Origin: an uncultured Acidimicrobiaceae bacterium
GTDB taxonomy: Bacteria; Actinomycetota; Acidimicrobiia; Acidimicrobiales; RAAP-2
NCBI GenBank assembly: GCA_963817005.1
Contig: CAWFMN010000004.1
Span: 1,125,358 to 1,189,357 of the forward strand
Length of the DNA stretch: 64,000 nt
Direction of reading: 5' to 3'
Shown here: piece by piece, positions 1 to 64,000 of the stretch
Layout: each line of letters begins with the position of its first letter
How positions within the stretch are numbered: position 1 is the first letter of the stretch
Made by a program: the position numbers and the translations under genes
The notes under the pieces: model-generated
Told to the model about the DNA's origin: nothing
Database searches by the model: none
What the model saw: the letters and a program-made list of their open reading frames with translations, nothing else

Positions 1-87
1 ACAAGAGGGCGGCGAGACCCGTGGAACTGCGGCACGAGCGGCCGTCCGACGGCCTGCCTCTTCAAGTCCTGCTCCCCCCGCGCATGC

Positions 88-190
88 CACGGGGCGCACG
101 GGGGCACGGGGGCACGGGGGCACGGGGGCACGGGGCCACGGGGCCACGGGGCCACGGGGCCACGGGGCCACGGGGGCACGGGAGCACGGG
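88..190. repeat. 8-bp microsatellite (GCACGGGG / CCACGGGG) about 12 units; array of G4-G5 tracts on the + strand
   Basis: Direct reading: cacgggggcacgggggcacgggggcacggggccacggggccacgggg... from 88 to 190, period 8. Lies just downstream of the stop (229) of the minus-strand acyl-CoA dehydrogenase remnant. Confidence 0.9.
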
Positions 191-228
191 CATCTGACGC
201 CCTCGGGACGGTACGGCCGGGGATCCCT

Positions 229-1466
229 CTAGCCGGACGCAGGGATCCAGCCGGGCGACGTGGTGCTCCGGCCGCGGGCCACGCTGGAGCCGATGTAGTT
301 GCGCTGGGCCTCGACGGTGCCGGCCCCGATGCACAGCCCCCGGATGTCCCGGTAGGCCCGCTCCAGGGGATACTCACGGCTGTAGCCGTACCCGCCGTGG
401 ATCTGGATGGCCTCGTCGCACACGAACTTGGCGGCCAGGTTGGCAGCCGTCTTGGCCATGGCCGTCTCCAGGGCCGGCGGAGTGCCCCCGGGCCCGGCCA
501 GGCGCACCGCCCGGTCCAGCAGCAGGCGCGCCCCTTCGAGGGCCACGGCCATGTCGGCCAACTTCCACTGCAGCCCCTGGAGGTCGGCGATGGGACGCCC
601 CCCGACGACCCGGTCTCGTTCATGTACCCGGCACCCGTCTCGAGGGCACCCTGGGCGGCCCCCACGCACATGGCGGCGTTGCCGCAGCGCTCGTGGTTGA
701 GGTGGGAGAGCAGCACCTTGAACGGCTCACGTGATGCGAGGGTCCCCGGCCAGCAGCACGTCCTCCTCGGTGATGGCCACGCCGTCGAAGGCGATCTCGG
801 ACTCGGTGGCGGCGTGGATGCCCATGCCCTCGTGCCGCCCGATCAGCGAGACCCCCTCCCGGTCCATGGGGACGATGACCGCCCCGATCCCCTTGGCACC
901 CTCACCGCCCGGCCAGCGGCACCAGACCAGCACGGCCGATGCGGCCACGTGCCGAGCGTCGAGTAGTTCTTGTAACCGTCGAGCCGCCAGCGCGCCGGGG
1001 CCGTCCGCGCTTGAGGGCGGTGCGCATCTCCTGGACCGCCGATCCGGCATCGGGCTCGGTGATCCCGATGCTGATGATGGCCTCGCCGTCGGCCACCGCG
1101 GCAGCCATCGGTCCTTGAGGGCCGGCGAGCCCAGGTGCTCGATCCCCCGCGGCGGGCCGTTGAAGGCCAGTTGGCAGCAGATGGCCGTGGAGACGTCGGA
1201 CGGGCGATCTCCTCCAGCACGATGGCCGCTTCGACGTCCCCGAGACCCGATGCCGCCCCACTGCTCCCCGATCGTGACCCGGAACAGGTCGGCGGCGGCC
1301 ATGGCCGCGTTGGCCGCTCGGCGGCACCTCTCCGGTCTCGTCGTGCTCGGCCGCCCGCGGGCGCCACCTCTCGGGCGGCGACGTCGCGTGCCAGCTGGCG
1401 CAGCGCGGCCTGGTCCTCGGTCTCGGCCAGGAGGTCGTGGCCGGCGTCGGCGTGGTTGGCGGCCAT
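229..1466 (-). pseudogene. acyl-CoA dehydrogenase, reading frame broken at least 4 times
   Basis: Consecutive pieces of one ACAD lie in different minus frames. ORF 843..1508: N-terminus, DGYKNYSTLG. ORF 902..1327: GITEPDAGS. ORF 727..1302: FRVTIGEQWGGIG, VIVPMDREGVSLIGRHEGMGIHAATESEIAFDGV. ORF 229..669: WKLADMAVALEGARLL, QIHGGYGYSREYPLERAYRDIR. ATG at 1466 sits 1 nt after the thiolase stop. Confidence 0.75.
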
Positions 1467-1467
1467 C

Positions 1468-2683
1468 TCAGTCCGGGGCTCGGTGCCGACGACGCCCACG
1501 AAGCTCACGCACTCGCCAGGCGCGCCGCCCGAGGTTGTGGGTGAGTCCGAGGGTGCGGCGTCCTTGGGTCACCGTGGCGATCTGACGCTCCGGCGGGGCC
1601 TCACCCCGCAGCTGCAGCCAGCACTCGAAGAGCATGCGCAGCCCGGAGGCCCCGATCGGGTGGCCGAAGCTCTTGAGGCCGCCGTCGGGGTTGACCGGGA
1701 GCTCCCCGTCGCGGTCGAAGGTGCCGGCCAGCACCTCCTTCCACGCCGTGCCCCGGTCGGCGAAGCCCAGGTCCTCCATCAGCACCAGCTCGGTCGGCGT
1801 GAAGCAGTCGTGCACCTCGGCCATGGCCAGCTGGGACCGGGGGTCGGTGATCCCGGCCTGCTGCGTAGGCGTCGGCGGCCGAGCGGACCACCTCCTCGAA
1901 GCGTGGTGTAGTCGTAGTCGGGGTCGATGGCACCGGCCGCCGGACCGGCCACGAAGGCTGAGCGCCTTCACGTAGAGCGGGGTGTCGGTGTACCGGTGGG
2001 CGTCCTCGGCCCGGCAGATGATGGCCGCAGCCGAGCCGTCACTCACGCCGCTGCAGTCGAACACGCCGAGCTCGACCGGCCACCCGCGGCGACGCGGCGA
2101 TCTTCTCCAGGAGACCTCCTTCTGGAACTGGGCCCGCGGGTTGACGCGCCCCGTTCTGGTGGTTCTTCCAGGCGATGCGGTTCAGCACCGTCCTTCATCT
2201 GTCCTCGGTCGACGCCGTACTTGTGGCAGTACGCCGGGACCAGGAACGAGAAGGCGGCCGGGGAGCGACAGGCGCGGCGTTGGTGCCGTCCCCGACCTCG
2301 CGGATCCCGGTCAGGCCGGAGTAACCCGAGTCCTTCAGCTTCTCCACCCCGATGGCCATGACCAGGTCGTAGGCGCCCGAGGCCACGGCGTAGCAGGCGT
2401 TGCGGAAGGCCTCCGAGCCGGTGGCGCAGAAGTTCTCCACCCGGGTCACCGGCTTGTAGTCGATCTTCAGGGGCTTGGACAGGGTGATACCGCAGACTGC
2501 CCGAGCTCATCGTGCCCAGCCAGAAGGCGTCGATGTCGTCGATGGCCACACCGGCCGAGGCGACTGCACTCCGGTGGCGGCGTCGGTGAGGAGGTCGTCG
2601 ACGCCCTTGTCCCACAGCTCGCCGAAGCGGGTGCAGCCCATCCCGACGATGGCCACCCGGTCGCGGATGCCCGTGCTGCTCAT
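1468..2683 (-). pseudogene. SCP-x / nonspecific lipid-transfer-type thiolase, multiply frameshifted
   Basis: ATG 2683 preceded by AGAAGGAG. Fragments in three frames: MSSTGIRDRVAIVGMGCTRFGE, AGVAIDDIDAFWLGT, VENFCATGSEAFRNACYAVASGAYDLVMAIGVEKL, FLVPAYCHKYGV, FDCSGVSDGSAAAIICRAEDA, HDCFTPTELVLMEDLGF, GLKSFGHPIGASGLRM. Confidence 0.7.
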
Positions 2684-4188
2684 GACGTTGCCGCTCCTTC
2701 TGGTCGACCTGCCCGGCGGCTCGGCTCCCGGATCCGTGCCGCCCGCTCTCGAGGCTGCGTCGGCCGGACGGGCCTTCCAGAAGTAATTGTGCACACCCTG
2801 GGCGCTGTACAGGCGCCGGAAGGTCATGGCCACCCGGTCGCCGACGGCCACGGCGTCGGGGTCGACGTCGGTCATCTCGCACCGGTACCGTCCACCGCCG
2901 TCGAAGTCGATGACGACGCCGACCATCGGGGGCGACAGGCTGAAGGCCAGGCGGTCGATGGTGTAGGTGGCGACGGTGCCCTGGCACGTCGGCCATACGC
3001 TCGGGCTCCATCTGGTCGACGGCCTGACAGGAGAGGCAGACCCGGGTGGGCGGCAGGTGGCGGAAGCCGCAGACCAGGCAGCGGCTGGCGTTGAAGCCGT
3101 ACTTCCACCGCTCGGTAGCGGTGGCCGGGGCATCGGGGCGCTCGGGGTCGGGCCGCCGTGGCGGCTCCCGGTGCACCTGGCCCCGCCACGACAGGAAGAC
3201 GGCGTACGACAGGTCGTCGCGACCGTCGCCGACCAGCTCGGCCACCGGACGCAGGCCGGCCTGCCGTCGGGCCTCCTGGACCGCCGGACAGACGCCCGGT
3301 CGTGCGCAGCACCACGGCGTCGGCACCGTCGGCCACCTCCACCACGACGATGACCTGCCCGGCGCCGGCCCGCTCGAGCACGTCGGCCAGCGCCAGGCCG
3401 GCCTGCGCCGCCCCGAGGTTGCCGATCAGGCCGGTGTGGTCAGGCACCACCCGTTCGGCGACCACCCCGAGCGACTTCTTCAGGGTGGCCACGGCCCGGG
3501 CGTGCAGCCCGGTGACGATCAGGTGGTCGACGTCTCCGCGGCTCCAGGCCGGCATCGGCCAGGGCGCCGGTCGAAGGCCGCGCGGGCCAGCGGCACGTAG
3601 ACCTCCTCGCCGAAGCGCTCCTCCCACTGACGTGCGAGTCGGTCTCCCCCGGCACCCGCCACCGGTCGAGGAACTCGTCGCTGGCCGACGGCGTGCCCGA
3701 GCAGCTCGGCCACGCCGCCCTCCGGGGCGAAGAGAAAGGCCACCGCGCCGTCGCCCCCCTGGCGTCTCGTCGGGCCCACCGGGCAGGCCGGTGCGCAGGT
3801 CGGAGACCACGGCGAGCGCCGGGGCCCGAGATCCGGCCAGCGCGGCCAGCTGGACGGTGGCCCAGCTCGAGCGCACCGAACCAGCAGAGGTCGTAGGCGC
3901 CGGTGCCGGCGGCCAGCCCCAGTGCCGGCGTGGACCGTCGTGGCGTTGGTCTTGTCCAGATAGGCCGGGTCGGGGTGGAGAAGAACAGGTCCTGCAGGCC
4001 CCGGTGCACCGGGACACGGCCAGCGCACGTCGCCCGGCCTCGACCGCCATCGAGGTCGTGTCCTCGTCGTAGGAGGCCACGGCCCGGGTCCCCCGGCCCC
4101 CACCCGTGCCGAAGGCCTGTCCGATGGCTTGGCGCTGGAGCCGCCAGTACGGGAGGTAGACGCCCCACGACACGATTCCCGCTTCCAT
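2684..4188 (-). pseudogene. HMG-CoA-synthase-like condensing enzyme running without a stop into a DUF35 Zn-ribbon/OB-fold domain; several frameshifts
   Basis: ORF 2872..4188: MEAGIVSWGVYLPYWRL..ASYDEDTTSMAVEA..DHLIVTGLHARA..NLGAAQAGLALADVLE. ORF 2043..3326: tail LSYAVFLSWRG continues in frame into RCLVCGFRHLPPTRVCLSC (zinc ribbon). ORF 2507..3133: GTVATYTIDRL..VVIDFDGGGRYRCEMTDV..VGDRVAMTFRR (OB fold). The C-terminal boundary is uncertain because no stop separates it from the thiolase ATG in the given sequence. Confidence 0.6.
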
Positions 4189-4261
4189 TCGGACCTCTCT
4201 CTTCTCTGGCTCTGACGGTGTGCTTCAGTACTTCGCCGCCCAGTTGCTGCGGTTCTTCTGC

Positions 4262-4322
4262 TTCGGTGTTTCGGTGTTTCGGTGTTTCGGTGTTTCGGTG
4301 TTTCGGTGTTTCGGTGTTTCGG
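4262..4322. repeat. 8-bp microsatellite (TTCGGTGT) x7 plus a partial unit
   Basis: Direct reading 4262-4322. Intergenic: downstream of the acyl-CoA ligase stop (4346) and 74 nt upstream of the HMGCS-like start (4188). Confidence 0.95.
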
Positions 4323-4345
4323 CGCAGGCGACGGTGCGTGGGCCC

Positions 4346-5895
4346 TCAGCGCTCGGCCACGACCAGATCGGCCGCCCGGGACCGGAGGGCCTGGCGGTCG
4401 GGCTTGCCGACACCGAGAAGCGGGATCTCGTCGAGGTGGACCACCAGCTCGGGGGTCTTGAACCGGGCCATCCCCTGGTCGGCGAACCACCGGCGGCACT
4501 CGCTGACGTCGATGGACTCGCTTCCCACCACGAAGGCGGCCACCCGTTCGCCGAGGCGACGGTCGGGACAGCCCACCACCACGGCCTGACGCACACCGGG
4601 ATGCTGCTCGAGCACCCGCTCCACCTCGGCCGAGGCGATGTTCTCCCCCCGCGAATGATCAGTTCCTTCAGGCGTCCGACGATCGAGAGGCAGCCGTCCG
4701 GGTCGAGCACACCGAGGTCCCCGGTGGCGAACCACCCCCGGCGGACGGCTGCTCTGGTCTGGTACTCCTCTCCGTACCCGATGAAGAGCTCCGGGCCCCG
4801 CACCAGGACCTCGCCGCGCTGGCCTGCCGGGACCGGTCGATCGGTCGCCGGGTCGACCACCCGCACCTCCCCCTCCCCCACCGAGTGGCCGTCGGTGTCA
4901 CGGGCCCGGTCGGGTGGATCGTCGAAGTTGCTGGTCGTGATGGTGGGAGCCTCAGTGGACCCGTAGGTCCGCTTGACCATGGCCCCGAGGGCCTCCCGGG
5001 CGGTCTCGATGAACTCGGGGGTGACCCCCATGGCTCCGCAGGACACCACCCGCAGGCTCCGCACCTGCTCGTGGTAGCCGGGCACCTCCATCATCCCCAC
5101 GAAGAGGGTGGGCGGCCCGATCATGAAGGAGACGCCGTACTGGCCGGCCAGGCGGACACCCAACTCGGCGTTCCAACGCTCCATCAGGACCACCGTCATG
5201 CCCGCGGCGCCCGGCACCAGGACCGTGTTGAGCAGGCCGGACACGTGGGCCAGGGGGGACGGCAGGAGGCCCACGTCGGCCGCGGTCAGGCCGTGGGCCC
5301 GGACCATCGACCGGGCCTTGTAGGCCAGGCTCCGGTGCGTGTGGAGCACGGCCTTGGGCTGGCCGGTCGAGCCCGACGTGAACAGGACCACGGCGATGTC
5401 GGACCCCTTGGCCACCCCGTGGGTCAGGGGCGGTGCCGACAGCAGGGCGTCGAAACGGGAGTCGCGCCCCCTCACCCCGATGGCGTCCACCAGCCCGGCC
5501 AGCGGTTGACCCGGTGTGCTGAGGGCCACGGTCGGTGCGAGCTCCTCGAGGGCCCGGGCCACTTCGGCCGGCCCCACCTGGTGGTGGAGGGGGGCTGCCA
5601 CCGCTCCGCACCGCCAACAGGCCCGGAAGAGCACCACCGCCTCCCACCAGTTGGGCAGCTGCCAGGTCACCACGCTCCCGCGCCGGACGCCCAGCCGGGC
5701 CAGGCCGCCCGCCACCGAGGACACCAGTCCCTCGAAGGTGCCGGCATCCAGCCGTACGTCGCCGTCCACGACGGCCACGCGGGCGGTCGGCCCGGACGAG
5801 CCGAGGAGCGCGTCGAGGGTGGGCACATCCCAGGCCCCCCCAGGGCGGCGGTACCGGGCCGCGCCGGGTTGGCGGTAGGTGGTGCGGAGCCTCAC
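4346..5895 (-). CDS. AMP-dependent acyl-CoA synthetase/ligase; one frameshift in the C6 run at 4645-4650
   Basis: ORF 4225..5895: VLFTSGSTGQPKAV, TYGSTEAP, GDLGVLDPDGCLSIVGRLKELIIRGG. The protein then continues in ORF 4346..4735: ENIASAEVERVLEQHPGVRQAVVVG..FKTPELVVHLDEIPLLGVGKPDR. Confidence 0.8.
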
Positions 5896-5919
5896 GTGGT
5901 CATCTCCGGGACTGCGCGG

Positions 5920-6849
5920 TCAGCGCGCCGGTACCGACCCTTCCACCGCGTCCTTCTCGGACAGCCGGACCGGCGGGGCGGACCGCCAGCTGGGGATGCC
6001 GTCCTGCTCCTCGGCCACCGGGTACTTGGACTCGTGGATCTCGGCCCAGTGGGAGTGGTTGAGCTGGTGGAGGGTGAAGCAGGCCTGCAGGGAGTTGTAG
6101 AAGCCCATGTTGTCGACGGTCTGGTTGACCGACTCCTTGATGAGGAGGGCGGTCACCGTCGGCAGTTCGGCGATGCGTCGGGCGTAGGCCAGCGTCCGCT
6201 CCTGCAGGTCGTCCACCGGGAAGACCTTGCTGACCATGCCGAGTCGGTGGGCCTCGTGGACGTCGATGGCGTCACCGGTGAGCATGAGCTCCTTGGTCCG
6301 CCGTGGACCGAACTCCCACGGGTGGCCGAAGTACTCCACGCCGCACATGCCGAGCCGGGTGCCGACCACGTCGGCGAAGTACACGTTGTCGGCGGCCACG
6401 ATGAGGTCGCAGGCCCACATGAGCATCAGGCCGGCGGCGTACACCGTCCCCTGGACCTGGGCGATCGTGATCTTGCGGAGGTTCCGCCATCGCAGGGTGT
6501 TCGGGAAGTAGTAGTGCCACTCCTGGAGCATGCGCTGCTCGGCGCCCACGCGGGTGCCGCCGTTGATGGTGGTCGACCGGTGCTGGTCGGGCCCGGGCGT
6601 CCGCTCGGCAACTGCCTCCTTGGAGCCCATGTCGTGGCCCGAGGAGAAGAGCGGGCCCACCCCGCCGAGGATCACGACCCGGACCTTGTCGTCCTCCTCG
6701 GCACGGAGGAAGGCCTCGTCCAGCTCGACCAGCAGGCCTCGGTTCTGGGCGTTTCGGGTCTCGGGCCGGTTGAGGAGGATGCGCACGATGGCACCGTCGT
6801 CGAGCTCCTCGTAGGAGATGTACTTGCCTTGTTGGGGGGCGTCGGGCAT
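5920..6849 (-). CDS. enoyl-CoA hydratase/isomerase (crotonase) family
   Basis: Intact 309-aa ORF: IVRILLNRPETRNAQN, VVILGGVGPLFSSGHDMG, IAQVQGTVYAAGLMLMWACDLIVA. Confidence 0.9.
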   Translation of the reverse strand: MPDAPQQGKYISYEELDDGAIVRILLNRPETRNAQNRGLLVELDEAFLRAEEDDKVRVVILGGVGPLFSSGHDMGSKEAVAERTPGPDQHRSTTINGGTRVGAEQRMLQEWHYYFPNTLRWRNLRKITIAQVQGTVYAAGLMLMWACDLIVAADNVYFADVVGTRLGMCGVEYFGHPWEFGPRRTKELMLTGDAIDVHEAHRLGMVSKVFPVDDLQERTLAYARRIAELPTVTALLIKESVNQTVDNMGFYNSLQACFTLHQLNHSHWAEIHESKYPVAEEQDGIPSWRSAPPVRLSEKDAVEGSVPAR

Positions 6850-7033
6850 GGCTCTTCTACTCCTCGTCGGTTCTAGACATCGATCGTGCTACACATCGGC
6901 GGACTCATCGATCGGCGCCGCCACGCTATACCTCGGCTCCCGCCCCCCCCGACGGGACCTACGACCAGGTCCGGGCGGGCCCTGTCGGTCCCCGGCAACA
7001 CCCCACGCCACGGGGCGGTCCCACAGCCCGGCG

Positions 7034-8578
7034 TTACCCCGGCTCACCCCGGCCGTCCCCGGCCGGCTCCGGCTCGGGCCCGTCCCGCTCCTCGACCAGG
7101 GCGGCCCGGTTGAACTTCATCGCCTCGCTCCGAGGGATGGCGTCCACGAACTCGACCGTCTTGGGAGCCTTGTAGGGCGCCAGGCGCTCCCGGGCGAAGC
7201 TCGTCACCCCCGCGACGTCCAGGGTCGGATCGGACCGCTGCACGATGGCGTGGACCCGCCGGCCCCACTCCGGGTCCCGCAGCCCCACAACCACCACGTC
7301 GGCGATGCCCGGATGCTCGCTGAGGGCCGCCTCGACCTCGGCCGGGAAGACGTTGGCGGCCCCGGTGACGATCATGTCGACCCTGCGGTCGGCCATGTAG
7401 AGGAAGCCGTCATCGTCCAGCCACCCGAGGTCACCCACCGACGTGAAGCCGTCCTTCGTGGTGTCCATGGGCTTGACGTCGGTCCCGACGTACGAGGCCG
7501 TCGGCCCGGTCGGAGTGCGCAGGTAGATGCCACCGACCTCACCGGCGGGGAGCCGCTCCCCGGTCTCTGAGAGCACGGCGATCTCCGTGTCCGACATCCC
7601 CCGGCCCAGGGTGCCCGGGTGGGCCAGCCACTGGTCCCCGCGGCACACCACGAGGCCGAAGCCCTCCGAGGCGCCGTACGACAGGAAGAAGTGCTCCGGT
7701 CCCACGAGCCCGATCCACTGACGGCCGAGCCAGATGGGCAGCGGCGAGGCTCCCTGCTGGACCCAGGTCAGGCTGGACAGGTCCCGGTCCTCGAACCCGG
7801 GGACCTGGGCCAGGCGTTGCAACATGGGGGTGGCGGCGATGAAGCCGGTGATCCGGTGACGTTCGATGAGGTCCAGCACCAGGGGGGCCTTGAACCGCTC
7901 CAGAAGGACGACCTGGTCCCCACCCAGCAGGGTACGGAAGACCGTGAACCCGTTGGTGTGGTAGATCGGGGCCGGGCACAGCACCAGCTGAGGCCGCTCC
8001 ATGGGCCCGAATTCGGACACCACCATCGACGTCACGTTGGTGGAGTGCAAGAAGACCCCCGGCTGGTTTCCCAGGATGACCTTGGGGGTACCGGTGGAGC
8101 CCGAGCTGCACACCCCCGAGGCCCGTGGGGCGATGACCTCGGGGAGCCGGGTGGTGGGGGCGCTGACGCTGCCCCGGATCAGATCCAGCTGGTCGGTACC
8201 GATGGTCAGGACGGGGTCGAGCACCTCGAGGACGCGGGAGCGCTCCCACTCGGGAAGATCCCAACGGACCGGGACCACCGTGGCCCCGAGCTTCCAGCCG
8301 GCGAACCCGGCCAGCAGGCTGTCCAGCGAGTTGGGCAGGCCCATGGCCAGGCGGTCGCCGACACCGAGACCCTGTTGGGCGAAGACGTGAGCCAGCTGGG
8401 TCGACCGGGTGTCCAACTGGCGCCAGCCCATCGTCAGCTCGGCCCCGTCGACACCAACGAAGATGACCGCCCGTTCGTCCCCCCGCTCGTCGGCCAGCTG
8501 GCCGAGCCGGGTCCCGTAGGGCACCTCATCCTGTGCCGGGGCCGAATTCACCCGCTCATCACCCAATTCGGACCCCAC
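7034..8578 (-). CDS. AMP-dependent synthetase/ligase (acyl-CoA ligase family)
   Basis: ORF 7034..8641: CSSGSTGTPKVIL, SYGASEGFG, VGDLGWLDDDGFLYMADRRVDMIVTGAANVFPAEVE, YKAPKTVEFVDAIPRSEAMKFNR. Start is uncertain; GTG 8578 was chosen because GGAGG lies about 12 nt upstream. Confidence 0.85.
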   Translation of the reverse strand: MGSELGDERVNSAPAQDEVPYGTRLGQLADERGDERAVIFVGVDGAELTMGWRQLDTRSTQLAHVFAQQGLGVGDRLAMGLPNSLDSLLAGFAGWKLGATVVPVRWDLPEWERSRVLEVLDPVLTIGTDQLDLIRGSVSAPTTRLPEVIAPRASGVCSSGSTGTPKVILGNQPGVFLHSTNVTSMVVSEFGPMERPQLVLCPAPIYHTNGFTVFRTLLGGDQVVLLERFKAPLVLDLIERHRITGFIAATPMLQRLAQVPGFEDRDLSSLTWVQQGASPLPIWLGRQWIGLVGPEHFFLSYGASEGFGLVVCRGDQWLAHPGTLGRGMSDTEIAVLSETGERLPAGEVGGIYLRTPTGPTASYVGTDVKPMDTTKDGFTSVGDLGWLDDDGFLYMADRRVDMIVTGAANVFPAEVEAALSEHPGIADVVVVGLRDPEWGRRVHAIVQRSDPTLDVAGVTSFARERLAPYKAPKTVEFVDAIPRSEAMKFNRAALVEERDGPEPEPAGDGRGEPG

Positions 8579-8815
8579 GCTCCCTCTGCACCTCCGTCGG
8601 ACCGGTGGGATGGTAGCGCGCAAAGGCCATTTCCACCTCAACGCGGGGGCTGTTAGCTTGTGAGGAGAAGCGGTGTATCACGCAGTCGCTGGGGGGTCCT
8701 GAGCCGCTCGGGCCGTGGGAATCGGGCCCCTGCAATCGGGCCTCGGGATCGGGCCTCGGGGGAGCAGGTCCTCAGCACGGCTCGATGACACGGCTCGATG
8801 ACAAGGAGCACGACC

Positions 8816-10012
8816 ATGCCACGACCGATCGACTTCCCGGTCTTCGACGCAGACAACCACATGTACGAGACCACCGACGCGTTCACCAAGTACCTCCCGT
8901 CCGAATACGACGGCCTGATCCAGTACGTCGAGGTCAACGGTCGCACCAAGATCGCCGTCAAGGGCCAGATCAGCGAGTACATTCCCAATCCGACCTTCTC
9001 GGTGGTGGCGGCTCCCGGCGCCCAGGAGGAGTACTTCCGCAGCGGCAACCCGGAAGGGAAGAGCCGTCGGGAGATCATGGGCAAGCCCATCCGGTCCCTC
9101 CCGGCCTTCATGGAGCCCGGCCCCCGACTCGAGCTGATGGATGAGCTGGGCCTCGATCGGGCCCTCATGTGGCCGACCCTGGCCAGCCTGCTCGAGGAGC
9201 GGCTCCGGGGCGACCCCCTGTCCACCCACGCCGTGGTGCACGCCCTCAACGAGTGGATGGCCGAGCACTGGACGTTCAACTACGAGAACCGCATCTTCCC
9301 GACGCCCGTGATCCACCTGGGCATCGTCGACAAGGCCATCGAGGAGCTCGAGTGGGTGCTCGAGCGGGGGGCGAAGATTCTGCTCATCCGGCCGGCACCG
9401 GTCTACGGGTTCATGGGACCTCGTTCGCCGGCCCTCCCCGAGTTCGACCCGTTCTGGAAGCTCGTGGCCGAGGCCGACCTCCCGGTGGGCATGCACGCCT
9501 CCGACTCGGGCTACCAGCGGTACCTGAACGAGTGGGAGGGGATCACCGACGAGATGACGCCGTTCAAGGGAGGATCGGGCTTCCAGGCCGTCGTGTCCCA
9601 CATGAGCCGACCCATCACCGACACGGTGGCCTCCCTCATCGGCCACGGGTTGTGCTCCCGCTTCCCCACCCTCCGCTTCGCCCCGGTGGAGAACGGCAGC
9701 GGCTGGGTCCGCCCCCTACTCCGGGACCTGGAGCACGCCTACACGGTCGCCCCCAACGCCTTCGACGAGGATCCGGTCGTCGCGTTCAGGCGGAACATCT
9801 ACGTCCATCCGTTCCACGAGGAGGACCCCATCGGCCTGGTGGAGCTACTCGGCGCCGACCGGGTCCTGTTCGGGTCGGACTACCCCCATCCCGAGGGCCT
9901 CGCCGACCCCCTGAGCTTCGTGGACGAGCTGTCCTCCCTCCCCCAGGGGGACGTGGCCAAGATCATGGGTGGGAACCTCAACCGGCTGATGAAGTTGGAC
10001 CAGGCCGCCTGA
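8816..10012 (+). CDS. amidohydrolase-2 family metal-dependent hydrolase
   Basis: PIDFPVFDADNHMYE near the N-terminus and LFGSDYPHPEG near the C-terminus. ATG 8816 is preceded by AAGGAG at a 7-nt spacing; the ORF track starts at 8798. Confidence 0.85.
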   Translation: MPRPIDFPVFDADNHMYETTDAFTKYLPSEYDGLIQYVEVNGRTKIAVKGQISEYIPNPTFSVVAAPGAQEEYFRSGNPEGKSRREIMGKPIRSLPAFMEPGPRLELMDELGLDRALMWPTLASLLEERLRGDPLSTHAVVHALNEWMAEHWTFNYENRIFPTPVIHLGIVDKAIEELEWVLERGAKILLIRPAPVYGFMGPRSPALPEFDPFWKLVAEADLPVGMHASDSGYQRYLNEWEGITDEMTPFKGGSGFQAVVSHMSRPITDTVASLIGHGLCSRFPTLRFAPVENGSGWVRPLLRDLEHAYTVAPNAFDEDPVVAFRRNIYVHPFHEEDPIGLVELLGADRVLFGSDYPHPEGLADPLSFVDELSSLPQGDVAKIMGGNLNRLMKLDQAA

Positions 10013-10117
10013 CGGCGGGTCCGACTCGACCGTCGCCCTTCCCGCCGGGTCCGACCCCCCACCGGCCTGCCCGTCCTGAAGGATCGGGCCAGGCGGCGGT
10101 GAGCCGGGGGTTGCCCC

Positions 10118-11402
10118 CTAGCCCGGGCGCTGCGGCGCCCGGTTGTGCCGTACCTCATCGAAGGGTCGGCCGCGGTCGGCGGCGAACTCCCGAGGCATGC
10201 CGAGGACCCGTTCGCTGATGATGTTGCGCTGCATCTCGTTGCTGCCGCCGCCGAGACTGTTGCTCTGGCGGGACAGGTAGGCCGTCGCCGCCGATCCGGC
10301 CAGGTCGCCCTCGCTCCAGGCCCCGGCGCCGTTGCCGGCGATCTCCAGGCCGATGTCGTAACGGCGCTCGGAGTTGACGGCGGCGTACAGCCGGCTCAAG
10401 GCCCCGGCTGGGCCCGACATGGCCCCGGTGCGGATGCCCTGGGACACACGCTCGATGAGCTGGGACTGGACACGGTCGTTGACCCGGGCCTCGGCCAGGA
10501 GCTGGCGCACCACTGGGTCGGCGGTCTGACCGGTGGCCCGGGCCAGGTCCTCGAGCTCGGAACGTTGGCCGCCCTTGGAGGCGTCGCCCATGCCCAGGCC
10601 GCTGGAGTAGGGCGAGCCACCCCCCACGGCGTCCCGCTCGTGGAACAGCAGCCGCGACGCCACTGTCCACCCGTCGTTGATGCCGCCCAACGACGTCGGA
10701 GACCGGGATCAGCACGTCGTCGAAGTACTCCTGACAGAACTCGGCCGTGCCGTTGATCATCTTGATCCGCTGCACCTCGATACCGGGCTGGTGGATCTTC
10801 AAGATGAACATGGTCAGGCCCTGGTGCTTGGGCACGCTCGAGTCCGTCCGGGCCAGGCAGAGCGAGTAGTCGGCCCGGAACGCACCCGAACTCCAGATCT
10901 TCGACCCGTTGAGGACGAAGACGTCGCCGTCCCGGGTGGCCGTGGTGACCAGGCCGGCCAGATCGGAGCCGCCACTGGGCTCGGAGAGGAACTGCACCCA
11001 CAGCTCGTCACCCCGAAGGATGGCCGGGATGTGGCGAAGCTTCTGCTCTTCGGTCCCGAAATCGAGGATGGTGGGGGCCAGGATGGTCAGCGTGGGGACG
11101 TTGAAGGTGGTGGGCATCTGGTAGCCCATCGACTCCTGGGTGAACGCCCGCTGGTAGGCGCGGGGCAGACCCTGGCCTCCGTACTCGGCCGGGTAGCAGA
11201 TCCCCGCGTAGCCCCCGTCGAACAGGAGCCGTTGGAGCTTGCGGGCCCGCACGGCCATCTCGTCCTCTTGGGTCAAGTGCCAGTTGTCCATCCCCTCGGG
11301 CAGACGAGGCATATTCCCGGCCAGCCAGGCCCGCGCACCGAGCCGGTAGGTCTCCAACTCCTCGGGGTCGACCGCTGCGTCCATCGTGCTCCCTTCGCTC
11401 AT
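10118..11402 (-). CDS. acyl-CoA dehydrogenase; single frameshift near 10686
   Basis: ORF 10155..11402 carries the N-terminal and middle domains (WVQFLSEPSGGSDLAGL, VLNGSKIWSSGA) up to IPVSDVVG. ORF 10118..10690 continues: GINDGWTVASRLLFHER...GGGSNEMQRNIISERVLGMP. Confidence 0.8.
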
Positions 11403-11403
11403 C

Positions 11404-12532
11404 TCAGACCGCCATCCCGGTGGCGATGCGCTCGCGGTGGTCCCGGGGCGTGCCGAACTGGGCCCGGTCCTGGACCACCCGCCGCAGATACAGATGGAGG
11501 TCGTGGTCCCAGGTGACCCCGATCCCCCCGTGGAGCTGGACGCACTCCTGGATGATGAACGGTCCGTGGTCCCCGATGTAGGACTTGGCCACGCTGACCA
11601 GCTCGGAGGCCAGCGGAGAAGCGGAGTCCACGGCCCGCGCCGCCCCAGCCGCCGTGGCGTGAGACGCCTCGAGCCACATCTTCATGTCGGCGAACCGGTG
11701 CTTGAGCGCCTGGTACGAGACCAGCGGACGACCGAACGAGTACCGGTCCTCGGCGTACTCCACCGTGAAGGCAAAGACCCGGTCGACGGCGCCGACCATC
11801 TCGAAGCACTGCAGTACCACGGCGTCCCAGAGCTGCCGGTCCACGTCCCCCTCGGACCGGCCCGGCTGCCCGACGGCCGCCTCGGCCGCCACCTCCACCC
11901 CGTCGAACCGCAACGATGGCGAAGCGCCGCACCAGGTCGATGCTCTCTGCGGGCCGGACGGTCAGGCCCGGGGTCCCCGAGGTCACCAGGAACTGGGCCA
12001 GGCCATCGTCGGTCGTGGCCGTGACCAGCAACAGGTCGGCCTGTCCCCCGGCCTCCACCGGCGCCGTGGTCCCGTCCAGGACGAACACGTCACCCCGCCG
12101 ACTGGCCCGGACCCCCGCCGACGGGCCGCCCGCACGGGCCGAGAACTCCGGCGGGCTCCAGGCAGCGACGGTCTCGCCGCCGACCAGACCGGCCAGGTGC
12201 TGGCTGTGGTTGGACCCCCCGGCCCGCGACAGGGCGCCGGCCACCACGTTGGTGGGGACCAGCGGGCCAGGCGACACCAACTGGCCGACCTCTTCTGCCA
12301 CCAGGCCCAGGTCGGCGAGCCCACCGCCCGAGACCGAACCACCACCGTGCTCCTCGGCCACCAGCATGGAGACCCACCCGAGCTCGGCCCCGCGGCGCCA
12401 CCACGCGCGGTCGAATCCGCCGGGCTGCTCCTCGGCGATCCGCCGCACCACGTCGAGCGGACAGGTGTCCTCGAGGAACTTGCGGGTGGTCTCCTGGAAC
12501 AGCTGCTGGTCCTCGGTGAGTCCGAACTGCAC
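11404..12532 (-). CDS. acyl-CoA dehydrogenase family protein; single frameshift near 11912
   Basis: ORF 11399..12724 from GTG 12532: VQFGLTEDQQLFQETTRKFLED..GWVSMLVAEEHGG..VFVLDGT. ORF 11404..11913 continues: RFDGVEV..FTVEYAEDRYSFGRPLVSYQALKHRFADM..ECVQLHGGIGVTWDHDLHLYLRR. Only 1 nt separates it from the next ACAD. Confidence 0.75.
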
Positions 12533-12865
12533 GGTCAACGCCCTTCCCTGTCTGTCGATGTCCTGTTCCGGGACGAAGGGACCGGTGGCACCAGTCTCCC
12601 CGTCCCGTCGGTGGCCCGTCGTTGGCCCGTCCCCGACTGACGCCACCGATGTCAGCTGAGCCGGACCGGGGCTCGACGGCGTCCGGATCGCCCAACTCCG
12701 GCACCTGATCGACGCTCCAAGCAACCCGTCACACGTAGGCCACGCCGTATGCGGGACAGGCCGGGCCGTCCGGAGCCTCCGGAGCGTCCTCTTTCCGGCT
12801 GCAGAGTATCGTGCCCACCTCGGTCCGCCGCAAACCCGCCCAGGACCTTTGGCCTGGTTCCCCGT

Positions 12866-13666
12866 TCAGCCGGCGTTGCGGAAGTCGGGGGTGCGCTTCT
12901 CGGCGAAGGCGGCCATACCCTCGGCCATCTCGGCCGACACGGCCGACATGGCCTGGGCTTGGGCCTCGCGATCCAGCGAGGCCGGCAGGCCGGTCTCGAA
13001 TGTGGCGTTGAGCAGCTGCTTGGACAGGCCCATGGAACGGGTCGGCCCTGAGGCCAACCGCACCGCCAGCTCGTCGGCCTGGTGCGCCAGCTCCTCGGCC
13101 GTGGGCAGACAGCGATAGGCCAGGCCCAGGGCGACGGCCTCGGCGCCCTGGGCACCCTCCCCCAGCAACACCATGGCTTTGGCCCTTGGCAACCCCACCA
13201 GCCTGGGGAGCAGGTAGGCACCACCGGCGTCGACCACCAGGCCCCACCGGGCAAAGGACCACACGAAGCGGGCCTGCTCGTGGAGGAGTACGAAGTCGCA
13301 GGCCAGGGCCAGGTGGGCCCCGGGCCCCACCGCCGTGCCGTTGACAGCGGCCACGGTGGGTTTGTCCAGCTCCCAGAGCTCCCGGATGAAGGCCTGGACG
13401 CCACTCCGCAGTGCTTCACTGGTGTCACGAGGGTTGAACCCCTCCCCTCCGGAGCCGGCCACGGTGGACTGACGTAGGTCCATCCCGGCGCAGAAGGCGT
13501 CCCCCGATCCGGTGATGAGCAGGGCCCGCACCGCGGGATCGGCGCGCGCCTGGCGGACCCGCACCACGATCTCGTCACGCATGGCTGGGGTGAGGGCGTT
13601 CTTGGCCTCGGGGCGATCGAGTACCAGGCGAGCCACACTGTCCTCGCCCACGTCGTAGCGGATCAT
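12866..13666 (-). CDS. enoyl-CoA hydratase/isomerase family
   Basis: MIRYDVGEDSVARLVLDRPEAKNAL, LLITGSGDAFCAGMDL, AAVNGTAVGPGAHLALACDF. Start ATG 13666 is inside ORF 12866..13705. Confidence 0.85.
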   Translation of the reverse strand: MIRYDVGEDSVARLVLDRPEAKNALTPAMRDEIVVRVRQARADPAVRALLITGSGDAFCAGMDLRQSTVAGSGGEGFNPRDTSEALRSGVQAFIRELWELDKPTVAAVNGTAVGPGAHLALACDFVLLHEQARFVWSFARWGLVVDAGGAYLLPRLVGLPRAKAMVLLGEGAQGAEAVALGLAYRCLPTAEELAHQADELAVRLASGPTRSMGLSKQLLNATFETGLPASLDREAQAQAMSAVSAEMAEGMAAFAEKRTPDFRNAG

Positions 13667-13727
13667 GCTCCCAACGTAGGCCACAGCCGCGGTTCGGTGC
13701 CCCACGGGCGGTCAGTCCGGCTCCGGC

Positions 13728-14789
13728 TCACTCCCCGGCTTCGGTTCCCGCCACCGCCGGCAGGCCGTGGTACGGCATCCCCTTCTGCTTCCACTCGTCG
13801 TACCTGGCCAGGAAGGCGTCCCCGAAGGGATCCTCGCCCACCAGGGGCATGCCCGCTCTCCAGATGGTGAGGTCGTCAGGAGCCAGCACCGACGCGGCGG
13901 CCACGTGGCGTCGGGTGGTCTCGTCGTCGCCCCTCCGGTACGCCTCGGCGCCGAGCCGGAAGTGCAGGCGGGCCAGCACCTCGTCTGCGGTCAGGTCGCC
14001 CACCGCCCCCTTGGCCTCCTCGGCTGTGACCGGCACCTCGCCGTCCCTGGCCCACCGCCGGATCTCGTCGAGGTGGGGCCCGGACTGGACGCCGGTGAAG
14101 TCGGCGAAGAGGTCGCTCCCGAAGGCCACGCCGTTGGGACGGGCGATGTTGTCCTCCTCGTCGATCCACACGACGGTAGGCACGTTGGAGATGGCGTAGG
14201 ACTCGGTCAGGACGTGGTTGGGGTCGTAGAGGACGGGCATGGTGATCCCGTCGACCCACGGCCGGACGTCCTCGGCCGACTGGTCGATGGCCACTGCCAC
14301 GACGGTGAAGTCCTCGGACCCCAACTCGTCGTGGAGGGCCTGCCAACCCGGGAGGTCGTAGCGGCAGCCGCACCAGCTCGAGAAAGTCACCAGGGCCTTC
14401 TTCAGGCCGGCCCACTCGTAGAGGCCGTGGAGGTTGCCGTCGAGGTCGGGGAGCTCGAACGCGGGTGCCCGTAGGTCCTCCAAGGCCTGGCGCCGCAACT
14501 CGGCCGGGAGGGCCACCGCCAGCAGGCCGGCGTCGACATCGACCACGGCCGGACGTCCCAGGGCCCGGGCCACCGCGACCAGGTCCAGCTGCTCCCCCAC
14601 CTTGAGCGAACCGACATCATTCACCGGGACGCAGGTGCTCTCCCGGCACAGCCCCGACGCTTTCAGCTCCCAGCCCAGGGCCTCGGGGAGCTGTCCCGGG
14701 TCGACCAGGAAGGTCTCCCGGTCCGGATCGGCCGTGGCGTCCACCCGGCGGGCGCCGGTGTCGATGATGGTGATCTCGGTCACGCCCAT
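13728..14789 (-). CDS. thioredoxin-fold (TlpA/ResA/redoxin-like) protein with a W-C-G-C motif and extra N- and C-terminal regions
   Basis: ATG 14789 is preceded by GGGAG. KKALVTFSSWCGCRYDLPGWQ followed by DFTVVAVAID...NVPTVVWIDE is the redoxin pattern. The upstream part of ORF 13728..15014 is a low-complexity HG/TH repeat and was excluded. Confidence 0.7.
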   Translation of the reverse strand: MGVTEITIIDTGARRVDATADPDRETFLVDPGQLPEALGWELKASGLCRESTCVPVNDVGSLKVGEQLDLVAVARALGRPAVVDVDAGLLAVALPAELRRQALEDLRAPAFELPDLDGNLHGLYEWAGLKKALVTFSSWCGCRYDLPGWQALHDELGSEDFTVVAVAIDQSAEDVRPWVDGITMPVLYDPNHVLTESYAISNVPTVVWIDEEDNIARPNGVAFGSDLFADFTGVQSGPHLDEIRRWARDGEVPVTAEEAKGAVGDLTADEVLARLHFRLGAEAYRRGDDETTRRHVAAASVLAPDDLTIWRAGMPLVGEDPFGDAFLARYDEWKQKGMPYHGLPAVAGTEAGE

Positions 14790-15034
14790 ACTCCCTCGTC
14801 CTTCATGGCCATCCCCTGGGTGCTCGGCGGGCCCAACCGTTACCTCGGGACCGTGCCTTGTCAATACTCCTCCGTCGGTCACCGCCCCGTGGGTCACGGT
14901 GCCGTGGGTCGCGGCCTCTTGGGTCACCGCCCCGTGGGTCGCGGCCCGGGCGTCGTCACCGTGGTGTTCGTGGGGTGGGGACGACCGGCGGTGAGGGCCA
15001 GCGGTCGATGCCAATGCGTGGCGGCCGTCGGGTC

Positions 15035-16393
15035 CTACTCCGACTCCCCGAGGCCGGCGGCGGCCACGAACTGCCGGCTGCGGGCCCCATACCCGCCCTC
15101 GCCGTCCGGGGTGGGGGCAGCCGGCGAGAACAGCACCACGCCTCCCGGCCCGGTCATCGACACCGCGGCGTCCACGGCCTCGGCCAGATCGGCGGCCATG
15201 GCCACGCGCGGTCGACCACCGGAGCCGCCGGAGGCCAGGGCGCGGGCCAGCCGCTCGGCATCGGGAGGCAGCACAACCACCCCCGGTGCTGGCCGACGTT
15301 GTACCAGAGCGTCCACGAGTGCCCGGGGGTCGACACCGCGGTCGGCACCTCCCAGGATCACCGTGAGCTCGCGGTCGGGGAAGGCGGCCACGGACGCCGC
15401 CGTGGCGAACGGGTTGGACGCCAAGGCGTCGTCGACGAAAGTCAGGCCACCGCGCTCACCAACAGTCCGGCAGCGCGACGGCAGTCCGTCGAAGGTGTCC
15501 ACGACCGCCTCGAGCACCGCCACCGGGGGCGGGTGGCCGTCGAGCAGCGTGGCCCCGGTCAGGGCACCGCACAGGTTCCAGAGATTGTGCACACCCGCCA
15601 GTCGGAGCCCCGTGGCGTCGGCCCACGGTGTCCCGTCCACACGGACCATGCCCGAGGCGTCCACCGCCACCCGGCCCCTCGGTCCGAACAGGGTCCGCCG
15701 TGGGTGGCCGGCTGTACGGACCAGGGCCTCCTCACTTCCGGCGTTCACCCCGAGCTCGCCGGGCGGCCCGGCCTCGATCAGGCGCAGTTTGTCCCGGTAG
15801 TAGACCTCCTCGCTGCCATGCCAGTCGAGGTGGTCGGGGGCCAGGCTGGTGAGCACCACCAACCCGGGGCTGACCGCGACGTCGGCCGCCTGGTAGGACG
15901 AGACCTCGACCACGTACGCGTCGGCCGGGGGCCTCTCGTACATCTCGACCACGGGGACACCGATGTTCCCGATCAGGGCCACATCCCGCCCGTCCCGGCC
16001 CAGGATGTCGGCGATCAGCGCCGCGGTGGTGCTCTTGCCCTTGGTGCCGGTGACGGCCACAACCCGGGCGTCGGCGAAGTCCTCGAGCCACAGGGCCATG
16101 GCGGTGGTCACCGTGACCCCGGCGGCACGTGCGGCTTCCAGCTCGGGCCGGTAACGGCTGACGCCGGGGGCCCGGACCACCACCTCGATCGACGGCCAAG
16201 GCGCCTCGGCCGGGGTGAATACCCGGGGGGCACCGCCGAGCTGTCCTCGGAGCCGTTGGGTGGCGGCTTCGGGTCGGTCGTCCACATACCAGGCCTCGAC
16301 CCGGCGGTCGTCGAGGAGGCGGGCCATGGCCAGCCCCTCGCTCCCCATGCCCCACACGGCAACCCGACGGGCGCACAGCTCGTCGAGGGTCAC
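15035..16393 (-). CDS. Mur ligase, MurD-like (candidate UDP-MurNAc-L-Ala:L-Glu ligase MurD2)
   Basis: RVAVWGMGSEGLAMARLL (Rossmann N-domain), VAVTGTKGKSTT (P-loop), LTSLAPDHLDWHG, GLPSRCRTV, FVDDALASNP, ILGGADRG. GTG 16393 overlaps the upstream stop as GTGA. Confidence 0.8.
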   Translation of the reverse strand: MTLDELCARRVAVWGMGSEGLAMARLLDDRRVEAWYVDDRPEAATQRLRGQLGGAPRVFTPAEAPWPSIEVVVRAPGVSRYRPELEAARAAGVTVTTAMALWLEDFADARVVAVTGTKGKSTTAALIADILGRDGRDVALIGNIGVPVVEMYERPPADAYVVEVSSYQAADVAVSPGLVVLTSLAPDHLDWHGSEEVYYRDKLRLIEAGPPGELGVNAGSEEALVRTAGHPRRTLFGPRGRVAVDASGMVRVDGTPWADATGLRLAGVHNLWNLCGALTGATLLDGHPPPVAVLEAVVDTFDGLPSRCRTVGERGGLTFVDDALASNPFATAASVAAFPDRELTVILGGADRGVDPRALVDALVQRRPAPGVVVLPPDAERLARALASGGSGGRPRVAMAADLAEAVDAAVSMTGPGGVVLFSPAAPTPDGEGGYGARSRQFVAAAGLGESE

Positions 16394-17752
16394 TCGCCCT
16401 CCGCCATGAGGCGCCGCACGCTCGACATCACCTCGGAGCCCAAGCCGTCCGGACCGCCAGCCGGGGCGAGGAGTGACCGGACGCCTTGCTCGTCGACCAG
16501 GCCGCGTGCCTGCTCGGCCAGGGCCGCCACCACCGGGCTGTCCCGCCATTCGGCCAGGGAGGCGAGGATCCGCAGGGCGGCGGCCGATTCACGTCGCTCC
16601 CCCACACACTCGAACGGCTTATCGACATCGCTCATCAATGCGGCGAAGCCGTCGATCTGGTCGGGGTCGGCGAACAGGTCCCGTCCGATGATGGCCGTGA
16701 GGTGCTCACGGTCGAGGTACGGGGCCAGCATCAGCGCCACGAAGCGGCACTTCGGGCAATGGCCGCACCACCGATCCCCCGCCGTCGCCGTCTGGCGGAA
16801 GGCCGAGTTGCAACTGCAGAACGAGGCGTGATACTCGGTCAGCCGGGCAAAGGCCCGGGCGATGGCCAGCTCCGAGTAGGACCGGAGCGCTGATCCGTAG
16901 GAGAGGCCGGGATCGATGACGCCGGCGACGAGGTCGGCCAGCGCGCGCTCGAACTCGAGGCTCTTGGAGTACTGGTGGTTGACCGGGACGCCATCCACCA
17001 GTGCCGTCTCCTCGCTGGCCGATCGCTCGACCGCCATGGCGATGGTGTCGTAGCCGTAGAGGAAGCTGCCGACCACGGCGATCAGCGAGACGATGGCGGT
17101 GACAGGGACATGGCCGTTGAAGGCACCAGACGCGTTGAGGTCGGCCAGCCCTGGGTCCAGATGGCGACGCACCACGATCAGCTCGAGGCCGGACAGCGCG
17201 GCAAGGTCGTAGACCAGCGGGTGAGGGTTGACGGCGAACAGTCGGGGGTGAAGGTGCTTGACCGCCTCGATCAGCACCATGGAGTCCTTTCCACCCCCGA
17301 TGGGCACCACCAACCCCCCGGGCCTCGGCGCGCCGCCGGGGCGTCGGACGGGGCCCTGTGCCGGGACCGGACCTGACCGCCACCTGCCGGGGCACGGGTA
17401 GCCCGTTGGCCACGGCGAACTCGCGGAGGCCGTCGTCGTAGAGATGGCGGTGGAACTCGTGCTCAATGGGCAGCAGGCCGTCGTTCTCGACGGCCACCAC
17501 CGGGGGGGCGGCCGTCTTGTAGTAGCTGGTGCCGGCGGCGATGTGGAGGTGCAGCAGGGCCCTCTCCAGCCCGGGGCCGTCGAGGCCCGGGCCGCGAGCG
17601 AACGGGGTCTCGAAGGTGATGGTCTCGACGAACGAGTAGCGGTCGTCGAGGGCGTAGTGGAGCGAGACGGCGCCTGTGTCCCGATCGAATGCCCGGTCCG
17701 TCACCCGGAAGACCCCGACAGAGGCCGGTTCGAACCGGTTCGGGGCGTGCAT
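16390..17752 (-). CDS. PP-loop ATPase-like protein with a Cys cluster (candidate MurL epimerase); frameshift somewhere in 17290-17390
   Basis: N-terminus in ORF 16706..17956 from ATG 17752: MHAPNRFEP..SLHYALDDRYSFVETITFE..HIAAGTSYYK. The rest is in ORF 16390..17466: VVPIGGGKDSMVLIEA (SGGxDS-like), FNGHVPVTA, FCSCNSAFRQ..RWCGHCPKCRF. Confidence 0.6.
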
Positions 17753-17771
17753 GACCCCGCCAGCGTAGTGG

Positions 17772-18270
17772 TCAGCCACTCTCCGGCGGCCTCTTGGCCG
17801 GCACGGGCAGTCGTCGGAGGTGCTGCACGATGGCCAGCGACGAGCCGGTGGACTGCACCACCCAGACCTCGCCCTTCTGGAGACGCAGGACCTTCCGGTC
17901 GGCCGAGTTCGGGTCGGGAACCAGGACCTCGAGCAACGCCGAGGCCACGTCCCCATGGGTGCAGAGGATGGCCGACTCGCCGCCCATGGTCGCCAGGAGT
18001 CGGACGGCGTCGCTCCCGTGCCCCTCGGCCAGTTCGTCCACCGACTCCACCGGTAGCCCGAGCGCCTCGGCCACCGGCTGCACGGTGGCGCAGCACCGGA
18101 CGTACGGGCTCGACAGGATCGCGCTGAGGCCGGTACTCACTGAGCAGCGGTACCAGCTCTCGGGCCCGGGCCTTCCCCCTCGTCGAGAGGGGACGTAGCC
18201 GGTCGTCGCCCCGGTAGGCACTCCGTCTTCCGGCGTGGGCGTGGCGGACCACCAAGAGCGGCATGCCCAC
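17772..18270 (-). CDS. histidine phosphatase (SixA/PGAM) family; frameshift near 18131
   Basis: ORF 17701..18270: MPLLVVRHAHAG (RHG motif)..RPLSTRGKARARELVPLLSEY. ORF 17772..18281 continues: GLSAILSSPYVRCCATVQPVAEALG..AILCTHGDV. Confidence 0.7.
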
Positions 18271-18341
18271 GATGGTGCCATGCCCGCCGGTCGGTGATGA
18301 TGATGCCCGGCTCGGACAGCGGGGCGCGCCCCGGGGCGCGC

Positions 18342-18848
18342 TCAGGGCGCGATCCCCGGGACGTCCAGCCCCGGGTCGGAGGGAATCGGGAAGACGTCGA
18401 GGTCATGGGCCCGGCGGGCCAGCGAGTGGTACTTCCGCTCGGCGATCCGCCACCGGTCGGACACCAGGCGGTAGCAGTCGTGGTAGAGCCCGTACACCGT
18501 GGTCCACCGGCCACTGGCCCGTTCCTGTCGCACCTCGCTCATGAACAGACGGCTCACGGCCCGTCCGGCGCCCGGGCCGTCGGGGAAGGCGATGTGGGCA
18601 TTGAGGATGACGAACTCGAAGAACTCGAACCGATCGATGGCCTGCTCGATGAATCGCCCGACCTCGGGTCCGCCGGTCAGGACCAGAGGGGTCTCGGCCC
18701 GAAGGTCCAGGGTGACGGTGGCGTCGGGGAGAAACAGGTGAGCCATCTCCGACCAGGCCCGCCGGTTGACCACGTCGGCGTAGGCGTGTTGCAGGCGCCG
18801 CACCCCGGTGTCGTGGACCGCTTCGGCCACCAGCTCGTCCTCGATCAT
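18342..18848 (-). CDS. SnoaL-like / NTF2-fold protein
   Basis: Intact 168-aa ORF: RRLQHAYADVVNRRAWSEMAHLFLPDA...WTTVYGLYHDCYRLVSDRWRIAERKY, the typical SnoaL_4 layout. Confidence 0.65.
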   Translation of the reverse strand: MIEDELVAEAVHDTGVRRLQHAYADVVNRRAWSEMAHLFLPDATVTLDLRAETPLVLTGGPEVGRFIEQAIDRFEFFEFVILNAHIAFPDGPGAGRAVSRLFMSEVRQERASGRWTTVYGLYHDCYRLVSDRWRIAERKYHSLARRAHDLDVFPIPSDPGLDVPGIAP

Positions 18849-19272
18849 TCCCGGAACGCTACCTGTCCGGGTCGGGAGGCTTCCGGGTCAGCAGGGGTCA
18901 GGGTGCGACGGGCGCCCAGTGGAAGCGGCGCCGCCCAGCGGGTCAGCGGTGCCGCCGGGGCCGAAGACCCCACAGCCGAGCCCGCCGGCCATTCCTCACT
19001 CCGAAAACGCCCGCTGAAGCCTCGGCCTGCGATTCCTGCGCAGAATTGGCAGCGAATCAAGCGCCGGCGAGCCTCCCGCCGAGGGCCCGGCACCTTCCAA
19101 GACGGGACGTGGGTGGCAGCCGAGGTCAGAGCGGTGTGCGCTTCGGCCGAGTCGGTCGTTGGCTCTCTTCGCGCCGATCGGCAGCCAGGACGCACCGCGC
19201 TCGCCCCGCGCATAGGGTCGGCCTTCGACCGCCGTGTCGCGGCGGTGGCGCTGTCGAAATGTGGAGGTGGCC

Positions 19273-20253
19273 GTGCGGTACGTGAATCTCGGGAAGACCG
19301 GTGTACGGGTGTCCAGGGTGTGCCTCGGGATGATGAGCTTCGGGAACGACAGCGACCGTCCCTGGGTGCTGGACGAGGAACAGGCCGAGCCCATCGTGCG
19401 GGCGGCGGTCGAGGGGGGCATCACGTTCTTCGACACCGCGGACACCTATTCGGCCGGAGCCAGTGAGGTGGCCACCGGACGGTTGTTGCCCAAGTACCTC
19501 AGCCGCGAGGAGATGGTGGTGGCCACCAAGGTGTACATGCCGGTGACCCCCGGCGAGAACGGTGGGGGTCTGTCCCGCAAGCACATCATGGCCGGGATCG
19601 ACGCTTCGCTGTCGCGGTTGGGACTGGAGTACGTGGACCTCTACCAGATCCACCGATGGGACCCCCGTACCCCCATCGAGGAGACCATGGAGGCCCTGAA
19701 CGACGTCGTCCGGGCAGGCAAGGCCCGCTATCTCGGAGCCAGCAGCATGTTCGCCTGGCAGTTCGCCGAAGCCCAGTTCGTGGCCGACCTCCACCACTGG
19801 ACGCGGTTCGTGTCCATGCAGCCCCACTACAACCTGATCTACCGGGAGGAGGAGCGCGAGATGATCCCTCAGTGCATCCACCAGGGAGTGGGGGTCATCC
19901 CGTGGAGCCCCCTGGCCCGAGGCGTACTGGCCGGCAACCGGAGCAGGGCCGGCGAACACCACACCACCCGATCGGACACCGACGGCTTCACCGACTATCT
20001 CTACAGCCAGCCCACCGACTTCGACGTCGTGGAGCGGGTCGCCGAAGTGGCGGCCGAGCGGGGTGTGTCCGCGGCACAAGTGGCGCTGGCCTGGCTCCTC
20101 GGCAAGCCCGGTGTCACCGCCCCCATCATCGGAGCCACCAAGCCGGGGCATCTGGCCGATGCCCTGGCTGCCGAGGAACTGACGCTGGGCGACGACGAGG
20201 TGGTGCGGCTGGAGGAGCCCTACGTACCGCACCCGGTGCTCGGGCACTTCTGA
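19273..20253 (+). CDS. aldo/keto reductase
   Basis: VRYVNLGKTGVRVSRVCLGMMSFG, FFDTADTYS, VDLYQIHRWD, GKARYLGASS. GTG 19273 has GGAGG 5 nt upstream. Confidence 0.9.
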   Translation: MRYVNLGKTGVRVSRVCLGMMSFGNDSDRPWVLDEEQAEPIVRAAVEGGITFFDTADTYSAGASEVATGRLLPKYLSREEMVVATKVYMPVTPGENGGGLSRKHIMAGIDASLSRLGLEYVDLYQIHRWDPRTPIEETMEALNDVVRAGKARYLGASSMFAWQFAEAQFVADLHHWTRFVSMQPHYNLIYREEEREMIPQCIHQGVGVIPWSPLARGVLAGNRSRAGEHHTTRSDTDGFTDYLYSQPTDFDVVERVAEVAAERGVSAAQVALAWLLGKPGVTAPIIGATKPGHLADALAAEELTLGDDEVVRLEEPYVPHPVLGHF

Positions 20254-20304
20254 GAGTCGGGCGCCCGCCACGCCCCGCGTCCCGCTCCTGCCGGCGGCCG
20301 CGCC

Positions 20305-21738
20305 TCACTCCTGCCGGCGGAGCGGAGGCTGGTCGAACCGGGGTGGGCCGGTGGCCGGGGGCGGGTGCTTGCCGGTGCCCCCCGGTCCGAGCCGTTGGCG
20401 CCGTCCCGGCCGCTCGGGTCGCTCGGGTCGCTCGGGCCGCTCGGGCCGCTCGGGCCGCTTGGGCCGCTTGGGCCGTTTGGGGACCACTGGTTTGTCGGGG
20501 GCGACCCACACCCAGGTGTCCCCCTCCCGTCGGAGGGTGAAGCCGCGGTGGGTCCGGTCCTGGTGGTGGCGGTGGCAGAGGCGGGCCAGATTGTCGAGGG
20601 CGGTCACCCCGCCCCGGGCGAAGTCGGTGACCCAGTGGTCGTTCTCGAGGCCCAGCCGGGCGTCACAGCCCGGGACCACGCACCTCGGGTCCCGCAGCAG
20701 CAGGGCCGAGCGCACCCGGCGGGGGATGTGGCGCCCGGCCGAGTAGACCGTGGTGACGTCGGTGCCGTGGGCCACCAGGAGCTCGACCAGGGCGTCACCC
20801 AGCCGGTCCCGGGCGTGGTCGACGGGCACCGGGCCCACCCCGGGGATCTCACAGCGCCCCCCACGCACCACGTGCCCCCCACGCAAGGACTCGAGGTCGA
20901 CCACCACCGAGACCGAGGCCCTGGGGTCGGGGGTGCGCCCGGTGGCCGGGGGGCCGGCCCGAGGGCCGGTGGTCCCTGGTCCCGGACCGAGGATCCCCCG
21001 CCCGCTGACCAGGGCCACCAGGGCGTCGGCCCGGTAGGCGTCGGGGGTCTCGAAGCGCCCGTCGTGCCGGGCCCGCCCGAACTGGCGGTCGGCCTGGGCC
21101 TCCAGGGCGGCCTGCAGCTCGGCCCCGGGCCCGGGGGCCAACCGGGCGTGCAGGCAGAGCGCCCCGTCCCCGTCGGTCCAGGTGCGGGCCGAGCGCTGGT
21201 CGTGGAGGTGCCGGTGGTGGCGGGCCTCGTCTCGTCTCGAGCGTCCCTCGGCCTGGGCCCTCAGGCACCGCTCCTTGAACGTGGCGTCGGTGTCGACCTG
21301 GGCCCCGTCGACCAGGTCGTGCTCCCGGGTCGGGTTGACCCCGGCCGCCTCGGCCACCTGGGTGGCCCGTCGGCGGGAGAGCCGGCCGGCCCGGAAGGCC
21401 TCGTCCAGTTCGGGCCGGTGGGCCAGCTGGTGGCCCAGGCGGAGCAGGCCCTTGGTGTCACCCACCGAGTCCCCGGTGGAGGAGGCCAGCAGCTCGGCGG
21501 CCGAGCGGTGGCCGGTCAGCCGGTGGAGGTTGGCCTCCTCCACCCGACGGGCGGCCAGGGTCTTGCCGGCCGAGGCGGTCCGCTCCACGGCGGTGAACAG
21601 GCGGACCAGGGCGATCGAGTCGCCCCCCGTGTAGCGCTCGGACTCGAGCGTGGCCACGAAGCGGGCCAGGACCCGCCCGGCCGCCTCGGCGTCGGCCATG
21701 GCGGGCGGGGTGTCGGTCTCGGGGGCGGTCACGGCCAC
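20305..21738 (-). CDS. HNH endonuclease, DUF222 (13E12-repeat type)
   Basis: N-terminal DUF222-like helical region. HNH core: CVVPGCDARLGLENDHWVTDFARGGVTALDNLARLCHRHHQ. Repetitive basic/acidic tail at the C-terminus. Confidence 0.85.
   Translation of the reverse strand: MAVTAPETDTPPAMADAEAAGRVLARFVATLESERYTGGDSIALVRLFTAVERTASAGKTLAARRVEEANLHRLTGHRSAAELLASSTGDSVGDTKGLLRLGHQLAHRPELDEAFRAGRLSRRRATQVAEAAGVNPTREHDLVDGAQVDTDATFKERCLRAQAEGRSRRDEARHHRHLHDQRSARTWTDGDGALCLHARLAPGPGAELQAALEAQADRQFGRARHDGRFETPDAYRADALVALVSGRGILGPGPGTTGPRAGPPATGRTPDPRASVSVVVDLESLRGGHVVRGGRCEIPGVGPVPVDHARDRLGDALVELLVAHGTDVTTVYSAGRHIPRRVRSALLLRDPRCVVPGCDARLGLENDHWVTDFARGGVTALDNLARLCHRHHQDRTHRGFTLRREGDTWVWVAPDKPVVPKRPKRPKRPERPERPERPERPERPGRRQRLGPGGTGKHPPPATGPPRFDQPPLRRQE
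20410..20483 (-). repeat. 9-bp in-frame tandem repeat (x8) encoding (PKR)3(PER)5 in the HNH protein tail
   Basis: ccgctcggg/tcgctcggg/ccgcttggg units read directly. Translation: PKRPKRPKRPERPERPERPERPERP. Confidence 0.9.
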
Positions 21739-21823
21739 GGGGACAGTGAACCAGGAGGGTGTGACACCCGGCCACGGAGCCGGTACCTGTCAACAGATGT
21801 GAGACACCGATTGCTCAGAGATG

Positions 21824-22888
21824 TCAGATGGCGATGGGCGCCTCCTCGGGTCGGTTGATCCAGAAGACCTCGGGGATCCGGGGTGCTCGGGGCGGTCTGC
21901 GGAACCGTCCTGGCATGGACGCATAGGCGGCATCGAGGACGTCCTGGCGCTTCTCCCGGATGACGTCGGCGAGACCGAAGTGGACGTCGGCCGGGGTGTG
22001 GAGCCCGATGCCCGAGTGCCGGTGCTCGTGGTTGTAGTGCTCGAAGTACCGGTCGCAGAAGGACCGTGCGGCGGCGATGTTGGCGAAGCGCTTGGGGAAG
22101 GTGGGCGAGTACTTGAGCGTCTTGAACTGGGACTCCGAGTAGGGGTTGTCGTTGGAGACGTGGGGCCTCGAGTGGCTCTGGAGGACCCCCAGGTCGGCCA
22201 AGAGCTGGCTGACCGTTTTCGAGGTCATGGACGACCCCCGGTCGGCGTGGAGGGTGAGCTGGCCGTGGGGGACCTCGTGCCGGTAGATGGCATCGGCGAT
22301 GAGGCGCTCGGCCAGGATGGACGACTCCCGGGGGGCCACCAGCCACCCCACCACGTAGCGGCTGTAGACGTCGAGGATCGTGTAGAGCTGGAACCAGGTC
22401 CACTTGTAGGGCCCGGCCAGCTTGGTGATGTCCCAGCTCCACACCTGGTTGGGGGCGGTGGCCACCAGCTCGGGCTTGACCAGGGCCGGACGCCGGGCCT
22501 GGGCCCTGCGCTCCCGCACCTGGGACCGTTCCCGCAGCAGGCGGTACATGGTCGAGACCGAGGCCAGATAGACGCCTTCGTCGAGGAGCGTGGCCCACAC
22601 CTGGGCCGGGGCCTTATCGCAGAACCGCTCGGCGTTGAGGGTGGCGATCACCACCTCGGCCTCGGCCTCGGCCAGCCGCCGGTGCGAACGGCGGGGTGCC
22701 GGCGGGCCACACCGTGGTGGCCGGCGAGCCCGGTAGTGACTGGCCCGGGACCGACCCACGGCCGCACAGGCGGCCTTCCGGCCCACGACCGGGGCGAGCT
22801 CGTCCACGGCGGCATCGATGATGGCGTCCACTACTCGTCGGAGTCCGCGCCCTTGGAGATCTCTTCCAAGAGCGCGTGCACTTTTCCC
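21824..22888 (-). CDS. IS3-family transposase OrfB (DDE/rve integrase core), probably made as OrfAB by a -1 frameshift
   Basis: WSWDITKL..LYTILDVYSRYVVGW..LHADRGSSMTSK..SNDNPYSESQFKTLKY..YNHEHRHSGIG. The candidate slippery motif GGGAAAAG (complement of 22881-22888) lies in the orfA/orfB overlap. Confidence 0.85.
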   Translation of the reverse strand, partial: GKSARALGRDLQGRGLRRVVDAIIDAAVDELAPVVGRKAACAAVGRSRASHYRARRPPRCGPPAPRRSHRRLAEAEAEVVIATLNAERFCDKAPAQVWATLLDEGVYLASVSTMYRLLRERSQVRERRAQARRPALVKPELVATAPNQVWSWDITKLAGPYKWTWFQLYTILDVYSRYVVGWLVAPRESSILAERLIADAIYRHEVPHGQLTLHADRGSSMTSKTVSQLLADLGVLQSHSRPHVSNDNPYSESQFKTLKYSPTFPKRFANIAAARSFCDRYFEHYNHEHRHSGIGLHTPADVHFGLADVIREKRQDVLDAAYASMPGRFRRPPRAPRIPEVFWINRPEEAPIAI

Positions 22889-23283
22889 TGGACGTCGATC
22901 ACCACCTCGGCCTGGGCCAGCTTGGCCCGCAGCCGCTGGTTCTCGGCTCTGAGCTTGGCCACCTCGGAGAGGGAAGGCCCTCCTCGGCCACCGTCCTGGC
23001 GACCGAGGGCCGCCTTCAGGAGGCCCTGGCGATGTTGGCGCCGCCAATCGGTGATCAGGCTCGAGTAGAGGCCCTCCCGGCGGAGGATGGCCCCCCGCTC
23101 ACCCGATTCCGAACACCCGTCGTACTCGGCCAGGATGCTCAACTTGTACTCAGGCGTGAACACCCGGCGGACCGGGCTCTTCCGCCTCTTCTTGCCGTCG
23201 GGTGCGGTGTCTTCGTCGATAGGCCAAGTCTTAGCCTTCTCCGACCTGATCGCAGGCGGCGCCTGCTGGTTTTTCGTGCTCAT
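22831..23283 (-). CDS. IS3-family transposase OrfA (HTH / leucine-zipper part)
   Basis: 150 aa: [61 protein letters not shown]. Confidence 0.85.
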
Positions 23284-23495
23284 GGGTACAACCCTCCACC
23301 GCCCTCGCGCTCAGTACGCGGATCGAAGGTGTCTCACTCATCGTGGACAGACAGGGGGAAGGGAGCATCGCCCTGATCCACCCGACCGGCGGGCCCCCTG
23401 GGCCCGGCCGCGGGCCGGTTCGCCGATCTGGCCACCGGCGGACAGAGGTACGGTGCAGGGGTCGGCGGGGGCCGACCCCATTCGGGAGGAGTGCC

Positions 23496-24189
23496 GTGAC
23501 CCGTGAGCGTGCCGCCCAGTCGCCCCGGGCGGTCGACTTCCACTTCGACATCATGTGCCCGTACGCCTACCAGACCTCCCTGTGGATGCGGGAGGTGCGG
23601 GACCGCGCCGGCGTGGCCGTCCGGTGGCGGTTCTTCAGCCTCGAGGAGATCAACCGGGCCGAGGGAAAGAAGCACCCCTGGGAGCGGGAGTGGTCCTACG
23701 GCTGGTCCATGATGCGCATCGGTGCCTACCTGAGGCGGGAGGATCCCGAGCTCCTCGACCGTTGGTACCTCGTGGCCGGACCGCGCCCTGCACGAGGAGG
23801 GCCGCAAGCCGCACCGACCGGACGTGGCCGAGGAGCTCCTGGCCGAGATGGGCCTCGACCCGGCGATGGTCGGAGCGGCGATCAGCGATCCGTCGACCGG
23901 CGACGAGGTGCACGCCGAGCACGACGAGGTGGTGTCGAAGGGGGGCTTCGGGGTGCCGACGCTGGTCTTCGAAGACGGGCAGGCCCTGTTCGGGCCGGTC
24001 CTCGTCCACCCGCCGACCGGTGCCGCCGCCCTCCGCCTGTGGGAGCTGGTCACGGGATGGCTGGAGTTCCCCCAGGTCTACGAGGTGCAGCGGCCCAAGC
24101 GGGCCGAGGACATCGAGACGATCGCCGCGGCCTTCTCCTCCTACCTCGAGGCTCGGGACTGGTTCACCATCCAGCACGACACCCCCTGA
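23496..24189 (+). CDS. DsbA-like thioredoxin-fold oxidoreductase/isomerase; frameshift near 23781
   Basis: GTG 23496 follows [29 protein letters not shown] (ORF 23343..24389) continues as [42 protein letters not shown] (ORF 23824..24189). Confidence 0.7.
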
Positions 24190-24330
24190 GCCAGGCCGGT
24201 GCAGGGGGGCACGGTCGGCGGCGGGTGGCCGGGTGGCCGGGTGCCCGGTGCCGGGACCGCCGTGGGGCCGCGGTCCGGCGGTCCGACGGTCGGGCGGCCG
24301 GGGGCGGGACGCGGGGCCCGGTCGGTCCGT

Positions 24331-25566
24331 TCAGCCGGCTGGCGACGCCTCGGAACCCTGGGTCGTCCCACCCCAGTCGTCGTCGGTGATGGCCACGGCC
24401 AGCCCCGACGCCCGCATCCTCCAGAGGCCGACGGCCGGGAAGAGCAGCACCGTGAGCATGCCCGCCGTCACCAGTGAGACGGCGTTGACGGGCAGCATCT
24501 TGCCTTCGGCCAAGGCGATGCTGGTGATCACCACGATGAGGGGAAGGCCGGTGGCCGAGAGCAGGGCCATCGGGATGCGCTCGGTTGGGGTCAGGACCTT
24601 GCGGTAGAGGAGGAACACCGGGGCGCCGCGGGCCACCAGCATCAACACCAGGAACAGAGCCACCCGCCACAGTGAGCTCGGGTTGTCGATGAAGACGCCG
24701 AGGTCGAGCTGGATCCCGCTGACCACGAAGAAGATGGGGATGAGGAAGCCGAACCCGATGGCCTCCATTTTGCCGCGCACCGCGGCGATCTCCCCGCCGG
24801 CCGAGAACAGCCGGACCACGATGCCTGCCGCGAACGCCCCGAGCAGGACATCGAGCCCCAGGCTCTGGGCCAGCAGGACCAGCAGGACGATGAACAGGAG
24901 GGCCACCCGCACCGGGAGCTGGGCGCTCGACTCCATGTGGCGGCTGAGCATGGCCACCACCCGGGGAGGCTGGGCCCGGGCGGCCAAGAGGACGGTGGCC
25001 ACCGACACGACGATGAACGCCACCAGCAGTAGCGAGGTCAGGAGCGGCTCCTTCTTGGTGAGCAGGAGGGCCACGGCCACGATGGGTCCGAACTCGCCCA
25101 CCGTCCCGATGGCGGCGATGTAGGCGCCGAACCGGGTGTCCAGGACCTGGGCGTCCCGCAGCATGGGGACCAGCGTGCCGAGGGCGGTGGTGGTCAGGGC
25201 CAGGCCCACCACGACGGTGTTGCGGGCCAACCCCGTGGAGACCAAGGCGAACGCCGCTCCCAGCCCGATGGCCAGGGAGACGCCCCAACCGGCGGTCGCC
25301 AGCCGCAGCGGCCGGCCCCGGATCTTCTGCAGGTCGAGCTCGTAGCCGGCGAGGAAGATGAGGTAGGTCAGTCCGAGATCGGAGAGCCCGGTGACGATGT
25401 TGCTGATGTGGGCGATGTCGAGGGCATAGGGACCGATGAGGATCCCGAGACCGATCTGGATCACGATCTCGGGAACGGCCGCCCGACCGGTGAGCTCCGA
25501 CAGGATCGGGGCCAGCACGGCGGCCAGGGCGATCAGGACCAGTGTGGCCACCGAGGAGGAAGTCAC
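24331..25566 (-). CDS. cation:proton antiporter (CPA2 / Kef-type membrane domain)
   Basis: Intact 411 aa and polytopic: [55 protein letters not shown]. Confidence 0.85.
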
Positions 25567-25839
25567 GCTCCCCCGCCCGCCACCGACCGCTTGGACATTG
25601 GCTCACTCTACGCGTCCGACCCCCGGCCGCCCCTGGCCCGGCGGACAGGCCGCGTCACGACGCACCGGGCGGCGGAGGGCTACGGCGGAGGGCTACGGCG
25701 GAGGGGCCGGGGGCCACGGCGGCGGGCGCCCTGTTCCCCAACCGGGGCGGTGTGCGGCAGACTCTCCACACGGCCCGCACCACGGGCCCGGGAGGCCTAG
25801 CCGGGAAGGAGTGCTCGTGATCACCCGTCGTCCCCGCCG

Positions 25840-26886
25840 ATGCCGTCCGGGCCGCGTCCCGGCACCACCGTGCTGATGGTGGTGGGGCCGGTGCCAGGCG
25901 ACGACCACGCCCGGCCCGGCCACCCCGAGCGCCCGGTCCGGGTGGCGGCGGTGATGGACGGGGTCGCCGACCTCCACCTCGGGCCCGAGCTGCTCGTGGT
26001 ACCCACCCGGCCGGCCGACGCGGCGGAGCTCGAACGGGTCCACACCGACCTCCACGTCGAACAGCTCCGCCGCCTCTGCAGCCAGGGCGGCGGGTCGGTG
26101 GACGCCGACACCTACGCCACACCGGAATCGTGGAACATCGCCACCCGGGCCGCCGGGGCCGGCCTCGTGGCCGTCGACGAGCTCCGCCGCGGCCGGGCCG
26201 AGGTGGGCTTCGTGGTGGCCCGGCCACCGGGGCACCACGCCCTGGCCGGCCAGTCGATGGGCTTCTGCCTGATCAACAACGTGGCGGTGGCGGCGGCCTC
26301 CCTGGTGGCCGCGGGCGAGCGGGTCCTGATCGTGGACTGGGACGTCCACCACGGCAACGGCACCGAGGCCCTGTTCTGGGACGAACCCGACGTCCTCTAC
26401 GTCTCGACCCACCAGTGGCCCTGCTACCCCGGCACCGGTCGCGCCTCGGACGTCGGTGGCCCCGGGGCCTTGGGGACGACCGTCAACGTGCCACTGCCGC
26501 CGGGAGCCACCGGCGATGTGGTCCGGGCGGCCTTCGACGGCATGGTCACGCCGGAGGTGGAGGCGTTCGGCCCGACCTGGGTGCTCGTCTCGGCGGGGTT
26601 CGACGCCCATCGGGCCGACCCGCTGGCCGATCTGGCTCTGTCCGCCGGTGACTTCGCCGACCTGGCCGGGTTGGTGGCCGGGTACTCCCCGGTCCCTGGT
26701 CGCCTCCTGCTCTTCCTGGAGGGCGGCTACGAGCTCGGTGCGCTGCGTGCCTCGGCCTCGGCCACGCTGGCCGCCCTGGTGGGTGGGGACAGGCCCCCGG
26801 AGCCGTCCACATCGGGGGGCCCCGGGATGGACCAACTCGAGGTGGTGGCCGCCCGGAGGCGGCAGGCGCTCGACGCAAGGGCGTGA
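25840..26886 (+). CDS. histone deacetylase-family (AcuC/HDAC-like) deacetylase
   Basis: ARPPGHHA, ILIVDWDVHHGNGT, VLVSAGFDAHRADPLA, FLEGGY. Start is uncertain: a good RBS at 25804-25811 serves an out-of-frame GTG at 25817. Confidence 0.85.
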   Translation: MPSGPRPGTTVLMVVGPVPGDDHARPGHPERPVRVAAVMDGVADLHLGPELLVVPTRPADAAELERVHTDLHVEQLRRLCSQGGGSVDADTYATPESWNIATRAAGAGLVAVDELRRGRAEVGFVVARPPGHHALAGQSMGFCLINNVAVAAASLVAAGERVLIVDWDVHHGNGTEALFWDEPDVLYVSTHQWPCYPGTGRASDVGGPGALGTTVNVPLPPGATGDVVRAAFDGMVTPEVEAFGPTWVLVSAGFDAHRADPLADLALSAGDFADLAGLVAGYSPVPGRLLLFLEGGYELGALRASASATLAALVGGDRPPEPSTSGGPGMDQLEVVAARRRQALDARA

Positions 26887-27013
26887 GCGCGCGCCCGACC
26901 CGTGGCATGGTGGTCGGGCCCGCATCGCGACCCGTCGGGTGCCGGGGCGAAACGTGCCCCCGGGATTGGCCGACGGGCACCCCGGAGCGGTGGACGAGTG
27001 AAGGAGGGCGAAC

Positions 27014-27469
27014 GTGCCCGAGACGGCAAGGGGGCCTGCGGGGACGATCGTGGTGGGGGTGGACGGCTCCGACACCTCGTTGGCCGCCCTGTCGTGGGCC
27101 TGCCGGTTGGCCGACGCCACTGGCGCCACCGTCGAAGCCGTCATCTCGTGGCAGTGGCCGATGGGCCTGGGGCCCACACTCTCCATCCCCACCGGGTACG
27201 ACCCGGCCGGCGACGCCGCGATCATGCTGGAGGGCATCGTGCAGACCGCGGCCGACTCGCACCCGTCCGTGCCCGTGCGGGCACGGGTCGTCGAGGGGCA
27301 TGCCGCCGAGGCGCTGGTGGAGGCGTCCCGGCACACCGACCTGTTGGTGGTGGGCAGCCGAGGCCACGGGGCGTTCGCCGGGATGCTCCTGGGCTCGGTC
27401 AGCCAGCACTGTGCCTCCCACGCCCTCTGCCCGGTCGTGATCTATCGCGACCGGCCCGAGCCGACCTGA
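27014..27469 (+). CDS. universal stress protein (UspA family)
   Basis: 151 aa: GTIVVGVDGSDTSLAAL..DLLVVGSRGHGAFAGMLLGSVSQHCASHALCPVVI. Confidence 0.85.
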   Translation: MPETARGPAGTIVVGVDGSDTSLAALSWACRLADATGATVEAVISWQWPMGLGPTLSIPTGYDPAGDAAIMLEGIVQTAADSHPSVPVRARVVEGHAAEALVEASRHTDLLVVGSRGHGAFAGMLLGSVSQHCASHALCPVVIYRDRPEPT

Positions 27470-27498
27470 ACGAGGGCCGGCGCCACCCGCCTGCCGTG

Positions 27499-28410
27499 AT
27501 GGACCGACCGCCCTCCAGTGATCTCCTCCGCACCGTGGTGGACGGCATGCCACCGGAGTTCGCCGGACCGGGCGACGATTACGTCCGCACCCGGCAGCAG
27601 ATGGCCCCCCTGCACGGACACCCACTGGCCCCGGACACCGACGTCGAGCGGTCCCGGTTGGGCGGGGTGCGGGTCGGACGGCTGACCCCGCCCGGCGTAG
27701 ACGCCGAACGCGGCTTGGTCCTCTTCGCCCATGGCGGGGCCTTCGTCTCGTGCGACCTCGAGGACTACCTGTTCTACGCCGAGTACATCGCCGAGTGCAC
27801 CGGGCTCGCGGTCCTGACCGTGGACTACCGGCTGGCGCCCGAGCACCGCGGTCCGGCCGCGCTGGACGATTGCCTGGCTGTCTACCGCGCCCTGGTGGCC
27901 TCGGGGCAGGACCCGACCCGACTGGTGTGCCTCGGGGACTCCTGCGGCGGTGGTCTGGCGGTGAGCACGGTGGCCGCCGCCCGGGACCAGGGTCTGCCGG
28001 TGCCGGCCGGCGTGGTGAGCCTGTCCGGATGGGTGGACCTCGACACCGCCGGCTACGGGTCGGAGCCGCGGGGGATCCGGGACGCCTTCATCACCGAGGG
28101 GTTCCTGCGGGCCCGGGTGCGTGACTATGTGGGCCCCGCCGGCGATCCCCGCGCCCCGTGGGCCTCCCCGGCCCGGGGCGAGCTGGCCGGCCTGCCCCCG
28201 CTCCTGCTCCAGGTCGGGGAGACCGACCTCTGCCGACGCGACGCCGAGCGCCTGGCCGGCCGGGCACTCGCGGCCGGGGTGGACGCCCGCCTCGACGTGG
28301 TGGCCGGTGGGATTCACGGCGTCCAGGGGCTGGTGAACCTGGGCGTGCCCGAGGCGGTCGCCGCCTGGGACTCGGTGCGGCGGTTCACCGACGGGCTCCT
28401 GCCCCCCTGA
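27499..28410 (+). CDS. alpha/beta hydrolase, hormone-sensitive-lipase-like esterase
   Basis: LVLFAHGGAF, VDYRLAPEH, LGDSCGGGLA (nucleophile elbow), LLLQVGETD. Taken from the in-frame ATG 27499 within composite ORF 26902..28410. Confidence 0.85.
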   Translation: MDRPPSSDLLRTVVDGMPPEFAGPGDDYVRTRQQMAPLHGHPLAPDTDVERSRLGGVRVGRLTPPGVDAERGLVLFAHGGAFVSCDLEDYLFYAEYIAECTGLAVLTVDYRLAPEHRGPAALDDCLAVYRALVASGQDPTRLVCLGDSCGGGLAVSTVAAARDQGLPVPAGVVSLSGWVDLDTAGYGSEPRGIRDAFITEGFLRARVRDYVGPAGDPRAPWASPARGELAGLPPLLLQVGETDLCRRDAERLAGRALAAGVDARLDVVAGGIHGVQGLVNLGVPEAVAAWDSVRRFTDGLLPP

Positions 28411-28449
28411 GCCGGAGGCCGCCACACCGCGCCCGTCGGGATGACTTGG

Positions 28450-30327
28450 TCACCAGGTGTCGACGCAGCTCCGCTTCTTGCCGGTGCGCTCGGGCGGCGG
28501 TGGTACGGCCCGGAGGGCCTCGACGATCCGGCGGCGGGAGTCGGCCGGGTCGATGACGTCGTCGATCTCGTAGGCCGAGGCCACGTTGACGGCCTTGCCG
28601 TGCTGGTAGGCCCGTTCCACCATGGTGGCGAACAGGGCGTCCCGGGCCACCGGGTCCTCCACGGCCTCGAGCTCCCGGCGGAATCCCAGTCGGACCGCTC
28701 CCTCCAGGCCCATGCCCCCGAACTCCCCGCTGGGCCACGACACGGTGAAGATCGGGGACCGGAAGCTCCCCCCAGCCATGGCCTGGGCCCCCAGGCCGTA
28801 GCCCTTGCGCAAGACGACGGTGAAGAACGGCACGGTGAGGCTGGCCCCGATGACGAACAGCCGGCTGAAGTGGCGGACCTGGGCGGTCTGCTCGGCCTCC
28901 GGCCCCACCATGAACCCCGGGGTGTCGCAGAGGAAGAGGACAGGGAGATCATGTGCGTCGCACAGCTGGAGGAAGCGGGCGGCCTTGTCGGCGCCGTCCC
29001 GGTCGATGGCGCCACCGAGATGGACCGGGTTGTTGGCCACCACGCCGAGGGGCCGACCCTCCACCCGCGCCAACGCGGTGACCATGCCCTGCCCGAAGCC
29101 GCGGCGGAGCTCCAGCACCGAACCGGTGTCGGCCAGCGTGGCCAGCAGGCGTCGGACGTCGTAGACCCGGAGCCGGTCCTCGGGGATGGCGGAGCGGAGC
29201 AGCCGCTGGTCGGCGCATAGCCACCCGTCGGTGGTGCCCTGGAAGTAGGACAGGTACTGCCGGGCCAGGCGGACGGCCTCGGCCTCGTCCCCTGCCACCA
29301 CGTCCACCACGCCGTTGGCCACCTGGACCTCCAGGGGACCGACGTCCTCGGCGCGTACCGTCCCGAGGCCCCCGCCCTCGATCATGGCCGGCCCGCCCAT
29401 GCCGAGCGAGGTGCCGGGAGTGGCGATGATCACGTCACAGCACCCGAGGAGGGCGGCGTTGCCGGCGAAGCAGAAGCCCGAGGCCAGGCCGACCAGCGGG
29501 ACCAGGCCGCTCAGGGCGCCGAACTCGGCGAAGGCCATGGTGTCCAGTCCGGTGATCACCGCATAGTCGGTGTCGCCGGGACGCCCTCCTCCTCCCTCGG
29601 CGAAGAGGACCACCGGCAGCCGCAGCCGCCGGACCAACTCGAAGAGCCGGTCCTTCTTCCGGTGGTTCTGGGCACCCTGGGTGCCGGCCAGCACCGTGTA
29701 GTCGTACGACAGGACGGCACAGCTCGACGTCCGCTCGTCGAAGGTGACCCCGTTGACCCGGCCCACCCCGGCCACCAGGCCGTCGGCCGGGGTGCGCTCG
29801 ATCAGCTCCGGCAGCGGCCGGCGGCCGCGCTGGGCGGCGATGGCCAACGACCCGTACTCGGTGAAGCTGCCCGGGTCGCACAGGTCGTCGATGTTCTCTC
29901 GGGCCGTGCGGCGGCTCTGGCTGTGCCGGCGGGCCACCACCTCCGGACGTCCGGCGTCCTGGGTCCCCCGCTGGCGGGCCAGGACCTCCTGCAGGTCCGG
30001 TCGTACGGCCTCGAGGTCCGCGGTGCCGTCGTCGTCGTCCACCGGAACGGTGGCGCCGGTGGCCTCGACCACGGCCAGCGGGTCCCCGACGGCGACCAGC
30101 GCGCCCACCTCCACGCCCACGGAGCGGACCACCCCGCCGACCGGGGACCGGACCACGTGCTCCATCTTCATGGACTCGAGGACGAGCAGGGGCGAACCCT
30201 CCCCCACGGTCGACCCGTCGGCCACCGGGATATGCACCACCGTGCCCTGGACCGGGGCGTCGACGGTCAGCCGGGTCCCGGGGGGTGGCTCGGCCTCGCC
30301 CCGGGACCGGACCCCTGGAGGCGTCAC
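28450..30327 (-). CDS. biotinyl (BCCP-like) domain fused to an acyl-CoA carboxyltransferase domain
   Basis: VQGTVVHIPVADGSTVGEGSPLLVLESMKMEHVV (biotin attachment-type MKM) followed by a full CT domain: AVLSYDYTVLAGTQG, LFAEGGGGRPGD, GFCFAGNAALLG, VVANNPVHLGGAID, LFLCDTPGFMVG. GTG 30327 overlaps the upstream stop as GTGA. The upstream part of ORF 28450..31260 is antisense/out-of-frame noise. Confidence 0.8.
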   Translation of the reverse strand: MTPPGVRSRGEAEPPPGTRLTVDAPVQGTVVHIPVADGSTVGEGSPLLVLESMKMEHVVRSPVGGVVRSVGVEVGALVAVGDPLAVVEATGATVPVDDDDGTADLEAVRPDLQEVLARQRGTQDAGRPEVVARRHSQSRRTARENIDDLCDPGSFTEYGSLAIAAQRGRRPLPELIERTPADGLVAGVGRVNGVTFDERTSSCAVLSYDYTVLAGTQGAQNHRKKDRLFELVRRLRLPVVLFAEGGGGRPGDTDYAVITGLDTMAFAEFGALSGLVPLVGLASGFCFAGNAALLGCCDVIIATPGTSLGMGGPAMIEGGGLGTVRAEDVGPLEVQVANGVVDVVAGDEAEAVRLARQYLSYFQGTTDGWLCADQRLLRSAIPEDRLRVYDVRRLLATLADTGSVLELRRGFGQGMVTALARVEGRPLGVVANNPVHLGGAIDRDGADKAARFLQLCDAHDLPVLFLCDTPGFMVGPEAEQTAQVRHFSRLFVIGASLTVPFFTVVLRKGYGLGAQAMAGGSFRSPIFTVSWPSGEFGGMGLEGAVRLGFRRELEAVEDPVARDALFATMVERAYQHGKAVNVASAYEIDDVIDPADSRRRIVEALRAVPPPPERTGKKRSCVDTW

Positions 30328-31184
30328 GCCGCCGGCATGGGGAAGATGCTGGTCTCCGCCGATGCGGCGCGGACCACCTCGTCCCGCTCCGCCCGGCTCA
30401 TCGGGGCATGCCCCTCGGCGGCCATCAGTGCCGTCGTGAGGACGTTGGTGTCCCCGGGCGTGCAGAAGGCATCCACCCCGGGGGTGGACAGCACGAAGTC
30501 GACGGAACGGGCCACCTCCTCCACGGAGACGTACGGCTCGTACCACGTCCCCGAGGTGCGGTCCCGCCCGCCCCACGGCCGGGCCGCCACCGCCTTGATG
30601 GCCATCACCCCGACGTCGTGCTCGCCGGCGTACGCCAGCAGCGCCTCGGCGTCCCTGCGGTAGGCGGGGTCCGACCAAAGCTGGGGATTGACCGGGAACA
30701 TCACGGTGTCGAGGTCGTAGCGGCGCAGCGCCTCGAGGTGGGCCGCGGGCGCGGTCAGCTCGTGACCGGTGATGCCCACCCACCGGCACAGCCCCTCGTC
30801 CCGGGCGGCCAGGATGGCCTCCACCGCCCCGCTCCGGGCCTCGAGCTCCCCGAGGTCGGTCACCGCATGCATCTGGTAGAGGTCGAACCGGTCGCAGCGA
30901 AGCAGGGTGAGGGACTCCTCCAGCTGTGCTCGGACCCCGTCGGCGCTGTGTCGCAGGGTCTTGCAGGCCACGAAGAGGCGGTCCCGGACGGCCGGGATGC
31001 ACGGGCCCAGCAGCTCCTGGGCCCGTCCGTACTGGGGGGCGATGTCCAGGTGGTTGACCCCCGCGTCCACCGCGGCCGAGAAGGCCACCGCGGCCGCGTC
31101 GGGCTCGCCGTCCCAGAAGGCTGCGCCCCCCAGGACGGCCACTGACGAACGATGGCCGGTCCGACCCAGTCGCCGCTGCTCCAC
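30324..31184 (-). CDS. aldo/keto reductase family oxidoreductase
   Basis: MEQRRLGRTGHRSSVAVLGGAAF, NHLDIAPQYG, FDLYQMHAV, RWVGITGH. Confidence 0.8.
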   Translation of the reverse strand: MEQRRLGRTGHRSSVAVLGGAAFWDGEPDAAAVAFSAAVDAGVNHLDIAPQYGRAQELLGPCIPAVRDRLFVACKTLRHSADGVRAQLEESLTLLRCDRFDLYQMHAVTDLGELEARSGAVEAILAARDEGLCRWVGITGHELTAPAAHLEALRRYDLDTVMFPVNPQLWSDPAYRRDAEALLAYAGEHDVGVMAIKAVAARPWGGRDRTSGTWYEPYVSVEEVARSVDFVLSTPGVDAFCTPGDTNVLTTALMAAEGHAPMSRAERDEVVRAASAETSIFPMPAA

Positions 31185-31291
31185 GTGTGCACCGTAGTGC
31201 CCCGGGCCGGTCCGGGGAAGGTCCGGACGGCGCCGGCTCCGGGAGCGCCGGCGCGCCCAACGGTCGGCGGGCGCCGGCCGTCAGGCGGCCG

Positions 31292-31744
31292 TCAGCCGCC
31301 GGCCGCCGACCGGGCCGCCTCCCAACCGGCCACCATGGTCCCGAAGCGCATGGGGTTGTAGATGTCCTCCTCGTAGGACCACTTCCCGCCCCCGGCGTAC
31401 TTGAGCAGCGTGAAGTTGTACTCCTGGTGGACGCTGCCGTCGCCAGGGTCCTTCATCCGGTTCCAGACCTGGCACACCACCCAGCCCCGCTCCTCGTCGA
31501 TCACGTACCACTCGATGGGGAACTCGGGCATGTCACTGCCGGGGTACTCGGACATGGTGGCGCTGATCCACTGGTGGATGGCCTGGCGTCCCCTGAACTC
31601 CCCGTAGTGGTGCTCCAGGTAGGTGGCGTCCTCGGTGAACTGGTCGGCCCACTCCTGCCAGTCACCCGACGCTCCGGCGTCGGCCGCCTTCCGTTGGTAC
31701 TCGGCGAATGCCGACTCGATCTCGGCCCTGCTCCACTCTCCCAT
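31292..31744 (-). CDS. NTF2/SnoaL-like small protein
   Basis: Intact 150 aa: WADQFTEDATYLEHHYGEFRGRQAIHQWI..WYVIDEERGWVVCQVWN. Confidence 0.6.
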   Translation of the reverse strand: MGEWSRAEIESAFAEYQRKAADAGASGDWQEWADQFTEDATYLEHHYGEFRGRQAIHQWISATMSEYPGSDMPEFPIEWYVIDEERGWVVCQVWNRMKDPGDGSVHQEYNFTLLKYAGGGKWSYEEDIYNPMRFGTMVAGWEAARSAAGG

Positions 31745-31896
31745 GGCACCCGGCTCCTTCTGGCCCCCTTGGGCCGGCCATCAGTGTGGGTCGTGTCCCG
31801 CGTCCGGTCAACCGGTCCGGGCCCGGCCTGCCCGCCGATCGGTCGACTCCGCACTGGGCCGGTAGCATCCGGTCCAGGCGAAGGGAGGTGGCACCG

Positions 31897-33162
31897 GTGC
31901 AACTCCAATGGCGGGCCGTGGCCCTCGACGTACGGGACCCGGCCATCCCCTTCGAGGAGATCGTGCGGCTGATCGACGTGTCCGGTGCCTCCACCGCTGC
32001 GGCCTACAGCAGGAGCGACGTGGTGGAGGCCCTGCACGAGCACCAGCCCGCGGTGGTCGCCCTCTCCCCAGCCGGGGCCGTGGTCGGCGCCGTCGTGGCC
32101 CGGGTCGACGGCACTGACGCCCACCTCATGATGCTGGCCCTGCACCCCGACTGGCGCCACCGGGGGATCGGGTCGGGCCTGCTGCGCCGGCTGGACCAAG
32201 CGATCATCCACCGTGGGGCCCGACGGCTCCTGGCCCTGGTCGTGCCGGGACAGGTCGGCGAGTCGGCCTTCGCCAACCAGGGCTTCACCCGTCGCGACGG
32301 ACTGGACCTCTTCGCACGCGACGCCTCGATGGTGCCCGAGGAGCTGGCCATCGTGGAGCGGTTCGGGGGGCAGGTGCCCCCGGCCGGCCTATGGGAGTCG
32401 ATGAAGGGGTTCTCGACGGCCAAGGGCATCCTGGACCGGCGGGTGGTCGCCCCGTTGGCCCACCCCGAGCTGGCCGACCAGCTCGGGTTGGTCCCGCCGG
32501 CCGCCGTGCTCCTCTTCGGGCCTCCGGGGACCGGCAAGACCTCCTTCGCCCGGGCCATCGCCTCCCGGCTGTCGTGGGCTTTCGTCGAGCTCCATCCATC
32601 GCTGCTGGGACAGGGCGTGGAAGGCGCCCGGGCCCTGCGGGACGGCTTGGCCGAGCTCGGGAGAGTGGACAAGCTGGTGTGCTTCATCGACGAGGCCGAC
32701 GAGATCGCCTCGGACCGGTCGGAGCGACCCGACAGCCAGCCGCTGGTCAACGAGCTGTTGAAAGTGATCCCGGTGTTCAAGGCCCGGCCCGACTCGTTGA
32801 TGGTGATGGCCACCAACTCCATCGCCGCGATCGACGGGGCCCTGCTGAGGCCAGGTCGGTTCGACCTGGTCATACCGGTGGGTGCGCCGGACGAGTCGGA
32901 GCGAGTCGACCTGGCCGCCGAGCTCCTCCCCGCCGGGGAGGGGAAGGAGGTCGCGGCCCGGACGGCCGGCTTCACCCCTGCCGACTTCGCTCTGGTGGCG
33001 CAACGGAGCGCCCAGCTGGCCTTCGACCGGGCGCTGACCGGGGGCCGCGCCGAGATCCAGGCCGAGGACGTGCTGACCGCTATCGACCTGACCCGGCCGT
33101 CGGTGAGCCGCGAGGCGTCCCGGCGGTTCGAGGAAGAGGCCGCTAGCTACGCCCGTCTCTAG
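31897..33162 (+). CDS. GNAT acetyltransferase domain fused to a classical-clade AAA+ ATPase domain
   Basis: GTG 31897 follows AAGGGAGG. GNAT part: LMMLALHPDWRHRGIGSGLLRRL. AAA part: VLLFGPPGTGKTSFARAIA (Walker A), VCFIDEADEI (Walker B), MATNSIAAIDGALLRPGRFD (second region of homology). Confidence 0.8.
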   Translation: MQLQWRAVALDVRDPAIPFEEIVRLIDVSGASTAAAYSRSDVVEALHEHQPAVVALSPAGAVVGAVVARVDGTDAHLMMLALHPDWRHRGIGSGLLRRLDQAIIHRGARRLLALVVPGQVGESAFANQGFTRRDGLDLFARDASMVPEELAIVERFGGQVPPAGLWESMKGFSTAKGILDRRVVAPLAHPELADQLGLVPPAAVLLFGPPGTGKTSFARAIASRLSWAFVELHPSLLGQGVEGARALRDGLAELGRVDKLVCFIDEADEIASDRSERPDSQPLVNELLKVIPVFKARPDSLMVMATNSIAAIDGALLRPGRFDLVIPVGAPDESERVDLAAELLPAGEGKEVAARTAGFTPADFALVAQRSAQLAFDRALTGGRAEIQAEDVLTAIDLTRPSVSREASRRFEEEAASYARL

Positions 33163-34085
33163 GCTTTCCGCACCGACGGGTCGACGAGCTCGGCCCGGAG
33201 CTGCGGCACCACCTCGGCCGCCAGGCGTTCGATCTGGTGGCGGACCGACCCGGGCGACATCCCCGGCAGGTGGACCCGCAGGTCCAGCGAGGTGGCTCCG
33301 GCGCGGCGGACCACCTCGGCCAGCCGGGCGGCGAGCACGGCCGGGTCGGCGGCGGCCACCGTCTGGTCGGCCCCGAAGGCCGCCGGCGCCCCGGTGACGG
33401 CGTCGTAGACCGCACGCTGTCGATGCACCAGGTCAGTGGGCAAGTCCCCCAGCCACACCCGGCGGATGAGGACCTTGGCCCCCGACCCGCCGGCATCGTC
33501 GTAGGCCGAGGTCAGTCTGGCCAGTCGTTCGACATCGGACATACCCTCCATCAGGATCCCGGCGCCGGCGACCGCCGCCCGCCGTGCCGCGGTGGGCGAA
33601 ATCGCCGCACTGAGCACCGGGACCGGGTGGTCGGCGCACCGAGCCAGCGAGGGGTCGCCACCCAGAGGGCCGAGGTCGCGGCCGGTCAGCATGGCCACCA
33701 GCCGGGGCAGCTCGGCGGCGAAGCGGACGGACGCCGAAGACCGGTCGGCACCCATGGCCTCGAAATCGAGCGGGAGGGCTCCGGCGGCCACGCCCAGCCC
33801 CACCCGGCCGGGATGGCGGGCGGCCAGCCAGGCCGTCTCCTCGGCCACCAGGGCGGTGGGCCGGATCGTGAGCAGCAGCGGGGACGCCGCCGCCCACCCG
33901 GTGGCGTGGTCGTCGAGGATGAAGGCCGAGATCTGCTGGGGGTTGGGAAGGTACCCGGGGAACCCCCCGTGGTGCTCGCTGGTCATGACCCCGTCGAACC
34001 CTCCACCCAAGGCCAGGCCGGCCTGGGTGCACAGCTCGGCCACCACCCCGGGGGCGGCGAGCTCGTTGTGGGGATAGAGGCGCAT
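33159..34085 (-). CDS. luciferase-like monooxygenase (LLM) family oxidoreductase
   Basis: FDGVMTSEHHGGFPGY, GRVGLGVAAG, plus the TIM-barrel LLM layout. ATG 34085 lies within ORF 33159..34193. Its stop overlaps the convergent GNAT-AAA stop (CTAG). Confidence 0.75.
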   Translation of the reverse strand: MRLYPHNELAAPGVVAELCTQAGLALGGGFDGVMTSEHHGGFPGYLPNPQQISAFILDDHATGWAAASPLLLTIRPTALVAEETAWLAARHPGRVGLGVAAGALPLDFEAMGADRSSASVRFAAELPRLVAMLTGRDLGPLGGDPSLARCADHPVPVLSAAISPTAARRAAVAGAGILMEGMSDVERLARLTSAYDDAGGSGAKVLIRRVWLGDLPTDLVHRQRAVYDAVTGAPAAFGADQTVAAADPAVLAARLAEVVRRAGATSLDLRVHLPGMSPGSVRHQIERLAAEVVPQLRAELVDPSVRKA

Positions 34086-34403
34086 CGACACCGACCCCGG
34101 GGCAAAAGGAGCCGGCGTTCCGCCTCCACCCCTGCGCCGGACCGAGCGCGGCGACGCGGACGGCGGGGCGGACGTCGGAGGGGTGCGGGCCACGGAACGA
34201 CCCTAGGTGGCCGGCGGGCACCGGCCGCGGCTCGGGCGAGGGTCGGCCCGGGCTTTGGGGCGCCGGACGTGTGAGATCGACACCGTCGCCCAGGGACGGG
34301 ACCCGTGTCCCGGGACGGGACGGGTCGTCTCCTGCGAACTGGTCTCGTGGGCGGCGGAGCCGGCCCCGCCCGTCCTCCAGGTGAGGCCACCCGGGACAGC
34401 GGT

Positions 34404-35072
34404 CTAGCGGCGCGGGCCAGAGGGTTGGGGAGGCCCCGGGTCGCCGGCTGTCGCTCCGCCGGTCCGGAACTGGATGCTGATCCGGGGACCGACCGGACGG
34501 GTGGTCTTGGGCACGCAATGCTCCCAGAGCTGCTGGCAGCGCCCGCCCATGACCAGGAGGTCCCCGGCTCCGAGGGCGAACCGGAGGGCCGGGCCACCGG
34601 CCACCGGGCGCAGGAGAAGTCGCCGGCGGGCGCCGAGGGAGACGATGGCCACGACGGAGTCGGTCCCGGTGCCCCGTCCGTTCCGGTCCCCATGCCAGGC
34701 CACGCTGTCCACGCCGTTGCGGTAGAGGCAGGCGCCGACACTGCACAGCGGCCCGGTCGCCGCGGTCGGATAGCGCCGGCCGAGGACGTCCCACATGTCA
34801 CCGAGCAGCGGATGGGGCAACGCGTCCCCCGCGCCGTACGACGCCACCAGGCGCGGGACGTCCACAGTCCGGTCGTACATCGGTCGCCGCTCGAGCACCC
34901 ATGGCACCGACTCGGCCAGATCCTCGAACAGCAGGTCGTGGCGCCGGACCCACCCCGGCCGGAGCTCCAGCCAGGCGTGCGGACCGAGGGGCGTCCGGGT
35001 CAGGTCGGTGGCCACCGGCTCCAGTCCCACCCGATCACCGAGATCGAAGAGCGTCCGCTGCCAGTGGGTCAT
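34404..35072 (-). CDS. alkB: AlkB-type Fe(II)/2-oxoglutarate-dependent dioxygenase (alkylation repair family)
   Basis: VAWHGDRNG (HxD), LWEHCVPK (distal His), RISIQFR (2OG-binding RxSxxxR); 222 aa. Confidence 0.8.
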   Translation of the reverse strand: MTHWQRTLFDLGDRVGLEPVATDLTRTPLGPHAWLELRPGWVRRHDLLFEDLAESVPWVLERRPMYDRTVDVPRLVASYGAGDALPHPLLGDMWDVLGRRYPTAATGPLCSVGACLYRNGVDSVAWHGDRNGRGTGTDSVVAIVSLGARRRLLLRPVAGGPALRFALGAGDLLVMGGRCQQLWEHCVPKTTRPVGPRISIQFRTGGATAGDPGPPQPSGPRR

Positions 35073-35076
35073 CGCC

Positions 35077-35114
35077 GGCTATGGTAGTCGAACATATGTT
35101 CGACTACCATAGCC
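35077..35114. promoter_or_regulatory. perfect 38-bp palindrome whose core TCGAACATATGTTCGA is a perfect mycobacterial-type LexA (SOS/Cheo) box; overlaps the alkB promoter
   Basis: GGCTATGGTAGTCGAACATATGTTCGACTACCATAGCC read directly, with the core at 35088-35103. On the minus strand, TACCAT (complement of 35081-35086) lies 8 nt before the alkB ATG (35072). Confidence 0.7.
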
Positions 35115-35149
35115 CGACCCAAACCCCCCTCCCTGAGGGTGGCAGCCGC

Positions 35150-35965
35150 TCAGTGATAGACCACGGGCGCGTCGAAGGCGGCCCGTCGGGACGCCCGCCG
35201 CAGGGCGGCCAGCACCGGATGACCGAGGAGCAGGACCAGCATGGCGTTGGTAACGGCCCGGGAGATGTCGAAGCCCAGGGACGTGGTCAGGTCGAAGAGG
35301 ATGAAGCTGTGCAGGTTGGCCAGGGGGCCGGCCCCGGGCGAGTACGAGAAACTGGTGGACGTGCCCGCGCCGAAGGGCCAGAACCACAGGTTGAGCAAGG
35401 TCCCGTAGAGCACGGCAGAGCCGGCGGCATAGCCGGCCAGCAACACGAGCTCGGCCCGCCCCTTGGCCCGGGGTAGGCATCCGGCCCCGAATCCCATCCA
35501 GGCCGCGCCGAACATCTGGAAGGGCAGCCACGGTCCGATGCCGCCGGTGATCAACGCCGAGACGACGATGGTCACCGCTCCGAGCACGAACCCGAAGCCA
35601 CGACCGAAGACCCGGCCGGCCGGGATCAACAGGAAGAACACCGGCTCGAATCCGGCCACGCCCGGGCTGGGTATGCGCAGGGCGGCGCCACAGGCGGCCA
35701 GGATCCCGAGCAGGGCGATGGCCTTGGCGTCCAAGGAGCCCTCGGCCAACTCCCCTATGACCACCGCCAGGAACAAGGGGAGGACGGCCACGAACAGCCA
35801 CGGGGCGTCGGCCGCGTGGGCCTGTCCTGCTCCGGCGTGGCCGTGGATCACCAGGGGCCAGCAGAACGCCACCATACCGATGAGCGACGTCACCGCCAGG
35901 AGGACGGATGCCCGCGGTCGGAGCCGGATGGTGGTCGGCCGGGCCACACGCGGGACGCCTACCAC
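35150..35965 (-). CDS. ECF transporter substrate-specific (S) component, polytopic membrane protein
   Basis: Six or seven hydrophobic helices (LLAVTSLIGMVAFCWPL, WLFVAVLPLFLAVVIG, FFLLIPAGRVFG, ITGGIGPWLPFQMFGAAWMG). Last gene of the ECF operon. The start is uncertain; GTG 35965 overlaps the ATPase stop. Confidence 0.65.
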   Translation of the reverse strand: MVGVPRVARPTTIRLRPRASVLLAVTSLIGMVAFCWPLVIHGHAGAGQAHAADAPWLFVAVLPLFLAVVIGELAEGSLDAKAIALLGILAACGAALRIPSPGVAGFEPVFFLLIPAGRVFGRGFGFVLGAVTIVVSALITGGIGPWLPFQMFGAAWMGFGAGCLPRAKGRAELVLLAGYAAGSAVLYGTLLNLWFWPFGAGTSTSFSYSPGAGPLANLHSFILFDLTTSLGFDISRAVTNAMLVLLLGHPVLAALRRASRRAAFDAPVVYH

Positions 35966-37578
35966 TGACCCCCCAGGGCCTGGCGGACCTCGTCCACCGT
36001 CAGCCATGGTTCCGGGGCCAGCACCTTGGCGACCTGCGGCGCGAACACCGGGGAGTGGCAGACCACGTCGCGGGCCGGTCCGTCTGCCACCACCTCGCCC
36101 TCGGCCAACACCACGGCACGGGTGGCCATCTGGGCCACCAGCTCCACGTCGTGGGTGGCCACGACGATGCAGTCCCCGTTGGCCGCCAGCTTCCGGACCA
36201 GCGTCACCAGCCGCTCCTTGCCGGAATAGTCGAGACCGCGGGTGGGCTCGTCCAAGAGGATCAGTGGGGGACGGGGAGCCAAGACGATGGCCAGGGCCAG
36301 GGCCAGACGCTGGCCTTCGGACAGGTCACGAGGGTGACGGTCCGAGGGGACCCCCGGCAGGACCTCCTCCAGCACGGCAGCGGTGGTCCCCGGTCGGAGG
36401 CCGGTCTCGTCGTCGGCCGTTGCACACTCGTCGGCCACCGATTCGCCGTAGAGCAGCATTCCGGCGTCCTGGGGCACCAGGCCGACCTTCGTGATCAGCT
36501 TCCGCGCCGGGAGGTCGGTGGGCCGGGTGCCGAGCACGGCGACCCGCCCCGCGGACGGCTTGCGCAGACCGGCCAGGTGGGCCAGGAGTGTGGACTTACC
36601 GGATCCGTTGCGACCCATCAGGGCCACCACCTCGCCGGCGCCCATCTCGAGGGAGACTCCGTCCAGGGCCAGCACGGGGCCGTACTCGACACGGACCCGC
36701 TCGGCCCGGGCCGCCGGTTCGCCGACCGGCCCGGTGGCCGTCTCCCGATCGGGCGCCGGCGCCCCGGCCAACCGCTGGCGAAGGGGACCCGACAAGCGCC
36801 GCGCGTCCCGCACAGACAGGGGCATCGGCGCCCACTCGGCCACGCGGGCCAGCTCCACAAGGGGTGGGGCCACCGGCGAGCTGGCCATGATGTCGGCTGT
36901 GGCCCCCACCACCAGGGCGGCCCCGTCTCCGGGCACGAGCACGACGCGGTCGGCAAACGGGATCACCCGCTCCAGGCGGTGCTCAGCCAATACCACGGTC
37001 ATCCCCACGTCGTGAACCAGCCGGGTCAGCGAGGCCAGCACCTCCTCTGCGGCGGCGGGGTCCAGCGCCGAGGTCGGTTCGTCCAGGACCAGCACCCGGG
37101 GCGAGGCGCTCAGCACCGCGCCGATGGCCACCCGTTGCTGCTGGCCTCCCGAGAGGGTGGCCAGCGGCCGGTTCCGGAGCTCGTGGAGCCCTAGCAGGTC
37201 GAGGGTGTCCTCGACCCGGCGACGCATGGCGGCGGGCGCGATGCCCAGGTTCTCCATGGTGTACGCCAGTTCGTCCTCGACGGTGTCGGTGACGAAGCTG
37301 GAGGCGGGGTTCTGGCCCACCACTCCGACCAGGTCGGCCAGCTCCCGCGGCGGATGGTCCCGGGTGGAGCGACCCTCGATGGTGATGTCTCCCGAGAGGT
37401 GGCCCCCGGTGAAGTGGGGCACGAGCCCGTTGATCGCCCGCAGCAGCGTGGTCTTGCCCGATCCGGTCTCCCCCACCACCAAGCAGAGCTCCCCCTCGTC
37501 GATGGTGAGGTCGACCCGGCGCAGCGTGGGTCGGGTGGCGTCGGCGTAGGTGAAGGTGACGTGGTCGAACCGGATCAT
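35959..37578 (-). CDS. ECF transporter ATPase, duplicated ABC domains (A-A fusion)
   Basis: Two Walker A motifs (GETGSGKTTL, GRNGSGKSTL), two signature motifs (LSGGQQQRV, LSEGQRLAL) and two Walker B motifs (VLVLDEPTS, LILLDEPTR). ATG 37578 overlaps the upstream stop as ATGA. Confidence 0.9.
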   Translation of the reverse strand: MIRFDHVTFTYADATRPTLRRVDLTIDEGELCLVVGETGSGKTTLLRAINGLVPHFTGGHLSGDITIEGRSTRDHPPRELADLVGVVGQNPASSFVTDTVEDELAYTMENLGIAPAAMRRRVEDTLDLLGLHELRNRPLATLSGGQQQRVAIGAVLSASPRVLVLDEPTSALDPAAAEEVLASLTRLVHDVGMTVVLAEHRLERVIPFADRVVLVPGDGAALVVGATADIMASSPVAPPLVELARVAEWAPMPLSVRDARRLSGPLRQRLAGAPAPDRETATGPVGEPAARAERVRVEYGPVLALDGVSLEMGAGEVVALMGRNGSGKSTLLAHLAGLRKPSAGRVAVLGTRPTDLPARKLITKVGLVPQDAGMLLYGESVADECATADDETGLRPGTTAAVLEEVLPGVPSDRHPRDLSEGQRLALALAIVLAPRPPLILLDEPTRGLDYSGKERLVTLVRKLAANGDCIVVATHDVELVAQMATRAVVLAEGEVVADGPARDVVCHSPVFAPQVAKVLAPEPWLTVDEVRQALGGQW

Positions 37579-38738
37579 GCCCGGCTCCCCTCGACCGGCT
37601 CGACGGTCACGACCGGCACGTCGGCGGTTCGATGGGGCCGTCTCGGGACGGCAAGGGCCACCGGCGCCGGTGCGGCGAGGGCCGGGACCGATCCGACCAG
37701 GATCCCGAGGACGGCCACCAGGGGGAGCTGGGGTGGATGCAGCGGAGTGACGGTGAACTGGAGCCCCGGCACCTCGAGGATCCCGGCGACGATGAGACTG
37801 GCCAGGGCCACGGCGCCCGACGCCACCACCAGCCACTCGGCCGTGCGCCAGACGTCAGGTCGGTACCGGGTGCGGTTGGTGCGCCGGCCGCCGACGGCCA
37901 TGCCCACGCCAACCAGCACGGCCCCGGCCGCCACGAAGGGCACGCCCCCGGCGGGCAGAGAGCCTGCGTCCAGTAGGCCGTACACGCCGACGAGCACGAG
38001 GAGTATCCCGCCGGCAGTCGAGGCACTACCCAGTCGGCGGGTGCCAACGGGCACCGCCACCCGCCGCCCGTAGCCACGGGCGTCCATGGAGGACGCCAGC
38101 TGCAGTGAGCGGTCGAGAGCGCTCTCCAGCACCGGGATGGCCATTCCGCGCAACCCGGCCACCCCTCGGGTCGGTCGACCCCGGAGCCGGCGGGCGTCCC
38201 GAACCCCGGCGATGGCCATCACCACTTCGGGGGCGAAGGCCAGCGAGACCGTCACGGCCACCCCGGCCTCGTAGAGGATCGCCGGTAGGCAGCGAAGGAG
38301 GCGGTAGGGGCTGGCCAGGGAGTTGGCCGCCCCGAAGCAGATCAGGATCACGGCCAGGCGCAGGCCCTCGACGGCCGATTGGATCACCGCCTCCGCCGTG
38401 ACCGGTCCCCCGATGCTGACGCCGGCCGCCCAGGAGGGCAAGGGGACCTGGGGAAGCGTGAACAGAGTGTGGCCGGGCAGGCGGTCCCCGAAGACGATCT
38501 GCACGACGACACGGACCACGATCACGACCATGCCCATCCGGAAGAAGAAGACGATCGAACGGGACCAGGGCGCAGCGGTACGGCGGGCCGACACCACGAA
38601 GGCGGCCACGGCGGCGACGAGGGACAGCAGGATCGGATTGGTCGTCCGGGTGGCTGCTCCGGCCAGGCAACCGGCCCACAGCCACCAGGCCGCCGGATGC
38701 AGGCTTCGACGCCCGGAGGGGGTGGACCGGCGGGTCAT
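37575..38738 (-). CDS. ECF transporter transmembrane (T) component, CbiQ/EcfT family
   Basis: Polytopic: PYRLLRCLPAILYEAGVAVTVSLAFAPE..ARRLRG and ALDRSLQLASSMDARGYG are the EcfT coupling-helix-type motifs. Confidence 0.8.
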   Translation of the reverse strand: MTRRSTPSGRRSLHPAAWWLWAGCLAGAATRTTNPILLSLVAAVAAFVVSARRTAAPWSRSIVFFFRMGMVVIVVRVVVQIVFGDRLPGHTLFTLPQVPLPSWAAGVSIGGPVTAEAVIQSAVEGLRLAVILICFGAANSLASPYRLLRCLPAILYEAGVAVTVSLAFAPEVVMAIAGVRDARRLRGRPTRGVAGLRGMAIPVLESALDRSLQLASSMDARGYGRRVAVPVGTRRLGSASTAGGILLVLVGVYGLLDAGSLPAGGVPFVAAGAVLVGVGMAVGGRRTNRTRYRPDVWRTAEWLVVASGAVALASLIVAGILEVPGLQFTVTPLHPPQLPLVAVLGILVGSVPALAAPAPVALAVPRRPHRTADVPVVTVEPVEGSRA

Positions 38739-39667
38739 TGCGGACGGGCGCGTCGTCGCCAGCCGAAGACGGCGCCAGCGGCCAGGGCCAGTACCAGCAG
38801 AGCTCCGAAGATCGCCGGCAGGGCACCCTCACCCGCGCCGGCACGATCGTCGGCGGCGGGCGTGGCCTTGAGCGACTGGGCCGGCAGACCCGAGCGCGAC
38901 GACCGGGTGGTGGGAGCAGTCGTCCCGCTGGCACCCCCGGTCCCGGCCGCCTGGGTCGTCGGCGAGGACGAGGCGGTGGTCGGATGGCCGGCGGCGGGAA
39001 CCGAGCTGCCCACCACCGACGAGCCGCCCGAGGCCTTGGGTGTCACGCTGCCGCCCGGCGAGCCTGTCGAGGGAGCCACCGTGGTGACCGGGGCGGCCGC
39101 GGGCGGGGCCGCGGTGGTCGGAGTCGAGTTCGCCGGCCCGCAGATGGCGGCGTAGCTGGGCGCCGGCAACGGATGGGGATCGTTCGGATTGGACTGCCCG
39201 TCGGTCTCGAAGCGCCATCCCTCGACATCACCCTCCTGTACGGCAGAGAACGCCCCGGTGCTGGCGTAGACCCAAGAGCCCGTGGTCCCGTGCCAGTAGG
39301 ACCAGTAGTCGTACCCCCCCGCCACCTGGGCACCACAGACGGTGGGCGCATTGCCCGGGAGGTTGTCGATCGAACACAGTAGGCCGGCGTTGTTGTAGAT
39401 GGGCTGGGCGTCGCCGCGCTGAGCGACGAATGCCCCCAACGCGGCGTAGCCGTTGTCCGTGGAGGGGACCTGAACGCATCCCACGACTGGTGCCCCCAGA
39501 CCGCCGAAGTCGACAACGAAGGCCACACTCACCTCGGTGGCAGCGCCGGCAGCATCCTTGAACGGCATCAGCGCATCCGGTCCGGCCGCCGCCAGGGCGA
39601 CCGACGCCGCCCCGACGAACAGAGTCCCGGAGATCAATTTCCGGACCGCCCCGGGGCCACTGGCCAT
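38735..39667 (-). CDS. secreted/anchored DUF4430-like protein with a long S/T/P/A-rich linker and C-terminal TM anchor
   Basis: N-terminal signal-like helix. Beta-domain pattern: YAALGAFVAQ..YDYWSYWHGTTGSWVYASTGAFSAVQEGDVEGWRF. About 110 aa of PTTAAPPAAAPVTT..SSSPTT follow, then ALPAIFGALLVLALAAGAVFGWRRR. Confidence 0.65.
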   Translation of the reverse strand: MASGPGAVRKLISGTLFVGAASVALAAAGPDALMPFKDAAGAATEVSVAFVVDFGGLGAPVVGCVQVPSTDNGYAALGAFVAQRGDAQPIYNNAGLLCSIDNLPGNAPTVCGAQVAGGYDYWSYWHGTTGSWVYASTGAFSAVQEGDVEGWRFETDGQSNPNDPHPLPAPSYAAICGPANSTPTTAAPPAAAPVTTVAPSTGSPGGSVTPKASGGSSVVGSSVPAAGHPTTASSSPTTQAAGTGGASGTTAPTTRSSRSGLPAQSLKATPAADDRAGAGEGALPAIFGALLVLALAAGAVFGWRRRARPQ

Positions 39668-41493
39668 CAGCCCACCCGGACCGTGCTGGTGGCTGCTCCC
39701 ACGATGGGGGCGTTGAGGTGGGAGCCGCCGTGGGAGCCCTCGAAGGTGGCGTCCCCGTAGGTGAAGATGCCTCCGTCCGAGGCCACCAGCCAGTAGCCCT
39801 GGCCGTCACCTGTCGACGCCATGCCCACGATGGGGGCGTTGAGGTGGGAGCCGCCGTGGGAGCCCTCGAAGGTGGCGTCCCCGTAGGTGAAGATGCCTCC
39901 GTCCGAGGCCACCAGCCAGTAGCCCTGGCCGTCACCTGTCGACGCCATGCCCACGATGGGGGCGTTGAGGTGGGAGCCGCCGTGGGAGCCCTCGAAGGTG
40001 GCGTCCCCGTAGGTGAAGATGCCTCCGTCCGAGGCCACCAGCCAGTAGCCCCCGCCGTCCGGTGTGCCGCTCATCGCCACGATGGGGGCGTTGAGGTGGG
40101 AGCCGCCGTGGGAGCCCTCGAAGGTGGCGTCCCCGTAGCTGAAGATGCCTCCGTCCGAGGCCACCAGCCAGTAGCCCTGGCCGTCACCTGTCGACGCCAT
40201 GCCCACGATGGGGGCGTTGAGGTGGGAGCCGCCGTGGGAGCCCTCGAAGGTGGCGTCCCCGTAGGTGAAGATGCCTCCGTCCGAGGCCACCAGCCAGTAG
40301 CCCCCGCCGTCCGGTGTGCCGCTCATCGCCACGATGGGGGCGTTGAGGTGGGAGCCGCCGTGGGAGCCCTCGAAGGTGGCGCTGCCGTAGGTGAACACGC
40401 CGCCGTCCGAGGCGGCCAGCCGGTACCCGCCGGCTATCTGAAACGGATCCACCACGCCGGCCACCGCCGGCACCGCCTGGAAGGTGGCGGTCAGGTCGGC
40501 CCCACCACCGAGCGAGAACTGGAAGGCCCCGGCGTCGGCTCCCGTGCTCAACTGGAAGGAAACCAGGGTGCTGACCGGGTCGCCCGACACTTTGACGAAC
40601 GGTGCCGCGGTCGGCGACTGGCCCAGCGCCACCAGCGCCTGGACGACCAGCGCCGTGGAGTCGGGATCCGTAGGTCCGGGGTGAGACGTCGGGTTGGCAT
40701 AGTAGGCCCATCCCCCGTCGCCCTGCTGCGTGGCTGTGAGGTAGCTCAACGCCGCGCTCTCGCTCGTGGACCCCAGGACCCCCTGGGCCACCAGGCCCTG
40801 TGCGGCCACGGCCGTCGAGTTGGTGTCCGCCCCGGCGAAGGCGTTCGGGTCACCGGTGCACGGGTTGAGAGCCACGTCGCTGGACCATCCGCCGTTGGAG
40901 CACTGCTGGCCCAATAGCCAGCTCTCCGCCGTCCCCAGCTGGGCGCTGCCGGTCACTCCGACCGCGGCGAGGGCGGACAGCGCCAGACCCTGCCGATAGG
41001 CGCCGTCGAAGGTGGGATCCTGCACGCCGAAGAGGCCCGTGGGCTGTTCGGTGGCCAGCAGCCGGCGGACCAGGTCGGTGCCACCGAACGAGTAGGGGTC
41101 GGCCCTCAGCGCATGGGCGTCGAGTATGAGCAACGCCAATTGGCTGGCACCGTCACTCCCCGAGACCGTCACATACTGGGACACCTGGGTGCTGAGGTAG
41201 ATCAGCGCGGCGTTGGCCCGGGGGAGGTCGGTGTCCGCGGCGGACAGCGCCAGGACGGTGTTGGCCGTAAAGGACAGGTTGGCCTGCCCGGGGGCGTTCC
41301 CGGGGATGTAACCGGACGGAGTCAACTGGTTGGCCAGCCACCCGGCGCCGGCACGGGCCGAGTCCGGCTGGGGGAACACAGTCGATGAGACGAGGGACGG
41401 GGCGGAGGCGCCGGCGATCATCGGTGCCGCAACGATCCCCGTCATGAGGCAGACCCCGAGGCCTGCCGTCGCCAGTAGGCGCTTGATGGACAT
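39667..41493 (-). CDS. secreted prenyltransferase/terpene-cyclase-like (alpha/alpha toroid) protein with six C-terminal 40-aa repeats
   Basis: Signal peptide: MSIKRLLATAGLGVCLMTGIVAAPMIAGASA. Toroid-type repeats: QQCSNGGWSS and QQGDGGWAYY. Then 6 x GYWLVASDGGIFTYGDATFEGSHGGSHLNAPIVGMASTGDGQ. The stop overlaps the next start (TGATG). Confidence 0.8.
   Translation of the reverse strand: MSIKRLLATAGLGVCLMTGIVAAPMIAGASAPSLVSSTVFPQPDSARAGAGWLANQLTPSGYIPGNAPGQANLSFTANTVLALSAADTDLPRANAALIYLSTQVSQYVTVSGSDGASQLALLILDAHALRADPYSFGGTDLVRRLLATEQPTGLFGVQDPTFDGAYRQGLALSALAAVGVTGSAQLGTAESWLLGQQCSNGGWSSDVALNPCTGDPNAFAGADTNSTAVAAQGLVAQGVLGSTSESAALSYLTATQQGDGGWAYYANPTSHPGPTDPDSTALVVQALVALGQSPTAAPFVKVSGDPVSTLVSFQLSTGADAGAFQFSLGGGADLTATFQAVPAVAGVVDPFQIAGGYRLAASDGGVFTYGSATFEGSHGGSHLNAPIVAMSGTPDGGGYWLVASDGGIFTYGDATFEGSHGGSHLNAPIVGMASTGDGQGYWLVASDGGIFSYGDATFEGSHGGSHLNAPIVAMSGTPDGGGYWLVASDGGIFTYGDATFEGSHGGSHLNAPIVGMASTGDGQGYWLVASDGGIFTYGDATFEGSHGGSHLNAPIVGMASTGDGQGYWLVASDGGIFTYGDATFEGSHGGSHLNAPIVGAATSTVRVG
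39694..40428 (-). repeat. six tandem 120-bp near-identical coding repeats (two alternating variants, order A-B-A-B-B-terminal)
   Basis: Near-identical DNA blocks visible at 39700-40420. Protein units differ only in the linker: VAMSGTPDGG versus VGMASTGDGQ. Confidence 0.95.
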
Positions 41494-41539
41494 TGGGGTG
41501 ATTCCTCACTTCCGGACGGTGACCCGGAAGCCTCATGGA

Positions 41540-41725
41540 ACCTCGACGGGTCCGTGACCAACCGAGTCCCTGCCGCATGTTCTCGACGGGATTGGACTCA
41601 ACGAACAGCCCATCGGTATCCCGGCTCGTGACGAGTGTCTCCACCCGCCACCCACGGTTGCGGACCAGCGCCGGATTTCGACCGGCTTCCCCGAAGTGCT
41701 GCTTGGTGCTGCAGACGGACCCTAC
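41540..41725 (-). promoter_or_regulatory. cobalamin (B12) riboswitch-like leader
   Basis: Minus-strand read 41692->41653: GGGGAAGCCGGTCGAAATCCGGCGCTGGTCCGCAACCGTG (compare the core GGGAA..GGTG..AATCC..GC.G..CCGC.AC.GT). B12-box-like GAGCCGGGATACC at 41627->41615. Hairpin CTTCCGG-N8-CCGGAAG (41530->41509) abuts the GAGGA RBS (41507->41503). Boundaries are approximate. Confidence 0.6.
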
Positions 41726-41844
41726 CAGGACGAGCGGACCCTGGCTCGTGGCCGCCTGGGTCGACCCGCTCACGACCCGGTCGACCCGGGGTCCGGCTCG
41801 ACGCCTCCCTGTGCCCGCCCGCGGCCGGCTCGCTCGGTGGCGGT

Positions 41845-42885
41845 TCAGTCGATGACCGAGATGGGCCTGCCGGTACCGGCCCGTCGGAGATGACGGAGCA
41901 CCTCCCGGTAGGCCCGCCAGGGACTCTGCTCGGCGTAGGCGATCCGGCGCTCGGCGCAGAAGGGGCGCACCACGGCCCGGGCCCGGCGCAGGTTGGCCCG
42001 GGGCATGGACGGGAAGAGGTGGTGCTCGATCTGGGTGTCGAGCCCGCCGTAGAGGAAGCCGGTGAACGAGGGCCCGGTCAGGTTGCGTGACGTGAGCACC
42101 TGTCGGCGCAGGAATCCCAACTCGTCGGTGCCGGACAGCGTGGGCATGCCCACGTGGTTGGTGATGAAACTCACCCCCAGATAGAAGCCCAACAAGGCCT
42201 GGGTGACAAGGATGAACCCCACGGCCCGGAGCGGCGAGAGCACGAGGAAAGGGGCCACGAAGAAGAGGAGGACGTGGACAGCCAGGAGGCCGACCTCGCC
42301 GGCCACCGCACGGTCGCGCCGGCGGGCCAGCGAGATGGCGCTGGCCACGTGGAGGTTGAGGGCCTCGAGGAACAGCAGTGGCAACAACAGGAGCATCTGC
42401 GACCGGGCGAACCGGCGTCCGAACCGTCCACGACCCCTGGCCTGATCCGGCGTGTAGACCAATGCCCCCGGCACCAGGTCCGGGTCCTTGTCGGGGCGAT
42501 TGGTGTGGGCGTGGTGGCGGTTGTGCTTGGTCAACCACCATCCGAAGCTGAAGCCCACGAACAGATTGGCTACCAGCAGCCCGATGAGATCGTTGCCGCG
42601 TCGATGCACGCAGATCTGACGGTGGCCGGCGTCGTGACCGATGAAGCCCAGTTGGGTGAGGACGAAGGCCAGCACCGCGGCGGCCACCAGCACCCACCAG
42701 GTGTTACCGAGCAGCACCACGGCGGCGGCCACTGCCCCGAGCGCGGCGAGCGACACGACGATCTTGGCCGAGTAGTAGCCGCGTCGTCGGCCCAGCAGCC
42801 CGTCGTCGCGGACCTGACGCGAGAGCTCGGCGAAGTCCTGGCCAGTCGAGGCGATGGAGGGCGAAGCCTCGAACGTCGTGTCCAT
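41845..42885 (-). CDS. membrane fatty acid (acyl-CoA/acyl-lipid) desaturase
   Basis: Three histidine boxes: HDAGHRQ, HNRHHAH, QIEHHLFP. 346 aa with TM helices. Confidence 0.9.
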   Translation of the reverse strand: MDTTFEASPSIASTGQDFAELSRQVRDDGLLGRRRGYYSAKIVVSLAALGAVAAAVVLLGNTWWVLVAAAVLAFVLTQLGFIGHDAGHRQICVHRRGNDLIGLLVANLFVGFSFGWWLTKHNRHHAHTNRPDKDPDLVPGALVYTPDQARGRGRFGRRFARSQMLLLLPLLFLEALNLHVASAISLARRRDRAVAGEVGLLAVHVLLFFVAPFLVLSPLRAVGFILVTQALLGFYLGVSFITNHVGMPTLSGTDELGFLRRQVLTSRNLTGPSFTGFLYGGLDTQIEHHLFPSMPRANLRRARAVVRPFCAERRIAYAEQSPWRAYREVLRHLRRAGTGRPISVID

Positions 42886-43286
42886 GGGGGTCTCTCGGTC
42901 GGCGCCCGCAGGCGGTGGGGGTGACGATCAGGACTCCATCCACCGCTGCACTGGTAGGGGCGAAGACAGGACCCGTCCTTCGACGAGGATCGGGCGCACG
43001 GCGACGCCTGCCCGACCCGGACCGAAGCTGACTCCTCCAGTGTACGCCGCGCCGGACCCGTCGGAGCGGCAACACCAGGTGATCCGTGTTTCCTGACAAA
43101 GTCGATATGGGACTGGCCGACCACGCCGACGCCTGGCCGGGCACCCTGTCGGGAGGTGAGGCCCAACGGTGGCCCTGGCTCGGGCGCTGGTCCGGCGACG
43201 CGTGAACGGCCCGCACAGCAGCCGCCCAACCACGGAGAGGGGTCACCCCTGGCCCAACGCCAAAGGCGTGTGGTTCGCTTTCCTCC

Positions 43287-44393
43287 GTGCCCGGGGCGAC
43301 ACCAAGACGATGGGGCGTTGTGGCGGCGGTCCTGGCCGTGGCCGCGGTGGTCATCGGCGTCAGCTACACCGTCTCGTCCAGCGCCTCCCCGGCGCCCACG
43401 TCGTCGGCGTCGCCCACCCACCTGGTGGCGACGGGCCAGGGCGGCCCGGTGCCGTCGAGGGGTTGCGCCCTCCCCGGAGGTGCGTCGGTCACCGACCAGC
43501 TCCAAGGCCTCGAGGTAGCGGGCGCAACCCGATGGTACCTGCTCACCACACCGGGACCCACCACCCCGAGCCGGCCAGCGGGCGGGCCCCGGACCGCGGC
43601 AGCCTCGCCCCGACCGCTGGTCCTCGACTTCCACGGCGTGGACGAGGGGGCGGTGCTCCAGTCCTTCACCTCGGGGTTCGGGGCTCTGGGCCAGCAGGAC
43701 GGCTTCGTGGTCGTCACCCCCAGCGGGACCGGTGCCCCACTCCACTGGGACACCACCGACCACAGCATGTCCAATCCCGACCTGCAGTTCGTGGCCGCCC
43801 TCCTCGATCAGGTCGAGGCCACCCAGTGCATCGACACCTCGCGGGTGTACGCCACCGGGTTCTCCGACGGTGCGGTCATGGCATCCCAGCTGGCCTGCAC
43901 CATGTCCGACCGGTTCGCCGCCATCGGGGCGGTGTCGGGTCTCGAGCTCCAACCGTCCTGCAACCCGTTGCGTCCGGTGCCGATCATCACCTTCCACGGG
44001 ACTGCCGATCCCATCCTGTACTTCAACGGCGGAGCGGACTCCACCGCCCTCGCCGAGCTGCTCGGACCGGACGAGCCGGTACCCCCTCCCGGTGCGGCCA
44101 CCCAGCCACCCCGGCTGGACGGCCCCGGGGTGCCCGCCACCGTCCAGGCCTGGGCGGTCAAGGACGGGTGCAACCCGCGTCACATCGACAACCGGGTGGG
44201 CAGCCAGGTCATCGTCCGCCGGTACACCTGCCCCTCGGGAATCGACGTCCGGTTCTACATCGTCCTCGGCGGTGGGCACGAGTGGCCCGGCAGTGCCGTC
44301 AGCAACGCCGGCGGCTCGCGAGCCGGGATGACGACCCTCCAAGTGGACGCCACCGACCAGATGTGGGAGTTCTTCCAGCAGTTCCAGCTGTAG
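43287..44393 (+). CDS. secreted esterase, PHB-depolymerase/LpqC-like family
   Basis: N-terminal TM/signal helix (WGVVAAVLAVAAVVIGV), LVLDFHG, YATGFSDGAVMAS (GxSxG), ITFHGTADP, GGGHEWPG. Confidence 0.75.
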   Translation: MPGATPRRWGVVAAVLAVAAVVIGVSYTVSSSASPAPTSSASPTHLVATGQGGPVPSRGCALPGGASVTDQLQGLEVAGATRWYLLTTPGPTTPSRPAGGPRTAAASPRPLVLDFHGVDEGAVLQSFTSGFGALGQQDGFVVVTPSGTGAPLHWDTTDHSMSNPDLQFVAALLDQVEATQCIDTSRVYATGFSDGAVMASQLACTMSDRFAAIGAVSGLELQPSCNPLRPVPIITFHGTADPILYFNGGADSTALAELLGPDEPVPPPGAATQPPRLDGPGVPATVQAWAVKDGCNPRHIDNRVGSQVIVRRYTCPSGIDVRFYIVLGGGHEWPGSAVSNAGGSRAGMTTLQVDATDQMWEFFQQFQL

Positions 44394-44449
44394 CCGGCCC
44401 GGCCCGCCGGCGCGCCACCGTCCCACCCGGGCCATGGTCGCCAGGTACG

Positions 44450-44746
44450 ATGCTGGCCATGGCTTCGGGAGGGTTCGTGCGCTCCTTGCACGACAGACTC
44501 TTCGTGGATCCGGTTCGTCGAGTGGTGGCCCAGGAGGTCGAGAACGCCTCCGTCCGCCTGGCGGCCACCGTCGAAGAGACCCACCGGGACCTGCAGCGGA
44601 TCCTCGGGGACCTGGCTGACGCCAACGACCAGGTGGCCGAGGCCATCGGGCGAAGCCTCACCCGCCTGAGCGCGGAGACCGAGGTGCTCCACGACGAGCT
44701 GAAGCGTCTGGGCCGGACCCCGGGTGAGCCGGAACCGACCCCTTGA
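44450..44746 (+). CDS. small hypothetical protein (98 aa, predicted helical/coiled-coil)
   Basis: ATG 44450 within ORF 43169..44746: VENASVRLAATVEETHRDLQRILGDLADANDQVAEAIGRSLTRLSAETEVLHDELKRL. Its stop overlaps the next start (TTGA). No family recognised. Confidence 0.45.
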   Translation: MLAMASGGFVRSLHDRLFVDPVRRVVAQEVENASVRLAATVEETHRDLQRILGDLADANDQVAEAIGRSLTRLSAETEVLHDELKRLGRTPGEPEPTP

Positions 44747-47123
44747 CCCCTGCGGTACCCGGCGCCCCGCTCGTCCTGGATCTCCAAGCCGCCCAGAGCC
44801 CGACCTATCGGGAGCGTGGGGTGGCCCGTTACGCCGTCGACTTCACCGCCGCCCTCGTGCAGACGGTGCCGCACCTGGTGGACCAGGTGCTGGTCCGACC
44901 GGACCTCGCCCCCATCGACGACCTGCCTGACGCCCTGCGCCTTGGCCCGGTCACCGCCGAGGCCGACTGGAGCATGCCCGGAGGCGTGTTCCATGCCCTC
45001 TCCCCCTTCGACCTCGCCACCCCGGTGCGGGCCATCTGGCCCCGTGAGGCGTCGCGCGCCGGACGCCGGTTGGTGGTCACCGTCTACGACCTGATCCCCG
45101 AGCTGTTCCCCGACACCTACCTGGTCGATCCCGGGACACGGCACCGCTACCGCGCCCGACGGGAGCTGATCCGGGCCGCCGACCACGTGGTCACCCTCTC
45201 GCAGTCGGCGGCCGACGACGTCGCCGACCACCTGGGCGTGCCCGACCACCGCCTGACCGTGGTCGGCGCGGCGTGCTCCGACGTGTTCCGGCCGGGCGAC
45301 GACGGGGCGGACGACGCCGAGCGGGCCCGGGCCCTGCTCCCCGGCCTCGGGGAGCGGACCGTGGTCTACAACGGTGCCGTCGAGCCCCGCAAGAACATGG
45401 AGGGGCTGATCCGGGCGTTCGCCCGGCTGCCCGACGAGATCCGCCACCGTCACCAGCTGGTGCTGGTGTGCCGGCTCGATGCCTCGGAGCGCAACCACTA
45501 TGAGGTCCTGGCGCGCACCCTGGGCCTGCCCGACGGCGCGCTGCTCCTGACCGGTGTGGTCTCGGACGCCGCCCTCGTCCGGCTGTACCGCACCGCCACC
45601 CTGGTGGTCTTCCCCTCCCTCTACGAGGGGTACGGCCTGCCGGTGGCCGAGGCCATGGCCTGTGGTGCCCCGGTGGTGGCCTCGCGGCAACTCCTCGCTG
45701 CGGGAACTGGTGGAGACCGAGGCCACCTTCGATCCGACCGACCCGGACGCCATGGCCGGCGCCATCGAACGGGGCCTGGTCGACGAGCCGTTCCGCCGGC
45801 GCCTTCTGGCCTGGTCGGCCCGACCCCGTCTCACCTGGTCCGAGGTGGCCGAGCGGGCCGCCGCCGTCTACCGGGGCCTGAGCACCGAGCCCGGAGGAGG
45901 TGGTCCCCGCCGGCCGGCGGCCTGGCCCCGACGCCGGCGGGTGGCCCTGGTCACACCCTGGCCCCCGGCCGCCACCGGGGTGGCCTCCTACTCCCGCCGA
46001 CTGGCCCGAGCCCTGGCCGACACGGTCGAGGTCGACCTGTTCCTCGACGGAGACTCGGTCGCTCGGCCAGAAGCCGAACCGGAGTTCGTGTCGTACCCGG
46101 CCCGGGCGCTGCCGGTGGTCGACCCGGTCCAGGGGGGCTACGACGCCGTGGTCGCCTGCGTGGGGAACAGTGAGCACCACACGGGCGCGCTGGCGCTGGT
46201 GCGCCGGGACCGCATCCCCGCCGCGGTGCTGGCCCACGACGTCCGACTCAACGGGCTGTACCGACACGGGGCGGCGCGGGGCGCGGTCCCCGAAGGTAAC
46301 GCCGCCGTGGTCACCGCCCTGTACGAGGGTGCGTCCGAGGCGTGGGTCCGCGAGGGCTGGCTGCAGCCGGCGGACGCCGAGTCCCGCGGGGTGTTCATGG
46401 CCCGGGAGCTCGTCGGGTTGGCCGAACCCTTCATCGTCACCTCCGAGTACGCCGCCGAACTGGCCCGCCTCGACGCCCGACCCGAGGACCGGGGACGAGT
46501 GGTGGTGTGTCCCTACGCCTATCCCCCGCCGGTGCCCCGACCGGCCGGGGCCGAGCAGGCCGGACTGGTGTGCACGTTCGGTCTGGTCAACGGCATCAAG
46601 CAGCCCGAGCTACTACTGGCTTCGTTCGCCCTGGTCCACCGCGACGACCCCGACACCCACCTGGCCTTCGTGGGCCCGATCGACCCGGCCCTGCGCGAGC
46701 GCTACCACGCGCTGGCCGCTGCGACTGGGGGTGGCCGGGGCGGTGACCTTCACCGGGGCGGTGGACGACGACGAGTACGACGGTTGGCTGACGCGGGCGT
46801 CGTTGGCCGTGCAGCTCCGGGCCAGCACCAACGGTGAGACCTCCGGTGCGGTGGCCGACAGCCTGTCCCACGGCTTGACGACGGTGGTGACCGACGACGG
46901 GCCGGCCCACGGGTTGCCCGGCTTCGTGGCCAAGGTCCCGGTGGACGTCACGCCGGCGGCGCTGGCCGGGGTGGTGGGCGATCTCCTCCACGGCCCCCGG
47001 GAACGATCGAACCGGTCCGCACTCGGCCTGGCCTTCGTGGCCGGGATGGGCTTCGACCGCGGGGCCGCCGACCTGCTGGCCATCCTGGGCCTGGCCGTGA
47101 CCGGGGAGACTCTGGCGTCGTGA
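44743..47123 (+). CDS. two-module GT4-type (GT-B) glycosyltransferase; frameshifts near 45686 and in the G5 run at 46727-46731
   Basis: Module 1 (ORF 44743..46173): VVTVYDLIPELFP, GAVEPRKNM, FPSLYEGYGLPVAEAMACGAPVVAS. It continues in ORF 45554..46837: SSLRELVETEATFDP..RVALVTPWPP..GVASYS..CTFGLVNGIKQPELL. Then ORF 45900..47123: VTFTGAVDDDEYDGWL..LRASTNGETSGAVADSLSHG. Confidence 0.75.
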
Positions 47124-48334
47124 GCCGGTCGGTGGTGGTGGTGTCCCTACGGGCCGGGGACTGGCTCGAGCCCTGCCTCGAATCGGTCCGGGACCAGGCC
47201 GATCAGTTGGTGGTGGTGGACAACGGCTCGGCCGGGTCCGAGGTGTCCGAGGTCGGCAGGCGCTTCGGCGCCCTGGTGGTCAGGAACCGGGACAACCAGG
47301 GGTTCGCCGGCGGGGCCAACCAGGGGATCCGCCAGGCCACCGGCGAGGTGGTGGCGCTGCTCAACGACGACGCCGTGGCCGAGGCGACCTGGCTGGACGC
47401 CACCGAGCCGGCCCTGGGCGACCCGTCGGTCGCCGCCGTCACCCCGAAGGTCCTGCTCGACGGGTGGTACGGCCAGCTCCCGGCGGCCGACGACGTCTGG
47501 TACGCCCCGGGCGACACACGGCCCCTGGGTCGGCAGCTGACCTCGGTCCGCCACGGCGGCGACGAGCTCATCGACCGGTTGGTGGGCCCCGGCGTCCATC
47601 GGCTGGAGTCGGGTGTGGTCGACGGCGTGCCCACCCGTTGGCGGTGGACCCGGCCGGGCAAACCGTACTTCGCCCCGCTCCCCGGTCCCGACCCGGAGGC
47701 CACGGTCATGCTCAACGGGACCGACGAGGTGCACCTGACGGCGGTGTGCCGGCTGATCAACAACACCGGGCTGTTCCTCCGGTCCGACGGCTACTCGGGG
47801 GACCATGGCCTCGAGTGCCCCGACGACGGGCGGTGGGACCAGCCACGCGAGACCTTCGGGGCCAGTGGCACGGCCCTGGTGACGCGCGCCGACGTGCTCC
47901 ACCGGGTGGGGCTGTTGGCCGAGCCGTTCTTCGCCTACTACGAGGACACCGACTGGAGCTGGCGAGCCCGGCGCCACGGACTGGCGGTGACCTATCTGCC
48001 GACCACCTCGGTCTCCCACCGACGGTCGGTGACCTCGGTGGAGACGCTGGGGGACCGGGTCCGGATCCTCGGCGAGCGCAACCGGCTGCTCTGCCTGGTG
48101 CGCAACGCTCCCGGCGGGGAGCTGGCGCGGCAGGTGTGGAGGCGGGTGGCGGATGGCCCCGACCACGGGATCCGACGCGGGATGCTCACCCACCTGCCCT
48201 GGGCCCTGGCCACACGCGCCCAGCTGTCCCGCGGCTCGACCGTGGGCGTGACCGAGCTGTGGGACCGCTGGGCGGGGGCCGACGCGAGCTGGGACGACGG
48301 GCCCGCCGGTGCGGTGGAGGCCACGGGTGGCTGA
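47120..48334 (+). CDS. GT2-family glycosyltransferase (rhamnosyltransferase-like)
   Basis: VVVVSLRAGDWLEPCLESV, LVVVDNGSAG, NQGFAGGANQG, ALLNDDAV, YYEDTDWSWRARRHG. GTG overlaps the previous stop (GTGA). Confidence 0.85.
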   Translation: MSRSVVVVSLRAGDWLEPCLESVRDQADQLVVVDNGSAGSEVSEVGRRFGALVVRNRDNQGFAGGANQGIRQATGEVVALLNDDAVAEATWLDATEPALGDPSVAAVTPKVLLDGWYGQLPAADDVWYAPGDTRPLGRQLTSVRHGGDELIDRLVGPGVHRLESGVVDGVPTRWRWTRPGKPYFAPLPGPDPEATVMLNGTDEVHLTAVCRLINNTGLFLRSDGYSGDHGLECPDDGRWDQPRETFGASGTALVTRADVLHRVGLLAEPFFAYYEDTDWSWRARRHGLAVTYLPTTSVSHRRSVTSVETLGDRVRILGERNRLLCLVRNAPGGELARQVWRRVADGPDHGIRRGMLTHLPWALATRAQLSRGSTVGVTELWDRWAGADASWDDGPAGAVEATGG

Positions 48335-48420
48335 CCCCGGGCCCGATCCCGCCGCCGGACCGTCCGGCCCGCGGCCCCGGACCCGACGCCCGGGCGCTGC
48401 ACGACCGGATCCGGGCCACG

Positions 48421-49836
48421 GTGGACGGGCGCCGAGGGGCCGGGCGCTACGAGCCGGGTCTCGAGGAACGGCTCGATGCCCATGGGCGCACCATGGTGGC
48501 CGTGCGGGCCGGCCCCGGGGGCGGACGACCCCAGTTCTCGGCCACCGGTCGGCGGGCCCGGCTGCGACGGCTACTGGCCCACCGGCGGGACCGGAAGGAC
48601 CGAGGTCAGCCCGAGCCGGGTCCGGGCCGACCACTCCGGATCCTGTTCGTCGTGCAGCGGTACGGAGAGGAGGTGGCGGGGGGTGCCGAGCTCTGCTGCC
48701 GGCAGTTCGCCACCCGCCTGGCCACCCGCGGCCACCACGTCGAGGTGGCCACCAGCCGGGCCCAGAGCGCCGTCGACTGGGCTGATGTCTACCCGTCGGG
48801 GACGACCCGGCTCGCCGGCGTCACCGTCCACCGGTTCGACGGCACCGGGCCGCGGGACAATGACGCCTTCGACGCCAAGACCGTGAGCGTCCTGTGGAGC
48901 GGCGCCCTGGCGTCCACGGCTGAACAGCAGGAGTGGCGGCGCCTGCAGGGCCCGGAGCTGCCCGACCTGGTGCCATGGTTGGCCGAGCGGTCTCCCGGAT
49001 TCGACGTGGCCGTCCACTTCTCCTACCTCTACACACCGACGTGGGCCGGGCTGCCGGTGACCGCGCCGTTGCTCCCCACCGTCCTTCACGCCACCGCCCA
49101 CGACGAGCCGGCATTCTGGCTCCCGGTGTTCGACGACCTCTTCTCCCGGCCCACCCGCTTCGTGTGGTTCACCGAGGAGGAGCGAGACCTGCTGGTCCGG
49201 CGGGGCGCCCCCCGCCGCGGGGCGGTCGTGGGCATCGGTGTCGACCTCGAGTCCCCGGGCACGGGTTCGCGGTTCCGGACTCGATTCGGACTGGGCGACC
49301 GTCCCTACCTGGTCTGCGTGGGCCGGGTGGAGGCCGGCAAGGGCTCCGACGAGCTGGTCCACTTCTTCGAGGCCTACAAGGAGCGGAATCCGGGGCCGTT
49401 GGCGCTCGTGCTGGTGGGACCGGCCGGGGACCGCCGGGACCATCCCGACATCCTCTACACGGGCTTCGTTGACGACGAGACCCGCGGCGACGCGCTGGCC
49501 GGGGCGTTGGCACTGGTCCAGCCGTCGTTCTTCGAGAGCTTCTCCATGGTCCTGACCGAGGCGTGGGCCCAGGGACGGCCGGTCGTGGTCCAGGGCCGCA
49601 CCGACGTCCTGGTGGGTCAGGTGCGACGCAGCGGCGGCGGTATCTGGTACTCGGGGTTCGCCGAGTTCGAAGCGGTGGTCGACCTGTTGGCGGCCTCGCC
49701 GGGACTGGCCGATACGCTCGGGCGGGCCGGTCGGCGCTACGTCGAGCAGGAGTACCGATGGGAGACCCTCCTCGAGCGGTACGAGGGCCTGCTGTGGCAG
49801 ACGGTGGCCGCCGGGCCCTCACCGGGAGCGCGCTGA
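48421..49836 (+). CDS. GT4-type glycosyltransferase with an N-terminal extension
   Basis: ILFVVQRYGEEVAGGAE, VCVGRVEAGKG, VQPSFFESFSMVLTEAWAQGRPVVV. The start is uncertain: the first in-frame canonical start is GTG 48421. A GTG at 48327 overlapping the GT2 stop would need one more frameshift near 48390. Confidence 0.75.
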   Translation: MDGRRGAGRYEPGLEERLDAHGRTMVAVRAGPGGGRPQFSATGRRARLRRLLAHRRDRKDRGQPEPGPGRPLRILFVVQRYGEEVAGGAELCCRQFATRLATRGHHVEVATSRAQSAVDWADVYPSGTTRLAGVTVHRFDGTGPRDNDAFDAKTVSVLWSGALASTAEQQEWRRLQGPELPDLVPWLAERSPGFDVAVHFSYLYTPTWAGLPVTAPLLPTVLHATAHDEPAFWLPVFDDLFSRPTRFVWFTEEERDLLVRRGAPRRGAVVGIGVDLESPGTGSRFRTRFGLGDRPYLVCVGRVEAGKGSDELVHFFEAYKERNPGPLALVLVGPAGDRRDHPDILYTGFVDDETRGDALAGALALVQPSFFESFSMVLTEAWAQGRPVVVQGRTDVLVGQVRRSGGGIWYSGFAEFEAVVDLLAASPGLADTLGRAGRRYVEQEYRWETLLERYEGLLWQTVAAGPSPGAR

Positions 49837-49950
49837 CCGCACCCGTCGGCCGGGGTGCGGGTCTCGGCCGGGGACCCGCTGCTACGTTCTCCCAGTGACC
49901 AGCGTCGACGGCCCCCGGCCGGAACCCGGCCCCGCGTGACCTCGACCGAC

Positions 49951-51456
49951 ATGACGGGGACCGCCCCCCACGAGGCCGGCGGCCACCTGGCCGAGCCGAT
50001 CTCCGGCAACCGGATCGTGGCCGCCGTGCTGGCCGTGGTGGTCTTCATCATCGACATGGCCAGCCCGAGCGGCATGACGGCCGACCCCATCCGGGCGGTC
50101 AGCGTTGCCGTGAGCATGGTCCACTACCGGTCGCTCAGCCTGGACCGCTTCCGGCCGCTGACCGATCCCAGCTACGCCATCACCGTGGTCAACGGCCATA
50201 CCTATCCCCTCTTCCCCTGGGCGGTGTCCCTGTTCGCCGTGCCCTGGGTGATCGCCGACGATCTGGGCCACCGGCTCGGGCTCACCGAGGGGAGCGTGGC
50301 CATGGTGCGGTCGGGCCACGACTGGGGACTGCAGGTGGTGTCGATGGCCACCGTGGTGGCTGCGGCCACCGTCGTCGTGTACTTCATCGCCCTCCGGGTG
50401 CTCCGGCTGCAACCGCCGGCCCGCCGTCGGCGGTGGGCGGTGGCCGTGGCCCTGGCCTTCGCCCTGGGCACCCCGGCCTGGTCGACGGCCAGCCGGGCCA
50501 TGTGGCAGCACGGACCGTCGATGTTGTGCATCGCCGTCGGCCTGCTCTGCGCCCTGCGCGCCCAGTCCGGAGCACGGGGCTGGATGGGCATGGGGGCGGC
50601 TCTCGCCACCAGCTACGCCATGCGTCCGACCGACTCCATCGTCATCATCGTGATGGCCGCCTGGGTGGTGGTGGCCCAGCGCCGGCACCTCCTGGCCGTC
50701 GTGGCCGGGGCCCTCCCCCCACTGGTGATCCTGGTCGCCGTCGACCTGGCTGTCTACCACCAGGCCCTCAGTCCGTACTACACCGGGGGACAGTCTTTCG
50801 ATGTCAGCGGGACCACGGCCGTGGCCCTGGCCGGCAACCTGGTCAGCCCGGCCCGGGGCCTGTTCATCTTCTGCCCCTTGGTCGTCCTCTCGGTGGCGGG
50901 CGTGGTGGTGCGGTGGCGGGCCGGCGAGCTCACCGCCTTCTGGAAGGCCCTGGCCGTGATCCCCATCCTGCACTGGGTCGTCATCTCGGCCTTCAAGCAC
51001 TGGTGGGGCGGCGACTCCTACGGACCCCGCTTCTTCACCGACCTGGTGCCCGTGTTCGTGGTGCTGGCGTTGCCGGCCGTCGAGGTCCTGGCCCGGTGGT
51101 TGGCGCCGTCCCGGGACCGCCCGGCACCCGCCGACACCGCTGACGTGGTGGATACCGGGACCCCCGGACGGGCCGGACCCCGGCTGCGGTGGCGTCGGGC
51201 GCTGGTGACCCTGACCGTCGTGGCCCTGGTGTGGAGCGTCGGCGTCAACGCCCAGGGCGCCATTCTGCGGTCGGCGTGGTGCTGGAACAATGAGCCCACC
51301 TCGGTCGACGCCCATCCGTCCAAGCTGTGGGACTGGAGCGACCCCCAGTTCGCCCGGGGGCTCCGCACACTGGTCTGGGGTCCGGACCGGAGCTCGGAGT
51401 TCACCCGGGACGGGGTGGACCTGCTCGGCTGCCCCACCGAACCGGTGCGGCCCTAA
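49951..51456 (+). CDS. polytopic membrane protein, GT-C-like glycosyltransferase (ArnT/PMT/DUF2029-like)
   Basis: About 10 or more TM helices with a periplasmic-loop pattern (YPLFPWAVSLFAVPW, WQHGPSMLCIAVGLL, YAMRPTD, KHWWGGDSYGPRFFTDLVP). Last gene of the GT cluster. The family assignment is an inference. Confidence 0.55.
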   Translation: MTGTAPHEAGGHLAEPISGNRIVAAVLAVVVFIIDMASPSGMTADPIRAVSVAVSMVHYRSLSLDRFRPLTDPSYAITVVNGHTYPLFPWAVSLFAVPWVIADDLGHRLGLTEGSVAMVRSGHDWGLQVVSMATVVAAATVVVYFIALRVLRLQPPARRRRWAVAVALAFALGTPAWSTASRAMWQHGPSMLCIAVGLLCALRAQSGARGWMGMGAALATSYAMRPTDSIVIIVMAAWVVVAQRRHLLAVVAGALPPLVILVAVDLAVYHQALSPYYTGGQSFDVSGTTAVALAGNLVSPARGLFIFCPLVVLSVAGVVVRWRAGELTAFWKALAVIPILHWVVISAFKHWWGGDSYGPRFFTDLVPVFVVLALPAVEVLARWLAPSRDRPAPADTADVVDTGTPGRAGPRLRWRRALVTLTVVALVWSVGVNAQGAILRSAWCWNNEPTSVDAHPSKLWDWSDPQFARGLRTLVWGPDRSSEFTRDGVDLLGCPTEPVRP

Positions 51457-52412
51457 CCGGCACCGGCCGGTTCGACGCCGGTCCGCACCAGGACCCGGCG
51501 CACCCGGTGGTCGGCACCCTTCTCGAGGATGATGTCGGCCCGACGCCGGGTCGGCGCCACGTGGTCCCGGAGGTTGACCAGGTTGATCTCCGCCCACGAG
51601 GACGCGGCCACCTCGAGTGCCTCGGCCTCGGACAGTGAGGCGAGCCAGCGGAGGAAGTCACTGGGCTCGGGCCCTCGGTCGGAGCGGAGTGCCAGCAGTC
51701 GCTCGGTGTGCCAGTGGGCCAGGTCCTCCTCGTCGGCATCGACGTAGACCGCCAGATCGACCAGGGGGTCGGCCCGGCCGCGTTCGGTCGGCCCGGCCCC
51801 GGGAGGTCCTTGCAGCAGGGTCAGGCCCTCCACCACCAACAGGTCGGGGCGGCGGATCCACCGCACCTCCCCGGGGACGATGTCGTAGCTGCTGTGCGAG
51901 TAGACCGGGACGGACACCTCCGGCCGTCCCGACCGGACGGCCTCGAGGGCGGCGGCCAGCGCCGGGTGGTCGTAGGTCTCCGGGAAGCCCTTGCGACCGA
52001 GGAGGCCGCGCTGCTCGAGCACCCGGTTGGGGTAGAGGAAGCCGTCCGTCGTGAGCAGGTCGACGGTGGGCCGGGCCGGGCCGCCACGCAGCAGTCCGGC
52101 CAGGAGCCGGGCGATGGTGGTCTTCCCCACCGCCACGCTCCCGGTGATCCCGATGACCGGGACCGTGGTGGGTGTCCCGGCGGCCGGCCGTGCCTCGGTG
52201 GGACCTCCCGTTGGTGCCGCCCGCCGTGTTTCGATCCAGCGGGCCAGGGGAAGGTAGACCTCGAGCACCTCCACCGGATCGATCGGCTCCCCGGCCCCCA
52301 CCGACCGCGCCAGGCCGGCGTCGGTCGGACCACCGGCCCGGCGGCCCCGGGCGACCCACTGGTCCCGGGAGTACACCTCGAAGCCATGTTCCGGTCCGGG
52401 CGTCCCGTCCAC
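51453..52412 (-). CDS. coaA: type I pantothenate kinase
   Basis: VIGITGSVAVGKTTIARLL, TTDGFLYPN, GFPETYD, VPVYSHSSYDIVPG, LVVEGLTLLQ. Confidence 0.9.
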   Translation of the reverse strand: MDGTPGPEHGFEVYSRDQWVARGRRAGGPTDAGLARSVGAGEPIDPVEVLEVYLPLARWIETRRAAPTGGPTEARPAAGTPTTVPVIGITGSVAVGKTTIARLLAGLLRGGPARPTVDLLTTDGFLYPNRVLEQRGLLGRKGFPETYDHPALAAALEAVRSGRPEVSVPVYSHSSYDIVPGEVRWIRRPDLLVVEGLTLLQGPPGAGPTERGRADPLVDLAVYVDADEEDLAHWHTERLLALRSDRGPEPSDFLRWLASLSEAEALEVAASSWAEINLVNLRDHVAPTRRRADIILEKGADHRVRRVLVRTGVEPAGAG

Positions 52413-52771
52413 GATCAGCTGGCGGTGGGCGCCGGTCGCGGCGACCGGGCCCCGGAACCCCTCCGTCCGACGATCCGGCGCCTCGATCCGCCGGGCTCCC
52501 GAACGACAGGACCCGGAGGGTCGGCGTGAGGTGGTGGGTCGAGCTCGACCGTGCCCGTGCTCACAGGAACGAGGACGCCGTCACCGAGGGCCGACCGGGC
52601 CGGCCAGGACCACGGCAACCGGAGGGAGGACGGGGCCCGTCGCCTTCGCGCAGCATTGCCGCCAGCGTACGCCCGGGCCGGCGGACGGTGCGCCGCTGTC
52701 CGACAGGCCGCCCGGACCGGTCCACGCGGCCCGTTCGGCGCGGCCTGTGAGGCCTGGGGCAGGATGAGCCC

Positions 52772-53719
52772 ATGGCCCACGACCACACGTTCCGATTCGC
52801 CGCCCAGCTCAGCACCACGCCGGAAGGGACGGCCCGTTCGTGGGCCGACCAGGCCCGGCGGGCCGAGGACCTCGGCTACTCGGCCCTGCTCATGCCCGAC
52901 CACTTCGGCGACCAGTTGGCCCCCGTCCCGGCCCTGGCCGCGGTGGCCGCCGCCACGTCCACCCTCAGGATGGGTGCCCTGGTGTTCGGGAACGACTACC
53001 GCCATCCGGTGGTACTGGCCAAGGAGGCCGCCACCCTCGACGTGCTCAGCGAGGGGCGGTTCGAGCTGAGCCTGGGGGCCGGCTGGATGCGTACCGACTA
53101 CGCGGAGGCGGGGATCACCTACGACACCCCCCGGGTCCGGGTGGAACGGTTCGAGGAGTCGGTCCAGGTGGTCCAGGGCCTGCTGCGGACGGAGGGTCCC
53201 TTCTCCTTCGACGGCGCCCACTACCGCATCGCCGAGCACACCCTCCGACCCCGACCGGTCCAACGGCCCGGTCCTCCGCTCATCCTCGGGGGCGGCGGCC
53301 AGCGGGTGCTCTCCTTCGCCGCCCGCCACGCCGACATCGTCAGCATCAACGTCAACCTGCGGGAAGGAACCGGCGGGCCGGAGACGGCACCCAACGCCAC
53401 GCCGGAGCGCACCCGCCAGAAGGTGGCGTGGGTACGCGAGTCGGCCGGGGAGCGCTTCGACGACCTCGAGCTCAACGCCCTCATCGGGTTCGTGATGATC
53501 ACCGACGAGGCGGCCGGTATGGCCGAGGCCATGGCCCCCCACTTCGGCATCAGCCCCGAGGACGCCCTCCACATCCCCCTGGCCCTCCTGGGCACGCTGG
53601 ACGAGATGGCCGAGGAGCTCGAGTGGCGCCGGCAGGAGTACGGGATCTCCTACTGGTCCATCGAGGCGGACTGCTGGGAGGCCCTGGGGCCGGTGGTCAC
53701 CCGGCTGACCGGAACCTGA
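52772..53719 (+). CDS. LLM-class (probably F420-dependent) oxidoreductase
   Basis: GYSALLMPDHFGDQLAP, RMGALVFGNDYRHP, GRFELSLGAGW, PPLILGGGG; 315 aa. Confidence 0.8.
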   Translation: MAHDHTFRFAAQLSTTPEGTARSWADQARRAEDLGYSALLMPDHFGDQLAPVPALAAVAAATSTLRMGALVFGNDYRHPVVLAKEAATLDVLSEGRFELSLGAGWMRTDYAEAGITYDTPRVRVERFEESVQVVQGLLRTEGPFSFDGAHYRIAEHTLRPRPVQRPGPPLILGGGGQRVLSFAARHADIVSINVNLREGTGGPETAPNATPERTRQKVAWVRESAGERFDDLELNALIGFVMITDEAAGMAEAMAPHFGISPEDALHIPLALLGTLDEMAEELEWRRQEYGISYWSIEADCWEALGPVVTRLTGT

Positions 53720-53734
53720 GCACCGGGCGGGCGG

Positions 53735-56125
53735 TCAGAAGCCGAACGCCGTGCGCATATCGGCGGCGGTCGCCGCCAGCTGGAGCTCGGGCACCCCGGC
53801 CACGTCCTCTTCGGCCTTCAGCAGGCTGTAGTGGGTGAGGGCCACGGCCGACCGGGAGCCGGCGGAGACGTAGGGCGACATCACGATGGCGTCCACCGTG
53901 CTGGCCGTGTTGCCACTGCCCGACCCTTCGTCCCAGGCGATGACCACGGTCAGGCGGCCCGACCGGTAGTCGGGCCCGGCGGTGATCAGCGGGATCCACT
54001 GGCTCAGCCACGCGTCGCCCTGGGCGACGGTGCCGTCGTGCATGTCGTCGATGAGGTTCGGGGTCACCGTGGTGATGGTGGGCAGCGTCCCGGCCCGGAG
54101 GTCATCGAGGAGGCTGCCACCGGCGGTGGTGCCGAGGGGCACGTCGTCGGTGGCGCAGGACGCGCCGAGGTCGGTGTAGTAGACGGCCGGATTGTGACGG
54201 CTCACGTACTCGCCGCTGTTCGACCGCTGGCAGGCGTTCGGCATCGACTCGGCGTAGCTCTTCCACCGCGATGGGCCCACTTGGTCGTAGAGGTTCTCGT
54301 TGCCTGTCGTGCAACTGCTGGCCTGGCAGTCGCTGTTCCACGGCGAGCTGGCATAGCTGAGGCCGGAGGTGGCAGCCAGGTAGTTGGGGAGGCTCGGATG
54401 GGTCAGCGCCTGATAGTTGGTGGCCAGGCCGCAGGCCGACGCGTAGGTGCTGATGTGGGGGGCGGCCGACGGGGTGATGGCGCTCGAGCTGTGGTTCTCC
54501 TCCCAGATGACCATCATCTTGGACGTGGTTGGCGGGCCCGACGCCGTGCCGCAGTAGGCACTGGCCGATCCGGGCTGCGTCGTCGTGGTGGTGGTCGTGG
54601 TGGGTGGGTTCGTGGTGGGGACCGGGGTGGTGGTCGTGGTCGGTGGCGGCGTGGTGGTGATCGCGGGAGTACCCGATCCCGGCGTGGTGTACTCGAGGGT
54701 GAGCACCGGGGCGTTGGAGGTGCCGACACCGGCGAACCGCTCGACCACCCCCGGCGTGGTGAACGACAGGACCAGGCTGATCGGAGACGCGGCGCTCAGG
54801 CCGGTCAGCGGGATGGTCAGGGGGACGTTGGCCGCCGGGACGGTCGACGTGCCCAGCACGGCGCCCGTGCGTGGCGGCTGGGTGGCCCACGTCACGCCGG
54901 AGTGATCGAACGGCCCCTCGCTGCCCACCACGAACGACCCGCCGCGCCCCGACAACGGCACGAGGGTCAGGGAGGCGTTCAGGATCGTGGCTCCGCTGGG
55001 CACCACCGGGGTAAAGTCGAGCAGGGCCCGGTAGGCCCGGAACGAGGCGATGAGCGGGTCGGCTCCGTCGTAGTTGGCGGTCGGCGCACCGGCCCAGACG
55101 TAGGTGCCGGCGGTGGCCACACCGGAGATGGTGACGGGTGCCGAGGAGGAGGTGCCGGGGGTGGTGGGGGTCGGCGCCGGCCCTCCCGAGCCCCCGCCGG
55201 ACGGAGACGTCGGGGTGGGAACCTCGGCGTGCAGCACATCGAGGTAGCTCCCGTACCCGCTGGCACTGGACCAGGCGGTCGCTGACTCGACCGCGGTACC
55301 TTCACCCCACTCGTTGAACGTCGTCACCAACTGCAGCGGCTCGTTGCTGGCCACCATGTCGTTCACGTTCCGGGCCCAGGTGCTCAGGTTCCGGGCCAGG
55401 CGCGGCGCGGGCTCCCCGCTCTTGTAGAACCCGGGCGAGATGGAAAAGGCGTACCCACCCTGGTGGTCCTCGGCGCTCGACGGTGCGTACTGGTGCCACG
55501 AGCTGGCGTCCGAGGCGCAGGCGGTGTAGCCGCTGAACACCTTGAGCACGGTGTAGAACCCCTCCGTGGCGTTGGCCTGGCTCCAGCGCTGGGCCATGCC
55601 ACAGGCATCGGCCGGGTCGGCGTAGACGAAGATGACCGGCTTGCCGTCGATGCTCAGGTAATTGGGATTGCCGGCGTAGCGGTCCTTGATGTAGCTCAGG
55701 TCGCTCTGGATCTGGCTCACGCTCGGATCCCCGTAGCCCTCCGGCTCGTAGTACAGCGACCACTTGAAGCCGGTGCCGGCTGCCGCGGCCAGCTCGGCCG
55801 GAACCAGGCTGTCCTCCTGGGATCCCTGGCCCCACCACGAGGAGATTCCTGCGTCGAGATGGCCGTACTGCATGGCGGCGATCTGCCGGGCGATCACCGC
55901 GGGATCGGACGACGAGTAGTAGCCGGCCGAGGGCTGGTAGTTGGTGAACGGATCGACGCCGGACTGGTTCCAGGCGTTCGGGTACCACGGGTAGTAGAAG
56001 GCGGCACGGACAACGGGTGTGGCCGCCTGCGGTGCCGGCGTGGGTACCGCCACCGCCACGGTCGCCACCACCAGGACAGCGGCGACAAGAGCAATTGAAC
56101 GTTTGACGGTCACGAGTCTCAACAT
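53735..56125 (-). CDS. secreted three-domain protein: GH99-like domain, DNRLRE-type beta domain, phosphoesterase (AcpA/PLC-type) domain
   Basis: Signal/TM: SIALVAAVLVVATVAVAV. N-terminal: AAFYYPWYPNAWNQ..GYYSSSDPAVIARQIAAMQYGHLDAGISSWWG. Middle: TYVWAGAPTANYDG..ALLDF..ILNASLTLVP..SGVTWATQP. PT-rich linkers (TTTPPPTTTTTPVPTTNPPTTTTTTTT). C-terminal: MVIWEENHS, HPSLPNYLAATSG, RHNPAVYY, PNLIDDMHDG. Confidence 0.7.
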   Translation of the reverse strand: MLRLVTVKRSIALVAAVLVVATVAVAVPTPAPQAATPVVRAAFYYPWYPNAWNQSGVDPFTNYQPSAGYYSSSDPAVIARQIAAMQYGHLDAGISSWWGQGSQEDSLVPAELAAAAGTGFKWSLYYEPEGYGDPSVSQIQSDLSYIKDRYAGNPNYLSIDGKPVIFVYADPADACGMAQRWSQANATEGFYTVLKVFSGYTACASDASSWHQYAPSSAEDHQGGYAFSISPGFYKSGEPAPRLARNLSTWARNVNDMVASNEPLQLVTTFNEWGEGTAVESATAWSSASGYGSYLDVLHAEVPTPTSPSGGGSGGPAPTPTTPGTSSSAPVTISGVATAGTYVWAGAPTANYDGADPLIASFRAYRALLDFTPVVPSGATILNASLTLVPLSGRGGSFVVGSEGPFDHSGVTWATQPPRTGAVLGTSTVPAANVPLTIPLTGLSAASPISLVLSFTTPGVVERFAGVGTSNAPVLTLEYTTPGSGTPAITTTPPPTTTTTPVPTTNPPTTTTTTTTQPGSASAYCGTASGPPTTSKMMVIWEENHSSSAITPSAAPHISTYASACGLATNYQALTHPSLPNYLAATSGLSYASSPWNSDCQASSCTTGNENLYDQVGPSRWKSYAESMPNACQRSNSGEYVSRHNPAVYYTDLGASCATDDVPLGTTAGGSLLDDLRAGTLPTITTVTPNLIDDMHDGTVAQGDAWLSQWIPLITAGPDYRSGRLTVVIAWDEGSGSGNTASTVDAIVMSPYVSAGSRSAVALTHYSLLKAEEDVAGVPELQLAATAADMRTAFGF

Positions 56126-56386
56126 GGGTCCCCTCGTTTGATCGACCCATCAAGTATCGGCGGTCGGCACGGGTGCCTTGACCCGCGCCGGGCCCGAAAT
56201 CCGGACCAATCGCCCGTCAACGGCGGTGTTCACCAGCGGGAACGGAGGTCCCAGAAATTTCAGAATTTCTCCCCGTCCACCACGGTGGGCCACCAGAGAA
56301 CTACAGGCCGTGTTCGTTCGTGCCGATACCCCCAAGGTGGTCTCCACGGCCATCAGGGACAGACGGTGAAAGGAACGAGACAGGTC

Positions 56387-56683
56387 ATGGACATCTGGAA
56401 GACCAACGAGTTCGAGTTCGAAGTCGGAGACACCGAGCGTCACTCGGTCCGGTACCACTTCAACCAGACCCTGGGCGCCCTCCGCATCTGGGTGGACGAC
56501 CGCCTGGTCCTGCGCAAGTTCAAGCTCTTCTCGCTACACGCCACCAGCCGGTACGAGTTCGCGGTGGGTACCGAGGAGCGCCACAACGTGGCCATCGAGC
56601 ATTCTCGCAAGTGGGTGGTGGGCGGGCTCCGCGCCCAGACCTGCACCACCTTCGTCGACGGCCTGGCCGTCGGCACCTACTGA
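56387..56683 (+). CDS. small hypothetical protein (98 aa)
   Basis: ATG 56387 follows GAAAGGAA in a lower-GC leader: MDIWKTNEFEFEVGDTERHSVRYHFNQTLGALRIWVDDRLV. No family recognised. Confidence 0.5.
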   Translation: MDIWKTNEFEFEVGDTERHSVRYHFNQTLGALRIWVDDRLVLRKFKLFSLHATSRYEFAVGTEERHNVAIEHSRKWVVGGLRAQTCTTFVDGLAVGTY

Positions 56684-57657
56684 GCTGCGCCCCGTTCCGG
56701 CCCGGTGGGAAGCGCGGCCCGCCACGGGGTGAGATCCAGCCTCCGATAGCGAACAGCCACCTGGCCCAGCAGCTCCTCGGTCCAGATCGGGTGCCCGGGC
56801 GGAGGAAAGCCGAAGAGGGCCAACTCCCGAGGCGTGGCCTGTTCGGCAAAGGAGATCCACTCGGCCCCGGTGGAATCGGACTGGGCCTGGTCGTAGGCGA
56901 TCCAGTCCTGGCCCGCCCGCTTGAAGGCCAGGGCCAGCACGAAGCGGGCCGTTCCCTCCGAGCCGAACGGCGCGGCCCGGTGGAAGACGTCCGAGCGGTA
57001 GGCCAGGTACGAGCCGCGGACGCCGCTGGCTCGAACCTCGGATCGGTACAACGCCGGATCGGTGTCCGGCATGACCACCGGCGTGGACTCGCCGAGATGG
57101 GCCGAGTGGCGGACGGAGACCAACCGGGTGGGGTTGTCGTCGTCCCCCACATCCGAGAGGTAGAGGAATCCTTCGAGGTTCCACCACGGCGCCGCCGTGC
57201 CGGCGGGCAGCCAGGAGTGGTTCCGGTCGATGTGCATGGGCTGCTCGTAGTTGGTGACTCCCGAATACTTGGCACTGGCATGGGCCTGGTAGAGCCGGAT
57301 GTCGTCATCCTCCAGGGCCCGCTCGGCGAAGTCCACGATGGCCGGGTGCACGCACAGGCGGTTGAGTGCGCCGCCGCCACCGAAGGGGAACGCCGCCATC
57401 CACCGGTGCTGCGCCGGCCGGAACCCGGGGCCGTCGTCCGGCCACTGGAACACCTCGATGGGATCGGCCCTCGTCCCCCGCCACTCCCGGGTGACGCGCT
57501 CGGGGTCGGCGTGGTAGGCCGCCGGGGTCGGGAAGGCCTGGGCGAGGTCGTCGGCGGCGGCATCGACGTCCTCGGTGCCGACCAGGCCGTCGAGGAGCAC
57601 CCACCCGTCGCGGCGCCAGGTGTCGACCTCGGTCTCGGTGGCCCGGCGCGAGGTCAC
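56677..57657 (-). CDS. phytanoyl-CoA dioxygenase (PhyH) family Fe(II)/2OG oxygenase
   Basis: WRRDGWVLLDGLV, QPMHIDRNH (HxD), YRSDVFHRAAP (distal His); 326 aa. Confidence 0.75.
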   Translation of the reverse strand: MTSRRATETEVDTWRRDGWVLLDGLVGTEDVDAAADDLAQAFPTPAAYHADPERVTREWRGTRADPIEVFQWPDDGPGFRPAQHRWMAAFPFGGGGALNRLCVHPAIVDFAERALEDDDIRLYQAHASAKYSGVTNYEQPMHIDRNHSWLPAGTAAPWWNLEGFLYLSDVGDDDNPTRLVSVRHSAHLGESTPVVMPDTDPALYRSEVRASGVRGSYLAYRSDVFHRAAPFGSEGTARFVLALAFKRAGQDWIAYDQAQSDSTGAEWISFAEQATPRELALFGFPPPGHPIWTEELLGQVAVRYRRLDLTPWRAALPTGPERGAAQ

Positions 57658-58058
57658 CGGGTCGGTTCCCCGACCGGCGGCCCGGTCGTCCCCGGACCCG
57701 CACCCAGCGCCACCGCGTCTCCGACGGCGAACAGCAGCGCGGCGCCGGCGGCACCGACCGCCTCGACCCGCCCGATGGTGGAGGCCGCGGCGACGCTGGC
57801 CAGGACGTCGAGGGAGTCACTGGCCAGTCCGCCCGACGTCCACCGCCGGAGGTCGGCGTCGCTCCCGCGTCTCGCCGCCGCCACCGTACCTGCTCCGATG
57901 ACCAGGTCGCGGATGCCGATGGTCCGCATGAGCAGGATGGAGACCGGCGTGGGGGCCTCCCGGCCGGACAGCCGGAGGACCGCCGCGGGGGCCAGGATCA
58001 GACCGGCTCCCACCATGGCCCGGAGCCACCCCATGCGCTCGCCCGATGTGATGGCCAC
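57654..58058 (-). CDS. small hydrophobic hypothetical protein (134 aa)
   Basis: WLRAMVGAGLILAPAAV, IRDLVIGAGTVAAA, AVGAAGAALLFAVGDAVALG. Its stop overlaps the PhyH start by 4 nt. No family recognised. Confidence 0.45.
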   Translation of the reverse strand: MAITSGERMGWLRAMVGAGLILAPAAVLRLSGREAPTPVSILLMRTIGIRDLVIGAGTVAAARRGSDADLRRWTSGGLASDSLDVLASVAAASTIGRVEAVGAAGAALLFAVGDAVALGAGPGTTGPPVGEPTR

Positions 58059-58715
58059 CCGGTCAATCTAGCCAGCCGGGCGGCGGCGGGACGGGGGTCG
58101 GTCGGCGGCCGAAAACCGCGCCGGGCTCAGGAGGCTTCGACGGTGAACCGCTCGACCGGATGCGAGCCGGCCGCCACGGTTGCCTGGCGTGGTGGCGAGC
58201 CCGCCTCGCTACCGGTCGATCCGGTTCGGACACGTACCCCGCCCAGGAGTCCAGGATCCGGAGCCCGTTGGCTCGCATTGAGTGGTGATTGCAACGCTAT
58301 CTGTGGGTTATTTGCCGCTCCAAGATAGATAGTGAGGCGACCTATTGCGCACCCAAGACGTGTGCCATAGTTTCGAAATTGACGGCAACGGGGGGCGATC
58401 AAAAGGGGCAGGGGTGCAGTCGTGGGGCTAGGGGCGTGGAGGTCGGATCCGTCCGACGTGGGGTATCTCGGGGGCACGGGCGTTGGTTCCGGCGCACCAT
58501 GACGGGGATGCCGTGCGCCTGACGGTGGACGCGGCCGACACATCCGGGGACCGCCGTCAGCCGGGCATCGTGGCTGACGGCGCGTCTTCCCTCTTCGGTC
58601 AAACCTCCTGGTCCGCCGGCTGACGACGAGCGTCGTCGTCGGTGTTCTCGTCGAACCATCAACAACATTGGCAGGGGTGTCCTCGATGGATGCTCGGTCT
58701 GAAAAGGGAGTATCC

Positions 58716-60626
58716 ATGCGAAGTTATCGAGCTTTGAAGATAGTGGCCCTCGCCGCTGCGGTGGCCGCCTCACTGGTGGGGACGGCGACTGCGGCCTCGG
58801 CCTCGGCCTCGACGTCTGTGTCGACGCCGACGGTGACGCTGTCCACCAACGCGCCCGGCGCCACGGCCACGTACGCCATCCAGTTCCGGGCCACGAGCGG
58901 GCTGACCCCCGGATCGAGCACCATCACCTTGAACACGGCGAGTGGTGCATTTCCTTCGGGATCGGCCAACTATTCGGTCGGGGCCCAGGGTCGAACGGCG
59001 GTCGTCACCGTCGCGCCCGGCTTCTTCGGCCCGGCCGTGCAGCTGACCGTGCCGACGCTGGGTACGTTGGCCGCGGTCTCCCCCAACGCCATCGTCACGG
59101 TGACGGTGACCGGAGTCGTCAACGCCGGCGCCGGCGCGTACTCCATGAGCGTCTCCACCTCCGATGACCAGGTGGCGGCAACCAGCGCCTCCTACACCAT
59201 CGGCACGGCCACCCAGCTGGTGGCCTCCGGCGGCAACAACCAGACCGCCGCTGTCGGTACGCAGTTCCTGACCCACCTCGGGGCCAGCTTGAAGGATGCC
59301 GCCAACGCGCCGGTCCTGCAGGCCGGCGTGCCGGTGACCTTCACCGCGCCGTCCGCCTGCGCCAGCGGTACCTTCCTCACCGGTGGCACCAACAGCACGA
59401 CGGTGAACACCACCGCCAGCGGGATCGCCACCGCGTCCTTCTTCACTGCCAACGGCATCGCCGGTACGTACACGGTGACGGCGACCACCGCCGGGCTCCC
59501 CGTCGCCACGTTCACGGAGACCAACAGCGGCACGTCGGCTCCCTGTGCTCCGGCCATCGGAACCGCCACCGCGGGTGACGGGAGCGCCACGGTGACCTGG
59601 TCGGCGCCGGCCTCCAACGGCAACTCGGCCATCACCGGCTACACGGTCACGGCCTCACCCGGGGGAGCCAGTGCCACCGCCGCCGGCTCGGCCACCTCGG
59701 TGGTCGTGCCCGGCCTGACCAACGGCACGGCCTACACGTTCAAGGTGACGGCCACCAACGGCGTGGGTCCGAGCGGTGTGTCGGCGGCATCGAACGCCGT
59801 CACCCCCGAACCCCCGGGTCCGGTCACGTCGCCATCCGACCACGGCTACTGGCTGGTGGGCGGGGACGGCGGCATCTTCACCTTCGGCTCGGCCAACTTC
59901 TGGGGGTCCACTGGATCCCTCAAGTTGAGCCGACCGGTCGTGGGCATTACCCCGACCCAGTCCCGCCAGGGCTACTGGCTGGATGCATCCGACGGCGGGA
60001 TCTTCGCCTTCGGCGACGCCGGCTTCTACGGCTCCATCCCCGGTCTGGGCATCCTCCCGGCCGGCTACCCGGGGGGCGGGCGCAAGCTCGCCGCACCGGT
60101 GGTGGGCATGGTGCCCTCGGCTGACGGCGGTGGGTACTTCATGGTGGCCGCCGACGGCGGGGTCTTCGCCTTCGGCGACGCAGTGTTCGCCGGATCGTGC
60201 CCGGCCATCGGAGGCTGTGCGGGTGCAGCCGTGGCCGTCATGCCCGACGCCACCGGCAACGGCTACTGGCTGGTGACTGCCACCGGCCACGTCTACGCCT
60301 TCGGTGACGCACCGGTGCTCGGGTCGCCGGGAGCGGTGAGCTCCCCGGTCACCTCGGCCGTCCGCACCCACGACGGGAACGGCTACTGGATCCTCCTGGC
60401 CAACGGCACCGTCCTCAACTTCGGGGATGCCGCCGGCCTCGGTGGTCCGGTGGGGCATGCCTCGGGTCTCAACCCGGCCACGGCCATCTTCGCCACTGCC
60501 ACCGGCGGCGGCTACTGGGTGGCCCTGGCCGACGGCTCGGTGTACTCCTACGGCGACGCTCCCTATGACGGCGGCATGAACGGCAACCACCTGAACGCCC
60601 CGATCATCGCGGGGACGGGCTGGTAG
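58716..60626 (+). CDS. secreted multidomain protein: Ig-like domains, Big_1-like domain, fibronectin type III domain, six diverged 40-aa GYW..DGG.F.FGDA repeats
   Basis: ATG 58716 follows AAGGGAG. Signal: MRSYRALKIVALAAAVAASLVGTATAASA. Big-like: GGNNQTAAVGTQF..VPVTFTAP..GIAGTYTVTATTAG. FN3: ATVTWSAPASNGNSAITGYTVTASP..TAYTFKVTATNGVG. Repeats: GYWLVGGDGGIFTFGSANFWGS, GYWLDASDGGIFAFGDAGFYGS, GYFMVAADGGVFAFGDAVFAGS and three more. Confidence 0.8.
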   Translation: MRSYRALKIVALAAAVAASLVGTATAASASASTSVSTPTVTLSTNAPGATATYAIQFRATSGLTPGSSTITLNTASGAFPSGSANYSVGAQGRTAVVTVAPGFFGPAVQLTVPTLGTLAAVSPNAIVTVTVTGVVNAGAGAYSMSVSTSDDQVAATSASYTIGTATQLVASGGNNQTAAVGTQFLTHLGASLKDAANAPVLQAGVPVTFTAPSACASGTFLTGGTNSTTVNTTASGIATASFFTANGIAGTYTVTATTAGLPVATFTETNSGTSAPCAPAIGTATAGDGSATVTWSAPASNGNSAITGYTVTASPGGASATAAGSATSVVVPGLTNGTAYTFKVTATNGVGPSGVSAASNAVTPEPPGPVTSPSDHGYWLVGGDGGIFTFGSANFWGSTGSLKLSRPVVGITPTQSRQGYWLDASDGGIFAFGDAGFYGSIPGLGILPAGYPGGGRKLAAPVVGMVPSADGGGYFMVAADGGVFAFGDAVFAGSCPAIGGCAGAAVAVMPDATGNGYWLVTATGHVYAFGDAPVLGSPGAVSSPVTSAVRTHDGNGYWILLANGTVLNFGDAAGLGGPVGHASGLNPATAIFATATGGGYWVALADGSVYSYGDAPYDGGMNGNHLNAPIIAGTGW

Positions 60627-60664
60627 CCGGACCGTTGCACCGGTAGGACCTCGCGGCATCATCC

Positions 60665-60699
60665 GTCGGGCCGGAGCAGGTGTACTGCTCCGGCCCGAC
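60665..60699. terminator. 15-bp perfect stem-loop between convergent genes (candidate bidirectional terminator)
   Basis: GTCGGGCCGGAGCAG-gtgta-CTGCTCCGGCCCGAC read directly. A weak T tract (GCATTTCC) follows on the + strand. Confidence 0.5.
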
Positions 60700-60720
60700 G
60701 CATTTCCAGTCCCCGACGGG

Positions 60721-61854
60721 TCACAGCGCGGTGTAGAGGGCGTCCATGAGGGCCCGGTTGCGGGAGCTCTGCCACCGGGGGATGACGTGGTTCATGACGT
60801 AGCCGAAGGCCACCCTTGCCTCGGGGTCGGCGTACCCGACGGCACCGCCGGTGCCGAAGTGGCCGAAGCTGCCCCGGTTGGGCCCGAACGGCCGACGGGC
60901 CGTGGTGGGCTTGAACCCCAGACCGAAGGTGACCTCCTCCCCCAGCACGGGGCAGTACCCCTCGGACTGGGGGGACGTGGCCTCGGCCAGCAGCTCGGCC
61001 GACAGGAGCCGGCCGGGCACGAGCAGCCCGTCGTACAGCCGGGCGATACCCCCGGCGGTGGCGTGACCGTTGGTGGAGGGGATCTCGGCCGCCCGCCACG
61101 CAGCCGTGTTGACGAGGCCCATCGAGGAGTAGCCCGGAGGGTTGAAGTAGCCGAGCATGGCCATCAGCTGGTCGCCGGCGAGGGCGGCGAAGTCGACCTC
61201 CTCGGTAGGGCCCGGCCCGGCCCAGATCACCTCGGCACAGCGATGCTGCTCGGCGGGAGGCACCCCGAACCAGACGTCGGCGTCCAGTGGATCCGCCGAC
61301 GCGTGCAACCGGGCCCCACAGGACTGCCCGCTGGCCCGCCGCACCACCTCACCCACCAGGTGTCCGTAGGTGTTGGTGTGGTACGCGTGACGGGTCCCCG
61401 GCTCCCACCAGGGGGCCGTGGCGGCCAGGGCGCCGGCCATCCGGCTCCAGTCCCAGAGGTCCTGGTCGGTCAGCGGTTCGCGGATGGCGGGCACCCCGGC
61501 GCGGTGACACAGGGCGTGCCGCAGGGTGGCACGTTCCTTTCCCGCGGCGCCGAACTCGGGCCACAGGGAGCTGACGGGGTCGTCCAGGCCCACACGGCCC
61601 TCCTCCACCAGCTGCAGGGCGAGCAGGGCCACCAGGGGCTTCCCCACCGAGTACACGTCCACCAGGGTGTCGGGTCGCCACGCTCGGCCGCGTGACTCAT
61701 CGGCCCAGCCCCCCACCAGGTCCACGACCACCCGGTGGTCGACCATGACGCAGACACCGGCTCCCACCTCCCCCCGGTCGAGGAAGTTACGCGCGAACTC
61801 CTCGGCCACACCGGTGAAGCGGGAGTCGCACCGCCCGGAGATGGGGACGTCCAC
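60721..61854 (-). CDS. serine hydrolase, beta-lactamase/EstB-like family
   Basis: VDVYSVGKPLVAL (SxxK), YHTNTYGHLVGEV, FGHFGTGGAVGYADPE; 377 aa. Confidence 0.8.
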   Translation of the reverse strand: MDVPISGRCDSRFTGVAEEFARNFLDRGEVGAGVCVMVDHRVVVDLVGGWADESRGRAWRPDTLVDVYSVGKPLVALLALQLVEEGRVGLDDPVSSLWPEFGAAGKERATLRHALCHRAGVPAIREPLTDQDLWDWSRMAGALAATAPWWEPGTRHAYHTNTYGHLVGEVVRRASGQSCGARLHASADPLDADVWFGVPPAEQHRCAEVIWAGPGPTEEVDFAALAGDQLMAMLGYFNPPGYSSMGLVNTAAWRAAEIPSTNGHATAGGIARLYDGLLVPGRLLSAELLAEATSPQSEGYCPVLGEEVTFGLGFKPTTARRPFGPNRGSFGHFGTGGAVGYADPEARVAFGYVMNHVIPRWQSSRNRALMDALYTAL

Positions 61855-61866
61855 CCACGCAGTCTG

Positions 61867-62787
61867 TCATCGGGAGCGGGTCCCGGCAGCTCCGGGCCGA
61901 GACAGGTTCCCGCTCCCCCCGGTCACTTGCCGGGCCGCGGTCAGGAATATCCCGTCACCGGCGGACGAAACCCCCCGCAAGCACGCCTCGACCAGCTTGA
62001 CCTGGTGGGGGTCCCCGCTCCCGGCGGCCAGGACGCCGAGGCCCGGGTCCCAGTCGTGGTCCTCGTCGGTCGCCGCGTCGGGGGTGACCGCCGGGTACAT
62101 GGCCGCGTGTTCTGCCCGGACCTGGGCCAGGGCGGCCTGCCCCTCTGCGGGACCGAGGTGTCCCACCAGCAGGTCAACGGCCATGGCCCCGGTCACACCG
62201 TGCAGGAAGACGATGGACGGTTGGGCGACGAAGTGACGTGCCCCCAGGGCGGCAGCGGCCACTACCGCGCCATCGACCGCTTCGGGACGCCCACCCGTCG
62301 GCGGGGGGAGGGCCGGGGCGCACCGTGCCGCCCAGTAGGCCAAGGACCGGGCCAGTTCGGCACGCCGGGCCGTCGTGTCGGCCGCGTCGATGGCCCGGAC
62401 GGCGTGGCCGGTGCGGATGACCCCGTGGAACAGGGCGGCCCGCAGACCGGGGACGAGTCGGGGTACCCACTCCCCCACCACGCTCCGCCAATCCTGGCCG
62501 TCAAGGGATTGCTCGAAGTGGCCGATCCACTCCGGGAGCCTCTGATAGTCACCTAGGGCGTCGATCCATCCGCTCCCCGAGAACGAGCTCGGGGCCTCGG
62601 GTCGGGGACCCGCTCCGACCATCTCGACAAACCTCCGCGACCAGCCGTCGATCTGATCGGCCAGGCCGAGGGCGTCCAGAGCCTCACAGGCCATCGGACC
62701 GTGGTTCACGAAACCGTTGGGCAGCTCGAAATCCGAGGCCGCCATACGGTCGAACGCCTCGTCCAGTGCTGCTGATGACTCGCTCAT
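61867..62787 (-). CDS. DUF4243 / questin-oxidase-like protein
   Basis: NGFVNHGPMACEALDALG, LFHGVIRTGHAVRA, VFLHGVTG; 306 aa. The family call is from memory of these motifs. Confidence 0.55.
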   Translation of the reverse strand: MSESSAALDEAFDRMAASDFELPNGFVNHGPMACEALDALGLADQIDGWSRRFVEMVGAGPRPEAPSSFSGSGWIDALGDYQRLPEWIGHFEQSLDGQDWRSVVGEWVPRLVPGLRAALFHGVIRTGHAVRAIDAADTTARRAELARSLAYWAARCAPALPPPTGGRPEAVDGAVVAAAALGARHFVAQPSIVFLHGVTGAMAVDLLVGHLGPAEGQAALAQVRAEHAAMYPAVTPDAATDEDHDWDPGLGVLAAGSGDPHQVKLVEACLRGVSSAGDGIFLTAARQVTGGSGNLSRPGAAGTRSR

Positions 62788-62826
62788 GCTCGTCCCCTCC
62801 CGGCGTGGAGCCCACCCCTCAGGAAC

Positions 62827-62857
62827 AGGATAAAACTTGAAGTGGGCTTGAGGTCAA
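62827..62857 (-). promoter_or_regulatory. MerR-family-type promoter (TTGACC-19 nt-TATCCT) containing a SoxR-box-like dyad
   Basis: Minus strand: TTGACCTCAAGCCCACTTCAAGTTTTATCCT. The -35 is the complement of 62852-62857 and the -10 the complement of 62827-62832, with a 19-nt spacer. The dyad CCTCAAG-CCCA-CTTCAAG matches CCTCAAG-N4-CTTGAGG with 2 mismatches. It lies about 40 nt upstream of ATG 62787. Confidence 0.5.
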
Positions 62858-63119
62858 GAGGACGAGCTCCCGTATGACCAGTGACCGGTGACCGTGGCGC
62901 CCGGGCCGGCCCAGGCCTCCGCCGATCAGCCAGACCGGTTCCCGCCGATGAGATCGCTCGGTCGGTCCGGACCTCCGCACCGGGCCACCCGCCGGTCGGG
63001 CGGCTCCACGACGGAGCCGCGCCGGCTCTGCCGCCCACGCTGGGGGATCGTATGCTCATGCCATCGGACGACTGGAGAATGTCCGGCAGAGGGGCCTCAG
63101 CGAAAGATTTGAGGCAACT

Positions 63120-63867
63120 GTGACCATCACCACCGATCACCGGACCGAGACGGCCCGCCCCACATCGGCCTTTGACGACCTTCGGGCCCTCTTCATCAAC
63201 TGCACCTTGAAGGTTTCGCCAGAGTTGTCGAACACCCAGGGGCTGGCCGACCGGTCGATCGACATCATGCGGCAGCAGGGCGTGACCGTCGACGTGGTGC
63301 GTGCCGTCGATCACGACATCGCCACGGGTGTGTGGCCGGACATGACGGAGCACGGTCACGCCGTGGATGCGTGGCCGGCCATCTTCGAACAGGTGATGGC
63401 ATCCGACATCCTGGTGCTGTGCACCCCGATCTGGCTGGGCGAGAAGTCCTCCGTCTGCACCAGGGTCATCGAGCGCCTGTACGGCGGCTCCCACCTGCTG
63501 AACGATGCCGGGCAGTACGCCTACTACGGTCGCGTCGGCGGCTGCCTGGTGACCGGCAACGAGGACGGGGTCAAGCACTGTGCCATGAACATCCTCTACT
63601 CCCTTCAGCACCTGGGTTATGTGATCCCTCCGCAAGCCGACTCCGGGTGGATCGGCGAGGCGGGACCAGGTCCCTCCTACCTGGATCCGGGATCGGGCGG
63701 TCCCGAGAACGACTTCACCAACCGGAACACCACGTTCATGACGCTGGAACCTGCTCCACCTGGCCCGGATGATCAGGCAGGCCGGTGGGATCCCGGCCCA
63801 CGGTAATCAGCGTTCCGAATGGGATGCCGGTTGCCGGTTCGACTTCGCCAATCCCGACTACCGCTGA
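63120..63867 (+). CDS. flavodoxin-like NAD(P)H-dependent FMN reductase family protein; frameshift at about 63744
   Basis: LFINCTLKVSPELSNT, ILVLCTPIWLGEKSS, GCLVTGNEDG. After FMT the conserved tail WNLLHLARMIRQAGGIPAHGNQRSEWDAGCRFDFANPDYR is read in the +1 frame and ends at TGA 63865-63867. Confidence 0.75.
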
Positions 63868-64000
63868 GCTCGGTACGGCGGGCTCCACCGTCAGGGCGGC
63901 CGCCAGCCCGCCACGGCCCGGTCTGGACTCGAGGGTGCGATCGTGCTCGACCCATCGCCGCCCGTCTCGTCCTCAGCGCACCAACCGGAAGAAGGATCGG

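What the first reader, a model, noticed from the sequence alone, without database searches (positions are those of the whole stretch)
35150..41725. B12-riboswitch-led operon: secreted toroid protein + DUF4430-like protein + ECF importer (possible split transcobalamin-like corrinoid capture system)
Seen in sequence: five co-directional minus-strand genes are tightly coupled (TGATG at 39665-39669, ATGA at 37575-37578, overlap at 35959-35965) and sit behind a cobalamin-riboswitch-like leader.
- Gene 1: signal peptide, QxxxGGW terpene-cyclase/prenyltransferase-type alpha/alpha-toroid repeats, and six 40-aa repeats.
- Gene 2: signal helix, a DUF4430-like beta domain (YWSYWHG..GDVEGWRF), about 110 aa of S/T/P-rich stalk, and a C-terminal membrane anchor.
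- Genes 3-5: ECF T, A-A and S components.

Established knowledge: eukaryotic transcobalamin and intrinsic factor are an alpha6/alpha6 barrel plus a small beta domain. DUF4430 is the bacterial relative of that beta domain. ECF-CbrT is a demonstrated B12 importer. B12 riboswitches typically control corrinoid uptake.

Inference: the two secreted proteins could together form a cell-surface corrinoid-binding device that feeds the ECF module. As far as I know, no such split extracellular capture module has been characterised biochemically, and the extra repeat module on the toroid protein is unusual.
Basis: partly seen in the sequence, partly recalled or inferred. Interest (0 to 1): 0.8.

Follow-up and report, generated by a model that had tools for sequence, protein, structure and literature searches.

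The report
B12-riboswitch ECF importer with surface proteins
This is a vitamin-B12-repressed operon of an Acidimicrobiaceae bacterium that pairs a CbrT-like ECF importer with two secreted surface proteins, one folded like the B12-binding beta domain of human transcobalamin; a similar layout has already been proposed in Lactobacillus sakei, and none has been tested biochemically.

Summary
A cobalamin riboswitch (RF00174, 35.9 bits, above the family's gathering score) leads five overlapping minus-strand genes:
- a secreted alpha/alpha-toroid protein with six 42-aa repeats;
- a secreted, C-terminally membrane-anchored protein;
- EcfT;
- a fused EcfA-A' ATPase;
- an S component.

New evidence:
- The S-component family's best solved relative is CbrT, the proven B12 S component (E 7e-11; FolT 2.6e-3).
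- The AF2 model of gene 2 best matches the transcobalamin beta domain in the PDB (probability 1.0, TM 0.65-0.68), although Pfam DUF4430 is not hit.
- The toroid matches terpene cyclases and prenyltransferases. It lacks DxDD, and transcobalamin is not among its top 50 matches.
- Across 80 Acidimicrobiales loci, 72 of the 73 with upstream sequence carry the riboswitch, and the last has a sub-threshold AdoCbl match.

The beta-domain gene accompanies the ECF genes wherever the contig extends far enough, but the toroid gene is present in only about half of the loci. The repeat module also occurs on peptidoglycan hydrolases, so it is probably an anchor.

Prior art: the L. sakei lsa1836-1840 operon was described as an ECF transporter plus split transcobalamin-like alpha and beta proteins, with heme proposed as substrate.

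Verdict: a corrinoid uptake operon that is a new variant of a known kind. Capture by the surface proteins is inferred.

The parts
41595..41734 (-). Cobalamin riboswitch aptamer (RF00174)
   Evidence: Scores 35.9 bits against a gathering score of 31.5 and covers model positions 1-189. My own covariance model R1 matches 41586-41739 at 143 bits. Across 62 homologous leaders 92.8% of cells are paired and 16 pairs show compensatory changes, against 27-47% paired in slid controls.
41494..41594 (-). Expression platform (inferred). It holds a hairpin at about 41509-41532 next to a GAGGAA Shine-Dalgarno-like site at 41502-41507, 8 nt before the ATG at 41493.
   Evidence: Read from the sequence. No intrinsic terminator was found here. 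The MFE fold is not better than shuffles, with z -0.37. Control at the translational level is therefore an inference only.
39667..41493 (-). Gene 1: secreted alpha/alpha-toroid protein with a C-terminal repeat module (608 aa)
   Evidence: ORF. Hits Pfam SQHop_cyclase_C and NCBIfam SCO2321_fam (157.6 bits, below the cut-off of 300). Its exact sequence is in public collections, and the related proteins looked up that carry a name are called 'hypothetical protein'.
40459..41391 (-). Gene 1 toroid domain (about residues 35-345). Residues 1-34 (41392-41493) are a signal-peptide-like segment.
   Evidence: AF2 gives mean pLDDT 88.2 and pTM 0.86, with residues 1-34 below 50. Foldseek against the PDB returns drimenyl diphosphate synthase, squalene-hopene cyclase and RabGGTase beta at E 1e-7 to 1e-4. 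There is no DxDD motif. C198 and C212 are invariant in 70 homologs.
39673..40428 (-). Gene 1 repeat module: six 42-aa repeats (residues 356-607)
   Evidence: It has no convincing Pfam or PDB match. The same module is fused to CHAP, Amidase_3, SpoIID, YkuD, GH43 and PQQ_2 domains in other proteins. In other members of the toroid family it is replaced by He_PIG, TIG or Big_3_5 Ig-like domains.
38735..39667 (-). Gene 2: secreted, membrane-tethered protein with a transcobalamin-beta-like domain (310 aa)
   Evidence: ORF. Hits NCBIfam SCO2322_fam at 52 bits, below the cut-off of 85. All 120 listed homologs carry PF28005.1, an accession absent from the local Pfam copy.
39140..39535 (-). Gene 2 globular beta domain (about residues 45-176)
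   Evidence: AF2 block-mean pLDDT is 82-98 across the core. The top Foldseek PDB hits are the transcobalamin beta domain (8ixu, 5np4, 5no0) at E 7e-3, probability 1.00 and TM 0.65-0.68 normalised to the 105-aa domain. C64, C98, C111 and C176 are invariant.
38765..39127 (-). Gene 2 stalk rich in A, S, T, G and P (about residues 181-282) and C-terminal TM anchor (residues 283-301), followed by RRRARPQ
   Evidence: Composition and hydropathy. The C-terminal hydrophobic segment and the W-R-R-R motif are nearly invariant in the family.
37575..38738 (-). Gene 3: EcfT (T component), 387 aa, with a C-terminal extension of about 160 aa that is rich in TM segments
   Evidence: Hits Pfam CbiQ at 23.9 bits (cut-off 25) over residues 13-225. 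Matches PDB EcfT chains 4hzu_T and 4huq_T at E 2e-3 over residues 66-224. Hydropathy.
35959..37578 (-). Gene 4: fused EcfA-A' ATPase (539 aa, two ABC domains)
   Evidence: Hits Pfam ABC_tran at 1.8e-56 in two stretches. Hits NCBIfam ECF_ATPase_2 at 315.8 bits and ECF_ATPase_1 at 311.5 bits, and cbiO at 257.9 bits, above its cut-off of 211.8.
35150..35965 (-). Gene 5: CbrT-like ECF S component (271 aa from GTG 35965; an alternative ATG at 36007 gives 285 aa)
   Evidence: Six hydrophobic segments. The family has 1556 representatives at E<=1e-3. The family profile's best PDB hit is 6fnp_A (CbrT) at E 7.3e-11, with FolT at 2.6e-3. Relatives hit Pfam ECF_trnsprt and are found fused to CbiQ or ABC domains.

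Best explanation
This is a cobalamin-repressed corrinoid-scavenging operon of an Acidimicrobiaceae bacterium.

Shown:
- A cobalamin riboswitch precedes five translationally coupled genes.
- Three of these genes encode a dedicated (group-I-style) ECF importer. Its S component belongs to the same family as CbrT, the experimentally proven cobalamin/cobinamide S component.
- Two genes encode exported proteins.

Inferred mechanism:
- When intracellular B12 is low the riboswitch lets the operon be expressed, probably at the level of translation initiation.
- The gene 2 protein is exported and held by a C-terminal TM anchor. A low-complexity stalk of about 100 residues presents its transcobalamin-beta-like domain in or beyond the cell wall. 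There it binds corrinoids and passes them to the CbrT-like S component, which is then energised by EcfT and EcfA-A'.
- The gene 1 protein is an exported, catalytically inert alpha/alpha toroid. It is held at the wall by its 6 x 42-aa repeat module.
- The toroid is an optional enhancer. Most plausibly it closes over the beta-domain-bound corrinoid as the alpha domain does in transcobalamin, raising affinity or broadening specificity.
- About half of related operons lack the toroid gene, so the beta-domain protein plus the ECF transporter is the core of the system.
For: Riboswitch:
- RF00174 scores above its gathering score, and it is the only Rfam hit in the window.
- The same leader precedes 72 of the 73 related loci that have upstream sequence.
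- The one exception, L068, has a sub-threshold AdoCbl match (RF01482, 39 bits, E 6e-4) at the same place.
- The leaders show covariation.

ECF module:
- The S family profile matches CbrT (6FNP) at E 7.3e-11 against FolT at 2.6e-3.
- 6FNP is ECF-CbrT, which transports cobalamin and cobinamide (PMC5997447).

Beta domain:
- The AF2 core is confident.
- The best PDB fold matches are transcobalamin beta domains, including 5np4, 'Beta domain of human transcobalamin bound to cyanocobalamin'. This shows that an isolated beta domain can hold B12.

Export:
- Both proteins have signal-like N-termini and invariant cysteine pairs.

Toroid:
- The fold is confident.
- There is no DxDD motif.

Linkage:
- 75 of 80 loci have the g2 gene followed by all three ECF genes, and the gaps in several of the others fall at contig ends.
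- About 40 of the 80 also have the toroid gene. In 33 loci g2 directly follows the riboswitch.
- Three to four loci have riboswitch-toroid-g2 without ECF genes, so the pair is itself a B12-regulated unit.

Repeat module:
- It is shared with peptidoglycan-active enzymes.

Precedents:
- L. sakei lsa1836-1840.
- Riboswitch-led ECF modules in acI Actinobacteria.
Against: - No binding or transport data exist for any member of these families.
- The beta-domain similarity is at fold level only: Foldseek E about 7e-3, with ubiquitin-like domains of USP7 close behind. There is no Pfam DUF4430 hit, no PDB sequence hit, and hhalign against TCN2 is negative.
- The toroid is closer to terpene cyclases and prenyltransferases than to transcobalamin, which is absent from its top 50 matches. 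There is no Cobalamin_bind hit.
- No prediction of the toroid-beta complex could be run.
- The toroid is absent from about 40% of operons, so a two-chain clamp cannot be essential.
- The homologous L. sakei system was assigned to heme, not B12.
- The expression platform is not resolved.
- Whether the organism makes or needs B12 cannot be told from 64 kb. No B12 genes were seen among the immediate neighbours.
Confidence: 0.62

Rival explanations
1. The ECF module is a B12 importer that works on its own, like ECF-CbrT. The two secreted proteins are co-regulated but do not bind corrinoids. They might be cell-envelope proteins that open a path through the wall, or they might have an unrelated B12-sparing role.
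For: - ECF-CbrT needs no extracytoplasmic partner (PMC5997447).
- There is no sequence-level link of either protein to known B12 binders.
- The toroid is dispensable in cis in 33 of 80 loci.
- The repeat module is typical of wall-associated enzymes.
Against: - The g2 gene precedes ECF genes in nearly all of the 80 loci.
- The toroid-g2 pair alone also sits behind a B12 riboswitch in L023, L040 and L066.
- The best PDB fold match of g2 is the B12-binding beta domain of transcobalamin.
Confidence: 0.17
2. The system imports heme or another tetrapyrrole rather than corrinoids, as proposed for the similarly organised L. sakei lsa1836-1840 operon.
For: In L. sakei an ECF S, AA' and T module plus transcobalamin-alpha-like and beta-like secreted proteins was linked to heme uptake by an operon deletion and by docking (bioRxiv 10.1101/864751).
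Against: - The cobalamin riboswitch is conserved on essentially every related locus. Regulation by B12 makes sense for B12 uptake, not for heme uptake.
- The S component is nearest to CbrT.
- No heme-related gene lies next to the operon.
- Homology to the L. sakei proteins themselves was not tested here.
Confidence: 0.06
3. The toroid is an extracellular enzyme or a stripping factor rather than a passive clamp. For example, it could release corrinoids from environmental carrier proteins or humic complexes, or remodel or trim them before the beta-domain protein takes them.
For: - Its nearest solved structures are enzymes (terpene cyclases, prenyltransferase beta subunits, a methylmannose polysaccharide hydrolase).
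- Its residue conservation is strong, with 35 invariant columns.
- It is optional in cis, as expected of an accessory that matters only in some niches.
Against: - There is no DxDD motif.
- No catalytic-site evidence was obtained.
- Terpenoid diphosphate substrates are cytoplasmic, whereas this protein has a signal peptide.
Confidence: 0.1
4. The operon imports cobalt (as CbiMNQO does) or a B12 building block such as the lower ligand, not intact corrinoids.
For: - B12 riboswitches also control cobalt ECF transporters.
- The T and ATPase subunits hit 'cobalt transport' families (CbiQ, cbiO).
Against: - CbiQ and CbiO are the generic names of the ECF T and A components.
- The S component has no CbiM or CbiN match and is nearest to CbrT.
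- A transcobalamin-beta-like domain fits a large corrinoid ligand better than a metal ion.
Confidence: 0.05

Closest known systems
ECF-CbrT of Lactobacillus delbrueckii (PDB 6FNP; PMC5997447)
   Same: Both are ECF-type ABC importers. The S component here belongs to the same sequence family: the profile matches CbrT at E 7.3e-11, the best hit in the PDB. CbrT transports cobalamin and cobinamide.
   Different: - CbrT shares a housekeeping ECF module (group II) and sits in an nrdJ-cbrS-cbrT-pduO cluster. Here T, A-A' and S are dedicated and co-operonic (group I style), and the two ATPases are fused.
- The S component here is about 90 aa longer, with an N-terminal extension.
- EcfT here carries a C-terminal extension of about 160 aa.
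- Two secreted proteins precede the transporter here.
- The operon here is under a riboswitch.
Lactobacillus sakei lsa1836-1840 'ECF-like' system (bioRxiv 10.1101/864751)
   Same: Both have the same five-part inventory: an S component, a fused A-A' ATPase, a T component, a secreted protein resembling the transcobalamin beta domain, and a secreted alpha/alpha-toroid protein resembling the alpha domain. The same idea was proposed there: the two secreted proteins capture the ligand and feed the S component.
   Different: - The substrate proposed there is heme, based on an operon deletion and on docking. In the passages I read, no riboswitch is mentioned.
- The host there is a Firmicute.
- Here the beta protein has a long stalk and a C-terminal TM anchor, the toroid carries a 6 x 42-aa repeat module, and B12 regulation is conserved across the lineage.
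Eukaryotic transcobalamin / intrinsic factor / haptocorrin
   Same: These proteins have an alpha6/alpha6 toroid plus a small beta domain that sandwich cobalamin (established knowledge). The gene 2 domain's best PDB fold matches are transcobalamin beta domains. Gene 1 is an alpha/alpha toroid.
   Different: - Here there are two separate polypeptides, not one chain.
- There is no detectable sequence similarity.
- The toroid is structurally nearer to terpene cyclases and prenyltransferases.
- The toroid partner is absent in about 40% of related operons.
- The proteins are surface-tethered, not soluble carriers.
Bacteroides surface B12-binding lipoproteins BtuG and BtuH (PMC8941943 for BtuH)
   Same: These are functional analogues: surface-exposed accessory proteins, encoded in B12 transport loci, that bind B12 outside the cell and supply the membrane transporter (abstract listed; BtuG from my own knowledge).
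   Different: They have unrelated folds, sit in a different envelope (outer-membrane lipoproteins feeding TonB-dependent BtuB), and work with a different transporter class.
NCBIfam SCO2321 family membrane protein / SCO2322 family protein (Streptomyces)
   Same: Gene 1 matches SCO2321_fam (157.6 bits) and gene 2 matches SCO2322_fam (52 bits). These are consecutively numbered genes of Streptomyces coelicolor, which suggests that the pair is conserved more widely in Actinomycetota.
   Different: Both scores are below the curated cut-offs (300 and 85), so these are distant relatives, not members. I found no functional literature on SCO2321-2325. I could not inspect the Streptomyces locus.
Riboswitch-led ECF modules of freshwater acI Actinobacteria (PMC5301498)
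   Same: ECF modules preceded by cobalamin/AdoCbl riboswitches in B12-auxotrophic Actinobacteria were predicted to be cobalamin transporters.
   Different: That paper does not describe secreted accessory proteins. No sequence comparison was made here.

Membership tests
Cobalamin riboswitch (Rfam RF00174) | Covariance-model score at or above the curated gathering score | tested here: met
   35.9 bits against 31.5, covering the full model 1-189.
Cobalamin riboswitch (Rfam RF00174) | Conserved secondary structure supported by covariation in homologous leaders | tested here: met
   In 62 leaders 92.8% of cells are paired and 16 of 30 pairs show double changes. Slid controls give 27-47% paired. The alignment was fitted to the model, which favours the structure somewhat.
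Cobalamin riboswitch (Rfam RF00174) | Located in the 5' leader, on the same strand as a B12-related operon | tested here: met
   The aptamer ends about 100 nt upstream of the gene 1 ATG. The same position is seen in 72 of the 73 loci with upstream sequence.
Cobalamin riboswitch (Rfam RF00174) | Ligand-dependent switching of expression | not testable with these tools
   No terminator was found, and the MFE of the leader is not better than shuffles. RBS sequestration is only inferred.
ECF transporter (dedicated, group I type) | EcfT / CbiQ-family T component | tested here: met
   Pfam CbiQ at 23.9 bits, just under the cut-off of 25, over 203 of 216 profile positions. PDB EcfT chains 4hzu_T and 4huq_T at E 2e-3. 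The match is weak but specific, and it is consistent with the gene's position in the operon.
ECF transporter (dedicated, group I type) | Two ECF-type ABC ATPase domains | tested here: met
   ABC_tran matches in two stretches at 1.8e-56. ECF_ATPase_1 and ECF_ATPase_2 score 311-316 bits, just under their equivalog cut-offs because the protein is a fusion. cbiO scores 257.9 bits, above its cut-off of 211.8.
ECF transporter (dedicated, group I type) | Small integral-membrane S component encoded with the module | tested here: met
   Six hydrophobic segments. Profile hits to the S components CbrT and FolT. Relatives hit Pfam ECF_trnsprt and are fused to T or ATPase domains. The gene overlaps the ATPase gene.
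CbrT family (cobalamin-specific S component) | Sequence homology to CbrT that is stronger than to other S-component families | tested here: met
   6fnp_A at E 7.3e-11 and 45 bits, against FolT at 2.6e-3 and 20 bits. No other S components appear. NCBIfam has no CbrT model, and 8 of 47 members weakly hit the FolT family.
CbrT family (cobalamin-specific S component) | Binds and transports cobalamin and cobinamide | not testable with these tools
   This needs the E. coli complementation assay (strain lacking btuF, metE and btuC) or proteoliposome uptake, as in PMC5997447.
Transcobalamin / intrinsic factor / haptocorrin family | C-terminal beta domain (Pfam DUF4430, PF14478) recognisable by sequence | tested here: not met
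   None of the 84 family members hits it at E<=1. A phmmer search and a profile search against the PDB find no transcobalamin. hhalign against human TCN2 gives probability 0.04.
Transcobalamin / intrinsic factor / haptocorrin family | Fold of the beta domain | tested here: met
   The top Foldseek PDB hits are 8ixu, 5np4, 5no0, 7qbe and 2bb6, at probability 1.00, E 7e-3 to 2e-2, and TM 0.65-0.68 normalised to the isolated 105-106-aa domain. The E-values are modest, and USP7 ubiquitin-like domains follow closely.
Transcobalamin / intrinsic factor / haptocorrin family | N-terminal alpha6/alpha6 barrel of the Cobalamin_bind (PF01122) type | tested here: inconclusive
   The alpha/alpha-toroid fold is confirmed. 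However, transcobalamin is not among the 50 listed matches, there is no PF01122 hit in 70 members, and hhalign against TCN2 gives probability 0.5%. The fold class is the same; specific kinship is not shown.
Transcobalamin / intrinsic factor / haptocorrin family | Alpha and beta domains in one polypeptide that enclose one cobalamin | tested here: not met
   There are two separate genes. 33 of 80 related operons have no toroid gene nearby. Complex formation and ligand binding cannot be tested here.
Class II terpene cyclases / protein prenyltransferase beta subunits | Alpha/alpha toroid with QW-type repeats | tested here: met
   SQHop_cyclase_C is hit in 70 of 70 members and Prenyltrans in 27 of 70. 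Foldseek gives E 1e-7 to 1e-4. Two QxxxGGW motifs are present.
Class II terpene cyclases / protein prenyltransferase beta subunits | Catalytic DxDD motif (cyclases) and a cytoplasmic or membrane-facing location with access to prenyl diphosphates | tested here: not met
   There is no DxDD motif anywhere in the protein. The N-terminus is signal-peptide-like and a cysteine pair is invariant. The zinc ligands of prenyltransferases were not examined.
NCBIfam SCO2321_fam / SCO2322_fam | Score at or above the curated cut-off | tested here: not met
   157.6 bits against 300, and 52 bits against 85. L015 and L023 homologs score 62-66 bits against 85. These are related proteins, not members.
L. sakei Lsa1836-1840-type ECF with transcobalamin-like accessory proteins | Operon encoding S, A-A' and T components plus secreted beta-like and alpha-like proteins | tested here: met
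   The same five functional parts are present here, compared with the description.
L. sakei Lsa1836-1840-type ECF with transcobalamin-like accessory proteins | Orthology of the individual proteins | not tested

The most novel reading that the evidence does not exclude
The membrane-tethered beta-domain protein, alone or clamped by the wall-anchored toroid, is a high-affinity extracytoplasmic corrinoid receptor that hands its ligand to a CbrT-like S component. If so, ECF transporters, which are defined in textbooks by having no substrate-binding protein, can work with a dedicated surface capture device. The toroid + beta gene pair would also represent the unfused bacterial form of the architecture that eukaryotes use in transcobalamin, intrinsic factor and haptocorrin.
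Probability: 0.35. Interest if true: 0.8.

Novelty: new variant of a known kind. Interest (0 to 1): 0.55.

Why it matters
How Gram-positive and actinobacterial cells scavenge B12 from dilute environments is poorly understood. ECF-CbrT is the only characterised ECF-type B12 importer, and it has no external partner. This operon family gives a clean, strongly B12-linked case in which an ECF importer is almost always encoded with a surface-tethered domain that folds like the B12-binding beta domain of transcobalamin.

If the beta domain binds corrinoids, three things would follow:
- ECF transporters can use extracytoplasmic capture proteins.
- The heme assignment of the related L. sakei system would need re-examination.
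- There would be a bacterial model for the origin of the animal B12 carriers.

It is also relevant to B12 economics in the peat, bog and soil communities that many of the related MAGs come from, judging by their isolate names. The proteins are annotated only as 'hypothetical', so an annotation rule (riboswitch + PF28005/SCO2322-like + CbrT-like ECF) would be immediately useful.

Tried and rejected
Sequence searches for a link to transcobalamin (all negative):
- phmmer of gene 2 against the PDB.
- A profile of 84 homologs against the PDB; only spurious PsaF hits.
- Pfam on all 84 members at E<=1; no DUF4430.
- hhalign of the gene 2 and gene 1 family alignments against human TCN2.
- Pfam on 70 toroid homologs; no Cobalamin_bind.

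Only the structure-based search linked gene 2 to transcobalamin.

Repeat module:
- No meaningful PDB or Pfam match.
- The DUF6321 and AbiEi_4 'hits' have no stretch that passes on its own, so I treat them as artefacts of the repeats.
- The idea that the repeats are a B12-binding propeller like BtuG was considered. I set it aside because the module is shared with CHAP, amidase, SpoIID and YkuD enzymes and is replaced by Ig-like domains in orthologs.

Expression platform:
- No terminator or sigma-70 promoter was found.
- The leader's MFE is not unusual.

B12 enzymes next to the system:
- MetH lies beside the L023 locus, but it is not found in any other locus or in the window.
- The 406-aa ORF after g2 in L023 is a spurious Arg-rich frame.

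Immediate neighbours in the window are unrelated to B12: a fatty-acid desaturase, a 2OG-Fe(II) oxygenase, a luciferase-like monooxygenase, a GNAT-AAA protein and an esterase.

Literature:
- Nothing functional on DUF4430 in bacteria or on SCO2321-2325.
- No paper joins CbrT with prenyltransferase-like proteins.
- Rodionov et al. 2009 (PMC2612444) is not held.

- A complex prediction of gene 1 + gene 2.
- A pairwise structural superposition on the transcobalamin alpha domain.

Full report
**1. What is in the sequence**

Between 35150 and 41740 the minus strand carries one leader and five ORFs.
- Gene 1: 39667-41493, 608 aa.
- Gene 2: 38735-39667, 310 aa.
- Gene 3: 37575-38738, 387 aa.
- Gene 4: 35959-37578, 539 aa.
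- Gene 5: 35150-35965 from a GTG, or to 36007 from an ATG.

All four junctions overlap: TGATG, ATGA, ATGA and GTGGTAG. This is the pattern of translationally coupled genes.

The flanking genes are unrelated to B12. A fatty-acid desaturase lies upstream at 41845-42885. A 2OG-Fe(II) oxygenase (34404-35072) and a luciferase-like monooxygenase lie downstream.

**2. The leader**

A scan of the whole window with Rfam at gathering thresholds gives one hit only. It is RF00174 (Cobalamin) at 41595-41734(-), scoring 35.9 bits against 31.5, over the full length of the model. About 100 nt separate the aptamer from the ATG at 41493. This stretch holds a hairpin (about 41509-41532) abutting a GAGGAA site.

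No intrinsic terminator or sigma-70 promoter was detected, and the leader's folding energy is not exceptional. The mode of control, probably translational, is therefore inferred and not shown.

**3. The transporter**

- Gene 4 has two ABC domains and scores 311-316 bits on the NCBIfam ECF ATPase models.
- Gene 3 matches Pfam CbiQ (23.9 bits, cut-off 25) and the EcfT chains 4hzu_T and 4huq_T (E 2e-3) over residues 66-224. A TM-rich extension of about 160 aa is left unexplained.
- Gene 5 has no Pfam or NCBIfam hit on its own but has six hydrophobic segments.

An exhaustive HMMER search with gene 5 found 1556 cluster representatives at E<=1e-3. Some of them hit Pfam ECF_trnsprt or are fused to CbiQ or ABC domains.

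A profile of 47 full-length members was searched against all PDB sequences.
- The best hit is 6fnp_A at E 7.3e-11.
- FolT follows at 2.6e-3.
- No other S component appears.

6FNP is ECF-CbrT of L. delbrueckii, shown to transport cobalamin and cobinamide (PMC5997447). The S component sides with the one proven B12 S component.

**4. Gene 2**

The protein has four parts:
- a signal-like N-terminus;
- a globular domain (about residues 45-176) with four invariant cysteines;
- a stalk of about 105 aa made of A, S, T, G and P;
- a C-terminal TM helix followed by RRRARPQ.

Sequence methods do not connect it to any B12 binder.
- No Pfam family is hit in the local library.
- None of 84 homologs hits DUF4430, even at E<=1.
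- No PDB hit is found by phmmer or by profile.
- hhalign against human TCN2 is negative.
- It weakly matches NCBIfam SCO2322_fam, at 52 bits against a cut-off of 85.
- All listed homologs carry the precomputed accession PF28005.1, which the local Pfam copy lacks.

An AF2 model built on 84 sequences is confident in the core, with block-mean pLDDT of 82-98. Foldseek against the PDB puts transcobalamin first. The hits are rat, human and bovine transcobalamin and the isolated human beta domain (5np4, 5no0), at probability 1.00, E 7e-3 to 2e-2, and TM 0.65-0.68 when normalised to the 105-106-residue domain.

USP7 ubiquitin-like domains follow at similar E-values, so this is a fold-level resemblance of moderate strength. 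The entry 5np4 ('Beta domain of human transcobalamin bound to cyanocobalamin') shows that such a domain can hold B12 without the alpha domain.

**5. Gene 1**

- Residues 1-34 are signal-like, with pLDDT below 50.
- Residues 35-345 fold as a confident alpha/alpha toroid, with mean pLDDT 88 and pTM 0.86.
- Its best PDB matches are drimenyl diphosphate synthase, squalene-hopene cyclases, the MstE cyclase and prenyltransferase beta subunits, at E 1e-7 to 1e-4.
- Transcobalamin is not among the 50 matches listed.
- All 70 homologs hit SQHop_cyclase_C. None hits Cobalamin_bind.
- hhalign against TCN2 is negative.
- There is no DxDD motif, and a cysteine pair is invariant.

An exported, non-catalytic binding toroid is the simplest reading. 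Kinship with the transcobalamin alpha domain is limited to the shared fold class.

Residues 356-607 are six 42-aa repeats. TRF gives a 126-nt period, and three of the repeats are identical at the DNA level. A search with the full protein saturated at 8000 hits because this module is widespread. It is attached to CHAP, Amidase_3, SpoIID, YkuD, GH43 and PQQ_2 domains. Within the toroid family itself it is replaced by He_PIG, TIG or Big_3_5 Ig-like domains. I therefore read it as an interchangeable surface-anchoring or spacer module, not as part of a B12 site. This is an inference.

**6. Comparative genomics**

A scan of one genome per species returned 80 loci. All are from Acidimicrobiales or Acidimicrobiaceae MAGs, or from MAGs labelled only as Actinomycetota or Actinomycetes.

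tblastn with the window's proteins, together with my covariance model, sorts the loci into these types:

| Type | Gene order | Loci |
|---|---|---|
| A | riboswitch-toroid-g2-T-AA'-S | about 40 |
| B | riboswitch-g2-T-AA'-S, with no toroid gene within 8 kb on either side | 33 |
| C | riboswitch-toroid-g2, with no ECF genes (L023, L040, L066) | 3 (possibly 4: L074 is cut off downstream) |

The remaining few loci are truncated or atypical (for example L039).

The riboswitch is found in 72 loci. Seven of the eight misses have no upstream sequence. The eighth, L068, has a sub-threshold AdoCbl (RF01482) match at the expected place.

In 62 leaders, 92.8% of cells are paired and 16 of 30 pairs carry compensatory changes. 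Slid controls give 27-47% paired.

On a neighbour-joining tree of g2, type B forms one large clade plus at least four scattered cases. The toroid gene has therefore been gained or lost several times.

The constant elements are the riboswitch, the beta-domain protein and, usually, the ECF module. The toroid is an accessory.

**7. Mechanism proposed**

Shown:
- The operon is led by a B12 riboswitch, and the link is conserved across the lineage.
- The importer is a CbrT-family ECF transporter.
- Two exported proteins are encoded with it.
- One exported protein has a transcobalamin-beta-like fold and the other an alpha/alpha-toroid fold.

Inferred:
- At low B12 the operon is expressed.
- The stalked, membrane-anchored beta domain captures corrinoids in or beyond the wall and delivers them to the S component.
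- The wall-anchored toroid, where present, caps or stabilises the bound corrinoid, or widens the range of corrinoids captured.

The main rival is that the ECF module works alone, as ECF-CbrT does, and that the two secreted proteins serve another B12-conditional role.

**8. Relation to what is known**

- The closest precedent is the L. sakei lsa1836-1840 operon. Its authors described an S component, A-A', a T component and two secreted proteins resembling the transcobalamin beta and alpha domains. They proposed that the pair scavenges the ligand for the S component, and they assigned heme as the ligand from a deletion phenotype and docking (bioRxiv 10.1101/864751).
- Riboswitch-led ECF modules were proposed as B12 importers in acI Actinobacteria (PMC5301498).
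- NCBI has family models for the Streptomyces relatives (SCO2321 and SCO2322), with no function attached.
- The homologs I looked up that carry a name are called 'hypothetical protein'.
- I found no biochemical characterisation of any member.

The concept is therefore not new. Three things are new here: the strength of the B12 link (riboswitch on essentially every locus, and CbrT kinship), the finding that the beta-domain protein is the constant partner while the toroid is optional, and the lineage-specific architecture (stalk plus TM anchor, repeat module, extended EcfT).

**9. Verdict**

- Novelty: a new variant of a known but biochemically untested kind.
- Interest: 0.55. The finding is not categorically new. 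It does offer a well-defined and highly testable case that bears on whether ECF transporters can use external capture proteins and on the bacterial roots of the transcobalamin architecture.

Noticed in passing
window 39673-40428 (gene 1 residues 356-607): A 42-aa repeat ([35 protein letters not shown]...) has no usable Pfam, NCBIfam or PDB match. It is very common in this lineage: the search saturated at 8000 hits. It is found fused to CHAP, Amidase_3, SpoIID, YkuD, GH43 and PQQ_2 domains. Three of the six copies here are 100% identical at the DNA level, which suggests recent amplification or gene conversion, or possibly assembly collapse. Six repeats of 42 aa would fit a six-bladed propeller, but no structure was predicted.
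   Followed up: partly
window 37575-38063 (gene 3 residues about 225-387): The EcfT homolog carries a C-terminal extension of about 160 aa, with roughly four predicted TM segments, beyond the region that aligns with solved EcfT structures (residues 66-224). tblastn matches in related loci span most of the protein, so the extension seems to be conserved. Its role is unknown; one speculation is that it docks the gene 2 anchor.
   Followed up: partly
L023 6252-8963, L040, L066 (and L074, which is truncated): These loci have a stand-alone riboswitch-toroid-g2 unit with no ECF genes downstream. In these loci the toroid carries a He_PIG Ig-like domain instead of the 42-aa repeats. In L023 a B12-dependent methionine synthase (MetH, 1169 aa) lies about 3 kb away on the opposite strand, but this adjacency is not seen in any other locus.
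   Followed up: partly
L039 8001-15614: The order is atypical. A g2-like gene (8001-8528) lies upstream of the riboswitch (8929-9086), and toroid, repeat and ECF genes follow the riboswitch. This may be two systems in tandem or a rearrangement.
   Followed up: no
L068 6190-6332: This is the only locus with upstream sequence that my model missed. Its leader matches the AdoCbl family RF01482 (39 bits, below the gathering score of 50, E 6e-4) rather than RF00174. A different cobalamin-clan aptamer variant may therefore sit at the same position.
   Followed up: partly
L001 and L009 (both from MAG MFD05521.bin.2.175): The same MAG holds two copies of the whole operon, on different contigs, both more than 90% identical to the window. 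In L009 the matches to the T and ATPase genes are broken or low (39% and 71%). This suggests frameshifts or assembly errors, or a decaying second copy, or a mixture of strains in the bin.
   Followed up: no
gene 2 homologs P0001-P0120: All carry the precomputed Pfam accession PF28005.1, which is absent from the local Pfam-A copy, so I could not read its name or description. If it is defined as a transcobalamin-beta or DUF4430-related family, that would bear directly on the interpretation.
   Followed up: no
window 88-190 and 4262-4322: There are short perfect or near-perfect tandem octamer arrays: CACGGGGG x 12.8 and TTCGGTGT x 7.6. A 9-mer array lies at 20408-20475. Their context was not examined.
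   Followed up: no
window 31708-33162 (+): This ORF combines a GNAT acetyltransferase domain with an AAA+ ATPase domain in a single 484-aa protein. It is an uncommon fusion and is unrelated to the finding.
   Followed up: no

Follow-up and report, generated by a model that had tools for sequence, protein, structure and literature searches.

Which structure do the repeats at the ends of two otherwise different secreted proteins adopt, and what do they do for the cell? This question is raised by a 64,000-nucleotide stretch of DNA (the window) from an uncultured Acidimicrobiaceae bacterium, in which two gene products, here called P1 and P2, both end in six repeats of ~42 residues with the pattern GYW…DGG…F.(F/Y)GDA. 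Soil, water and wastewater contain abundant but poorly cultured Acidimicrobiia, and to our knowledge hardly anything has been reported on how they retain proteins at their surface. The features of P1 are as follows.

58716..60626, + strand: P1 gene, encoding a signal peptide, an Ala/Thr/Ser-rich region, an fn3 domain and a predicted six-blade propeller module
58716..58805 (end approximate), + strand: predicted Sec signal peptide, MRSYRALKIVALAAAVAASLVGTATAASASA, read from the sequence
59571..59789, + strand: fibronectin type III domain, aa 302-374 (Pfam PF00041, E 4.7e-13)
59844..60623, + strand: predicted propeller module of six mutually diverged blades
59844-59894, 59970-60020, 60132-60182, 60261-60311, 60381-60431 and 60510-60560, + strand: repeat cores
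60198..60218, + strand: CPAIGGC loop between blades 3 and 4
60591..60623, + strand: closing strand LNAPIIAGTGW, strand 1 of a 'seventh' repeat, predicted to complete blade 1

The P1 open reading frame (58668..60626, + strand) opens at a TTG at 58668 and encodes 652 aa, and its numbering is used for P1 residues throughout. Translation probably begins at the ATG at 58716, which has AAGGGAG ahead of it and would give a protein of 636 aa. The cores lie at aa 393, 435, 489, 532, 572 and 615 (nt 59844-60560), with spacings of 42, 54, 43, 40 and 43 aa. Their mean identity of 48% agrees with the six well-diverged copies of the preliminary description, and the DGG turn is lost from blades 4-6. The Cys-containing variable loop described earlier was located in repeat 3 (GSCPAIGGC); both cysteines are at least 90% conserved among 75 relatives and probably form a disulfide. 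P1 had also been labelled an Ig/Big/FN3 protein: the fn3 part was recovered by Pfam at the E value given above, whereas Ig and Big found no Pfam confirmation.

P2 lies on the opposite strand and has the following features.

39667..41493, - strand: P2 gene (608 aa), encoding a signal peptide, an SCO2321-like/squalene-cyclase-like toroid and a predicted six-blade propeller module
40465..41049, - strand: toroid region, aa 149-343 (NF053823 SCO2321_fam, SQHop_cyclase_C)
39670..40428, - strand: predicted propeller module, aa 356-608, six near-identical 42-aa blades with the closing strand LNAPIVGAATS
41595..41734, - strand: Cobalamin riboswitch upstream of P2 (RF00174, 35.9 bits, E 1.9e-5)

The toroid matched the NCBIfam model SCO2321_fam with E 4.4e-46, a score under that model's cut-off, and the Pfam family SQHop_cyclase_C with 26.4 bits. 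The match to RF00174 bears out the proposed riboswitch control of P2. An ECF-type transporter is encoded downstream of P2, which also adjoins the gene for a membrane-anchored SCO2322-like protein. The six cores of P2 (aa 356-566) are exactly 42 aa apart and, as homogenised copies, share a mean identity of 93%. The DNA of the module is a 126-bp tandem array (39698-40425; 5.8 copies, 93% matches), in which units 2, 4 and 5 are mutually 100% identical. One protein, P0270, is 99% identical to P2 yet has a frame-shifted tail. Some homologues have three to five repeats, and this variation may in part be due to assembly collapse of the near-identical 126-bp units.

Both proteins have Sec-type N-termini, which by sequence inspection supports their proposed secretion; the same inspection revealed no transmembrane segment, C-terminal or otherwise, and no LPXTG motif in either. 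The whole modules of P1 and P2 are 44% identical (E 8e-60), which confirms that one repeat type ends both proteins, and the mean identity between their cores is 53%. Shuffling the P1 module 20,000 times never produced the repeat motif, and no further copy was found in any reading frame of the window. P1 terminates in ...DGGMNGNHLNAPIIAGTGW and P2 in ...EGSHGGSHLNAPIVGAATSTVRVG. The common part of the shared ending ..GGxxGxHLNAPI(V/I).G that had been proposed for them is real, but the exact pattern fits P2 only loosely.

AlphaFold2 modelled the modules with a pLDDT of 95.1 and a pTM of 0.91 (P1) and with a pLDDT of 93.0 and a pTM of 0.88 (P2). The two models share one topology of 18 strands, three per repeat, in which the first unit gives only strands 2 and 3 and a closing strand follows the sixth repeat at the C-terminus (model aa 262-267 in P1, 257-263 in P2). 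All matches in Foldseek searches against the PDB (both models) and BFVD were beta-propellers, with a probability of 1.0 and hundreds of targets. Both modules are thus confidently predicted to be closed six-bladed beta-propellers, the fold that had been suspected from the six repeats, and in the models the ring is closed, as in the beta-propeller fold (Pfam clan CL0186 type), by a strand that comes from the opposite chain terminus. One ~42-residue repeat would correspond to one blade with the strands PIVGMA, GYWLVA and GGIFTY, and a 16-residue GDAxFxGSxxGxxLNA segment would then lead into the next blade. Six blades would form one ring in each protein, with the final LNAPI(V/I) as the missing first strand of blade 1. 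According to the models, P1 and P2 would share this ending because it completes that blade.

The preliminary description could not name a Pfam family for the repeat, and we found that no sequence model of Pfam-A, NCBIfam or the PDB covers the module. PDB searches with a single module and with a profile of 75 sequences gave only chance matches (IMP dehydrogenase, E 0.04; SAM hydrolase, E 0.7). Neither P1 nor P2 matched SLH, LysM, SH3b, CW_binding, PG_binding_1 or LGFP in Pfam or NCBIfam. Literature searches with motif strings, with SCO2321 and with endolysin plus propeller returned no description of the repeat.

The sole Pfam source of recurrent weak matches was RCC1_2/RCC1 (PF13540, PF00415), and WD40 proteins were the best Foldseek matches. 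The module could accordingly be no more than a divergent form of the RCC1 or WD40 repeats, with no function specific to this clade. Some relatives score 23-28 bits on RCC1_2 against a gathering cut-off of 22, with no single stretch significant, and the RCC1_2 pattern 'G.vy.wG.n' resembles 'GGIFtYGDA' of the module. With WD40 (PF00400) the module shares the ~42-aa repeat and a Ser-Asp-Gly turn followed by a hydrophobic strand, and its SDGGxFxYGDA turn motif is one that we take to resemble the strand-turn motifs of both families. However, P1 reached only 12.0 bits on RCC1_2 (E 0.2), with an alignment confined to profile positions 13-25 of 30, and P2 had no match. A comparison of the module profile with the RCC1 domain of protein P0226 by hhalign gave a probability of 0.6% (E 0.095), and neither P1 nor P2 matched the Pfam WD40 model at E<=1. 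The Foldseek matches were generic WD40/RCC1 propellers with TM scores of at most 0.65 and ~10-19% identity, none of them close or indicative of a function; for the WD40 proteins the TM scores were 0.45-0.65, the rmsd was 5-10 A and the targets were seven-bladed. RCC1 propellers have seven blades of 51-68 aa each, as against six of 42 aa here. Compared with WD40, the module has six blades instead of the usual seven and, in the models, only three regular strands per blade, and it is extracellular and carries a conserved Cys pair. RCC1 membership was rejected on the marginal Pfam scores and the hhalign probability, and we regard an ordinary RCC1 or WD40 repeat as very improbable. The module was neither assigned with confidence to a characterised repeat family nor predicted to lack a closed fold, the two outcomes that would have spoken against the preliminary description.

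At 50% identity the repeat family is very large and falls into 17,668 clusters; most of these come from Acidimicrobiales MAGs, and there are several paralogues of the module per genome. Exactly six repeats were present in 256 of 271 homologues; a few with 10-12 repeats are consistent with double modules. In 257 of the 271 the module ends at most 20 aa from the C-terminus. Among 221 relatives with a module at least 65% identical to that of P1, only one had a related N-terminal part, and 96 of the 97 long proteins in this identity range had no detectable N-terminal similarity. Partner domains were varied (Big_3_5, Big_1, TIG, fn3, He_PIG, PKD, Peptidase_A4, GDSL lipase, GSDH), and the suggested shuffling of the module onto different N-terminal architectures thus holds. 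The module stays ~70% identical across the long proteins with unrelated N-terminal parts, which fits one common, conserved target. P1-type modules mostly stand behind Ig-like arrays and not behind wall enzymes. The search of a plasmid collection yielded no match to the module.

Through the repeats alone, 83 proteins were matched, 69 of them with six repeats. Here six-repeat modules were fused to L,D-transpeptidases, CHAP, M23, Amidase_3, GH25 and polysaccharide deacetylase. The counts over the 83 proteins were seven for YkuD L,D-transpeptidase, five each for Polysacc_deac_1 and CHAP, two each for Amidase_3, GH25, M23 and 3D, and one for Phage_lysozyme2. Two such fusions are listed under the names 'M23 family metallopeptidase [Actinoplanes sp. 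LDG1-01]' and 'L,D-transpeptidase [Acidimicrobiia bacterium]'. One Amidase_6/NlpC_P60 protein had 12 repeats. In 35 of these 83 proteins, mainly enzyme fusions, the module lies elsewhere than at the C-terminus, which weakens the parallel with a C-terminal wall-binding domain.

These partners bear on a lectin-like role, in which a carbohydrate-binding module would aim secreted enzymes or adhesins at external substrates or foreign surfaces (plant, fungal or bacterial glycans) instead of the cell's own wall. Beta-propellers that act as lectins, with one site in each blade, are well established, and the six-bladed propellers of Streptomyces UmbA bind teichuronic acid of target cells (PMC13274773). 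The near-identical blades of the P2 type would suit multivalent binding, and adhesin-like Ig arrays, GDSL lipase, Peptidase_A4 and GSDH occur among the partners. However, few of the partners are glycoside hydrolases acting on external polysaccharides, and the enzyme partners are mainly peptidoglycan-acting enzymes and phage endolysins. The conservation of an asymmetric P1-type module at ~70% on unrelated proteins likewise argues for one constant target, and we consider targeting of external glycans rather unlikely.

The repeat is also encoded on 51 IMG/VR contigs, with 52 repeat-bearing open reading frames. In 44 of these, two or three repeats stand at the extreme C-terminus of proteins of 225-560 aa. 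Amidase_2 was found in 33 of the 52, all of them within the 46 that have one to three repeats, and PHROGs assigns the repeat-bearing phage proteins to endolysin families. The protein database contained 37 more Amidase_2 proteins with C-terminal repeats, and GenBank phages gave a single match, which was metagenome-derived. At the two loci checked, L117 and L100, the repeat gene lies downstream of tape-measure, minor-tail and tail-fibre genes, and at L117 an integrase follows it. The phage repeats were 52-56% identical to the modules of the window (E 8e-38), and a further comparison gave 46% (E 5e-28). In endolysins of phages with Gram-positive hosts, the C-terminal domain is the wall-binding domain, although such domains can also serve oligomerisation.

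Taken together, we propose, with a probability of roughly two in three, that the module is a propeller of a so far undescribed type which binds the cell wall, and which either holds secreted proteins there or targets them to it. Wall binding is the most likely function because phage endolysins and many bacterial wall enzymes carry the same repeat. That P1 and P2 have signal peptides but neither a transmembrane segment nor an LPXTG motif speaks for it as well. Its place in the wall-binding slot of endolysins and on peptidoglycan-acting enzymes also makes the 'binding module' of the preliminary description more specific. Going by these partners, the module probably binds the producer's own kind of wall and not an arbitrary glycan. 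The ring would be non-catalytic, and its ligand would be the peptidoglycan, or else a polymer attached to the wall, of Acidimicrobiia and related Actinomycetota; it would thus keep the attached domain at the wall, or target it there, in a bacterium without an outer membrane. The propeller of P1 would expose the fn3-containing stalk at the cell surface, and that of P2 would keep the B12-riboswitch-controlled toroid at the wall beside the ECF-type transporter. In phages of these hosts, two or three blades at the C-terminus of the amidase endolysins would do the targeting, and such short modules presumably come together in pairs or threes to make a ring of six blades. The P1-type subtype may have taken on another target, since its modules mostly stand behind Ig-like arrays and P1 itself has lost the DGG turn in blades 4-6. 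Six L,D-transpeptidase-type proteins with the propeller also contain PG_binding_1, so that the propeller may bind a target other than peptidoglycan itself or may not be the wall binder of these proteins.

Assembly of short endolysin versions is also expected of a protein-protein docking or oligomerisation scaffold, which would engage a surface-layer or membrane partner, or multimerise endolysins, and have no direct contact with the wall. WD40-like propellers, the best Foldseek matches, are typical platforms for protein interaction, the two- and three-blade versions must oligomerise for ring closure, and P2 adjoins a gene for a membrane-anchored protein. In the homologues of the P2 toroid, an Ig-like domain can take the propeller's position: 94 of 120 end without propeller or transmembrane segment, the majority of these with a He_PIG/TIG Ig-like domain, while 24 have three to six repeats and only two have a C-terminal transmembrane segment. 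An anchor is evidently not obligatory for this type of protein, which also counts against the proposed wall anchoring. Among 80 genomic loci, however, no conserved neighbour gene recurred in more than five, so that no partner gene is conserved beside the module genes. Pure oligomerisation would also leave the fusion to many wall enzymes and surface proteins unexplained. A scaffold is in our view quite unlikely, and wall binding remains the preferred function.

A broader reading, which we advance tentatively and regard as possible rather than probable, is that this is the first described propeller-type wall-binding domain and occurs in two forms. Host secreted proteins would carry the full six-blade ring, and endolysins two- or three-blade fragments that become functional only once assembled into a ring. 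The module would then be the main non-covalent system of surface display and wall targeting in Acidimicrobiia, with the role that SLH, CWB2 or choline-binding repeats have in Firmicutes. Once the domain (~17,700 clusters) had a name, thousands of proteins now 'hypothetical' or half annotated could be recognised as associated with the wall, and a new type of endolysin targeting domain would be defined for phages of uncultured actinobacteria. As a fluorescent fusion, the module would give a handle for labelling or capturing these cells, and it would show how nature can make a propeller either from a single chain or from several short pieces. In the window, wall binding by the module suggests that the B12-regulated toroid protein stays at the wall, next to its transporter.

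In joining a beta-propeller to a cobalamin-riboswitch-controlled uptake operon, P2 is comparable to BtuG, the B12-binding beta-propeller surface protein of Bacteroides. We consider B12 binding by the P2 propeller unlikely, because the same propeller is found on thousands of proteins unrelated to B12.

The lectin domains of the Streptomyces umbrella-toxin protein UmbA are six-bladed propellers of the families 6BP-1 to 6BP-4, which recognise teichuronic acid, a cell-wall glycopolymer, via pockets between blades (PMC13274773). Like these domains, the module is actinobacterial, C-terminal, six-bladed and modular or exchangeable. Unlike the own-wall role proposed here, the 6BP domains target the walls of other species within a toxin particle. 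No UmbA structure was among the 50 best Foldseek matches of either model, nor did the PDB sequence searches bring up any relative; tachylectin and AAL/RSL lectin propellers were likewise absent from the 50 best Foldseek matches of either model.

The closest functional parallel is with the wall-binding domains of endolysins and autolysins (SH3b, LysM, CW_7, choline-binding repeats, PG_binding_1, SLH, CWB2, LGFP). The module has no sequence match to any of them and its predicted fold is a beta-propeller, and literature searches returned no endolysin wall-binding domain with that fold. Like these domains, however, it stands C-terminal to an amidase in phage lysis genes, is built from repeats with several paralogues per genome, and is appended to many host wall enzymes and surface proteins.

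Two secreted proteins of the window, the fn3-containing protein P1 and the toroid protein P2, had been proposed in the preliminary description to end in the same six repeats. The genes at the P1 locus are as follows.

58668..60626, plus strand: ORF of P1 (652 aa), encoding the protein of the preliminary description
53735-56149, minus strand: 804-aa protein with Glyco_hydro_99-like and phosphoesterase-family regions, a neighbour of P1
60721-61854, minus strand: beta-lactamase-family serine hydrolase, convergent and directly downstream of P1

The likely start of P1 is the ATG at 58716, with AAGGGAG 5' of it. We scanned all frames of the 64-kb window for the core motif GYW-x3-6-G-x-(V/I/L)(F/Y/L)-x-(F/Y)-G(D/S)A and found six cores in P1 (at aa 393, 435, 489, 532, 572 and 615), six in P2 (at aa 356-566) and no further copy; 20,000 shuffled versions of the P1 module all lacked the motif. 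The two modules aligned over their full length with 44% identity (E 8e-60), and the proposal was thus borne out. Mean core identity was 48% among the P1 repeats, 93% among the P2 repeats and 53% between P1 and P2, confirming that the P2 copies are homogenised and the P1 copies diverged. In the DNA, the P2 repeats correspond to a tandem array with a unit of 126 bp, present in 5.8 copies at 93% matches (39698-40425, minus strand); three of its six units are 100% identical, which suggests that gene conversion or duplication was recent. The cysteine-containing loop described for P1 is real (GSCPAIGGC), and both cysteines are at least 90% conserved among 75 relatives. From the label 'Ig/Big/FN3' given to the N-terminal part of P1, fn3 was the only domain that Pfam confirmed. 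Two module subtypes can be distinguished: in modules of the P1 type, which are asymmetric, each blade has its own conserved loops and three blades lack the DGG turn; P2-type modules have near-identical blades.

We modelled each module by AlphaFold2 with an alignment of relatives (P1: pLDDT 95.1, pTM 0.91; P2: pLDDT 93.0, pTM 0.88). Both models contain 18 strands, three per repeat (PIVGMA / GYWLVA / GGIFTY), and each triplet is followed by a 16-residue non-regular segment. At its N-terminal end the chain supplies only strands 2 and 3 of blade 1; the missing first strand is added at its C-terminal end (LNAPIIAG in P1, LNAPIVGAA in P2). In the predicted structures the ring is closed by strand exchange through this terminal strand, which would explain why P1 and P2 end alike. 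Foldseek searches of PDB and BFVD returned beta-propellers exclusively, chiefly seven-bladed WD40 and RCC1 proteins, with a probability of 1.0 but TM values of 0.45-0.65 and identities of 6-19%; the fold class is therefore clear, without a close solved relative. When repeats were counted with an HMM of the blade, made from the twelve repeats of the window, 256 of 271 homologues had exactly six and a few had 10-12, consistent with double modules. Taken together, the models, the Foldseek matches and the repeat counts support the six-bladed closed propeller suggested previously, and we consider it very probable that the module adopts a beta-propeller fold.

As stated in the preliminary description, no named Pfam family could be assigned. 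Pfam-A yielded nothing besides RCC1_2 at 12 bits (cut-off 22), NCBIfam gave no match, and phmmer and profile searches of all PDB sequences gave chance matches only. If the module were a plain divergent RCC1/WD40 member, the RCC1_2 scores of 23-28 bits in some relatives would be in line with this; however, these are summed weak matches over 13 of 30 profile positions, with no single stretch significant, and hhalign gave the module profile a probability of 0.6% against the genuine RCC1 domain of the homologue P0226. RCC1 membership was rejected, and we regard this alternative as highly improbable. P0226 (949 aa) itself combines an N-terminal RCC1 propeller with five WGxNxxGQLG motifs and seven C-terminal copies of the present repeat; RCC1 and this repeat occur there as separate modules within one protein, and the family includes seven-blade versions. 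As far as our searches reached, the repeat is undescribed in the literature. We conclude that the module represents a new, very large sequence family of known fold: of 1.84 billion cluster representatives searched exhaustively by HMMER, 17,668 proteins matched at E<=1e-3, 6,651 of them at E<=1e-30.

More than 587 stretches matched in species-representative genomes; the best 80 came nearly all from Acidimicrobiales or Acidimicrobiaceae MAGs, several of which recurred two or three times; the only cultured organism among these 80 was Acidithrix ferrooxidans PY-F3. Tandem paralogues of module genes were present at four loci, and no conserved neighbour gene was found beside module genes at the genomic loci compared. 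Contigs assigned by binning to 'Candidatus Angelobacter sp.' and to 'Thermoplasmata archaeon' (L047 and L069) also carried module genes, and an Amidase_2 plus repeat protein was labelled Gemmatimonadales. Binning errors or carried-over prophages probably account for these cases, rather than real occurrence outside the Actinomycetota.

In 257 of 271 proteins, no more than 20 aa separated the end of the module from the C-terminus. In a set of 221 proteins with a module at least 65% identical to that of P1 over at least 240 aa, only the orthologue P0121 had an N-terminal part related to P1, and this part was unrelated in 96 of the 97 long proteins. Partner domains in a random sample of 66 representatives were mainly Ig-like (Big_3_5 17, Big_1 6, TIG 6, fn3 5, He_PIG 4, and PKD), with Peptidase_A4, GDSL lipase, Amidase_6/NlpC_P60 and GSDH as enzyme partners. 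These unrelated N-termini and varied partners support the proposed shuffling of the module onto different architectures.

The repeat is also encoded at 51 loci on IMG/VR viral contigs. The 52 ORFs carry two (28 ORFs), three (16), one (2), six (4) or eleven (2) repeats, and those with two or three are 225-560 aa long with the repeats at the extreme end. Pfam identified Amidase_2 (N-acetylmuramoyl-L-alanine amidase) in 33 ORFs, all among the 46 with one to three repeats, and PHROGs places the Amidase_2 repeat proteins in endolysin families. At the two loci examined (L117 and L100), major-tail, tape-measure, minor-tail and tail-fibre genes precede the endolysin gene, and an integrase follows it in L117. 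This gene order points to temperate tailed phages with the endolysin gene at the lysis position. The P2 repeats share 52-56% identity with those of endolysin L096 (E 8e-38) and the P1 repeats 46% with those of viral locus L092 (E 5e-28); the homology of phage and window repeats is unambiguous. The endolysin units run from strand 1 to strand 3 plus a tail, and two or three such blades cannot close a ring alone; presumably, these domains assemble as trimers or dimers.

Three viral contigs of 43-44% G+C (L093, L095, L097) encode proteins with three C-terminal repeats; Pfam, applied to two of them, gave a weak Amidase_2 match in L097 (E 0.0027) and none in L093. The repeat is thus not confined to phages of high-G+C hosts. 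Three phage proteins of 1,025-1,067 aa (L081, L082, L085) carry 6 or 11 mid-chain repeats and no recognisable catalytic domain, with PG_binding_1 downstream of the propeller in L085, and may be tail-associated wall-binding proteins. Among GenBank phages, only GX15bay from mangrove soil gave a match, a protein of 1,304 aa from its tail region (L132, MK557849.1 42901-46815). This protein is annotated 'glycoside hydrolase family 25' and had no Pfam match at E<=0.01; it lies amid tail genes with its propeller close to the C-terminus, and a role as tail or receptor-binding protein seems likelier than one as lysozyme.

Using endolysin L096 as query against a large protein database, we obtained 37 Amidase_2 proteins carrying two or three repeats at the C-terminus and 83 proteins matched via the repeats alone, six repeats being present in 69 of the latter. 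Pfam domains in these 83 were YkuD L,D-transpeptidase (7), PG_binding_1 (6), Polysacc_deac_1 (5), CHAP (5), Amidase_3 (2), GH25 (2), Peptidase_M23 (2), 3D (2) and Phage_lysozyme2 (1); the module was not C-terminal in 35. Source names included 'L,D-transpeptidase [Acidimicrobiia bacterium]' and 'M23 family metallopeptidase [Actinoplanes sp. LDG1-01]', the latter extending the family to cultured Actinomycetes.

The riboswitch control ascribed to P2 agrees with a cobalamin riboswitch upstream of its gene.

35150-41734, minus strand: likely riboswitch-headed operon, with P2 first
41595..41734, minus strand: cobalamin riboswitch
39667..41493, minus strand: P2, SCO2321-like toroid plus propeller
38735..39667, minus strand: SCO2322-like secreted protein, membrane-anchored by a C-terminal TM segment
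37575..38738, minus strand: CbiQ/EcfT-like subunit
35959..37836, minus strand: fused double ECF ATPase
35150..36007, minus strand: multi-pass membrane protein, no family match

By gene content, the operon resembles an ECF-type system for the uptake of corrinoids or cobalt that includes a pair of accessory proteins outside the cell. The toroid-attached propellers (P2, 39670-40428, minus strand; homologues P0271-P0377) have GSHGGS(H/P) in an inter-blade loop, which would place about 12 His on one face of the P2 propeller. His-containing loops made up 58% in the propellers of B12-regulated toroids versus 21% in other modules (mostly GSTGxL); they may be lineage-specific, or related to metal or corrinoid binding. 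The homologue P0270 (478 aa) is 99% identical to P2 and ends in a frame-shifted tail. Near-identical repeat arrays collapse easily in assemblies, and toroid homologues with 3-5 repeats may partly be assembly artefacts.

Endolysins of phages infecting Gram-positive bacteria carry their cell-wall-binding domain on the C-terminal side of the catalytic domain. Because the repeat occupies this position, is joined to a wide range of peptidoglycan-acting enzymes of the hosts and stays highly conserved on secreted proteins that are otherwise unrelated, a wall-binding propeller is the most economical reading of the candidate role, with a probability of roughly 0.65. Peptidoglycan and a wall polymer are both candidate ligands. 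The module would then hold the fn3-containing surface protein P1 at the wall, and would hold the B12-regulated P2 there near the transporter encoded downstream. Some findings count against this reading: some proteins contain PG_binding_1 as well as the module, the module lies away from the C-terminus in 35 of the 83 proteins matched via the repeats alone, and most P2 toroid homologues are without any anchor. Among the rival readings, a lectin for foreign glycans seems unlikely, and a protein-docking or oligomerisation scaffold slightly more so. The P1-type subtype may have a different target, since it occurs mostly with Ig-like arrays and has three blades without the DGG turn. In the literature searched, we found no earlier link between a propeller and wall targeting, which in itself is a known role.
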